This document shows, in pieces, positions 1-32,000 of a stretch of DNA of 32,000 nt. Origin of the DNA: Haloferax volcanii DS2 (GTDB lineage: Archaea > Halobacteriota > Halobacteria > Halobacteriales > Haloferacaceae). Below the pieces are notes generated by a model. That model searched no databases. It was not told where the DNA came from and was given only the letters and a program-made list of their open reading frames with translations. The stretch is from positions 870,001 to 902,000 of the forward strand of contig NC_013967.1 in NCBI RefSeq assembly GCF_000025685.1. Direction: 5' to 3'. How positions within the stretch are numbered: position 1 is the stretch's first letter; every line of letters starts with the position of its first letter. The translations under genes were made by a program, and so were the position numbers.

Positions 1-1
1 C

Positions 2-199
2 ACGGACGCGGCGCTCCTCTCCGAGGGGACCCAGATTCGCGCGGACGGTCACCACGCGACGACCTACGAGGTCGCCTTCGACGAGGTGCGAATCGCCCTC
101 AACGACGAGCGCGACTTCGACGTCGCGGTCGGCCGCCCCGAGCAGACGCCCGACGAACGCCTCGCCGATATCTGGTCGCGGGTGCGGAGGGAGACCTGA
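2..199 (+). CDS. 3' end of an unidentified protein-coding gene (starts upstream of the window)
   Basis: Frame 2 is open from the window edge to TGA 197-199. Strong GC3 bias and acidic composition (...NDERDFDVAVGRPEQTPDERLADIWSRVRRET*). The stop overlaps the next ATG (TGATG). Confidence 0.6.
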   Translation, partial: TDAALLSEGTQIRADGHHATTYEVAFDEVRIALNDERDFDVAVGRPEQTPDERLADIWSRVRRET

Positions 200-492
200 T
201 GGGGCATCTCACCACATCGCCGACGATCGCGACGATGATTATCGTCGTCAAGACCGGCATCCTCGTCCTCGGCGGGCTCATCACCTACTTCAGCTACAAG
301 GCGTACCGGAACACGGGAGCGGCGTCGCTCCGCGCGCTCGCACTCGGCTTCGGCGTCGTCACCCTCGGCGCGATGCTCGGCGGCGCGCTCGACGTGATTC
401 TCAACGTCAACCTCGCCACCGGACTGCTCATCGACTCGGTGCTGACGCTCATCGGCTTCGCGGTCATCACCTACTCGCTGTACGTCGACTGA
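199..492 (+). CDS. small integral membrane protein, three predicted TM helices, function unknown
   Basis: 97-aa ORF whose ATG 199 overlaps the upstream stop. Three hydrophobic segments (IATMIIVVKTGILVLGGLITYF, LRALALGFGVVTLGAMLGGAL, LLIDSVLTLIGFAVITYSL). Typical GC3 codon bias. Confidence 0.7.
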   Translation: MGHLTTSPTIATMIIVVKTGILVLGGLITYFSYKAYRNTGAASLRALALGFGVVTLGAMLGGALDVILNVNLATGLLIDSVLTLIGFAVITYSLYVD

Positions 493-677
493 GCCGGACC
501 GAAAGGCGGCTTTCGAACTTCCCGAGCCGCCTCCGAACCAACCCGTAACTCGCGGTCGCGTCGCCGCCGTCTCTGTCTCGTCTCTCGGTCGCAACCCACA
601 GCGGCGTCTCCGGAGCGTGCCGCCTGTCACCACGAACCACTCTTTGGAGATATTATTGCTCGAATTGTGCAAAACCG

Positions 678-683
678 TTATTA
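678..683 (+). promoter_or_regulatory. TATA-like box (TTATTA) of the thioredoxin gene
   Basis: AT hexamer centred ~27 nt upstream of ATG 707 in GC-rich DNA. This is the geometry of haloarchaeal leaderless promoters. Confidence 0.35.
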
Positions 684-706
684 CGTCGCGGCCGATATCG
701 GTAGGT

Positions 707-1132
707 ATGTCCGACGACGAACTGACCGACATCCGGAAGCAGAAACGCGAACAACTCGAATCCAAGCTCCGCGGTGACGGCGGGAGTGCGGCGAAAGAAG
801 CCTCGGCTGGCCCGGCAGAGCCCATCCACGTCGACGGCGCGGACGAGCTGGACGACGCCGTCGCCTCGTACGACGTGGTGCTCGTGGACTTCTACGCGGA
901 CTGGTGTGGTCCGTGCAAGATGCTCGAACCCACCGTGAAGAAGCTCGCGGAGAACACCGACGCCGCGGTCGCCAAGGTCGACGTGGACGCGAATCAGGAG
1001 CTCGCCGCCCAGTACCAGGTTCGGGGCGTCCCGACGATGGTGTTGTTTGCCGACGGCGAGGCGGTCGAACAGCTCGTCGGCGTCCGCGGCTACGACGACC
1101 TGAAGAACCTCGTCGAAGCCCACCTCGCGTAA
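707..1132 (+). CDS. trxA: thioredoxin
   Basis: WCGPC active-site motif (DFYADWCGPCKML) and thioredoxin fold signature (GVPTMVLF). ATG 707 is preferred over the track start 617 because the 617 extension is GC3-poor and contains the putative TATA box. Confidence 0.9.
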   Translation: MSDDELTDIRKQKREQLESKLRGDGGSAAKEASAGPAEPIHVDGADELDDAVASYDVVLVDFYADWCGPCKMLEPTVKKLAENTDAAVAKVDVDANQELAAQYQVRGVPTMVLFADGEAVEQLVGVRGYDDLKNLVEAHLA

Positions 1133-1143
1133 GCGTTCTCGGT

Positions 1144-1158
1144 CCCCGAGACTCGGGG
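1144..1158 (+). terminator. hairpin downstream of trx (CCCCGA-gac-TCGGGG) followed by a T-rich run
   Basis: Perfect inverted repeat 12 nt after the trx stop, followed by GATTTATT. Confidence 0.3.
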
Positions 1159-1162
1159 TCGA

Positions 1163-1168
1163 TTTATT
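1163..1168 (+). promoter_or_regulatory. TATA box (TTTATT) of the AMP phosphorylase gene
   Basis: Centred 27-28 nt upstream of ATG 1193, implying a leaderless mRNA. Confidence 0.45.
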
Positions 1169-1192
1169 GACTCTCTCGCCCGACCGTCGGGT

Positions 1193-2671
1193 ATGCAACT
1201 CGTCGCCGAGCACATCGACATCGGCACCCGGTCGCCGACGGTCCTCCTGAACGAGAGCGACGCGGCCGAACTCGGGGTCCACGCGCTCGAACGCGTCCAA
1301 CTCCGGTGGGGCGAGCGGACGGCCATCGGCATCGTTGAGCTGACGGACGAGCTCGTCTCCGAAGGGACCCTCGGCGTGACGCGCCGCCTCGGCCACATCG
1401 AGGGCGACGTGGAGGTGTCGGTCGCGCCGCAGCCCGACTCGGTGTACTACATCCGCAAGAAGCTCGACGACATCGAGCTCGAAGCCGACGAACTGTCCCA
1501 AATCGTCCGCGACGTCTACGATGAGCGCCTCGCCGACGTGGAACTCGGAGCGTACGTCTCCGCGACCTACACCAACGGGCTGTCCATGGAGGAGACGATG
1601 CACCTCACGGAGTCGATGGCGGACGTGGGCGAGACCGTCGCGTGGGAGGAGCCGGTCATCGCCGACAAGCACTCCATCGGGGGCGTCGCGGGCAACCGCG
1701 TCACGCCGATTCTCGTCCCCATCGTCGCCGCGGCGGGGCTGAAGATTCCGAAGACTTCCTCGCGAGCCGTCACCTCGGCCGCGGGCACCGCCGACGCGAT
1801 GGAAGTCCTCTGCGACGTGGCATTCTCCGTCGCGGAGATACGCGATATCGTCGGGAAGACCGGCGGCTGTCTCGTCTGGGGCGGCGCGGTGAACCTCTCG
1901 CCGGTCGACGACCGCATCATCCGCGCCGAGACGCCGCTTTCTATCGACCCCAAGGGACAGCTCATCGCCTCCGTCCTCTCGAAAAAGAAGAGCGCCGGGT
2001 CGACAAACGTCGTCGTCGACATCCCTTACGGCGAGGGCGCGAACGTCGAGAGCCTCGCGAAGGCGCGCGAACTCGCGAAGGACTTCAACCGCGTCGGCGA
2101 CCACCTCGGGATGGCGGTCGAGTGCGCCATCACGAACGGGGGCGCACCGGTCGGCCGCGGCGTCGGCCCCGTGCTCGAAGCCCGCGAGGTCCTCGCCACG
2201 CTCGCCGGCGGCGGCCCGAACGACCTGCGGGTGAAGGCGATTCGCCTCGCCGACCTGCTGTTCGAGTCCGTCGGCGTCGACGCCGACGCCGCCGAGATTC
2301 TGGACTCGGGGCAGGCCGAAGAGACCTTCCGCGAGATACTCGCCGCGCAGAACGGCGACCCCGACGTTGAGGCGGCGGACCTCTCGCCCGGCCGGCACAC
2401 CGTCGCGGTCCGCGCCGACCGCGACGGCGTGGTCACGCACGTCAACAACCGCCTCGTCAACGAGGTCGCCCGCCGGGCCGGCGCGCCGCGAGACCCCGGC
2501 GCGGGCCTCGAACTCCACCGCCGCGTCGGCGAGATGGCCGCCAGCGGCGAGACGCTGTTCACCGTCCACGCCGAGTCCGAGGACAAACTCGCCGACGCGA
2601 AGGCGCTCACCGAGCGCGTCGAGACCGTCCGGGTGCGACACCCCGACGAGGCGCTGGTCGAGCGGGTGTGA
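1193..2671 (+). CDS. deoA: AMP phosphorylase (thymidine-phosphorylase family, archaeal DeoA type)
   Basis: 492 aa. N-terminal extra domain typical of archaeal AMPpase. Family motifs HSIGGVAGNRVTPILVPIVAAAG and TSSRAVTSAAGTADAMEV. Adjacent to the R15P isomerase gene. Confidence 0.92.
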   Translation: MQLVAEHIDIGTRSPTVLLNESDAAELGVHALERVQLRWGERTAIGIVELTDELVSEGTLGVTRRLGHIEGDVEVSVAPQPDSVYYIRKKLDDIELEADELSQIVRDVYDERLADVELGAYVSATYTNGLSMEETMHLTESMADVGETVAWEEPVIADKHSIGGVAGNRVTPILVPIVAAAGLKIPKTSSRAVTSAAGTADAMEVLCDVAFSVAEIRDIVGKTGGCLVWGGAVNLSPVDDRIIRAETPLSIDPKGQLIASVLSKKKSAGSTNVVVDIPYGEGANVESLAKARELAKDFNRVGDHLGMAVECAITNGGAPVGRGVGPVLEAREVLATLAGGGPNDLRVKAIRLADLLFESVGVDADAAEILDSGQAEETFREILAAQNGDPDVEAADLSPGRHTVAVRADRDGVVTHVNNRLVNEVARRAGAPRDPGAGLELHRRVGEMAASGETLFTVHAESEDKLADAKALTERVETVRVRHPDEALVERV

Positions 2672-2677
2672 AATCCC

Positions 2678-2696
2678 TCGCCGCGGCGACCTTTTT
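2678..2696 (+). terminator. palindrome TCGCCGCGGCGA followed by a T5 run after deoA
   Basis: 12-nt perfect palindrome at 2678-2689 and TTTTT at 2692-2696, 7-25 nt after the deoA stop. The T-run could alternatively serve as the TATA-like element for the next gene (ATG 2721). Confidence 0.35.
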
Positions 2697-2720
2697 CCAT
2701 TCGACGCCCGTAGTTCTCGC

Positions 2721-3692
2721 ATGGACGACCGCGTACACCCCGAGGTCCGGCGCACCGCGACGGAAATCGACACGATGGAGATTCGCGGCGCGGCGACCAT
2801 CGCCGACGCGGCCGCGCGAGCGCTCCGGACGCAGGCCACGGAGAGCGACGCCGCCGACGCCGAGGCGTTCCGGGCCGAGCTCCGCGCGACCGCCCGGACG
2901 CTCCACGAGACGCGGCCGACGGCCGTGAGCCTCCCCAACGCCCTCCGGTACGTCCTCCGCGACATGTCGAGTACGACCGTCGAGGGGCTCCGACAGAGCG
3001 TCGTCGACTCGGCCGACGAGTTCTGCGCCCGGCTCGAACGGGCGCAGGCCGACCTCGGACAGGTCGGCGCGAACCGCCTCCGCGACGGCGACACCATCAT
3101 GACCCACTGCCACTCCACGGACGCGCTGGCGTGCGTCGAGGCGGCCGTCGAGCAGGGAAAGCACATCGAGGCGGTCGTCAAGGAGACGCGGCCTCGAAAT
3201 CAGGGACACATCACCGCGAAGCGACTCCACGAACTGGGCGTGCCCGTCACGCTCATCGTCGACTCGGCGGCCCGCCGCTACCTCAACGACGTGGACCACG
3301 TGCTCGTCGGCGCGGACGCCGTCGCGGCCGACGGGAGCGTCATCAACAAAATCGGGACGAGCGGCCTCGCGGTCAACGCACGCGAGCGGGGGACGCCCAT
3401 CATGGTCGCCGCGCAGACGCTCAAGCTCCACCCGGGGACGATGACCGGTCACACCGTCGATATCGAGATGCGCGACACCGCCGAGGTCGTCGACGACGAC
3501 ACGCTCGCGGACCTCGGGAACCCCACCGTGAAGAACCCCGCGTTCGACGTGACGCCGCCGCGATACGTGGACGCCATCGTCACCGAGCGCGGGCAGTTCC
3601 CGCCGGAGAGCATCGTCATCCTGATGCGAGAACTGTTCGGCGAGGGCACTTCTGAGCCGTGGGCGGAGCCGTCGCCGCGGGCCGAACCGTAG
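2721..3692 (+). CDS. ribose-1,5-bisphosphate isomerase (eIF-2B alpha/beta/delta-like family)
   Basis: 323 aa from ATG 2721. The track ORF start 2367 overlaps deoA and is rejected. eIF-2B-family signature (VLVGADAVAADGSVINKIGTSGLAV). Size and context match the archaeal R15P isomerase next to AMP phosphorylase. Confidence 0.9.
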   Translation: MDDRVHPEVRRTATEIDTMEIRGAATIADAAARALRTQATESDAADAEAFRAELRATARTLHETRPTAVSLPNALRYVLRDMSSTTVEGLRQSVVDSADEFCARLERAQADLGQVGANRLRDGDTIMTHCHSTDALACVEAAVEQGKHIEAVVKETRPRNQGHITAKRLHELGVPVTLIVDSAARRYLNDVDHVLVGADAVAADGSVINKIGTSGLAVNARERGTPIMVAAQTLKLHPGTMTGHTVDIEMRDTAEVVDDDTLADLGNPTVKNPAFDVTPPRYVDAIVTERGQFPPESIVILMRELFGEGTSEPWAEPSPRAEP

Positions 3693-3722
3693 GCGGAGAC
3701 GTCGTCGCGAACCGACCCGCAG

Positions 3723-4385
3723 TCACGACCGGCCGACGAGGTCGGCCATGACTTTCATCTCCGCCTTTCGCAGGTGTTCCGCCGCGGTGCTCGTCGAGCA
3801 GTCGAGCCGCGCGGCCACGTCGGCGACCGCCCCGGTCCGCGGCTCGCGGTAGTAGCCGCAGTCGACGGCGGCCTCGACGGCCTCGCGCTGGCGGGGCGAC
3901 AGCGACCCGGCGGAGACGCTCCCCGGTCCCGTGCACTCCCGCACCCGCACGACTTCGAGGCCGCGGCCCTCGGGGAGCTGTTCGACCGCCGACTGGAGCG
4001 CCTCGTCGGTCCCGACGAGCGTCATCGAGACCGTTCCGTCGCCGTCGAAGACGACCGGCGGGACGACGATGAGACCGCCCCGCGTGACGGCGGCCGTCTG
4101 CCTCGTTCCCGCCGCGTCGAGCCGCTCGTCGACCACGATGAAAAAGGAGTCGCCGGGGAGCTGGGAGAGTTCGTACGACAGGATGCGCTCCGTCTCCGCG
4201 AGCGCCGCCTCGTAGGCCTCGACGTCGGTCCCGAAGACCTCGAAGACGATGGTGTTCCTGTCGGTCACCGTCGGGTTCCAGTGGTGGAGTTCGGTCCGCT
4301 CGAACGCCTCGTGGTCGACGACGAACTCGTGCATCGGATGCAACTGTTCGTCGTCGGGCGTGAAGCGAAGCCTGACCGATTTCAT
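3723..4385 (-). CDS. HTH_10 (bacterio-opsin-activator-type) helix-turn-helix transcription regulator
   Basis: C-terminal HTH_10 signature (LSPRQREAVEAAVDCGYYREPRTGAVADVAARLDCSTSTAAEHLRKAEMKVMADL). The start is set at ATG 4385 (MKSVRLRFTPDDEQLHPMHEF..., the usual N-terminus of this haloarchaeal family) because TTTTTAT lies 26-32 nt upstream. ATG 4412 and the track start 4610 are alternatives. Confidence 0.85.
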   Translation of the reverse strand: MKSVRLRFTPDDEQLHPMHEFVVDHEAFERTELHHWNPTVTDRNTIVFEVFGTDVEAYEAALAETERILSYELSQLPGDSFFIVVDERLDAAGTRQTAAVTRGGLIVVPPVVFDGDGTVSMTLVGTDEALQSAVEQLPEGRGLEVVRVRECTGPGSVSAGSLSPRQREAVEAAVDCGYYREPRTGAVADVAARLDCSTSTAAEHLRKAEMKVMADLVGRS

Positions 4386-4410
4386 GCCGGCGAATTGATT
4401 CGACTGCGAC

Positions 4411-4417
4411 ATAAAAA
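4411..4417 (-). promoter_or_regulatory. TATA box (TTTTTAT on minus strand) of the HTH_10 gene, possibly bidirectional with orphan nuoCD
   Basis: The only AT-rich element in the 85-nt divergent spacer. Centred 29 nt upstream of ATG 4385. Confidence 0.4.
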
Positions 4418-4470
4418 CCGGCCGCACTCGTGAGGCAGAACGAGGAACCGACGACCGGACGAACGGGCGG

Positions 4471-6177
4471 ATGTCAACCGTCATGTCACTCGAACGCCCG
4501 CAGCAGCCCCCCGAGTCCGACGCCGACCCCGCCGCGCTCGCCGACGACGCCTCCGGTCCCCTCGACGCCGACGCGCTCCGGCGGGCGTTGGGCGACGCCG
4601 TCCTCGCCACCGAGGAGCACGTTCACGCACCCGCGGTGCAGATTCGCCCCGACGCGGTGCAGTCGTCGCTTTCGGCCCTCCGCGACGACCTCGGTCTCGA
4701 CCACCTCTCGTGTGTGACCGCACAGGAGTACGAGGACCGCTACGAGTCCGTCTATCACCTGAAATCGTACGACGACCCGACCCGAGAGGCGAGCGTCGTC
4801 GTCCCGACGCCGCGCTCGGACCCGGTGAGCGAGTCCGCCGCGCCGGTGTTTCGGACGGCCGAGTGGCACGAGCGGGAGGCGTACGACCTCGTCGGTATCC
4901 AGTACGAAAACCACCCGGACCTGCGCCGCATCCTCCTGCCGGAGACGTGGCAAGGTCATCCCCTCGGGCTGGACTACGACCGGACGCGCCCGCAGGTCGT
5001 CCGGTACGACGAGAACGCGAACCCGCTTGCCGAAGACGGCCGCGCCGACACGAACACGATGCTCCTCAACATCGGGCCGCACCACCCGGCGACTCACGGC
5101 GTGATGCATCTGCAAGTCACGCTGGACGGCGAGCAGGTCGCGGACGTGGAGCCCGACATCGGCTACATCCACCGCTGCGAGGAGCAGATGTGTCAGCAGG
5201 GAACCTATCGACATCAGATTATGCCGTACCCCGACCGCTGGGACTGGGGCGGCGGCGGCCTCCTGAACGAGTGGGCGTACGCCCGCACCGCGGAGGCGCT
5301 GGCGGATATCGACGTGCCCGAGTACGCACAGGTGCTTCGGACGCTGGCGGCCGAACTGAGCCGCATCCTCTCGCACATGCTCGCGGTCGGCGCGTACGCC
5401 CTCGACGTCGTCGGCGATTTCACCGCGACGTTCATGTACGCCATGCGGGACCGCGAACTCGTCCAGAACATCCTCGAAGACCTCACGGGCCAGCGGCTGA
5501 TGTTCAACTACTTCCGGCTCGGCGGGGTCGTCTGGGACCTCCCCGAACCCCGCGAGGAGTTCTTCGAGAAGATTCGGACGTTCGTCGACGGCCTCCCCGA
5601 GAAACTGCGGGAGTACCACGACCTCCTGACGGCGAACGAGATTTTGCAGGCCCGCACGGTCGAGACCGGAATCCTCCCGCCGGAGGTGGCCAAGGACTAC
5701 GGCGTGACGGGGCCGGTCGCCCGCGGCTCCGGCATCGACTACGACCTCCGCCGCGACGACCCCTACGGCTACTACGACGAACTCGACTGGTCGGTCGCCG
5801 TCGAGGACGGCTGCGACAACTTCGCGCGCCTGCTCGTCCGCCTCCGCGAGGTCGAGGAGTCGGCCACCATCGTCGCCCAATGTGTCGACCTGCTCGAAGA
5901 CTGGCCCGACGACGACCGGACCATCCAGGCGAACGTCCCGCGCACCCTCAAACCGGACGACGACACCGAGGTCTACCGCGCGGTCGAGGCCGCGAAAGGT
6001 GAGTTGGGTATCTACATCCGCGCCGACGGCACCGACACCCCGGCGCGGTTCAAGATTCGCGGCCCCTCGTTTTCGAATCTCCAGTCGCTCCCCGAGATGG
6101 CCGAAGGCGAGTACATCCCGGACCTCATCGCGGCGCTCGGAAGTCTCGACACGATAATGGGAGAAGTAGACCGGTAG
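4471..6177 (+). CDS. nuoCD: NADH-quinone oxidoreductase subunit C/D fusion, stand-alone paralogue
   Basis: 568 aa, collinear with the operon NuoCD at 20363-22036. NuoC motif (EREAYDLVGIQYENHPDLRRILLPE) and NuoD motifs (NIGPHHPATHGV, GELGIYIRADG, SLDTIMGEVDR). ATG 4483 (MSLERPQQ...) aligns better with the operon copy start (MSLEEQQ...) and is an alternative start. Confidence 0.93.
   Translation: MSTVMSLERPQQPPESDADPAALADDASGPLDADALRRALGDAVLATEEHVHAPAVQIRPDAVQSSLSALRDDLGLDHLSCVTAQEYEDRYESVYHLKSYDDPTREASVVVPTPRSDPVSESAAPVFRTAEWHEREAYDLVGIQYENHPDLRRILLPETWQGHPLGLDYDRTRPQVVRYDENANPLAEDGRADTNTMLLNIGPHHPATHGVMHLQVTLDGEQVADVEPDIGYIHRCEEQMCQQGTYRHQIMPYPDRWDWGGGGLLNEWAYARTAEALADIDVPEYAQVLRTLAAELSRILSHMLAVGAYALDVVGDFTATFMYAMRDRELVQNILEDLTGQRLMFNYFRLGGVVWDLPEPREEFFEKIRTFVDGLPEKLREYHDLLTANEILQARTVETGILPPEVAKDYGVTGPVARGSGIDYDLRRDDPYGYYDELDWSVAVEDGCDNFARLLVRLREVEESATIVAQCVDLLEDWPDDDRTIQANVPRTLKPDDDTEVYRAVEAAKGELGIYIRADGTDTPARFKIRGPSFSNLQSLPEMAEGEYIPDLIAALGSLDTIMGEVDR
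4697..4749 (+). repeat. 53-nt tract identical to 20553-20605 (nuoCD paralogue pair)
   Basis: Base-by-base comparison: tcgaccacctctcgtgtgtgaccgcacaggagtacgaggaccgctacgagtcc occurs in both copies. Confidence 0.95.
5498..5576 (+). repeat. 79-nt tract identical to 21357-21435 (nuoCD paralogue pair)
   Basis: Base-by-base comparison: tgatgttcaactacttccggctcggcggggtcgtctgggacctccccgaaccccgcgaggagttcttcgagaagattcg occurs in both copies. Confidence 0.95.
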
Positions 6178-6216
6178 TCGGCGGCGGGACGGCCGGCGTC
6201 GCGCGTCGCCACCGGC

Positions 6217-9165
6217 TCAGTCGTCCGAGGGCGAGTCGGGGCCGGTCCCCGACCCGTCGGTGACCGCCCGACTCATCGACTGCGACGGCGCGGCGGGACT
6301 CGTCTCGCCCGGTGCGGCGTCGCCACCGCGGTCGCTTCCGCCGGCGTCGCCGGCGTCGCCGACGTCGAACCGGCCGACGAGGTCCTTGAGCGACTGGGCG
6401 GACTCCGACACCTGTTGGATGTTCCGCGTGACCTCGTTTATCGCGGCCGTCTGTTCTTCGGTCGCCGCCGAGACCGTCGCCGTCTCCGAGGTGGTCTCCT
6501 CGCTCACGCTCGACACGTCGTCGACCATCGAGACGACCTCCTCGGTCGAGACGGCTTGGTTCTCGGTCGCCTGCGAAATCTCTTCGACGCCGTGTTCGGC
6601 CTCTCGAATCGCCCCCGAGATGTGGTCGAACATCTCGATGGCCTCGCCGATGGTCTCGGACCCGCTCTCGACGCTGTCCTGCATGGACTGCATGTCGTCG
6701 ACCGTGTCGTCGGCGCTCTCGCGCACCTCGCCGATTCGGGACTCCACCTCGTCCGTGGCCTCGCTCGCCTCCTTGGCGAGCGCCTTGATTTCGTTGGCGA
6801 CGACGGCGAAGCCCTCGCCGGCCTCGCCCGCACGGGCCGCCTCGATAGAGGCGTTGAGCGCGAGCAGGTCGGTCTGCTCCGCGATGTCGTTGATGAGCTG
6901 GACGATTTCGTTGATTTCGCCCACCTGCTCGCCGAGGGCTTCGACCCGCTCGACCGCCTCGTCGGCCTCGGTCTCGATGGTCGATATCTCGGCTGTCGCC
7001 TCCGCGGCGTGGTCGCGCCCCTCGTCGGCGAGCGACACGGCCTCGTTGGCGGACTGGACGACGCCGTCGGCGGAGGCGGCGACCTCCTCGATGGTCGCCG
7101 AGAGGTCGTTCATCTCGTCGGCGACCGTCTGGAGCCGCTCGGTCTGCTGTTCCGCGCCGTGGGCGATTTCCTCGACCGACCGCGCGGTCTCCTGGCTCGC
7201 GGACTCTATCTCCTTCGCGCTCGACACCGTCTCGTTGCTCACCGCAGCGAACTCGTCGGCGACCGACTGCACCTCGACGAAGCCGTTTTGGAGCTTCTGA
7301 ATCCCGGTGTCGAGGTCGGACATGATGGCTCCGAACTCGCCGGGGAGGTCGGTCCGGAGGTCCTGGTCGAGATTGCCGTCTCCGAGTTCCGTCCCGGCGG
7401 TCCGAAGCTCTGAGACCTGCCGTTGGAGGTTCTCCTGCATGTCGTCGAACGCCTCGACGAGTTCGCCGAGTTCGTCGTCGTTGGCGTCGATGTCCTCGCC
7501 GTCGTCGAACCGCCCGCGGGCGAGCGACTTGGCGCGGTCCCGGAGCGCCTCTATCGGCTCTGAGAAGTGCCGCGCGGCGACGTAGCCGACACCGACGACG
7601 ACCGCGATGATGCCGACGATTAACAGGAGCATGATGTTTCGAGCGGTGTCCGCCCGGTCGTTCATCGCCTGCCCGAGCTGTTCGACCGGGCCCGTCACGT
7701 CGGACTCGGGGACGGTGGCGACGAGTTCGTACTGCCCGTTACCGAAGTTGAGCGGCGCGTAACCGACGAAGTAGCGCGCCGCCTCGCCGTCGTCGCCGGT
7801 CGTCTCGTGGGTGGTCAGGCCGGTCTGGCCGACAAGCGCCGTCGCGTTCTCCGCGATTTCGGACTCGACGGAGCCGAGCGATTCCCGGGAGTCGGTCAAC
7901 AGCGTCCCGCGCTCGCTCACGATAGTCAGGTGGCCGGTCTCACCGACCTGGATGTCGTCGATGAGCGTGTTGAGGAGTTCGAAGTTGAACTGGAGCGTGA
8001 TGGTTCCGGCGAGTTCTCCCCCGCGGTACACCGGCGCGGTGACGTACACGGCGGCGTCGCCGTCGACGGTCGTCACCTCGCTCACCTGGATCTCGCCCTT
8101 CTGAAGCTCTGTCGCGGTCTCGAACCACGCCTCGTCCGCGAACGAGGTGTCGGACACCGACTCGGTGGCGATGCCGTCGCCCGTGCGCGTCGCTTGGACG
8201 ATGCCCTGCCCGTTCTCGTCGGCGAACAGAATCTCGTCGTAGGTGGGGTGTTCCTCGCCGTCGATGGTCACGGCGCGGGTTTCGAGGTAGCTCCGGAACG
8301 AGTCGTTAATCTGGTCGCGCGCGTCGGTGACGGCGGCCGTCTGGAGTTCGTAGTAGTAGACGCTCGGCGCGAGCACCCATTCGAAGTCCTCGTGGTAGGT
8401 GTACGCGACGAACTTCTCTTCGACGGGGTTGCCCTCTTGGGTGGTGTCTTCCCACTCGTACTCGACGATGCCCCAGTCCTCGCCGTTGCGGACGGCGGCG
8501 TTCGACTCGATTTCGGCGGGCACCTGATTGAACGCCGCTATCCCGGCGTCGTCGACCGTGTTAACCCCGTCTTCGAGGCCGTGGTGGACGACGAAATCGA
8601 GGTTCCCGTCGAGGATGAACGCGTAGCCGGTCGACCCGACGTAGCCCGGTCGGAACGCGTCGGAGAGCGTCCCGCTCTGTTGGACGCCGTCTCCGGCGGT
8701 TCCGGCGATTCGAGCCTCGACACGGTCTTTCACCTGCTGTTGTTGCGCCGGCGAGAGGTCCGCCCAGTCCTGCCCGCCGTACTGGTTCGCAAGGACGCTC
8801 TGTTTCGTGGTCTCGACGGTGGCGCGCATCTGGAGCGCCATGTAGCCCAACTGCGCTTGACTCTGTTCTTGGACGAGCTCCATCTCCCCGTCGCGGGCGG
8901 CCTCGTAGTTCTGCACCGGTGCCGAGTCAGCCAGCGCGAGCGCGTCGATTCGGCGGGCGTCGAGGAGGTTTTGTATCTCCTCTTGCCGGGCGGCGACGGT
9001 CTGATTCAGGTCGCCGGTAATCTGTGATTCGAGCGTCGCCTCGCTTTGGTCTTGGGCGTAGTTTCCAATGCTACTCATCCCTTGGACGCCTGCGACGCCG
9101 ACGACTGACACGGGTATCAGCGAGATGGCGAGACAGAGCGCGATGAGTTTCGTTCGTATCTTCAT
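6217..9165 (-). CDS. methyl-accepting chemotaxis protein (halobacterial transducer) with a large extracytoplasmic sensor domain
   Basis: 982 aa. N-terminal TM, ~480-aa ectodomain, second TM ([21 protein letters not shown]), HAMP-like linker, canonical MCP hairpin tip ([32 protein letters not shown]), acidic low-complexity tail. Confidence 0.93.
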
Positions 9166-9265
9166 GGTTTGATTGATATCGTCGGCCCCCGGAATTCCTC
9201 AGTATGCGCTGTTTGACCGAGAAATCGCCCGGTTCACTCTGAATATAGCTCTACAAAAACAACCG

Positions 9266-9271
9266 TATAAA
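9266..9271. promoter_or_regulatory. consensus TATA hexamer (TATAAA on + / TTTATA on -) in the transducer-rbcL spacer
   Basis: Reads TTTATA on the minus strand ~100 nt upstream of the transducer ATG 9165, which would give a ~75-nt leader. It could equally drive a plus-strand transcript toward the rbcL 3' end. A second candidate is TATATT (minus strand) at 9243-9248. Confidence 0.25.
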
Positions 9272-9398
9272 TCTCACCCGCCGGTTATTATCACCGATAC
9301 TCGGACCCCGGATTCCCTCGTGATTCCCGCCAAATAGCGGGCCGAGCCTCGCACTCAGTATTGCAGTAATCACTCAACACGTTTCGAACCATTGTCAC

Positions 9399-9442
9399 AA
9401 AACAGCAACAATTGCGAACGCGAGGAGACCGCGCCGTTCCTC
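9399..9442 (-). terminator. weak hairpin (GAGGA/TCCTC) plus T4 run downstream of rbcL
   Basis: On the minus strand a 5-bp stem lies 6-26 nt after TAG (9448-9450), then TGTTTTGTG at 9397-9405. Confidence 0.3.
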
Positions 9443-9447
9443 TCCGC

Positions 9448-10692
9448 CTACCGCGGCGTCTCCGTCCCCCACTTATCGAGGGCGACGGCGAGCTCGGGCG
9501 TCTCTTCGGCGGCCTCGGTGATAGCGCGCCCCTCGACGTAGGCGTCGATGGCCGACCGGAGCGCGACCGCGCCCGCGCGGGTTCCGTCGGGATGACCGTG
9601 GATGCCGCCGCCGAGCTGGACACAGACGTTCGTCCCCGTGGCGTCGAGCAGGTCGGGGAGCAGACCGGGGTGGAGGCCGCCCGAGGCGACCGGGAGCACG
9701 TCGGTCGCGCCGTGGAGGTCGCCCGCGAGCCACTCGTTGATGCCGACGGTGTCCTCGTTGGCGAGTTTGCCGAGGCCGGCGGTGCCGGTGTGGAGCTGGT
9801 CGACGCCGCAGAGACGACTCACCTGCGCGAGCACCCGCATCGAGACGCCGTGGGCCGGAAGCCGGTCGAAGGCGGCGTGCATGGCGCGGTGGGCGTGGAT
9901 GGCGAGGCCGTGTTTCTCGGTGCGCTCGCGGACGGTCTGGAGGCCCGCCCAGCCCGCGGTGATGATGTCCACCATGACGTACTCGCCGCCCTGCGCGGCC
10001 ACCTCGTCGACCCGGTCGAGCATCGTCTGGGTGTCGGCGGTGACGTTGATGAGGTAGGACTTCTTCTCGCCCGTCTCGTCCTCGGCGTCGTCGCGGAGCG
10101 ACAGCGACTCCGTGAGGCGGTCGGAGAAGGGGTTGAACGCCTGGTCGGTCAGGTTCTCGTCGTCCTTCAGGAGGTCGACGCCGCCGACCCACGCGTCGTA
10201 GCCGACCTGTGCGTGTGCGGCCGTCGAGAGGCCGACTTTCGGCTTGGGCACCGTCGCCGTGATGGGGCGGTCGGTGACGCCGAATATCTCCTCGCGGACC
10301 GACGACCCGTACAGCGGGCCGGGGTACGCCGAGACGACCGACTCGGGCCACTCGCAGTCGAGGAGGCGAATCGTGTCGACCGCCTTCATCCCCATGATGT
10401 TGCCGGCGATGCACGACAGCACCTGCGGCATGTTACCGGGTTCGAACAGCCCGGCGGGGTAGGCGACCCGAATCAGGTCGCCGTCGATGTCGAACGTCGT
10501 CGCGCCCATGTCGGTGAAGTCCGCGCCGGTCTGGAGGGCCGCCCACGTCCCGTTGGAGGACTCCGAGGCCACGCGACTCGCCGCCGCCTCCGTCGACATC
10601 CCCGTCGCGGGGTCGATACGGAAGGTGCAGACGAGGTCCTCGTCGGTCGGTTCGTAGTCGAGGTCGAGGAAGTCTTCGTACGTGATACCCAT
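9448..10692 (-). CDS. rbcL: ribulose-bisphosphate carboxylase, type III (large subunit only)
   Basis: 414 aa. RuBisCO motifs (GGVDLLKDDENL with the carbamylated Lys, HAHRAMHAAF, LHTGTAGLGKL, QLGGGIHGHPDG). No small-subunit gene nearby. Archaeal type III length and N-terminus. Confidence 0.95.
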   Translation of the reverse strand: MGITYEDFLDLDYEPTDEDLVCTFRIDPATGMSTEAAASRVASESSNGTWAALQTGADFTDMGATTFDIDGDLIRVAYPAGLFEPGNMPQVLSCIAGNIMGMKAVDTIRLLDCEWPESVVSAYPGPLYGSSVREEIFGVTDRPITATVPKPKVGLSTAAHAQVGYDAWVGGVDLLKDDENLTDQAFNPFSDRLTESLSLRDDAEDETGEKKSYLINVTADTQTMLDRVDEVAAQGGEYVMVDIITAGWAGLQTVRERTEKHGLAIHAHRAMHAAFDRLPAHGVSMRVLAQVSRLCGVDQLHTGTAGLGKLANEDTVGINEWLAGDLHGATDVLPVASGGLHPGLLPDLLDATGTNVCVQLGGGIHGHPDGTRAGAVALRSAIDAYVEGRAITEAAEETPELAVALDKWGTETPR

Positions 10693-10717
10693 AGCCTCGC
10701 CTACGCCCCCGCGAAGC

Positions 10718-10723
10718 TTAAAA
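10718..10723 (-). promoter_or_regulatory. TATA box (TTTTAA on minus strand) of rbcL
   Basis: Centred 28-29 nt upstream of ATG 10692, implying a leaderless, independently transcribed rbcL. Confidence 0.45.
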
Positions 10724-10820
10724 CGGCATCCCGAAGCGCCTTTAGCCCCGCGACGCGAAAGGGAACGGCTCGGCGCGAAGCGATGTCATCACGGGAGCGT
10801 CACGCGTCCGGGCCTCCGAT

Positions 10821-12740
10821 TCAGGGCGACAGCAGCGCCCGGACCTCGCGGAACTCGGGTACGTTCGCGTCGAGGGCGGTACAGAGAGCGTCGGCCGCGC
10901 CCGACAACCACTCGGCGCGCTCGACGCGGGACTCCACGTCGCCCGGCCCGATTCGGTAGCGCTCGACGAGTTCCTCGATGTCCGAGCCCTCGGTCCACTC
11001 GTGGAGGATGCGGGCGGTCTTCACCGCCGTCAGCCACTCCTCGAAGGGGTCGGCGTCGTGCATCGCGGTGGTGAACTCCGCGGCGTGGCTCCGGGCGTAC
11101 TGGTACATCAGCGCCCGCTCGCGGTCGCCGAGGTAGGTGTCGTGCATATCCGGCGTGTCGCAGACGACTTCGAGGGCGGTCCGGGCGGTGACGTGCTCGT
11201 CGGCCATCTCCTCGATGGTGCGGATGCCCGAGACGATGCGCGCCCCGGTCGTCGGCGAGACGTACTGTCTGGAGGTCTGTGCGCCCAGCGCCGTCGCCGA
11301 CAGCGTCTCACCCGTCGCGTCGAGGAGTTCCATCGCTTCGAGGTCGGACACCACGTCGGCGACGAGGTCCGCGAGGTCCACGCTCGGGTGCTGGTGGGCG
11401 TAGTAGGTCGCCGAAAACACGTCGGCGACGCCGTCGAGACTGTCGGCGAAGCCGGAGGCGACGACCGACAGCACGTGCGTCCGGAGCGCCTCGGGGTCGG
11501 CGAACTGCGAGTCCACGGCCTCGGCGTCGGCGGTGACGTAGCGGTCGACCAGTTCGGCTTTCGTGTCCGCGTCGCCGACGAGCACCGCCTCGCCGAACGG
11601 GTCGAGGTGCGGGCGACCGGCGCGGCCGCACATCTGGTGCACGTCGAGGACGGGAATCCATTCCATCGCGTCGCCGGTGTAGCGCTTCTGGTCGCGGATG
11701 ACGACCCGGCGAGCGGGGACGTTCACCCCGGCGGCGAGCGTCGGCGTCGCGCAGATGACTGCGAGCCGGCGGTCCCGAAACGCGTTCTCGACGGCGACCC
11801 GGTGGGCGCTCCGCAGGCCGGCGTGGTGGAAGCCGACGCCGGTCCGGGCGCACTCCGAGAGCTGGCGGCCGGTCGCGGTGCCGCCGAGTTCGTCCAGTTC
11901 GTCACCGAGGGTGGGCGCGGGCGACAGCTCCTCGTCGGCGAGGCGGTCGGCCAGCGCCTCGGCCTCCCGACGCGACCGGACGAACGCGAGACACTGCCCG
12001 CCCGTCTCGACCGCGTCTTCGACGAGCGCGACGGTCGCCTCGGTCGCCTCGTCGTCGTTCGGGCCGGTCGGGGGAACGACCACGTCGAGGTCGGTTCCGT
12101 CGTCGAATTCGACGGCCTCGTCGGCGTAGACGCCGGTGCGGAGCGAGACGGGCCGCCACGCGCTCTCGACGAGTTCCGCGTCGAGCCAGTCGGCGATGGC
12201 TTCGGGATTGTCCACGGTCGCTGAGAGGGCGACGAGTTGGAGGTCCGGGACGCGACGCTGGAGGGTCGAAAGCGTCACTTCGAGCGTCGGCCCGCGCCCC
12301 GGCGCGCCGAGCAGGTGGACCTCGTCGACGACGACGCAGGCGAGGCGGTCGACCCACGGCGCGCCGTTTCGAATCGCGGAGTCGACTTTCTCGCTCGTGG
12401 CGACGACGATGTCGTGGTCGCCGAGTTCCTCTTCGGCGGCGTCGAAGTCGCCGGTGGAGATGCCGACGCTCACGCCGGGGAGTCGGTCGAACGTCTCGTA
12501 CTTCTCGCGGGCGAGTGCGCGAAGCGGGACGATGTACAGCGCCGGCCCGTCGGCGGTGAGCATGGCGAGTTCCGCGATGAACGTCTTGCCGCTGGCGGTC
12601 GGAATGGCGGCGACGACGCGGCCGCCCGCCGCGACGCCGGCCTCGACGGCGGCGGCCTGCGGCGGGTACAGCTCCTCGATACCGTTCGACTCGTAGTGGG
12701 AGACGAGGGCCGCCGACAGCGGGAGGTCACGCACGCGCAT
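10821..12740 (-). CDS. hel308b: Hel308/Ski2-family superfamily-2 DNA helicase, short paralogue (Hel308b-like)
   Basis: 639 aa. Motif I AIPTASGKT, motif II VVVDEVHLL, motif III LSATV, motif VI QMCGRAGRP, C-terminal HhH-like tail. The symbol comes from my recollection of the Haloferax short Hel308 paralogue and is not verified. Confidence 0.85.
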   Translation of the reverse strand: MRVRDLPLSAALVSHYESNGIEELYPPQAAAVEAGVAAGGRVVAAIPTASGKTFIAELAMLTADGPALYIVPLRALAREKYETFDRLPGVSVGISTGDFDAAEEELGDHDIVVATSEKVDSAIRNGAPWVDRLACVVVDEVHLLGAPGRGPTLEVTLSTLQRRVPDLQLVALSATVDNPEAIADWLDAELVESAWRPVSLRTGVYADEAVEFDDGTDLDVVVPPTGPNDDEATEATVALVEDAVETGGQCLAFVRSRREAEALADRLADEELSPAPTLGDELDELGGTATGRQLSECARTGVGFHHAGLRSAHRVAVENAFRDRRLAVICATPTLAAGVNVPARRVVIRDQKRYTGDAMEWIPVLDVHQMCGRAGRPHLDPFGEAVLVGDADTKAELVDRYVTADAEAVDSQFADPEALRTHVLSVVASGFADSLDGVADVFSATYYAHQHPSVDLADLVADVVSDLEAMELLDATGETLSATALGAQTSRQYVSPTTGARIVSGIRTIEEMADEHVTARTALEVVCDTPDMHDTYLGDRERALMYQYARSHAAEFTTAMHDADPFEEWLTAVKTARILHEWTEGSDIEELVERYRIGPGDVESRVERAEWLSGAADALCTALDANVPEFREVRALLSP

Positions 12741-12908
12741 CTGTCACAGAGGTGGCGGCGGACTCACATAAGTATCTTCGCCGGCGGGGAGGTCGTCGGC
12801 TGTCGTTCGGACTGGTGTTCGGGCGGAGCGACCCCGGTTAGAAGGCAGACTAACGGCGGTCGGTGGATGTGGTACGAGAGTTAGGACTCTCGATGGTTCG
12901 CGTCGGTG

Positions 12909-12942
12909 AAAAATCGGGATCTCGTCGGCCGCGAGGTGGCCG
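12909..12942 (-). terminator. hairpin (CGGCC-7nt-GGCCG) followed by T5 downstream of the pilin gene
   Basis: On the minus strand the stem is at 12942-12926, then TTTTT at 12913-12909. A further perfect 7-bp hairpin (CGAGAGT-tagg-ACTCTCG) lies at 12874-12891. Confidence 0.4.
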
Positions 12943-12968
12943 ATTATCGCGGAATCAGTCGCGGGGAG

Positions 12969-13490
12969 TTACGCGTTGGGACCGGACCACCGCTGGAGGG
13001 TCGCGGAACTCGAACCCGCTTCGTCGGTCCAGACGAGGCGGACGGTCGCGCCCGCGAGGTTAACGTCTTGAGCGGGGGTATCAGTACCTATGTCCAGACC
13101 AAATGAGGTGTCGTTGAGTTCGATTGTCTTACCCGCATTCATGGGGTCTGGGATATCTGGTTCGTCGTCCGCAAGAGACGCACTATCACCTGAACCGTTT
13201 TCTGCACCGGTAACCGATACTGAGAGTCGGTCGGCGGCGATCTGCGAACCGCTCTCGTGAGTTATCTTGAGTACGTCTCCCTGCACACCATCACCGCTGC
13301 TCGCACCCGCTGAGTTGTTCTCGTAGTCGAAACTGAAGCTCGCCTGCGGGGCGGTCGCTGTCTGTTCACCCAGTCCCAGCACGAACGTCCCGATGACGGC
13401 CGCGAGGATGACGGTAATCGCGACCATCAGAATCACACCGATGACCGGCGACACCGCGTCGTCGTCTTCGAATAGTTGTTTGAGTTTCAT
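12969..13490 (-). CDS. pilA1: type IV pilin-like protein with class III signal peptide (PilA-type adhesion pilin)
   Basis: N-terminus MKLKQLFEDDDA/VSPVIGVILMVAITVILAAVIGTFVLGLG is the archaeal prepilin motif plus conserved hydrophobic domain. Ser/Gly/Asp/Thr-rich secreted C-terminal part. The symbol comes from remembered Haloferax synteny (pilin next to hel308b) and is unverified. Confidence 0.8.
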   Translation of the reverse strand: MKLKQLFEDDDAVSPVIGVILMVAITVILAAVIGTFVLGLGEQTATAPQASFSFDYENNSAGASSGDGVQGDVLKITHESGSQIAADRLSVSVTGAENGSGDSASLADDEPDIPDPMNAGKTIELNDTSFGLDIGTDTPAQDVNLAGATVRLVWTDEAGSSSATLQRWSGPNA

Positions 13491-13605
13491 GTGTTGGTTC
13501 TCGTATACATACGCGGTTTATCCGCGGAAATCCCACCCGGAGTTCGGTATGTATGGATGCTACATGGGCACTCTCGAACATAAATCTAATCTAGTATTAG
13601 ACAAC

Positions 13606-13684
13606 AAAAATGACGTTCATTGCTAGCACACAGTTCAGATGGAAGTCACGAATCGGCTGGGAGATCGGTCCGCCACCCCGAAAA
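13606..13684 (-). terminator. T-runs downstream of the aminotransferase-ribH operon
   Basis: On the minus strand, TTTT (13684-13681) lies 22 nt after the stop and TTTTT lies at 13610-13606. Oligo-T is the usual archaeal termination signal. Confidence 0.3.
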
Positions 13685-13705
13685 GAGACGGTCGTCGCGG
13701 GCGGC

Positions 13706-14860
13706 TCAGATGTAGTCGTGCTCGGCGAGACGCTCGACGGCCTCGCGGAGGCGCTCTTCGCTCGCGGCGTAGGAGATACGGGCGTAGCCCGGTGCGTTGA
13801 AGGCGCTTCCGGGGACGGTCGCGACCTTCGCGTCCTGAATCGCGCCCTCGCACCACGCCTGGTCGTCGTCGTCGACGGGGAGCATCATGTAGAACGCGCC
13901 CTTCGGGACGGCCACGTCGACGTCGTGTTCGGCGAGGAGGTCCACGAGCATGTCGCGGCGGTCCTCGAACGCCTGACGCATCTCCTCGACGTCGTCGTCG
14001 GTGCGCTCCGAGAGCGCCTCGACGCCGGCGTGCTGGACGAAGTTCACGGCGCAGGAGACCGAATGCGAGTGGAGCTTGCCGGCCTGCGCGATGAGGTCGG
14101 ACGGGGCGTGGAGGTAGCCGAGCCGCCAGCCGGTCATCGAGAACGCCTTCGAGAAGCCGTTGATGGTGATGGTGCGGTCTTCCATCCCGTCGAGGGAGCC
14201 GAGCGAGGTGTGCTCGAAGCCGTCGTAGACGATGCGCTCGTAAATCTCGTCGGAGATGACGGCGATGTCGTGTTCGACCGCGAGGTCGCGGACACCTTCG
14301 AGCGCAGCGTCGGAGAAGACACCGCCGGTCGGGTTCGACGGGCTGTTGACGACGAGCAGTTTCGTCTCGTCGGAGACGGTGTCTGCGAGTTCGTCGAGCG
14401 CGGGTTCGAGGCGGAAGTCGTGCTGCGCGAGGTCGACGCGGCTGAGCGTGCCGCCGGCGAGCTTGACCATCGCCTCGTAGGAGACCCACGCGGGGTCGAG
14501 GAGAACGACCTCGTCGCCGTCGTCGACGAGCGTCTGGAACGTCTCGAACAGCGCCTGCTTGCCGCCGGGCGTGACGATGACCTCGTCGGCCTCGGCGTCG
14601 ACGCCGTTCCCGCGGAGCTTCGCCGCGATAGCTTCCTTGAGTTCCGGAATCCCGTTCGACGAGGTGTAGCTCGTGTGTCCCGCGTCGAGGGCGTCCTTCG
14701 CCGCCTGCGTGATGTTGTCCGGGGTCGGGAAGTCCGGCGCGCCGACCGAGAGGTCGACGACGTCTTCGCCCTGCGCTTCCAGTTCGCTCGCGAGGTTCGA
14801 GATGGCGAGCGTCGCGCTCGGTTCGACGCGGCCGACTCGGTCGCTGAAATCGAAGTTCAT
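13706..14860 (-). CDS. pyridoxal-phosphate-dependent aminotransferase, class I (aspartate aminotransferase-like)
   Basis: 384 aa. Motifs NSPSNPTG and the PLP-lysine box (NGFSKAFSMTGWRLGY). Its ATG overlaps the ribH stop (ATGA). Confidence 0.92.
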   Translation of the reverse strand: MNFDFSDRVGRVEPSATLAISNLASELEAQGEDVVDLSVGAPDFPTPDNITQAAKDALDAGHTSYTSSNGIPELKEAIAAKLRGNGVDAEADEVIVTPGGKQALFETFQTLVDDGDEVVLLDPAWVSYEAMVKLAGGTLSRVDLAQHDFRLEPALDELADTVSDETKLLVVNSPSNPTGGVFSDAALEGVRDLAVEHDIAVISDEIYERIVYDGFEHTSLGSLDGMEDRTITINGFSKAFSMTGWRLGYLHAPSDLIAQAGKLHSHSVSCAVNFVQHAGVEALSERTDDDVEEMRQAFEDRRDMLVDLLAEHDVDVAVPKGAFYMMLPVDDDDQAWCEGAIQDAKVATVPGSAFNAPGYARISYAASEERLREAVERLAEHDYI

Positions 14861-15261
14861 GCCAACGCCTCCACCATATCGGTCGCGGCGTAAACCGCTT
14901 CCGCACCTTTGCTGACGCGCTCGCGCGCTTCAGCGCCGCTCATGCCGGGACCGGAGACGCCGAACGAGACGGGTTTGTCGCGGTCCAGCGAGACCTCCGT
15001 CAGCGACTTCGCGGTCGCGTCGGCGATGACGCGGTCGTGGTCGGTGTCGCCGGTGACGATTGCGCCGATGACGACGACGGCGTCGATGTCGTCGCGGCGG
15101 GCGAGTCGGTCGGCCGCGAGCGGCGAGTCGTACGCGCCGGGGACCTGAATCGTTTCGACGACCGCCGCGTCGCGCTCGGCGGCCGCGTCGCGGGCCGCGT
15201 CCTCCATCTGCTCCGTGACCGACGAGTTGAATCGGGCCACGACGAGTCCGAGAGAGACCAT
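14857..15261 (-). CDS. ribH: 6,7-dimethyl-8-ribityllumazine synthase
   Basis: 134 aa. Archaeal RibH-like sequence (GLVVARFNSSVTEQM, VPGAYDSPLAA, VVVIGAIVTGDTDHD). 4-nt overlap with the downstream aminotransferase gene. Confidence 0.9.
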   Translation of the reverse strand: MVSLGLVVARFNSSVTEQMEDAARDAAAERDAAVVETIQVPGAYDSPLAADRLARRDDIDAVVVIGAIVTGDTDHDRVIADATAKSLTEVSLDRDKPVSFGVSGPGMSGAEARERVSKGAEAVYAATDMVEALA

Positions 15262-15282
15262 GACCGACCCTTCCCGTCTCGG

Positions 15283-15288
15283 ATAAAA
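15283..15288 (-). promoter_or_regulatory. TATA box (TTTTAT on minus strand) of ribH
   Basis: Centred ~25 nt upstream of ATG 15261. Confidence 0.4.
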
Positions 15289-15368
15289 GAACTACCGACA
15301 CCGACCGAATTTGGCCCCGGCGACGGGCAAGCACAAAAGTTGTATTGGCGGCGTCGCGATGGGTGGGC

Positions 15369-17117
15369 ATGAGTACTGACAGTGGGACCGAGGCGGTCGC
15401 TCGGTCCCGTGCCCTCCTGGCGATTCTCGGCGTGACGGCCCTCGCCCTCCTCGCCCGCCTCGCCGACCTCGGCGGCCGCATCTTCCACTGGGACGAAGGC
15501 CGTGTCGGCTACTGGATTCTGCGGTATCACGAGACCGGCGAGTTCTCCTACCGGCCCATCATCCACGGTCCGTTCCTCCCCGTGGTCAACGACTACCTCT
15601 TTGCGGTCCTCCCGGCGACCGACTTCACGGCGCGGCTCCCCGTGGCGCTCGTCGGCGGCCTGCTCCCGCTTTCGGTCTGGCTGTTCCGCGAGCACCTCGG
15701 CCGCGACGTGCTGGTCGCGCTCGCGTTCTTCCTCGCGGCGAACCCGCTTTTGGTCTACTACTCGCGGTTCATGCGCAACGACGTGCTCGTGGCCGCCTTC
15801 TCGTTCGCCGCGCTCGGCTTCGTCGTCCGCGCGTACGACACCGGCCGCCTCGCCTACCTCATCCCCGCCGGGGCCTCTTTCGCAACGGGGGCGGCGACGA
15901 AAGAGAACTACGTCGTCTACCTCGCTTGTTTCCTCGGGGCGGCGTTCCTGGTCTTCGACCACCGGCTGCTCGCCCGCACGTCGGCCGGCGAGTCCGCCCG
16001 CGACATCCTCTTTTCCGAACTGCCCGCGAGTATCCGCGAGCGACTTCGCGCACGCGGGGCGGGAAGTCTCGGTTACGGCGCGGTTCGCTACGCCGCGGGC
16101 GTCCTCGGCGGCCTGCTCGCGTTCCTCGCCGTCTTCGTCTTCTTCTACGCGCCGCGGCCCGACCTCTGGAACGCGCTCGGCGGCTCCGCCTCGATGCTCC
16201 CGGTTCTCGAAGCCGGAAGCGTCGGCGCGGTCTCCGAGATGGTCGGCAGTTGGCTCGGCGGCGGCCACCAGTCCCACGAGTACCTCCCGTATCTGAAGGA
16301 CTTCCTCGAAACGTTCGTCTACGGCGCGCCGGTCCTCATCGTCTTCGCGCTCGTCGGCATCGTCGTCGACCGCTACGGCGTCGTCGCGGGCCGAATCCGG
16401 TGGCTCGTCGCCTTCGCCACCTACTGGGGCGTCGTGTGTATCTTCGGCTACCCGCTGGCGACCGACATCCAAGCGCCGTGGGTCGTCGTCCACGCGGTCG
16501 TCCCGCTGGCGATTCCCGCCGCGGTCGGCGCGGCGTTCGTCTTCCGCTCCGGCGTGCAGGCGCTCGACGCCAAAGACACGGTCGGCGTCGGCCTCGCGGC
16601 GCTCGTGCTGGTCGCCTCCGTCGGCGGCGTCGCGGCCGCGAACGTCGACTACTGGAACGCCTCGACCGGCGAGGACAGCGAGGTGCTCCAGTGGGCGCAA
16701 CCCGCGAACGACTTACAGGCCACCCTCGACGACGTGGAGCGCGTGTCGGCCGCCAACTCCGGGACGGACGTGCTCCTGTACGGCACGCATCCGCCGGACA
16801 GCGACGAGACGCACTTCTACGTCGAAAACGAGTCTGCCCCCCTCGACGGGCCGTCGTGGCACAGTCGCCTCCCGCTCCCGTGGTACTTCGAGAGCGCGGG
16901 CGTCGAGCGCACCAGTAGCGCGCCCGACGCGAACGTCTCCGAGGTGACCGCCGACGCGCCGCCGGTCGTCATCGCCTACGAGTGGGACCGCGCCGAACTC
17001 GAATCCGAACTCGACGGCTACGTCGCGCGCCAACACGCCTTCAAGCTCTGGAGCGAGGACGTGGTCGTGTTCATCGACGAGGACGCCCTCGACGCCGCGA
17101 ACGAGACGCGGGGCTGA
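15369..17117 (+). CDS. polytopic GT-C-fold membrane protein, TIGR03663/Agl23-like (flippase-activity-associated, N-glycosylation related)
   Basis: 582 aa from ATG 15369. The track start 15345 is TTG. Many TM helices and a soluble C-terminal domain. The N-terminal pattern LLARLADLGGRIFHWDEGRVGYWILRY recalls the haloarchaeal TIGR03663 family. A weak TATA-like TTGTATT lies ~26 nt upstream. Confidence 0.75.
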   Translation: MSTDSGTEAVARSRALLAILGVTALALLARLADLGGRIFHWDEGRVGYWILRYHETGEFSYRPIIHGPFLPVVNDYLFAVLPATDFTARLPVALVGGLLPLSVWLFREHLGRDVLVALAFFLAANPLLVYYSRFMRNDVLVAAFSFAALGFVVRAYDTGRLAYLIPAGASFATGAATKENYVVYLACFLGAAFLVFDHRLLARTSAGESARDILFSELPASIRERLRARGAGSLGYGAVRYAAGVLGGLLAFLAVFVFFYAPRPDLWNALGGSASMLPVLEAGSVGAVSEMVGSWLGGGHQSHEYLPYLKDFLETFVYGAPVLIVFALVGIVVDRYGVVAGRIRWLVAFATYWGVVCIFGYPLATDIQAPWVVVHAVVPLAIPAAVGAAFVFRSGVQALDAKDTVGVGLAALVLVASVGGVAAANVDYWNASTGEDSEVLQWAQPANDLQATLDDVERVSAANSGTDVLLYGTHPPDSDETHFYVENESAPLDGPSWHSRLPLPWYFESAGVERTSSAPDANVSEVTADAPPVVIAYEWDRAELESELDGYVARQHAFKLWSEDVVVFIDEDALDAANETRG

Positions 17118-17146
17118 CGCTCGGTCGGGGCGTTCGACCACCTCGA

Positions 17147-17151
17147 TTTTT
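17147..17151 (+). terminator. T5 run downstream of the Agl23-like gene
   Basis: TTTTT 30 nt after the stop at 17115-17117. Confidence 0.35.
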
Positions 17152-17261
17152 CCTCGCGTTCGACAGGGTGAGCGCCGCGAGCGCCCGGCGCGTTCGGCGT
17201 CGGCTGTTGTCCAATTCTATCCACGTATGTGACTATCTCGGCACCGAATGTGGCAACGTTT

Positions 17262-18434
17262 ATGCACCGACGTACTGAATCCGCGACTGTGACCGTCACC
17301 GTACCCGGACCCACGCTCGGCGTCGTCGGTGGGGGCCAGCTCGGGCGTATGCTCGGGGAGGCCGCCGCACCGCTCGGCGTCGACATCGTCGTGCTCGACC
17401 CGACACCCGACTGCCCGGCGTCGGCCGTCGCCGACCAAATCGTCGGCGGCTTCGACGACCCCGAGGCGATGGCGGAACTCGCCGCCCGGGCCGACGCGCT
17501 GACGTTCGAAATCGAACTCGCCGACCCCGACCTGCTCGACGAACTGGCCGCCGAGGAGGGCATCGCGGTCCACCCGTCGCCCGACGCGCTCCGGACCATC
17601 GAGGACAAACTGGTCCAGAAGGACACCTTCGGCGAGGCGGGCATCCCGATTCCGCCGTTCCACCGCGTCGACGACGCGGCCGACCTCCGCGACGCGCTCG
17701 ACGAGTTCGGCTCGGTCATGCTGAAAGCCCGAACCGGCGGCTACGACGGCCGCGGGAACGTCCCCGTGTCCGGCCCCGACGAGGCCGAGGCCGCCATCGA
17801 GGAGGTCGGCGGCCCGGCGATGGCCGAGGCGTTCGTCGACTTCGAGCGCGAACTCTCGGTCATCGGCGTCCGCGGCGATGACGAGATTCGGACGTTCCCC
17901 GCGGGCGAGAACGTCCACGAGGAGGAGATTCTCCGCGAGACGGTCGTCCCGGCGCGGACGACGGACGAGGTGCGCGAGGAGGCCGACCGCGTCGCCCGAG
18001 AGGTGCTGTCGCACCTGCCCGGCCGCGGCGTCTTCGGCATCGAACTGTTCGAGACCGCCGCGGGCGACGTGCTCGTCAACGAGGTCGCCCCGCGCCCGCA
18101 CAACTCCGGCCACTGGACCATCGAGGGCGCGCTCACCTCGCAGTTCGAACAGCACGTCCGCGCGGTCCTCGGGTGGCCCCTCGGCGCGACGACCCGCCGG
18201 TCGCCCACCGTGATGGCGAACGTCCTCGGCACGGTCGACGAGAGCCAGCCGGCGCGACTCGGCGGCCTCGACGACGCGCTCGCGGAATCGGGCGTCTCGC
18301 TGCACTGGTACGGCAAAGACGAGGTTCGCCCCCTGCGAAAGATGGGCCACCTCACCGCCGTCGGCGGCGACGACGCCGACCTCGAGCTTCTCGCACGCGC
18401 ACGCGAGCTTCGCGACGGACTGCGCTTCGACTGA
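17262..18434 (+). CDS. purK: 5-(carboxyamino)imidazole ribonucleotide synthase (ATP-grasp)
   Basis: N-terminal LGVVGGGQLGRML, ATP-grasp core, C-terminal HWYGK..RKMGH motif. ATG 17262 is preferred and GTG 17229 is an alternative. purE follows 6 nt later. Confidence 0.9.
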   Translation: MHRRTESATVTVTVPGPTLGVVGGGQLGRMLGEAAAPLGVDIVVLDPTPDCPASAVADQIVGGFDDPEAMAELAARADALTFEIELADPDLLDELAAEEGIAVHPSPDALRTIEDKLVQKDTFGEAGIPIPPFHRVDDAADLRDALDEFGSVMLKARTGGYDGRGNVPVSGPDEAEAAIEEVGGPAMAEAFVDFERELSVIGVRGDDEIRTFPAGENVHEEEILRETVVPARTTDEVREEADRVAREVLSHLPGRGVFGIELFETAAGDVLVNEVAPRPHNSGHWTIEGALTSQFEQHVRAVLGWPLGATTRRSPTVMANVLGTVDESQPARLGGLDDALAESGVSLHWYGKDEVRPLRKMGHLTAVGGDDADLELLARARELRDGLRFD

Positions 18435-18440
18435 TTCACC

Positions 18441-19052
18441 ATGACGACAGAACGGGACCTCATCGACGAACTGCACGCACAGGCCGACGCCGACCGCGAC
18501 CCCGAGACGACGCCCGACGTGGGCATCATCATGGGGTCCGACTCCGACCTCGACGTGATGTCCGGCGCGCACGAGGCGCTGGACACGCTCGGATTCGGCG
18601 AGCAAACCGACTTCGACGCGCCGCCCGAAGAGCGCTTTTCCTACGAGACGTACGTCGTCTCCGCACACCGGACGCCGGACCTGATGTACGCCTACGGCGA
18701 CACCGCGCGCGACCGAGGCGTCGAGGTCATCATCGCCGGCGCGGGCGGCAAGTCCGCGGACCTCCCGAACATGACTGCCTCCATCGCGTACCCGATTCCG
18801 GTCGTCGGCGTCCCCGTTCAGGAGAAGTCGGTCGACTCGGTCATCGGGATGCCGACCGGCGCACCCATCGTCGCGGTCGACGCCGGCAAGTCGTTCAACG
18901 CGGCGCTGTCGGCCGTACAGGCGCTCTCCCGCGGCACCCCCGAACTCGAAGACAGACTCGTCGACTACCACGAGGACCTCGTGTCCGACGTGGCCGAGAC
19001 CTCGGCCGCGCTCCACGACCTCGGCGTCGCCGGCTTCCGCGAGTCGCGGTAG
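18441..19052 (+). CDS. purE: 5-(carboxyamino)imidazole ribonucleotide mutase
   Basis: 203 aa. Motifs GIIMGSDSD, SAHRTPD, IIAGAGG. Acidic N-terminal extension. Confidence 0.9.
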   Translation: MTTERDLIDELHAQADADRDPETTPDVGIIMGSDSDLDVMSGAHEALDTLGFGEQTDFDAPPEERFSYETYVVSAHRTPDLMYAYGDTARDRGVEVIIAGAGGKSADLPNMTASIAYPIPVVGVPVQEKSVDSVIGMPTGAPIVAVDAGKSFNAALSAVQALSRGTPELEDRLVDYHEDLVSDVAETSAALHDLGVAGFRESR

Positions 19053-19121
19053 CGGGGCGCGTTTCGCGGTCGGTCACCGCCCGGTCGTTTCCGCGTCTGT
19101 GGGGGTCGATTCCGGCGGCGA

Positions 19122-19141
19122 AACCCCGCCCGTGCGGGGTT
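19122..19141 (+). terminator. perfect 8-bp hairpin (AACCCCGC-ccgt-GCGGGGTT) after purE
   Basis: Inverted repeat 70 nt after the purE stop, followed ~20 nt later by ATTTTCC. Confidence 0.4.
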
Positions 19142-19205
19142 CCGGGCGTCTCTCGCGTATTTTCCAAATAGAAGCCCTCTCGCGCCCGAAACACACAAAT
19201 CAATG

Positions 19206-19211
19206 TTTATA
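19206..19211 (+). promoter_or_regulatory. consensus TATA box (TTTATA) of the nuo operon
   Basis: 41-46 nt upstream of nuoA ATG 19252. This predicts a ~17-nt leader containing the SD-like GGAGACAC at 19241-19248. Confidence 0.5.
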
Positions 19212-19251
19212 GGGGAGCGCTTCTAACCGCCGCACGTCAGGGAGACACGGC

Positions 19252-19668
19252 ATGAGTGATTGGATTGCAATCGGTGCGATGGGGCTGGTCGGTGTCGGCA
19301 TACCGCTCGCGATGATGGCGGTGTCGGCGCTGCTTCGCCCAAGCGTACCGGAACAAGGAAAGAGTGCCACGTACGAGAGTGGTGAGGTGCCGACAGGTAC
19401 GGCGCGCGTCCAGTTTAACATTCAGTACTACATGGTCGCGCTGCTGTTCCTCGTATTCGACATCGAGACCGTCCTAATTTTCCCCTGGACGGTCATCTAC
19501 CGCTCGGCCCTCGAACAGGGCGCGTCGCTAGCGACGATTCTGACGCCGATGCTCGTTTTCATCGGTGTCCTCGTCGTCGGCCTCGTCTGGGCGTGGCGCA
19601 ACGGCGCAGTCAAGTGGGTCAAAAGCCCGCAGGCAAACCGTCGTAAGACAGAGAGGCAAGATGCATGA
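19252..19668 (+). CDS. nuoA: NADH-quinone oxidoreductase subunit A
   Basis: 138 aa, 3 TM. Signature YYMVALLFLVFDIETVLIFPW. First gene of the nuo cluster. Confidence 0.93.
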   Translation: MSDWIAIGAMGLVGVGIPLAMMAVSALLRPSVPEQGKSATYESGEVPTGTARVQFNIQYYMVALLFLVFDIETVLIFPWTVIYRSALEQGASLATILTPMLVFIGVLVVGLVWAWRNGAVKWVKSPQANRRKTERQDA

Positions 19669-20366
19669 GTAGCGAACAGAAGCCATTCGTCACGGACGAC
19701 ACACAGGTACAGACCGAGACTCGCGACGCCCGCATGGCGGGGGCGGACGACCGGTTCAACTCGAAGCTTCGGGAGGCGTTCGGCTCGTCACCGTTCATCC
19801 TCACGAAGTTCGACAAGTTCATGAACTGGGTCCGCGGGTCCTCGATGTTCATGCTGCAGTTCGGTATCGCGTGCTGCAGCATCGAGATGATGCACACCTA
19901 CTCGGTGAAACACGACCTCGACCGCTTTGCGGCCGGGGTCCCGCGTGCGTCGCCGCGGCAGGCCGACGTGATTATCGTGCCGGGGACCATCGTCTCGAAG
20001 TTCGCCCCGCGCATGAAGCGCGTCTACGACCAGATGCCCGAACCGAAGTTCGTCGTCGGCATGGGGTCGTGTACGATTTCCGGCGGCCCGTTCCAGGAGG
20101 GCTACAACGTCATCAAGGGCGCAGAAGAGGTCATTCCGGTGGACATTCACATCCCCGGCTGTCCGCCGCGCCCGGAGGCGCTCATCTACGGTATCGCGAA
20201 GCTGCAAGAGCGCATCGCCAACGGCGAGTCCAGCCCGGTGACGGTCAAGCCGTACGAGCTGGAGCAGTTCGGCGACCTCGAACGCGACGAAATCGTCGAC
20301 AAGCTCGCCGAGGAGATCGACGAAGAGGACCTCGTCATGCGGTACAACTGGGCTGATTCGCCATGA
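19665..20366 (+). CDS. nuoB: NADH-quinone oxidoreductase subunit B
   Basis: 233 aa. N2-cluster cysteines ([30 protein letters not shown]). ATGA overlap with nuoA. Confidence 0.95.
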
Positions 20367-22036
20367 GCCTCGAAGAACAGCAGTCCGACGACCCCGCGGA
20401 ACTCGAATCGGGCGTCAGCCGCGGCGACGAACTCGCAGAGCTGCTCGGCGACCTCGTCGTCGGCCGCGAAGAGCACCTGAACGCGCCCGGCCTCGTCATC
20501 CGTCCCGACGAGGTCCAAGACGCGCTGTTCAAACTCCGCGACGAAGCGGGCTTCGACCACCTCTCGTGTGTGACCGCACAGGAGTACGAGGACCGCTACG
20601 AGTCCATCTACCACCTGACGAAGTTCGACGACCGGACCGACGAGGTCTCGGTCGTCGTGCCCACGTCGAAGGACAACCCGGTCAGTCAGTCCGCCGAGCC
20701 GGTGTTCCGGACGGCCGACTGGCACGAGCGGGAGGCGTACGACCTCGTCGGTATCCAGTACGAGGACCATCCGGACCTGCGTCGCATCCTCCTGCCGGAG
20801 ACGTGGCAGGGTCACCCGCTCGGGCTTGACTACGACCAGGACCGCCCGCAGATTGCGACGCTCCGCGAGCACGCGAACCCGCTCGAAGAGGACCACCGCG
20901 CCGGGGACAGCAACACGATGTACATCAACATCGGTCCCCACCACCCGGCGACCCACGGCGTGCTGCACGTCGAGACGGTCGTCGACGGCGAACAGGTCGT
21001 CGACCTCGAATCCGACATCGGCTACCTCCACCGCTGCGAGGAACAGATGTGTCAACAGGGGACCTACCGGCACCAGATTATGCCGTACCCCGACCGCTGG
21101 GACTACATCTCGTCGGGTCTCCTGAACGAGTGGGCGTACGCCCGCGCCGCCGAGGACCTCGCGGACATCGAGGTGCCCGAGTACGCCCAGATTATCCGCA
21201 CGATGGGTGCGGAACTGTGCCGCATCGCGTCGCACATGATCGCGCTCGGCACGTTCGCGCTGGACGTCTACGGCGACTTCACGGCCATCTTCATGTACGC
21301 CATGCGGGACCGCGAGATCGTCCAGAACATTCTGGAGGACCTCACGGGCCAGCGCATGATGTTCAACTACTTCCGGCTCGGCGGGGTCGTCTGGGACCTC
21401 CCCGAACCCCGCGAGGAGTTCTTCGAGAAGATTCGCGACTTCATGGACGGGCTCCCGCAGGCGCTCGAGGAGTACCACGACATGATTACCTCGAACGAAA
21501 TCCTGCAGGCCCGGACGGTCGGCACGGGCGTCCTGTCGCCGGAAGTCGCAAAGAGCTACGGCGCGACCGGGCCGGTCGCCCGCGGCTCCGGTATCGACTA
21601 CGACCTCCGTCGCGACGACTCCTACGGCTACTACGACGAACTCGAGTGGGACGTCGTCGTCGAGGACGGCTGCGACAACTTCTCGCGCCTGCTCGTGCGC
21701 ATGCGCGAAGTCGAGGAGTCGGCCAAGATCATCCAGCAGTGTGTCGACCTGCTCGAAGACTGGCCCGAAGACGAGCGGAACATCCAGGCGAACGTTCCGC
21801 GCACCCTCAAGCCCGACGAGGACACGGAAATCTACCGCGCCGTCGAGGGCGCGAAGGGCGAACTCGGCATCTACATCCGCGCGGACGGCACGGACAAGCC
21901 GGCTCGCTTCAAGATTCGGAGCCCGTGTTTCTCGAACCTCCAGACGCTCCCCGAGATGTCCGAGGGTGAGTACATTCCGGACATGATTGCCTCGCTCGGC
22001 AGCCTCGACATCGTGCTCGGAGAGGTGGACAGGTGA
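20363..22036 (+). CDS. nuoCD: NADH-quinone oxidoreductase subunit C/D fusion (operon copy)
   Basis: 557 aa. NuoC plus NuoD motifs (EREAYDLVGIQYEDHPDLRRILLPE, NIGPHHPATHGV, DRWDYISSG, SLDIVLGEVDR). ATGA overlap with nuoB. Confidence 0.95.
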   Translation: MSLEEQQSDDPAELESGVSRGDELAELLGDLVVGREEHLNAPGLVIRPDEVQDALFKLRDEAGFDHLSCVTAQEYEDRYESIYHLTKFDDRTDEVSVVVPTSKDNPVSQSAEPVFRTADWHEREAYDLVGIQYEDHPDLRRILLPETWQGHPLGLDYDQDRPQIATLREHANPLEEDHRAGDSNTMYINIGPHHPATHGVLHVETVVDGEQVVDLESDIGYLHRCEEQMCQQGTYRHQIMPYPDRWDYISSGLLNEWAYARAAEDLADIEVPEYAQIIRTMGAELCRIASHMIALGTFALDVYGDFTAIFMYAMRDREIVQNILEDLTGQRMMFNYFRLGGVVWDLPEPREEFFEKIRDFMDGLPQALEEYHDMITSNEILQARTVGTGVLSPEVAKSYGATGPVARGSGIDYDLRRDDSYGYYDELEWDVVVEDGCDNFSRLLVRMREVEESAKIIQQCVDLLEDWPEDERNIQANVPRTLKPDEDTEIYRAVEGAKGELGIYIRADGTDKPARFKIRSPCFSNLQTLPEMSEGEYIPDMIASLGSLDIVLGEVDR

Positions 22037-23085
22037 TGCATCTGCAAGCGGTCCTTCCGGACACGGTCAGCGGCCTCCTCGGTCTCGAAGGCATCCTCGG
22101 GGACGTCGTCGGCGGCCTCGTCGGCGCGTTCCTCGTCGCCAACATCATGCTCATCATGACGGCGTTCGCCGGGCCGTGGGCGAAGCGGAAAATCACGGCC
22201 GCCTTCGCCGACCGCATCGCGGTCAACCGAATCGGTCCGTTCGGTCTCCTGACCATCGTCACGGACGCGGTCCGTCTGCTGTCGAAGGAACTCGTCGTCC
22301 CCGAGGGCGTCGACCGTCCCGCCTGGGACCTCGCGCCGATGGTCATTCCCTTCTCCGCGCTGCTCGGATTCGCCGTCATCCCGATGGGCAACGGCATCCA
22401 GCTCGCGGACCCCGAAACCGGTCTCGCCTTTGCCTTCGCCGCGGCGTCTATCGCCTCGCTCGGCATCGTCATGACCGGCTACGCATCGAACAACAAGTTC
22501 TCGCTCATCGGCGCGCTCCGCGCCGTCGCGGCGAACATCGCTTACGAGATTCCGCTGGTCGTCACGGCGGCCTCGGTCGTTATCTTCGCCGGGTCGCTCC
22601 GCATGAGCGAAATCGTCGCCGTGCAGGCCGAACCGCTGCTTTCGGTCGCCGGCGTGACGATTCCGACGTGGTTCGCGTTCGTGAACCCCTTCGCGTTCGC
22701 GCTGTTCGTCATCGCGAACCTCGCGGAGGTCGGCCGCAACCCGTTCGACATCCCCGAAGCGCCGACCGAGATTGTCGCCGGGTACCAGACCGAGTACTCC
22801 TCGGTCTACTTCGTGCTCATCTACCTCGGTGAGTTCATCCACATCTTCCTCGGCGGCGCTATCGCGGCGACCCTGTTCCTCGGCGGTCCGGCGGGCCCGG
22901 TTCTCCCCGGATTCGTCTGGTTCACAATCAAAATCTGGGCGTTCTTCCTGTTCACCCAGTGGGCGCGCTCCGCAGTGCCGCGCCTTCGCGTCGATCAGTT
23001 CCTCGAAATCGGTTGGAAGGGGATGCTCGTGCTCTCCTTCGCCAACCTGGTTCTCACGGCCATCATCGTGGGGGTGATTGCATGA
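22036..23085 (+). CDS. nuoH: NADH-quinone oxidoreductase subunit H
   Basis: Polytopic. Signature EVGRNPFDIPEAPTEIVAGYQTEYSS. ATG 22036 overlaps the nuoCD stop (TGATG). GTG 22033 is the alternative given by the ORF track. Confidence 0.93.
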   Translation: MHLQAVLPDTVSGLLGLEGILGDVVGGLVGAFLVANIMLIMTAFAGPWAKRKITAAFADRIAVNRIGPFGLLTIVTDAVRLLSKELVVPEGVDRPAWDLAPMVIPFSALLGFAVIPMGNGIQLADPETGLAFAFAAASIASLGIVMTGYASNNKFSLIGALRAVAANIAYEIPLVVTAASVVIFAGSLRMSEIVAVQAEPLLSVAGVTIPTWFAFVNPFAFALFVIANLAEVGRNPFDIPEAPTEIVAGYQTEYSSVYFVLIYLGEFIHIFLGGAIAATLFLGGPAGPVLPGFVWFTIKIWAFFLFTQWARSAVPRLRVDQFLEIGWKGMLVLSFANLVLTAIIVGVIA

Positions 23086-23543
23086 TCGGAATCCTGAAAG
23101 GCATGGCAGTGACGCTGAAGCACGCGCTCGACGGGCAGACGTTCACGGTCGAGTACCCCGAGACCGCGCCCGAAGTGAGCCCGCGTTTCCGCGGCGTCCA
23201 CAAGTTCAGCCAAGAGCGGTGTATCTGGTGTCGCCAGTGTGAGAACGTCTGTCCGAACGACACGATTCAGATCGTTCAGGACGACCAGCGCAACGGCGAG
23301 CAGTACAACCTCCACATCGGCCAGTGTATCTACTGCCGGCTGTGCGAGGAGGTCTGTCCCGTCGACGCCATCCTGCTCACGCAGAACTTCGAGTTCACGG
23401 CGGACACGAAAAACGACTTCGTCTACAACAAAGAACAGCTCAAGAACGTCCCGTGGTACAAGGATATCGACCCGCTCAACTCCCGCAACCCCGACCGCAA
23501 CGCGTGGGTCGGCGAGGGCGAAGGAGAGGTCGACTACCAGTAA
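23082..23543 (+). CDS. nuoI: NADH-quinone oxidoreductase subunit I (2x[4Fe-4S] ferredoxin)
   Basis: 153 aa from ATG 23082 (ATGA overlap with nuoH). Two Cys boxes, CIWCRQCENVCP and CIYCRLCEEVCP. The track start 22959 lies inside nuoH and is rejected. Confidence 0.93.
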   Translation: MIGILKGMAVTLKHALDGQTFTVEYPETAPEVSPRFRGVHKFSQERCIWCRQCENVCPNDTIQIVQDDQRNGEQYNLHIGQCIYCRLCEEVCPVDAILLTQNFEFTADTKNDFVYNKEQLKNVPWYKDIDPLNSRNPDRNAWVGEGEGEVDYQ

Positions 23544-23648
23544 CATGACCGCGAGTGAATCGTTCGAGTCCCGTCAGCCCGCGTCCGCTACCGGACGCTG
23601 AGGACGTTCTCGAAATGTTCAAAGGGATATCTCAAGGAGACACACACA

Positions 23649-23909
23649 ATGGTTTATGAAACCATCGCGTTCGCGCTGTTCGCCCTCGTCACCGTGGGTT
23701 GCAGCCTGGGCGTCGTCCTCGTGCGGGACATCTGGCATTCCGCACTCCTGCTCGGGGGCGCGCTCTTGAGCGTCGCGGTGCATTACGTGATGTTGCAGGC
23801 GGAGTTCCTCGCCGCCATGCAGGTCCTCGTCTACGTCGGCGGGGTCCTGATTCTCATCACGTTCGCCGTGATGCTGACGCGTATCAATCCGGAGGTGAGT
23901 AGTACATGA
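23649..23909 (+). CDS. nuoJ1: NADH-quinone oxidoreductase subunit J, N-terminal part
   Basis: 86 aa, 3 TM (…LQAEFLAAMQVLVYVGGVLILITFAVML). Preceded by the SD-like GGAGACAC at 23636-23643. Confidence 0.85.
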   Translation: MVYETIAFALFALVTVGCSLGVVLVRDIWHSALLLGGALLSVAVHYVMLQAEFLAAMQVLVYVGGVLILITFAVMLTRINPEVSST

Positions 23910-24274
23910 CAACCAAACCGCAGCTGAAACTCGGTTCGCACCTCGTGCCCGGACTCGCTGCCGTCGCGCTGTTCGTCGTGATGGCGGTCGTGTTCCTCGG
24001 CGCGTCGTTCCCGAACCCACAGGGGTTCCCGGAGGGAGCAAACATCACCGCGAGCATCGGCTATTCGATGTTCAACCTCGGGTTCGGAAGCGTCGACGGC
24101 GAGAGCATGCTGGTCGCGTTCGAAATCATCGACCTCGTGCTCGTCGCCGCGCTCGCCGGCGCGGTGCTCCTCGCTCGCCGCGAGGACACCACGGGACAGA
24201 TGCGGACCATCCTGACCGACGGCGGTCGGGAGCTCAAGCAGACGCTGTTCGACGACGAGGAGGGTGACAACTGA
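23906..24274 (+). CDS. nuoJ2: NADH-quinone oxidoreductase subunit J, C-terminal part
   Basis: 122 aa, 2 TM (LVPGLAAVALFVVMAVVFL, FEIIDLVLVAALAGAVLLA). ATGA-coupled to nuoJ1. A split J is usual in haloarchaea as far as I recall. Confidence 0.8.
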   Translation: MTTKPQLKLGSHLVPGLAAVALFVVMAVVFLGASFPNPQGFPEGANITASIGYSMFNLGFGSVDGESMLVAFEIIDLVLVAALAGAVLLARREDTTGQMRTILTDGGRELKQTLFDDEEGDN

Positions 24275-24576
24275 TGGTGCCCGCGCAGTACTACCTCGTT
24301 TTGTCGGCCGCCGTGTTCTGCATCGGCATCTTCGGCCTCTTGACCCGTCGGAACGCGCTGTTGTTCCTGATGTCGGTCGAACTGATGCTGAACGCCGCGA
24401 ACATCAACCTCGTCGCGTTCTCCTACTACTGGGGTAACGTGACGGGCCAGACGTTCGGGCTGTTCACGATGGCGCTCGCCGCCGCCGAGGTGGCGGTCGG
24501 TATCGGCATCATCCTCGTACTGTACCGCAACTTCGACGGCGTGGACGTGACCAACGCGACCACGATGAGGTGGTAA
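24274..24576 (+). CDS. nuoK: NADH-quinone oxidoreductase subunit K
   Basis: 100 aa, 3 TM. Signature LMSVELMLNAANINLVAFS with the conserved Glu. Confidence 0.92.
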   Translation: MVPAQYYLVLSAAVFCIGIFGLLTRRNALLFLMSVELMLNAANINLVAFSYYWGNVTGQTFGLFTMALAAAEVAVGIGIILVLYRNFDGVDVTNATTMRW

Positions 24577-24579
24577 TCT

Positions 24580-26616
24580 ATGGCAGGTATCTTAGACTTC
24601 GCTCCGGCCATCGTCCTCCTCCCGTTCCTCTCGTTCCTGATCGCACTCGGGGCGGGACGGTACATGCCGAAGGGAGGCGCGCTGGCGGGTATCGGCGCGA
24701 CGGCGGGCTCGTTCGTCCTGTCCATCGCGACGTTCTTCGCCGTCAGCGGCGGACAGACCTACAACCAACACATCTACACGTGGGCGACCGGCGCCGGCGA
24801 CGCGGTGACGCTCGACTTCGGCCTACTCATCGACCCGCTTTCGTCGATGATGCTCGTCATCGTGACGCTCGTCGCCGTCCTCGTCCACATCTTCAGCCTC
24901 GGCTACATGAACGACGAGGGCGAGACGGGCCTCCCGCGCTACTACGCCGGGCTCGGCCTGTTCACCGCGTCGATGCTGGCGTTCGTCGTGTCCAGCAACC
25001 TCCTCATGGCGTTCATGTTCTTCGAGCTGGTGGGGCTGTGTTCCTACCTGCTCATCGGCTTCTGGTTCCGCCAGGAGGGCCCGCCGAGCGCCGCGAAGAA
25101 GGCGTTCCTCGTCACCCGCTTCGGTGACTACTTCTTCCTCATCGGCGTCGTCGCGGTGTTCGCGACGTTCGGCTCGGCGGCGTTCGCCGGTCCCGAGGCG
25201 TTCCCGGTCCTCGCCGAGGAGGCGCTCCACGGCGAGCACGCGGTCAACACGTTCCTCGGCATGGGCGAACAGGCGTGGTTCACCGTCGTCGGCCTCCTCG
25301 TTCTCGGGGGCGTCGTCGGCAAGTCCGCGCAGTTCCCCCTGCACACGTGGCTTCCGGACGCGATGGAAGGCCCGACCCCCGTCTCCGCGCTCATTCACGC
25401 GGCGACGATGGTTGCCGCGGGTGTCTACCTCGTCGCCCGGATGTACGGTTTCTACGCGCTGACCCCGACGACGCTCGGTATCATCGCGCTCGTGGGCGGC
25501 TTCACGGCCCTCTTCGCCGCGACGATGGGCGTCGTCAAGAAAGAAATCAAGCAGGTGCTCGCGTACTCGACCATCAGCCAGTACGGCTACATGATGCTCG
25601 GGCTCGGCGTCGGCGGCTACGTCGCCTCGACGTTCCACCTGCTCACGCACGCCTTCTTCAAGGCGCTTCTGTTCCTCGGTGCCGGTGCGGTCATCATCGC
25701 GATGCACCACAACGAGAACATGTGGGACATGGGCGGCCTCAAAGACAAGATGCCCGTGACGTACTACGCGTTCCTCTCGGGCTCGCTCGCGCTCGCCGGC
25801 ATCGTTCCGTTCGCCGGCTTCTGGTCGAAAGACGAGATTCTGTACGAGGCGCTCAACCACGGGCTCGGGACCGACGGCGGTCTCGGAACCGTCTTCCTCG
25901 TCGCGTACGCGATGGGGCTCATCGCCGTGTTCTTCACCGGGTTCTACACCTTCCGGATGGTGTTCCTCACCTTCCACGGCGAACCGCGTAGCGACACCGC
26001 GCGCGACCCGCACGGCTTCGGCTGGAACGTCAAGTTCCCGCTCGCCGTCCTCGGCGTGCTCGCGGCCGTCATCGGCCTCGTCAACATGGCTCCGGTGGAG
26101 GACCTCACGGGGATTCACCTCACGTTCCTCCACGACTGGCTCGACGGCGGCATCTCGTCGCTGACCGCGCACCACTACCTCGAAGTGCTCGAAAGCGGCG
26201 TCGGTGCGGGGCTCCACCCGGCCGGAATCGGCTCTATCGCGCCGGGGCTGGTCTCGCTGGCCCTCGCCCTCGCGGGTGCCGGACTCGCCTACCGCCTGTA
26301 CAACGTCCCCGAGCCCGTCGAACACACGGACAAGCTCGGGAGCATCAAGACCGTACTGTACAACAACTACTACCAGGACGAGTACCAGGTCTGGATTGCG
26401 ACCGGCGTCGTCCAGCCCATCTCTCGCGCCCTCGATAAGTTCGACCAGGGCATCGTCGACGGCGTCGTCAACGGTATCTCCAGCGTGAGCCTGTTCGCTG
26501 GCGGTCGCGTCAAGCGCGTCCAGACCGGTGTGGTGAGCAACTACGCGGCGCTCCTCACGCTCGGTCTGACCGCGCTGCTTCTCGGTCTCGGTCTGCTCGG
26601 AGGTTGGTTCGCATGA
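24580..26616 (+). CDS. nuoL: NADH-quinone oxidoreductase subunit L
   Basis: 678 aa antiporter-like subunit (HTWLPDAMEGPTPVSALIHAATMVAAGVYL) with a C-terminal extension consistent with the lateral helix. Confidence 0.95.
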   Translation: MAGILDFAPAIVLLPFLSFLIALGAGRYMPKGGALAGIGATAGSFVLSIATFFAVSGGQTYNQHIYTWATGAGDAVTLDFGLLIDPLSSMMLVIVTLVAVLVHIFSLGYMNDEGETGLPRYYAGLGLFTASMLAFVVSSNLLMAFMFFELVGLCSYLLIGFWFRQEGPPSAAKKAFLVTRFGDYFFLIGVVAVFATFGSAAFAGPEAFPVLAEEALHGEHAVNTFLGMGEQAWFTVVGLLVLGGVVGKSAQFPLHTWLPDAMEGPTPVSALIHAATMVAAGVYLVARMYGFYALTPTTLGIIALVGGFTALFAATMGVVKKEIKQVLAYSTISQYGYMMLGLGVGGYVASTFHLLTHAFFKALLFLGAGAVIIAMHHNENMWDMGGLKDKMPVTYYAFLSGSLALAGIVPFAGFWSKDEILYEALNHGLGTDGGLGTVFLVAYAMGLIAVFFTGFYTFRMVFLTFHGEPRSDTARDPHGFGWNVKFPLAVLGVLAAVIGLVNMAPVEDLTGIHLTFLHDWLDGGISSLTAHHYLEVLESGVGAGLHPAGIGSIAPGLVSLALALAGAGLAYRLYNVPEPVEHTDKLGSIKTVLYNNYYQDEYQVWIATGVVQPISRALDKFDQGIVDGVVNGISSVSLFAGGRVKRVQTGVVSNYAALLTLGLTALLLGLGLLGGWFA

Positions 26617-28142
26617 TAATCGAAGCGCTCATCGCAGTCACGTTCCTCGCCGCGCTGGTCACCTTCGTCCTGCCGGACCGGTACGCCGGCAAGGCGGCCT
26701 TCGCGCTGAGTCTGGCTCCCGTCGTCGGGAGCCTCTACATGTGGCAACAGTACGACGCGAGCGGGAACGCCCTCCTGGGCGGGAACATCGCGTTCGAGAC
26801 AGACATCGCCTGGCTGCAACTCGGCCAGTACGACATTCACTGGATGGTCGGCGTCGACGGCATCAGCATGCCGCTTGTCGTCCTCACGACCGTCCTCACC
26901 ACGCTCGCTATCGTCAGCGCGTGGACGCCCATCTCGGAGCGTCAGTCCCAGTTCTTCGGCCTGATGCTCCTGATGGAGGCGAACCTGCTCGGCGTCTTCA
27001 CGGCGCTCGACTTCTTCGTCTGGTTCATCTTCTGGGAGGCCGTGCTCCTGCCGATGTACTTCCTCATCGGCGTCTGGGGCGGTCCACGCCGCAAGTACGC
27101 GGCGATCAAGTTCTTCGTCTACACGAACATCGCGTCGCTCGTGATGTTCATCGGCTTCATATCGCTCGTGTTCGGTCTCGGCGACTCTATCTCGTCGTTC
27201 CGTCTGCCCGAAATCGCGCAGGCGTTGCAGGCCGGACAGCTCGGGAGCTTCGCGGGACTGTCGGCCGGCGCGCTCGCGTCTGTCGCGTTCGTCGCGATGT
27301 TCTTCGGGTTCGCGGTGAAGGTCCCGGTCGCCCCGCTTCACACGTGGCTGCCGGACGCACACGTCGAGGCCCCCACGCCGGTGTCGGTCATGCTGGCGGG
27401 GGTCCTCCTGAAGATGGGTACGTACGCCCTGCTCCGGTTCAACTTCACGATGCTGCCGGAGACGGCGCGCGCCTTCGCGCTGCCCATCGCCCTGCTCGCC
27501 GTCGCGAGCGTCATCTACGGCGCACTGCTCGCGCTGGCCCAGCAGGACCTCAAGCGCATCGTCGCGTACTCCTCCGTCTCGTCGATGGGGTACGTCATCC
27601 TCGGTCTCATCGCCTACACCACCTACGGCGTCGGTGGTGCGACCTTCCAGATGGTCGCCCACGGCCTCATCTCCGGACTGATGTTCATGGCCGTCGGTGT
27701 CATCTACAACACGACCCACACGCGCATGGTGTCGGACATGTCCGGCATCGCCGACCGGATGCCCGTCACGGCGGGCATCTTCGTCGCCGGCGCGTTCGGC
27801 TACATGGGCCTGCCGCTCATGGCCGGCTTCGCGGCCGAGTTCTTCATCTTCAAGGGCGCGTTCGAGTCCACGGTGATGGAGGCGATGCCGCTGTTCACCG
27901 GCGCCGCGATGTTCGGTATCGTCATCGTCGCCGGCTACCTGCTGTTCGCGATGCAGCGGACGCTGTTCGGACCGTTCCGGTTCGACGGCGACTACGACAT
28001 CACGGAGGCACCGTTCCACGACGTTGCACCCCTCGCGGTGCTGTTGCTTCTGACCATCGTGCTCGGTGTCTCGCCCGACATCTTCTTCACGATGATTCAG
28101 GACGCGGTTAACCCGATTCTCGAACTGGGAGGTGCGTTCTAG
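26613..28142 (+). CDS. nuoM: NADH-quinone oxidoreductase subunit M
   Basis: Antiporter-like subunit (HTWLPDAHVEAPTPVSVMLAGVLLKMGTYALLRF). ATG 26613 forms an ATGA overlap with the nuoL stop. The track start 26604 is GTG. Confidence 0.94.
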   Translation: MIIEALIAVTFLAALVTFVLPDRYAGKAAFALSLAPVVGSLYMWQQYDASGNALLGGNIAFETDIAWLQLGQYDIHWMVGVDGISMPLVVLTTVLTTLAIVSAWTPISERQSQFFGLMLLMEANLLGVFTALDFFVWFIFWEAVLLPMYFLIGVWGGPRRKYAAIKFFVYTNIASLVMFIGFISLVFGLGDSISSFRLPEIAQALQAGQLGSFAGLSAGALASVAFVAMFFGFAVKVPVAPLHTWLPDAHVEAPTPVSVMLAGVLLKMGTYALLRFNFTMLPETARAFALPIALLAVASVIYGALLALAQQDLKRIVAYSSVSSMGYVILGLIAYTTYGVGGATFQMVAHGLISGLMFMAVGVIYNTTHTRMVSDMSGIADRMPVTAGIFVAGAFGYMGLPLMAGFAAEFFIFKGAFESTVMEAMPLFTGAAMFGIVIVAGYLLFAMQRTLFGPFRFDGDYDITEAPFHDVAPLAVLLLLTIVLGVSPDIFFTMIQDAVNPILELGGAF

Positions 28143-29663
28143 ATGACGCCCCTCCAGTCCGCTCCCCAGTGGTTCGCAACGGCTCCCGCCATCGTGCTCG
28201 CGTTGACGGGGCTCGCGCTGCTGCTCATCGACACCATCGACCCCGACTCCACGAACAACGGCCTCCTGGCCGGTACGGCGACGCTCGGCGCGCTCGCTGC
28301 CGGCGGCATCGCCGGTTGGTTCCTCATCGGCGGAACCGGCATGGAGTCCACCGGCGGCGCGATTTCGCTGTACGGCGACGCGCTCGTCGTCGACGGGATG
28401 AGCCTGTTCTTCACGCTCATCTTCACCAGCGTCGCCGCGATGGTCTCGGTCGCCTCGTACGACTACCTCGCGGACCAGCAGTACCAAGGCGAGTTCTACG
28501 CCCTCGTGCTGTTCGCCGCGACCGGCATGACCCTCATGGGGATGTCGAACTCGCTGGCGACCGTCTTCGTCAGCCTCGAACTGGCGTCCCTGCCCTCGTA
28601 CGCGCTCGTCGCGTTCCTCAAGAAGGACCGCGGCAGCATCGAGGCCGGGCTGAAGTACTTCCTCATCGGCGCGCTGTCGTCGGCGGTGTTCGCGTTCGGT
28701 ATCAGCCTCGTGTTCGCCGTCACCGGCTCGCTGGTGCTCCCGGAAATCGCCGCGACGCTCGCTGAGGGCACCGAACTGGTCGGCGTCCTCGGCCTCGGCG
28801 TGCTGATGATTGCCGGCGGCTTCGCGTTCAAGACCGCCTCCGTCCCGTTCCACTTCTGGGCGCCGGAGGCCTACGAGGGCGCGCCAGCGCCTGTGAGCGC
28901 GTTCCTCTCGTCGGCGTCGAAGGCGGCCGGATTCGCCGTCGCCTTCCGCGTGTTCACCGTCGCGTTCCCCCTGGAAACCGTCACCGAAATCGGCGGCGGG
29001 AGCGTCGACTGGTCGCTGCTGTTCGCGGTGCTCGCCGTCGTCACCATGACGCTCGGTAACTTCGCGGCGGCGACGCAGAACAACGTCAAGCGGATGCTCG
29101 CGTACTCCTCTATCGGTCACGCGGGGTACGCGCTCATCGGTCTCGCGGCCATCACCACCGACGGCGGTGCCGCGAACGGTGACGTCCTCGGCGCGAGCAT
29201 GGCTCACCTGTTCGTCTACGGCTTCATGAACACGGGCGCGTTCCTGTTCATCGCCATGGTCGAAAAGTGGGGCCTCGGCCGCACGTTCGAGGACTACAAC
29301 GGTATCGCGTCGAAGGCACCCATCGCCGCCTCGGCGATGACCGTCTTCATGTTCTCGCTCGCGGGGCTTCCGCCGTTCGGCGGCTTCTTCTCGAAGTACG
29401 CCCTGTTCGAGTCGGCCATCGGCTCCGGCTTTTGGTGGCTCGCCGCGGTCGGCGCGGTCAACAGCGCACTGTCGCTGTTCTACTACAGCCGCGTCGTGAA
29501 GGCGATGTGGATCGAGGAGCCGTCGAAGCCCCTCGAAATCGGCAGTCAGCCGGTCGGTCTCTACGTGGCGATCGTCTTCGCCGCGGTGGGGACGGTCCTG
29601 CTCCTGCCCGGTTTCCAGCCCGTCATCGAGACGGCTCAGACCGTCGCCGCCGCGCTCTTCTGA
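28143..29663 (+). CDS. nuoN: NADH-quinone oxidoreductase subunit N
   Basis: 506 aa antiporter-like subunit (PFHFWAPEAYEGAPAPVSAFLSSASKAAGFAV). Its ATG immediately follows the nuoM TAG. Confidence 0.94.
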   Translation: MTPLQSAPQWFATAPAIVLALTGLALLLIDTIDPDSTNNGLLAGTATLGALAAGGIAGWFLIGGTGMESTGGAISLYGDALVVDGMSLFFTLIFTSVAAMVSVASYDYLADQQYQGEFYALVLFAATGMTLMGMSNSLATVFVSLELASLPSYALVAFLKKDRGSIEAGLKYFLIGALSSAVFAFGISLVFAVTGSLVLPEIAATLAEGTELVGVLGLGVLMIAGGFAFKTASVPFHFWAPEAYEGAPAPVSAFLSSASKAAGFAVAFRVFTVAFPLETVTEIGGGSVDWSLLFAVLAVVTMTLGNFAAATQNNVKRMLAYSSIGHAGYALIGLAAITTDGGAANGDVLGASMAHLFVYGFMNTGAFLFIAMVEKWGLGRTFEDYNGIASKAPIAASAMTVFMFSLAGLPPFGGFFSKYALFESAIGSGFWWLAAVGAVNSALSLFYYSRVVKAMWIEEPSKPLEIGSQPVGLYVAIVFAAVGTVLLLPGFQPVIETAQTVAAALF

Positions 29664-29693
29664 GCGTTTCGGCGATTCGGTTCAACTCCGTTC

Positions 29694-29706
29694 GATTTCT
29701 TTTATT
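29694..29706. terminator. T-rich tract (GATTTCTTTTATT) between the convergent nuoN and the small unknown gene
   Basis: The only T-rich run after the nuoN stop (31 nt downstream). It overlaps the stop codon of the convergent gene. Confidence 0.35.
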
Positions 29707-30082
29707 CCCGCAGTAACTCGCCGAGCGCCGACGCCAACTCCTCGGAGCGCCTGAGCGTCAGGCCGTCGGTCGTGACGAACACGCCCTTGTCGTCTGCGGT
29801 CACCCGCGTCAGGTAGCCGTGGTCGAACGCGCGAACGGTGTAGCGGTAGTCACCGAGTTCGGAGCCGCGATAGGCGGTTCGGGCCTGAAACCCGTCGGTC
29901 TCGTGTTCGACGAATCCGGTGAGGTCGGCGTCGGCTTCGAGGTCGTTCCGGAGGTATATCTGCTCGCAGCGGTCGTGCGTGAAGTACGTCACGCTCCTGA
30001 GGTCGTCGCCGACGACGGTTCGACAGGTTCGGACGAACGACTCGGCTCGCGATTCGGGGAGCAGTTGCGTCTCGAGTTCCAT
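29702..30082 (-). CDS. conserved haloarchaeal protein of unknown function
   Basis: 126 aa from ATG 30082 (MELETQLLPESRAESFV...), acidic, strong GC3 bias. The 8-codon extension to ATG 30106 (MAYHYTYT) is GC3-poor. A TATA-like ATATTAT (minus strand, 30110-30116) sits ~31 nt upstream of 30082, so the shorter start is preferred. Confidence 0.65.
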   Translation of the reverse strand: MELETQLLPESRAESFVRTCRTVVGDDLRSVTYFTHDRCEQIYLRNDLEADADLTGFVEHETDGFQARTAYRGSELGDYRYTVRAFDHGYLTRVTADDKGVFVTTDGLTLRRSEELASALGELLRE

Positions 30083-30171
30083 CGTATATGTGTAATGGTA
30101 TGCCATGACATAATATCATCGCTGGATGGGAGGACGGTAGGGTTTTGCGGCCGGAGTTCGACCGTCCGTGT

Positions 30172-31632
30172 ATGGTACGTCGCCTGATTCTCGGCTGCGG
30201 GTCGCTCGGTGGGGGCCTCGTCGGGCAACTCGCCGGCCGCGGCGGGACGGTGACGGTCGTCACCGACCGACAGGGCCGCGCCGAGGACCTCCGCTCGGAC
30301 GGCATCGCCGCGCGAGAGGGCGACCCCGCGGACCCGTCGACCTACCCCGACGAGGTGGACCTCGTCGTCGTCGGCGGCGGACAGTCGCCGCAGAGAAATC
30401 TCGACGCGGCGCGCGCGGCCCGCGACCACTATCCGGACGCGCCGCTCGTCGTCTACCTCGGCGACGACGCCGACCCGTCGGTCCGCGCCGATATCTACGA
30501 CCTCGCCGACGAGGTCATCGACCCGCGCCGAGTGGTCACAGAGCGCATCCTCGACGCCGTCGGCACGTCGCACACCGAGCGGCTGAACCGGCTGATGCGG
30601 GTCCTTCGGAACGTCGACGGCAGGCTCGCGGTCGTGATGCACGACAACCCCGACCCCGACGCCATCGCCGCGGCGCTGGCGCTCCAAGCCATCGCCGAGC
30701 GGGCGGGCGTCGACGCCGACGTGTGTTACTTCGGCGATATCTCTCACCAGGAGAACCGCGCGCTCGTGAACCTCCTCGAACTGGACCTCCGCGTCCTCGA
30801 CGAGGTGCCCGCGGACGACGAGTACGCCGGCTTCGCGCTCGTCGACCACTCCCGGCCGGGCGTCAACGACCGCCTGCCGCCGGAGACGACCATCGACGTC
30901 GTCATCGACCACCACCCGCCGCGCGCGCCGGTCGAGGCGGCGTACGTCGACCTCAGACGCGGCGTCGGCGCGACGAGCACGCTGCTGGCGGAGTATCTCG
31001 AACGGCTCGGTATCGTCCCCGATACGACGGTGGCGACCGCGCTGTTGTTCGGGATTCAGGTCGACACCAACGACTTCACGCGGGAGGTGTCGACCGCCGA
31101 CTTCGAGGCCGCCGCCTTCCTCATCCCGCACGTCGACGTGGACCTGCTCGAACGGGTCGAGACGCCGAGTCTGACCTCCGAGACGATGGAGACGCTCGCG
31201 CGCGCCGTCTCGAACCGCGACGTTCGGGGGAACGTCCTCACGACGAACGTCGGTGACATCCGCGAGCGGGACGCGCTCGCGCAGGCGGCCGACCACCTCC
31301 TCGGGATGGAGGGCGTCGAGGTGACGGTCGTCTACGGCCTGATGGACGGGACGGTCTACGTCTCCGGTCGCGCCCGCGGGGCGCGGGTCGACCTCGGTGA
31401 GGCGTTCCGGGAGGCGCTCGGCTCTATCGGGAGCGCCGGCGGCCACGCCGACATGGCGGGCGCACAGATTCCGCTCGGCATCCTCGACGACGTGGGCGAC
31501 GACTCTCGGGAGTCGCTCGCGACCATCGTCACCGACATCGTCGCCGGACGGGTGTTCGAGACGCTCGAACACGCGACGCCGACGCCGAGTCTGGACACCG
31601 ACGTGGCCTTCGAGTACCCGTTAGATGAGTGA
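30172..31632 (+). CDS. DHH/DHHA1-family phosphoesterase with an N-terminal Rossmann (TrkA-N/RCK_N-like) domain
   Basis: N-terminus ILGCGSLGGGLVGQL (GxGxxG). DHH motifs I-IV (VMHDNPDPDAIAAA, ALVDHS, VIDHHPP, GIQVDTNDF). DHHA1 GGH motif (GSAGGHADMAGAQ). ATG 30172 is preferred over the TTG at 30145. Confidence 0.88.
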   Translation: MVRRLILGCGSLGGGLVGQLAGRGGTVTVVTDRQGRAEDLRSDGIAAREGDPADPSTYPDEVDLVVVGGGQSPQRNLDAARAARDHYPDAPLVVYLGDDADPSVRADIYDLADEVIDPRRVVTERILDAVGTSHTERLNRLMRVLRNVDGRLAVVMHDNPDPDAIAAALALQAIAERAGVDADVCYFGDISHQENRALVNLLELDLRVLDEVPADDEYAGFALVDHSRPGVNDRLPPETTIDVVIDHHPPRAPVEAAYVDLRRGVGATSTLLAEYLERLGIVPDTTVATALLFGIQVDTNDFTREVSTADFEAAAFLIPHVDVDLLERVETPSLTSETMETLARAVSNRDVRGNVLTTNVGDIRERDALAQAADHLLGMEGVEVTVVYGLMDGTVYVSGRARGARVDLGEAFREALGSIGSAGGHADMAGAQIPLGILDDVGDDSRESLATIVTDIVAGRVFETLEHATPTPSLDTDVAFEYPLDE

Positions 31633-31675
31633 GCGCCCACACGTTTTTGCCGACGGTGGCCCTATCAGGTGGGAG

Positions 31676-32000
31676 ATGACTACTAAAGCGACCGTCAAGG
31701 AGTACATGACGCGCGAGGTCCAGACCGTCTCTCCGACCGACACGGTCGCGGACGTCGCCCAACGCATCGCGGAGAGCGACGGACACAACGGGTTCCCCGT
31801 CTGCGACGGACGCAAGGCCGAGGGCTTCGTCACGGCCCGCGATATCCTCCTGTCGGCGGACGACGCGCCCATCGAGACGGTGATGGCGACGGACCTCGTC
31901 GTCGCTCATCCCGAGATGGACGTGAACGACGCCGCCCGCGTCATCCTCCGGTCGGGCATCCAGAAGCTCCCGGTCGTCGACGACGCGGGCAACCTCGTCG
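31676..32000 (+). CDS. CBS-domain pair protein (5' part; continues beyond the window)
   Basis: ATG 31676 is preceded by GGTGGGAG. Open to the window end. Typical CBS pattern (VKEYMTREVQTVSPTDTVADVAQRI...GFPVCD...GFVTARDIL...VMATDLVVAHPEMDVNDAARVIL...KLPVVDD). Lies 43 nt after the DHH gene. Confidence 0.8.
   Translation, partial: MTTKATVKEYMTREVQTVSPTDTVADVAQRIAESDGHNGFPVCDGRKAEGFVTARDILLSADDAPIETVMATDLVVAHPEMDVNDAARVILRSGIQKLPVVDDAGNLV

Follow-up and report, generated by a model that had tools for sequence, protein, structure and literature searches.

The window, meaning the whole stretch of Haloferax volcanii DNA that was analysed (32,000 nucleotides), contains two genes for fused NuoC-NuoD proteins, one inside a nuo operon and one standing alone 14 kb away. 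The principal features are as follows.

3723..4385, minus strand: HVO_0967, HTH_10 regulator of 220 aa (HVO_0513_N and HTH_10 domains, Pfam), divergent to nuoCD2
4386..4482, no strand assigned: divergent intergenic control region, 97 bp
4411..4417, no strand assigned: TATA-like box ATAAAAA, 25 nt from the HVO_0967 start codon, at the same offset in nearly all genera
4422..4440, plus strand: operator-like element CCGCAC-TC-GTGAGGCAGAA
4483..6177, plus strand: nuoCD2 (HVO_0968), stand-alone "W-type" fused NuoC-NuoD, 564 aa plus stop (exact match to ADE04960.2; Pfam; named in the supplement of PMC8305020)
19252..29663, plus strand: nuoA-B-CD1-H-I-J-K-L-M-N operon, presumed partner subunits, no nuoEFG
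20363..22036, plus strand: nuoCD1 (HVO_0980), canonical "Y-type" operon copy with the same Complex1_30kDa and Complex1_49kDa domains

The initial annotation placed the stand-alone gene at 4471-6177. An open reading frame does span these positions, but the real start, shared with ADE04960.2 and every ortholog, is ATG 4483, which gives 564 aa. Complex1_30kDa followed by Complex1_49kDa covers the full length of the protein (Pfam, E = 1.9e-35 and 2.3e-81), and among its PDB matches are chains from E. coli, Aquifex and Thermus (E as low as 1e-90). The proposed full-length alignment with the operon NuoCD was borne out by BLASTP, with 430/565 residues identical (76%) and 86% positives; gaps are confined to the N-terminal ~35 residues plus one 1-residue indel. 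The two proteins are equal in length and share their domain architecture. Curated annotation of H. volcanii (supplement of PMC8305020) lists HVO_0968 under the name nuoCD2, as a paralog of nuoCD1 at 75%. The second nuoCD copy itself is already known and named; the W-type clade and its pocket substitutions, described below, appear to be undescribed.

As had been noted, nuoCD2 is monocistronic, divergent from the HTH_10 regulator and convergent with an MCP-type transducer gene (HVO_0969, htr39), and the nearest other nuo gene is more than 13 kb away. Unlike usual NuoCD genes, it does not lie between nuoB and nuoH. An assignment as the large subunit of a Group 4 [NiFe]-hydrogenase (Ech/Mbh/Hyc-like) was rejected because the protein has neither the N-terminal RxCGxC nor the C-terminal DPCxxC motif. 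It reads GPHHPATHG and LDTIMGEVDR at the nickel-ligand sites, and hydrogenase-like representatives have CGIC at the aligned site and far lower scores.

The operon was earlier described as complete, with nuoCD1 ATGA-coupled to both neighbours. nuoB and nuoCD1 do overlap in ATGA, but the sequence where nuoCD1 meets nuoH is GTGATG, and the operon is complete only in the haloarchaeal sense, without nuoEFG (PMC8305020). Published RNA-seq data show it as one 12.6-kb transcript of 13 genes. What the haloarchaeal Nuo-like complex does, and even which substrates it uses, is acknowledged to be an open question (PMC8305020).

Several lines of evidence bear on whether nuoCD2 is maintained. Between the two copies dN/dS (Nei-Gojobori) is 0.31 overall; the NuoD half gives ~0.2 and the first 68 codons 0.66. 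Nucleotide differences are weighted to third codon positions as first reported (94/73/169). Between Haloferax orthologs dN/dS is 0.14–0.19, indicating purifying selection, albeit about 2-fold more relaxed than for nuoCD1. The identical protein is encoded in several H. volcanii assemblies made independently, and in Hfx. marisrubri and Hfx. denitrificans a single contig carries the two copies in unchanged order. An apparent frameshift in the Hfx. prahovense L004 copy comes from an assembly join, visible as a 100-nt duplication that ends in N. A duplicate that drifts neutrally or decays, or an artefact of assembly, would fit the near absence of nuoCD2 transcript in laboratory culture and the pseudogene state of one related copy on a Halorientalis marina plasmid. 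Against this stand the low dN/dS among orthologs, a reading frame intact across dozens of species, a conserved partner regulator and cis element, and the identity of the sequence among independent assemblies. The initial annotation had named dN/dS near 1 together with a missing transcript as the mark of decay; selection is instead purifying, yet the laboratory transcript is very weak in published data, where nuoCD2 has no transcription start site and is represented by an internal fragment only. Decay or artefact is refuted by the selection and conservation data, and we regard it as extremely improbable.

The stand-alone copy, an intact, maintained and separately transcribed second nuoCD, is conserved in at least 13 genera, and ~93 W-type clusters at 90% identity occur among the closest database relatives. 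The W-type genes form an old paralog clade spread over many haloarchaeal genera and megaplasmids. They separate from Y-type genes with a bootstrap of 283/300 when the motif columns are removed. Rooting with bacterial outgroups gave W monophyly in 62% and Y monophyly in 51%, and rooting with closer archaeal fused NuoCD outgroups gave 46% and 71%, respectively. Neither outgroup set fixes the root or, with it, how old the duplication at the base of Halobacteria is and which type came first.

A homolog of HVO_0967 adjoins 28 of the 29 stand-alone W-type loci, divergent in all but one, and this adjacency distinguishes W-type from Y-type loci (Fisher p = 7e-16). AMP-salvage genes, RuBisCO and the transducer, considered as further conserved neighbours, proved to be Haloferax-specific synteny; the regulator alone is general. 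HVO_0967 starts at ATG 4385 (MKSVRL...) and not at GTG 4610, and its start codon and N-terminus are conserved across genera. The TATA-like box would fit a leaderless HVO_0967 mRNA and, on the plus strand, is a candidate nuoCD2 promoter. GGCAGAA lies 20–23 nt downstream of the TATA box (15–18 nt in the definition of the W clade) and is expected to sit about at the predicted nuoCD2 transcription start. This TATA/GGCAGAA geometry was recovered at 18 of 20 non-redundant loci against 0.01 expected. The operator-like element occurs once in the window, and GGCAGAA recurs on plasmid modules of Haloarcula, Halobellus, Natrinema and Halalkalicoccus. A search of the nuoCD2 leader for known RNA elements found none (best Rfam match E = 0.58). 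A scan for bacterial-type promoters and terminators, a type of scan inapplicable to an archaeon, also returned nothing.

Among nine plasmid copies examined, five carry a W gene with the TATA/GGCAGAA element; of these five, four also have the divergent regulator and one is on a conjugative plasmid. Such carriage is as expected for an accessory, selectable trait.

The two-copy reading of the initial annotation, a maintained duplicate, stands, but it overlooked a set of fixed active-site substitutions. W-type genes are marked by 14 diagnostic residues: I229, W255, G256, G257, S293, L296, Y305, V/I310, L382, G527, S529, T557, I558 and M559. All 14 lie in NuoD, and nuoCD2 carries every one. By alignment they map to Nqo4 Y87, L88, H89, G136, V403, M404 and others; their placement in the pocket comes from alignment to Thermus and mammalian numbering, plus published contacts. 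A 102-aa fragment over the diagnostic region used as a homology query returned only short fragments. The relevant segments of nuoCD2 are given below.

5083..5097, plus strand: retained beta1-beta2 loop His201 and His205 (Nqo4 H34 and H38)
5245..5259, plus strand: codons of W255-G256-G257-G258-G259, where the operon copy has Y-I-S-S-G (alignment to PDB chains)
5359..5412, plus strand: helix segment with diagnostic S293, L296, Y305 and V310 around the retained Asp308
6061..6069, plus strand: diagnostic G527 and S529 (operon copy S520 and C522; Nqo4 A372 and S374)
6151..6159, plus strand: diagnostic T557-I558-M559 in the C-terminal LDxxxGEVDR

In every PDB alignment W255 falls on the quinone head-group tyrosine (Thermus Nqo4 Y87, the Tyr of E. 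coli NuoCD DRIEY, NDUFS2 Tyr108). This position is Trp in 35/35 W-clade genes versus Tyr in 46/46 Y-type genes. The "strictly conserved" tyrosine is absent from nuoCD2; among 150 diverse representatives it is Tyr in 112 and Trp in seven. The tyrosine binds quinone and inhibitor head groups, and how it takes part in quinone reduction and coupling is a matter of continuing debate (PMC8119997). Asp308 corresponds to Nqo4 D139 and mammalian Asp160, and Y305 neighbours the equivalent of Thr156; the roles of mammalian Thr156 and Asp160 are described in PMC7567858. At the C-terminus, I558 aligns with Nqo4 V403, mammalian Val424 and R. capsulatus V407 (a piericidin site), and M559 with mammalian Phe425. 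Val424 and Phe425 contribute to piericidin binding (PMC7567858).

H201, H205 and D308 of the His/Asp relay are all kept in nuoCD2, as are the HRxEE motif and C-terminal GEVDR shared with nuoCD1. In Y-types, 244 NuoD columns reach at least 95% conservation; W-types retain 183 of these unaltered, and in just 10 a different residue is fixed. Judged from these alignments, the entire NuoC-NuoD fold is preserved in the W-type clade, together with the His/His/Asp relay, and the 14 substitutions would remodel the quinone/inhibitor head-group pocket. They include the exchange of Tyr for Trp with two glycines after it, Ile in place of Val at the piericidin-resistance position, and altered residues beside the equivalents of Thr156 and Phe425. 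Since the fixed set includes loss of the quinone-binding tyrosine, nuoCD1 and nuoCD2 are probably non-redundant. nuoCD2 further differs from its paralog in having its own regulator and promoter and in being essentially silent in laboratory culture.

Two of the substitutions remove cysteines. The Y-type haloarchaeal Cys pair (C286 and C522 in HVO_0980) is Ser in essentially all W-types (S/C 34/1 and 35/0). NuoCD2 could accordingly be a stress-hardened isoform that replaces NuoCD1 under thiol-reactive or oxidative damage, with the loss of two exposed cysteines, not the Trp, as the key change. In published data on Hfx. alexandrinus under silver, a single "nuoCD" is up about 4-fold and is the only nuo gene listed. 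As the operon is one transcript, a response by one gene alone better matches the monocistronic copy, but it could be either copy. The changes in the Tyr loop and C-terminal pocket would go unexplained, and Thermus has Ser at both positions, which makes the Cys pair a Y-type peculiarity with no obvious liability. We consider this isoform quite unlikely.

Genomes that carry the W pocket in the operon itself are informative about function. All 14 W residues occur in the gene between nuoB and nuoH in four species of Halorientalis and in one MAG. Within Halorientalis, a Y-type gene at the operon position is found in H. brevis only, and protein-database listings yielded no Y-type NuoCD for the other species. 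Because the operon gene holds the same residues, the W pocket probably works inside the complex. The operon gene of Halorientalis is mosaic in composition, and that of Halorubrum 48-1-W contains a W patch, suggesting that pocket residues move into operon genes by gene conversion. These genomes also weigh on the idea of a non-catalytic NuoCD2 that serves as a brake, decoy or moonlighting protein, whether by entering the complex as a dominant-negative subunit, without the proton-donating Tyr, that stops quinone reduction, or by acting without the membrane arm. Such a role would agree with the view that the tyrosine is essential for physiological quinone reduction (PMC8119997, PMC7567858), and with a gene unlinked to other nuo genes and separately regulated. 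However, in Halorientalis and the MAG the W-type operon gene is apparently the sole NuoCD, and an always-on brake is implausible. The His/His/Asp relay and 75% of the Y-conserved NuoD core are moreover under constraint, and we judge a non-catalytic role very unlikely.

A further alternative is that NuoCD2, instead of evading inhibitors, serves a different membrane acceptor or redox regime, such as a modified or methylated menaquinone when the cell respires under microoxic or anaerobic conditions, or else an acceptor other than a quinone, as in Fpo-like complexes. The same remodelled head-group pocket would serve this purpose, and the Tyr variants of Yarrowia discriminate quinone substrates, as reported in PMC7567858. 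Downstream of the W module, two plasmids encode a class I SAM methyltransferase weakly similar to UbiE/COQ5 (6e-13), together with a small membrane protein. Both the methyltransferase and DUF3784 are limited to those two plasmids, and the methyltransferase accompanies just 2 of >35 W loci, which weakens the argument. Trp is derived for the NuoCD family overall, yet it recurs in NuoCD-like proteins of Methanofastidiosia and of Methanonatronarchaeales, the nearest outgroup. We know of no menaquinone use in these lineages. Their proteins share 0/13 of the remaining diagnostic residues, which counts against this alternative and also means that Trp alone is no sign of inhibitor resistance. In addition, a second quinone species for H. 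volcanii is undocumented in the literature consulted, and several diagnostic positions coincide specifically with inhibitor-contact or resistance positions. An acceptor-specificity isoform is in our view unlikely.

The reading we favour, with a confidence a little above even, is that nuoCD2 encodes an inducible alternative Q-module subunit with an altered quinone/inhibitor site, lower inhibitor affinity being the most likely outcome. NuoCD2 would be a conditionally expressed Q-module subunit of the haloarchaeal 11-subunit Nuo-like complex. Conservation suggests that HVO_0967 controls nuoCD2 through the element between the shared TATA box and the nuoCD2 start, and that it keeps the gene silent during ordinary culture. 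Once induced, NuoCD2 may dock on the same NuoB, NuoH and NuoI and displace NuoCD1. The resulting complex would most likely still run on menaquinone with altered quinone-site chemistry; this activity is only assumed, because Trp cannot donate the proton ascribed to the tyrosine. Inhibitors that mimic the head group and form a hydrogen bond with the tyrosine would be bound with lower affinity, amounting to target replacement in a respiratory enzyme. The gene thus looks like a swap-in active site for special conditions, for example attack by a respiratory inhibitor.

More tentatively, we raise the possibility that the locus is a mobile, regulator-controlled cassette for inducible target-replacement immunity, which megaplasmids disseminate and gene conversion carries into the operon copy. 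In a variant of this idea the Trp pocket may be a retained Fpo-like (methanogen-type) acceptor site, giving one membrane arm two acceptors. We know of no Q-site inhibitors from hypersaline communities, and such a cassette, if real, would point to so far unrecognised Q-site chemical warfare there. Inhibitor evasion by nuoCD2, if confirmed, would be the first inducible target-replacement resistance for a respiratory complex in the literature consulted. A tractable model archaeon holds two versions of the catalytic subunit, Tyr versus Trp with a co-adapted pocket, and this pair bears on whether enzymes of the complex I type can function in the absence of that tyrosine. The signal of the dedicated regulator would show when the alternative site is needed.

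Streptomyces mobaraensis uses menaquinone. The NuoD of this piericidin producer has the same Tyr to Trp change at the position of NDUFS2 Tyr108, as described in PMC7567858, which implies a functional enzyme with weaker inhibitor binding. Its Trp belongs to the producer's complex I genes, whereas H. volcanii keeps a regulated spare beside a Tyr-type gene. Laboratory mutants offer a second parallel. W255 corresponds to Y144 and I558 to V460 of the Yarrowia lipolytica 49-kDa subunit, whose Tyr variants (Y144F/W and others; Tocilescu et al. 2010, as cited in PMC8119997 and PMC7567858) reach near-wild-type Vmax with Q1/Q2, with raised Km and raised inhibitor IC50 (PMC7567858). I558 also corresponds to V407 of R. 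capsulatus NuoD, the site of piericidin-resistance mutants. According to PMC7567858, the complex assembles in the Yarrowia and R. capsulatus mutants and reduces short-chain quinones with raised Km, and IC50 goes up. These are single laboratory mutations with a fitness cost, in contrast to the W-type set of 14 co-adapted residues that natural selection has fixed across many genera.

Paralogous subunits also occur in Aquifex aeolicus, whose NuoCD2 (PDB 7q5y, "NuoC/D 2") is the best PDB match but reads DRMDY and keeps the Tyr where H. volcanii NuoCD2 has Trp. The plasmid-borne second NDH-1 of rhizobia resembles the nuoCD1/nuoCD2 pair in providing alternative versions of one machine through paralogs, and nuoCD homologs are found on many Sinorhizobium and Rhizobium plasmids. 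In cyanobacterial NDH-1 variants, alternative NdhD/NdhF, the membrane-arm antiporter subunits, are swapped. All these cases involve whole operons or membrane-arm subunits and retain the Tyr, whereas in H. volcanii the duplication is limited to the catalytic Q-module subunit, whose second copy has an altered active site. Among inducible resistant-target paralogs, the novobiocin-resistant gyrB found in producer Streptomyces follows the same logic: a sensitive housekeeping copy and a separately regulated insensitive spare. That case concerns another enzyme in another domain of life, and resistance in H. volcanii is hypothesised. We hypothesize that nuoCD2 is a self-resistance or target-replacement paralog of this kind, its substitutions coinciding with inhibitor-contact and resistance positions.

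Both nuoCD reading frames proposed in the initial annotation (4471-6177, and 20363-22036 in the nuo operon) are present, each encoding a fused NuoC-NuoD protein. Exact-sequence look-up places the window on the main chromosome of H. volcanii DS2 (chromosome coordinate = window + 870,000) and identifies the stand-alone protein as ADE04960.2, 564 aa from an ATG at 4483, and the operon protein as ADE04185.1.

3723-4385, minus strand: HVO_0967, HTH_10 regulator divergent from nuoCD2
4483-6177, plus strand: nuoCD2 (HVO_0968), stand-alone copy
20363-22036, plus strand: nuoCD1 (HVO_0980), operon copy

BLASTP aligns the two proteins at 76% identity over 565 columns with gaps only in the first ~35 residues plus one 1-residue indel, in line with the N-terminal divergence and single indel read earlier by eye. 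The predicted third-position bias is also present (94, 73, and 169 differences at codon positions 1, 2, and 3), and Nei–Gojobori dN/dS between the copies is 0.31 overall, with ~0.2 for the NuoD half and 0.66 for codons 1–68. The neighbors of nuoCD2 match their earlier description. Of the operon coupling, the ATGA overlap of nuoB and nuoCD1 holds, while the nuoCD1/nuoH junction is GTGATG. HVO_0968 goes by the name nuoCD2, as a 75% paralog of nuoCD1 (HVO_0980) with no function assigned, in the supplement of Pfeiffer & Dyall-Smith (2021, PMC8305020); the paper describes the haloarchaeal Nuo complex as lacking NuoEFG and probably not an NADH dehydrogenase, its electron donor undefined and ferredoxin suspected. 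Within the literature searched, no paper treats nuoCD2 itself; the existence of the gene is already annotated, but what it is seems not to have been described there.

The view that nuoCD2 is maintained rather than decaying was checked among Haloferax orthologs, where copy-2-like proteins are 82–96% identical and dN/dS is 0.14–0.19, not near 1 (0.06–0.09 for the operon copy). Selection on copy 2 is purifying and somewhat relaxed, and both decay and assembly artefact are excluded for nuoCD2. What looks like a frameshift in nuoCD2 of Hfx. prahovense DSM 18310 is an assembly-join artefact, a perfect tandem duplication of 100 nt that closes on an N (L004:8216-8316); a second assembly of this species has an intact 564-aa protein (P0133). 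A genome scan with each species represented once recovered 29 stand-alone copies from 13 Haloferacales and Halobacteriales genera, and both kinds were present in several genomes. Of the 120 closest database clusters, about 93 belong to the copy-2 kind.

The sharpest local difference between the copies is DRWDY-ISSG (operon) versus DRWDW-GGGG (stand-alone). In alignments to solved structures this Trp coincides exactly with the Tyr of E. coli DRIEY, Aquifex DRMDY, and Thermus Nqo4 Y87. All stand-alone copies have W followed by [G/S/N/C]-G-[G/A]-G (W-type), and operon copies have Y-[I/V/L..]-S-[A/S]-G (Y-type). This split, taken as unrooted, retained 283/300 bootstrap support after the motif columns were removed. 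Fourteen positions are diagnostic between the kinds, every one in NuoD.

Residues of NuoCD2 placed by alignment (Thermus/mammalian numbering; mammalian = Thermus + 21)
W255: equivalent to Y87/Tyr108
G256, G257: directly after W255
Y305: adjoins T135/Thr156
V310: just after D139/Asp160
I558: equivalent to V403/Val424
M559: equivalent to M404/Phe425

The relay residues H201, H205, and D308 (H34, H38, and D139) are kept in nuoCD2. Y-types conserve 244 NuoD columns at 95% or more; W-types keep 183 of these, have another residue fixed at 10, and are relaxed at 51. The quinone-site Tyr has been termed strictly conserved, acting as head-group ligand and proton donor and contacting the head groups of piericidin, aureothin, and pyridaben (PMC8119997). 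Binding energy in the piericidin-bound mouse structure is dominated by Tyr108, His59, Asp160, Val424, and Phe425, and Val424 is equivalent to V407, a resistance site in R. capsulatus; in Yarrowia, variants of the Tyr have near wild-type Vmax with Q1/Q2 and raised Km and inhibitor IC50 (PMC7567858). A rival reading of the altered pocket gives NuoCD2 an alternative-acceptor role.

Two cysteines of HVO_0980, C286 and C522 (21218-21220 and 21926-21928; nuoCD2 counterparts 5359-5361 and 6067-6069), are lineage-specific to haloarchaeal Y-types; nearly every W-type has Ser at these positions, as does Thermus. These cysteines could be relevant to thiol or metal stress, and the Ser of W-types would fit a further rival, a NuoCD2 hardened against thiol stress.

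The W motif also occurs, together with every other W diagnostic, in the gene between nuoB and nuoH of four Halorientalis species (L009, L011, L012, L013) and one MAG, and H. brevis (L085) carries a Y-type at the same position in a normal operon. The other Halorientalis species probably rely on the W pocket alone, because within this genus only H. brevis yielded a Y-type among the matches listed, down to 81% identity, for a Y-type Haloarculaceae query. The operon gene of Halorientalis has a mosaic structure: it resembles operon Y-types at the N-terminus and in several segments, and stand-alone W-types over residues 200–300. The operon gene of Halorubrum sp. 48-1-W (L079:8001-9668) has a Y-type backbone, 95–97% identical to other Halorubrum operon genes, with a W-GGGG patch identical to its own genome's stand-alone copy (L041), which looks like gene conversion between paralogs. 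The residues of the pocket thus behave as one co-adapted set that can be transferred. A brake or decoy role is another rival for NuoCD2; these arrangements indicate that in some lineages the W pocket functions within the complex from the operon position.

An HVO_0513_N + HTH_10 regulator, the sole neighbor conserved across genera, is found at 28/29 stand-alone loci versus 0/46 Y-type operon loci (Fisher p = 7e-16). Its start codon at 4385 is conserved, leaving a 97-bp intergenic region. A longer regulator ORF overlapping nuoCD2 (3723-4610, minus strand, 295 aa from GTG 4610) was rejected as an over-extension, typical of GC-rich DNA, since only the last 220 aa from ATG 4385 are conserved. A TATA-like box lies ~25 nt from the regulator start and GGCAGAA, preceded by a CAC...GTG inverted repeat, 20–23 nt beyond it; the nuoCD2 start codon follows roughly 17–90 nt past GGCAGAA, mostly 37–50. 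This geometry occurs at 18/20 non-redundant loci (0.01 expected) and in plasmid modules of Haloarcula, Halobellus, Natrinema, and Halalkalicoccus. We infer a shared TATA box, with a putative operator over the nuoCD2 start site. In Haloferax, the module sits between an AMP/thymidine-phosphorylase-like gene and type III RuBisCO of archaeal AMP salvage (1193-2671 and 9448-10692; also L001-L007), and the uncharacterized transducer htr39 (HVO_0969) converges on nuoCD2. That arrangement is limited to the genus and lies outside the conserved nuoCD2 module.

Published data show nuoCD2 to be near-silent in laboratory culture: dRNA-seq under optimal growth gave no TSS for HVO_0968, and RNA-seq under four conditions gave only an internal sense fragment, the nuo operon forming one 12.6-kb, 13-gene transcript. 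A lone "nuoCD", which could be either copy, rose ~4-fold with silver in Hfx. alexandrinus. The published dRNA-seq also has a reproducible TSS at 4341 (minus strand), 44 nt within the regulator ORF despite the start at 4385 being conserved across genera, and the RNA-seq an antisense transcript at 4086-4413; there may be a shorter regulator isoform, or a promoter region transcribed both ways.

Homologs of nuoCD occur on 17 haloarchaeal plasmids. Among the nine examined, five have a W-type gene accompanied by the TATA/GGCAGAA element; the divergent regulator is present on four of these, and the fifth (conjugative, Halalkalicoccus) has a same-strand HTH gene close by. Y-variants with DRWDYT[A/S]N[L/M] or DRWDYASAG occupy the other four (Haladaptatus, Halomarina, Halobaculum halophilum, Halomicrococcus; L083, L089, L090, L091), none with the HTH_10 control element, those of Halomicrococcus and Haladaptatus lying in nuoB-CD or nuoB-CD-I mini-clusters. 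One further plasmid copy, in Halorientalis marina, is a pseudogene. Haloarchaea seem commonly to have spare subunits for the Q-module. At six loci in six genera (L081, L082, L017, L051, L058, L084), the immediate neighbor of W-type nuoCD is a small Cys-rich DUF7562 gene, followed on two plasmids (L081:5551-6861, L082:5560-6864) by genes for a class I SAM methyltransferase weakly similar to UbiE/COQ5 and for a DUF3784 membrane protein; on four plasmids (L082, L086, L087, L088) an alpha/beta hydrolase adjoins the HTH regulator gene. Across 150 diverse family representatives the quinone-Tyr position is Tyr in 112, Trp in 7, Phe in 5, and His in 3. Trp outside Halobacteria occurs in Methanonatronarchaeales, Methanofastidiosia, a Planctomycetota MAG, and others (P0282, P0284, P0384; clusters P0329, P0342, P0361, P0410), and the Methanonatronarchaeales and Methanofastidiosia proteins have none of the other 13 diagnostics.

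The nuoCD2 finding is real. Comparative sequence evidence establishes a selected paralog in a distinct clade, with a remodeled head-group pocket as judged by alignment, a conserved partner regulator, and a cis element. We hypothesize that, when the regulator permits, NuoCD2 would take the place of NuoCD1 on one and the same NuoB/H/I scaffold, and that the swapped complex would have altered quinone-site properties. NuoCD2 presents itself as a regulator-controlled, widespread, partly plasmid-borne catalytic Q-module subunit variant without the "strictly conserved" tyrosine, and is open to direct testing in a model archaeon. The most likely consequence would be insensitivity to head-group-mimicking inhibitors, because several diagnostic sites coincide with inhibitor-contact and resistance positions and a precedent exists in the piericidin producer S. 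mobaraensis, which has Trp at the NDUFS2 Tyr108 position (PMC7567858).

Follow-up and report, generated by a model that had tools for sequence, protein, structure and literature searches.

The window analyzed here, a 32,000-nucleotide stretch of the Haloferax volcanii DS2 genome (contig NC_013967.1), contains two full-length open reading frames for NuoCD, both with Complex1_30kDa and Complex1_49kDa domains. One is part of the nuo operon, which supplies the partner subunits; the other is an orphan that, rather than occupying the position between nuoB and nuoH, lies 14 kb upstream, flanked by a regulator gene and a transducer gene. The relevant features, in window positions, are the following.

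3723 to 4385, minus strand: divergent regulator of 220 aa with HVO_0513_N and HTH_10 domains (Pfam, translation)
4386 to 4482, no strand: spacer between the two genes, with an AT-rich box, ATAAAAA, at 4411-4417 and, at about 4430-4442, a GTGAGGCAGAACG block that is invariant in an alignment of six Haloferax species
4483 to 6177, plus strand: orphan W-type nuoCD, monocistronic (open reading frame and translation, Pfam, NCBIfam)
19252 to 29663, plus strand: nuo operon, nuoA, B, CD, H, I ... L, M, N (high-GC3 open reading frames; Pfam matches for NuoA, B, H and I)
20363 to 22036, plus strand: operon Y-type nuoCD, with Tyr248-Ile-Ser-Ser-Gly at 21104-21118

The orphan and its relatives

The orphan (GC3 of 0.89) has two candidate starts: the open reading frame opens with ATG 4471, but in the six-species alignment it is ATG 4483 that is kept across Haloferax. 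Residues are numbered here from ATG 4471, so that Trp259, discussed below, is Trp255 when counted from ATG 4483. From the gene order we infer that the orphan is HVO_0968 (HVO_0979 is nuoB, PMC8305020; HVO_0969 appears in a review of archaeal taxis). A literature search for haloarchaeal nuoCD paralogues, HVO_0967, HVO_0968 and HVO_0513 yielded nothing relevant, and tRNA and Rfam scans of the window were both empty.

The orphan protein combines PF00329 (E = 1.9e-35) and PF00346 (E = 2.3e-81), in this order, in a single polypeptide. These are the two domains of canonical NuoD/Nqo4/NDUFS2 (49-kDa) in the fused form of E. coli and Aquifex NuoCD, with which it aligns over the full length; it is 40-45% identical to the solved bacterial and chloroplast homologues and 76% identical to the operon copy, with which it shares the length, the domain order and the flanking DRWD and LLNEW motifs. 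The score against the NCBIfam equivalog profile for NuoD (NF004739) is above the cut-off (374.7 vs 360 bits), whereas that against the FpoD profile (NF040602) is 306.9 bits, with a cut-off of 600 that none of the ten representatives scored for FpoD reached. The N- and C-terminal CxxC Ni-Fe ligands of the group 4 [NiFe]-hydrogenase large subunits (Mbh, Ech, HycE) are absent from the orphan, the corresponding segments being HHPATHGV and SLDTIMGEVDR, without Cys, and MbhL and HycE are distant matches only (E = 5e-40 to 6e-43).

A tryptophan at the quinone-ligand position and co-varying pocket residues

The initial annotation, made from the sequence of this stretch, had pointed out that the operon copy reads DRWD-Y-ISSG-LLNEW (gac tac atc tcg tcg ggt, 21101-21118), where the orphan reads DRWD-W-GGGG-LLNEW (gac 5242-5244, tgg 5245-5247, four ggc 5248-5259, ctc 5260-5262), had placed the Trp at the position of Thermus Nqo4 Tyr87, and had noted that the partner residue His38 is kept in both copies. 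Re-reading of both genes and alignment with solved complex I subunits bear out all of this. In HMMER alignments with E. coli NuoCD, Aquifex NuoCD2 and chloroplast/cyanobacterial NdhH, the orphan Trp is opposite the conserved Tyr of the motif DR(I/M/W)(E/D)Y. The match to the Thermus chain 2fug_4 (query residues 1-163 to chain residues 26-184) puts the His at 38, and the same ranges put the Trp at 87, provided that the single preceding gap sits as in the printed alignments. The Tyr at this position has been termed strictly conserved and a proton donor (PMC8119997). Among 150 representatives of the family (clusters at 50% identity), Tyr is found in 114 and Trp in 9 besides the query.

In a census of 80 haloarchaeal loci (81 sequences), the residue at the Trp259 position divides the family into a W class (Trp in 35/35 genes) and a Y class (Tyr in 46/46). 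The positions of interest in the orphan gene are as follows.

5095 to 5097, plus strand: His209, equivalent to Nqo4 His38 and NDUFS2 His59, retained (His in 81/81 haloarchaeal sequences)
5167 to 5169, plus strand: Ile233, which is Leu in Y-class proteins and lies two positions ahead of Arg235
5245 to 5247, plus strand: Trp259, equivalent by alignment to Tyr87 of Thermus Nqo4, Tyr108 of mouse NDUFS2 and Tyr144 of the Yarrowia subunit
5248 to 5259, plus strand: (GGC)4 encoding Gly260-263; class signature W-[G/S/C/N]-G-[G/A]-G, in which Gly261 and Gly263 are invariant
5359 to 5370, plus strand: Ser297 and Leu300, where the Y class has Cys and Ala, respectively, in the helix that runs up to the Asp312 turn
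5392 to 5406, plus strand: Ala308-Tyr309-Ala-Leu-Asp312 (numbering by arithmetic from the Thermus alignment ranges)
6061 to 6069, plus strand: Gly531 and Ser533 of the motif R-x-P-x-F-S-N-L, where the Y class has Ser and Cys, respectively (35/35 vs 46/46)
6148 to 6159, plus strand: Asp560-Thr561-Ile562-Met563, D-I-V-L in the Y class (from the Yarrowia match, 177-568 to 63-466)

Twelve columns separate the two classes, each 83-100% fixed in both and all located in the NuoD half of the protein. Six of the twelve are within one residue of the piericidin/quinone-site residues (hypergeometric P = 2e-6), for which we used His59, Asp107, Tyr108, Met152, Thr156, Asp160, Asp422, Val424 and Phe425 of mouse NDUFS2; the roles of these residues in mouse complex I, including their contacts with piericidin, were taken from PMC7567858. 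A nine-residue signature, namely I233, W259, G261, L300, Y309, G531, S533, I562 and M563, is present in 35/35 W-class sequences and complete in the window gene. Most W-class proteins have Ala at position 308, the equivalent of Thr156, and Tyr309, which replaces a Phe of the Y class, precedes by three residues the conserved Asp312, the equivalent of Nqo4 Asp139 and NDUFS2 Asp160 (roles of Thr156 and Asp160 from PMC7567858). Toward the C-terminus, Asp560 corresponds to NDUFS2 Asp422 and Yarrowia D458, Ile562 to Val424 and V460, and Met563 to Phe425. The residue following Ile233 by two, Arg235, is presumably NDUFS2 Arg85, beside cluster N2, an assignment made by numbering arithmetic. Against this set of changes, the equivalents of His38, Asp139 and Asp107 are invariant across both classes; thus, compared with canonical NuoD, the orphan keeps these three residues and the C-terminal GEVDR and differs in the Trp for the ligand Tyr and in eleven more class-fixed changes.

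The proposal that the quinone pocket of the orphan is remodelled can accordingly be extended, as far as alignment can tell, from one position to a coordinated set enriched at contact positions. An AlphaFold2 model of the orphan, computed from 35 aligned haloarchaeal sequences, was of low quality (mean pLDDT 54.6 and less than 50 in the pocket regions; pTM 0.44), so the assignment of residues to the pocket rests on mapping to the published contacts. A general coupling of Trp87 with Tyr309 outside haloarchaea was considered and dropped as too weak: the Tyr accompanies Trp in 4/9 representatives, against 16/114 of the Tyr representatives, and this traces to only about two independent lineages.

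Distribution of the two classes and the adjacent regulator

The Y class is always found within nuoA-B-CD-H-I across the 80 haloarchaeal loci, whereas 29 of the 35 W genes are orphans, as is the window copy, which has a regulator of its own. Among the 120 database proteins closest to the orphan, 93 contain W-xGxG. The survey that the initial annotation called for thus shows Trp followed by a Gly-rich segment in orphans of many genera, but not in orphans alone: W-GG(A/G)G also occurs in the operon copies of one Halorubrum strain, one MAG and four Halorientalis loci, and the four Halorientalis loci and the MAG (L049) carry W genes with the full signature between nuoB and nuoH. Halorientalis pallida, regularis, persicus, halophila and IM1011 possess the W type, and none of them has a Y protein among the best 120 relatives of a Haloarculaceae Y type or of a Halorientalis Y type; in these same lists the Y type is present for Halorientalis brevis, litorea and salina. 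The W gene is therefore apparently the sole nuoCD copy in these Halorientalis species, as judged for this genus from the best 120 relatives, and in the MAG.

The W genes are under purifying selection, with dN/dS of 0.13-0.14 for the orphans and 0.07 for the operon-encoded Halorientalis genes; the Y genes show 0.07-0.10, so that selection on the Y type of the operon is somewhat stronger than on the orphan. The W class is probably old, its split from the operon Y class being best placed at the base of Halobacteria, although the bootstrap values with which the two classes come out as reciprocally monophyletic are modest (65% and 50%). NuoCD of Methanonatronarchaeales, the nearest outgroup, also has Trp, so that in archaea the W pocket might be ancestral and the Tyr pocket derived. 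Gene conversion between the two nuoCD copies appears to have occurred in one genome, if the mosaic operon gene of Halorubrum sp. 48-1-W is real rather than a chimera of the assembly. Paralogues from the same genome have dS of 0.43-0.52, modestly below the 0.60-0.81 seen across genera, which is only suggestive of gene conversion; we rejected conversion as the source of the motif flanks in the window, where third-position identity is no higher than the gene average.

The sole neighbor of the orphan W genes that is conserved across genera is the HVO_0513_N/HTH_10 gene, which adjoins 26 of the 29 orphan loci; in the window it lies at 3723-4385. The regulator protein (220 aa) contains no obvious cluster of sensor cysteines. 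The region of the ATAAAAA box and the GTGAGGCAGAACG block, between the two divergent genes, would be expected to act as promoter or operator. No partner gene and no biosynthetic or efflux gene is consistently linked to the orphan W loci that were compared, and the AMP phosphorylase, R15P isomerase and RuBisCO genes around the orphan were dismissed as functional associates, this neighborhood being confined to Haloferax.

A probable second NuoCD isoform of the haloarchaeal Nuo complex

Taking these observations together, we consider it probable that the orphan encodes a functional, separately regulated second NuoCD isoform of the haloarchaeal Nuo complex, with a rebuilt quinone-headgroup pocket. 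The host would be the 11-subunit, complex I-like haloarchaeal Nuo with menaquinone as the acceptor, which lacks NuoEFG (PMC8305020). The W isoform would be transcribed from its own promoter under the control of the adjacent HTH_10 regulator, presumably under particular conditions, and would replace the Y isoform in complexes with NuoB, NuoH and NuoI from the operon. Its pocket appears to have been rebuilt as a set, with Trp for Tyr87, two small residues (Gly-Gly) next to it, mostly Ala at the Thr156 equivalent, Tyr for the Phe that follows, and D-T-I-M for D-I-V-L at the C-terminus, while His38, Asp139 and the remainder of the protein are unchanged. The resulting complex would differ in the binding and protonation chemistry of quinones or quinone-like inhibitors; given that Trp can form a hydrogen bond but cannot donate a proton, water, or possibly the new Tyr309, would supply the second proton. 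More tentatively, we envisage a switchable quinone site, in which the regulator-controlled isoform, on entering the Nuo complex, would shift the proton-donating hydroxyl from Tyr87 to a Tyr one helical turn before Asp139 and so change the membrane acceptor or confer insensitivity to quinone-analogue toxins.

A Trp enzyme need not be fully active: every substitution of Tyr144 in the Yarrowia lipolytica 49-kDa subunit abolishes reduction of the native long-chain quinone Q9, although the variants assemble and retain activity with the short-chain quinones Q1 and Q2, at a higher Km and with changed IC50 values for inhibitors (PMC7567858). Each of those variants, however, is a laboratory mutant in which one residue was exchanged and the pocket otherwise left as it was, whereas in the W class other sites have co-evolved, among them 309 from Phe to Tyr and 562 from Val to Ile. 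A natural counterpart is complex I of the piericidin producer Streptomyces mobaraensis, which, according to a remark in PMC7567858, has Trp in place of Tyr108, at the same position as the W class. A Trp enzyme can thus serve a living cell. S. mobaraensis uses menaquinone; it is a bacterium, and nothing indicates common descent of its Trp with that of the haloarchaeal W class.

That natural Trp raises the possibility, rather unlikely in our estimate, that the W isoform is mainly an inhibitor-insensitive spare, induced through the regulator, which lets the complex go on functioning when competitors or the cell itself make a toxic quinone analogue, the Trp removing a hydrogen bond that such inhibitors exploit. 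Tyr108, Val424 and Phe425 are the largest contributors to the binding energy of piericidin, and mutations at the Val424 position alter piericidin sensitivity in Rhodobacter (PMC7567858). The changes in the W class fall exactly on Tyr108, the residue after Thr156 and residues 423-425, and a dedicated regulator would suit an inducible resistance gene. We know of no quinone-analogue toxin in hypersaline communities, however, and both the lack of consistently linked biosynthetic or efflux genes and the apparently constitutive operon-encoded W form of Halorientalis speak against this scenario, which in any case is a special case of the second-isoform interpretation and does not contradict it. The initial annotation had also allowed for an inactive or regulatory variant or for a role outside complex I; the operon-encoded W genes and dN/dS of 0.07-0.14 argue against an inactive subunit and against a role outside the complex. 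A decoy that assembles but cannot reduce quinone, and so brakes Nuo when induced, would accord with the description of the Tyr as a strictly conserved proton donor (PMC8119997), with the loss of Q9 reduction in all Yarrowia Tyr144 variants (PMC7567858) and with the separate regulator, but it is improbable given that the W gene stands in the operon, apparently alone, in Halorientalis with dN/dS of 0.07, that the other pocket positions have moved to fixed new residues, a gained Tyr among them, instead of decaying, that His38, Asp139 and Asp107 are invariant, and that S. mobaraensis lives with Trp at this site (PMC7567858).

We regard as slightly less plausible still that the orphan works outside the Nuo complex, partnered by other proteins, such as a different module for electron input or in the membrane, or serving as a soluble redox protein or sensor. 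Its location away from the operon in most genomes, its own regulator and the unresolved electron donor of the haloarchaeal Nuo complex (PMC8305020) would fit such a role; there is, however, no conserved partner gene adjoining it, it remains 76% identical to the operon copy along the full length with no class-specific change in the NuoC half, the W class is inside the operon in some lineages, and the two copies in one genome seem to have undergone gene conversion. Drift of a neutral duplicate, or a slippage-prone repeat that switches length, had been suggested by (GGC)4, a perfect 12-nt triplet repeat, and the initial annotation had proposed it as a slippage site. The run is unremarkable because GGC accounts for 64% of the Gly codons in the window genes (p of about 0.17 for four Gly all being GGC); the orthologues use GGT, GGG, GGA or GCN, none of the 35 W sequences varies in the length of the segment, and the class is kept across many genera under purifying selection. 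We therefore rejected this explanation, which has a negligible probability and is effectively refuted.

The Tyr/His pair atop the quinone tunnel is central to all current models of quinone reduction, protonation and the start of pumping in complex I. Given that the W clade is widespread and under purifying selection, has fixed second-site changes and apparently provides the only NuoCD in some species, it constitutes a natural experiment on whether complex I requires the Tyr as proton donor and on which groups could replace it. It also bears on the role of the haloarchaeal Nuo complex without an NADH module, and the current annotation "NADH-quinone oxidoreductase subunit D" lumps two paralogue classes that we treat as functionally different. 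Swap and deletion experiments are practical because Haloferax genetics is good and both isoforms are encoded 14 kb apart. If the switchable quinone site is real, it would be a genetically tractable natural case in which the "essential" Tyr of complex I is dispensable in a co-adapted pocket.

The two nuoCD genes and the residue at the quinone-ligand position

The window (66.8% G+C) carries two nuoCD genes, an orphan and a copy inside the nuo operon, whose proteins share 76% identity over the full length. The closest relatives of the orphan protein come from H. marisrubri, H. prahovense, H. gibbonsii and H. chudinovii (95-96% identity). When the codons were re-read, the positions and residues reported for both motifs in the initial annotation proved exact:

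4471-6177, + strand: orphan ORF, fused NuoC/NuoD
5242-5259, + strand: orphan codons 258-263, gac tgg ggc ggc ggc ggc
20363-22036, + strand: operon nuoCD
21101-21118, + strand: operon-copy motif, gac tac atc tcg tcg ggt

Because an alignment of six Haloferax species keeps the ATG at 4483 (MSLE..., as in the operon copy) and not the one at 4471, the orphan protein is probably 564 aa long; residue numbers are nevertheless counted from 4471, as in the initial annotation. The longest exactly identical run between the two copies spans 79 nt (about 5497-5575, the FNYFRLGGVVWDLPEPREEFFEKIR region) and could represent either a small conversion tract or strong constraint.

In HMMER alignments to solved structures, the orphan segment ...PDRWDW lies opposite ...TDRIEY of E. 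coli NuoCD, ...TDRMDY of Aquifex NuoCD2 and ...TRWDY of chloroplast and cyanobacterial NdhH, with well conserved blocks flanking the Trp and a single-residue gap on either side. For Thermus Nqo4 (2fug_4), the alignment ranges (query 1-163, chain 26-184) place the PATHGV His at residue 38 and, given one upstream gap as in the printed alignments, the orphan Trp at residue 87. The proposal that Trp replaces the quinone-ligand Tyr87 is thus borne out, as is the retention of His38, which is invariant (His209) in haloarchaeal NuoCD with either Trp (W class) or Tyr (Y class) at this position; Asp258, Asp312 and Asp560 are likewise invariant in both classes. The corresponding residues of mouse NDUFS2 (6g2j_D) are His59 for His209, Tyr108 for Trp259, Thr156 for Ala308 and Asp160 for Asp312, and those of the Yarrowia subunit (6gcs_C, 177-568 matching 63-466) are D458 for Asp560 and V460 (mouse Val424) for Ile562; these equivalences come from arithmetic on alignment ranges, not from structural superposition, the AlphaFold model being of too low quality for this (mean pLDDT 54.6).

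Most haloarchaeal NuoCD proteins of both classes contain a one-residue insertion immediately after the Tyr or Trp (window 5248-5250 and 21107-21109). At this site, 111 of the 114 Tyr-type family representatives are gapped, and some Haloarculaceae Y types (DRWDYTANL) lack the insertion.

Distribution and history of the W and Y classes

Among the 120 database proteins listed as closest to the orphan, which span many genera of Haloferacaceae, Haloarculaceae and their relatives, 93 read DRWD-W-[G/S/C/A/N]-G-[G/A]-G and 27 read DRWD-Y-I-S-A-G. A survey of one genome per species yielded 80 loci, typed by the motif and by tblastn of the neighboring genes of the window. All Y-type genes (46/46) lie within nuoA-nuoB-nuoCD-nuoH-nuoI, and 29 of the 35 W-type genes, a count that leaves out the Halorubrum hybrid L079, are orphans. 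The W/Gly-rich motif, whose occurrence in other haloarchaeal orphan copies the initial annotation proposed to survey, is accordingly common to orphan copies of many genera, but it is not confined to them, since five W-type genes occupy the operon, four in Halorientalis (L009, L011, L012 and L013) and one in a Haloferacaceae MAG (L049). Both types coexist in H. marisrubri (L001/L014), H. denitrificans (L003/L018), Halogranum rubrum (L022/L039), Halobaculum sp. D14 (L017/L033) and Halorubrum sp. Atlit-26R (L026/L071).

Neighbor-joining analysis, with nine non-haloarchaeal NuoD/NuoCD representatives as the root, recovers haloarchaeal NuoCD as monophyletic (100% bootstrap). Its two classes form separate clades (Y, 65%; W, 50%), and the operon-located W genes are nested within the W clade. 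This monophyly and split therefore indicate an old duplication, placed at the base of the class or close to it, although the modest bootstraps limit what can be said of the order of events. The dS values for same-genome paralogs (0.43-0.52) are somewhat below the cross-genus values (0.60-0.81).

In Halorientalis and L049, the W genes located in the operon possess the complete W signature. The first search recovered W proteins from Halorientalis pallida (two strains), halophila, regularis, persicus, sp. IM1011 and one further Halorientalis sp.; no Y protein from these organisms appears among the 120 listed nearest relatives of a Haloarculaceae Y type or among those of the Halorientalis brevis Y type. 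Conversely, H. brevis, H. litorea and H. salina are present as Y in these lists of 120 proteins and had no W protein in the first search. Because the W and Y species are complementary, these nearest-relative lists, as distinct from whole genomes, indirectly suggest that Halorientalis has one nuoCD per genome, of either class.

A 2021 review describes the Tyr as 'strictly conserved' (PMC8119997). Outside haloarchaea, among 150 family representatives clustered at 50% identity, the Tyr87 column contains Tyr in 114, Trp with the His kept in nine, and Phe in six further representatives. Those with Trp include NuoCD of a Methanonatronarchaeales MAG, the nearest outgroup in the tree, and of a Methanofastidiosia MAG; non-haloarchaeal Trp with His38 kept is found in the representatives P0243, P0249, P0273, P0290, P0343, P0375 and P0378, one of which stands for a 91-member metagenomic cluster. 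A natural Trp at this position is reported for complex I of the piericidin producer Streptomyces mobaraensis (PMC7567858). As summarized in that paper, Yarrowia Tyr144 variants lose Q9 reduction, but turn over Q1 and Q2 with a Vmax close to normal and a raised Km.

Class-specific residues, selection and probable exchange between copies

Comparison of 35 W and 46 Y sequences identified exactly twelve columns in which the classes have different residues, each present in at least 80% of its class with at most 10% crossover, every one of them in the NuoD half; in nine of the twelve, the W-class residue is found in 35/35 sequences.

Class-specific alignment columns (W-class residue, Y-class residue)
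233: I, L
259: W, Y
260: G, I
261: G, S
297: S, C
300: L, A
309: Y, F
531: G, S
533: S, C
561: T, I
562: I, V
563: M, L

At position 308, additionally, all 46 Y genes encode Thr, and 29 of the 35 W genes encode Ala. In the piericidin-bound mouse structure, the residues around the headgroup are His59, Tyr108, Asp160, Thr156, Met152, Val424, Phe425, Asp107 and Asp422, and the binding energy is dominated by Tyr108, His59, Asp160, Val424 and Phe425 (PMC7567858). Six of the twelve columns lie at, or directly next to, one of these nine positions, with about 0.5 expected by chance (hypergeometric P = 2e-6), and this enrichment supports the remodeled quinone pocket that had been proposed for the orphan, with several positions changed together. 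The W class has lost the Tyr87 hydroxyl and gained a Tyr (309) three residues ahead of the Asp139 equivalent, next to the counterpart of Thr156 and presumably within one helix. Gly-Gly follows the Trp, as would be expected if an indole replacing a phenol requires room or backbone freedom.

Operon Cys286 (21218-21220) and Cys522 (21926-21928) correspond to orphan Ser297 (5359-5361) and Ser533 (6067-6069); these positions are Cys in 44/46 and 46/46 of the Y class and Ser in 34/35 and 35/35 of the W class. Closeness in space or sensitivity to redox conditions might explain the paired loss.

Medians of pairwise Nei-Gojobori dN/dS estimates are 0.13 for Halorubrum orphan W genes, 0.14 for Haloferax orphan W genes, 0.07 for Halorientalis operon W genes and 0.07-0.10 for Y genes; thus, the orphan W genes are under clear purifying selection, slightly relaxed compared with the operon genes. 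The (GGC)4 run, which had been put forward as a potential slippage site, shows no sign of this: it is a product of codon bias (443 of the 689 Gly codons in 15 window genes are GGC), orthologs spell the segment variously (GGC GGT GGG GGC, GGC GGC GCC GGC, AGC GGT GCG GGC and others), and no length variants of the motif segment were found among the W sequences.

The operon nuoCD L079 (7001-8665) of Halorubrum sp. 48-1-W belongs to the Y clade, yet reads W-GGGG, with the Y-class residue at 10 of 13 positions (the twelve columns plus 308). Its motif codons, TGG GGC GGT GGG GGC, match exactly those of this genome's orphan (L040, 7001-8614). In a sliding window, L079 tracts at alignment columns ~631-810 and 1141-1500 are 97-100% identical to L040 and 80-92% identical to other Halorubrum operon genes, and dS between L079 and L040 is 0.23, compared with 0.43-0.66 for copy pairs in other genomes. 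The mosaic looks like gene conversion from the orphan to the operon gene or, this being a short-read draft genome, an assembly chimera.

Genomic surroundings and predicted function

The orphan is monocistronic in the window, and its surroundings comprise:

1193-2671: AMP phosphorylase
end at 3692: ribose-1,5-bisphosphate isomerase, IF-2B-type
3723-4385, - strand: 220-aa HVO_0513_N + HTH_10 protein, upstream of the orphan and divergent
6217-9165, - strand: 982-aa Cache/HAMP/MCP transducer, downstream and convergent
9448-10692: type III RuBisCO

In Haloferax, the regulator, the orphan and the transducer split the three archaeal AMP-salvage genes, an arrangement common to seven Haloferax loci and absent in the other genera surveyed. 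The sole neighbor conserved across genera is the HTH_10 gene, detected by tblastn at 25 of 29 orphan loci (24 divergent and one co-directional, L020, with domains confirmed by Pfam), for a total put at 25-26. Pfam analysis of neighbors found none beside the loci L010, L050 and L057, with L004 left out, and the gene is absent beside operon-located W genes. The 97-bp region between regulator and orphan contains an AT-rich box, ATAAAAA, and an invariant GTGAGGCAGAACG block (window 4411-4450); because both survive across six Haloferax species despite diverged flanks, they may be a promoter or operator, and we infer that the HTH_10 protein controls the orphan. The translated sequence of the 220-aa protein has no Cys cluster of the kind present in oxygen-responsive HTH_10 regulators. 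Elsewhere in the window, an ORF with an archaeal type IV pilin N-terminal domain (12969-13490, - strand) has a third-position G+C of 0.66, versus ~0.9 in its neighbors, and could have come from a foreign source or be expressed at a low level.

The best-supported reading of these sequence data is that the orphan encodes a functional alternative quinone-site subunit. The W isoform would take the place of the Y isoform within the same complex when the regulator allows, and the headgroup of a quinone or quinone mimic would then be bound and protonated differently. A decoy subunit, an inactive variant or a role outside complex I, the last two raised in the initial annotation, are less likely given the occupancy of the operon by W genes, the selection on them, the retention of every other key residue and the apparent conversion between copies. 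An inhibitor-resistance isoform, also less likely, would be an attractive special case of the alternative subunit, because there is a precedent in S. mobaraensis and the W class is changed at positions contributing most to the binding of piericidin.

Neither the fold nor the family is new, and Tyr-to-Trp replacement was already known in nature; what is new is a W class that is conserved and co-adapted, has a regulator of its own, can take up the operon position and has gained Tyr309. We found no mention of a second nuoCD class in haloarchaea in the literature searched; in a silver-stress transcriptome, a lone 'nuoCD' is induced without other nuo genes, the orphan and operon copies being indistinguishable there (PMC10694973). 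Haloarchaeal Nuo lacks NuoEFG and its electron donor is unresolved (PMC8305020); speculatively, therefore, the isoform could also shift the balance between forward and reverse electron flow in vivo.
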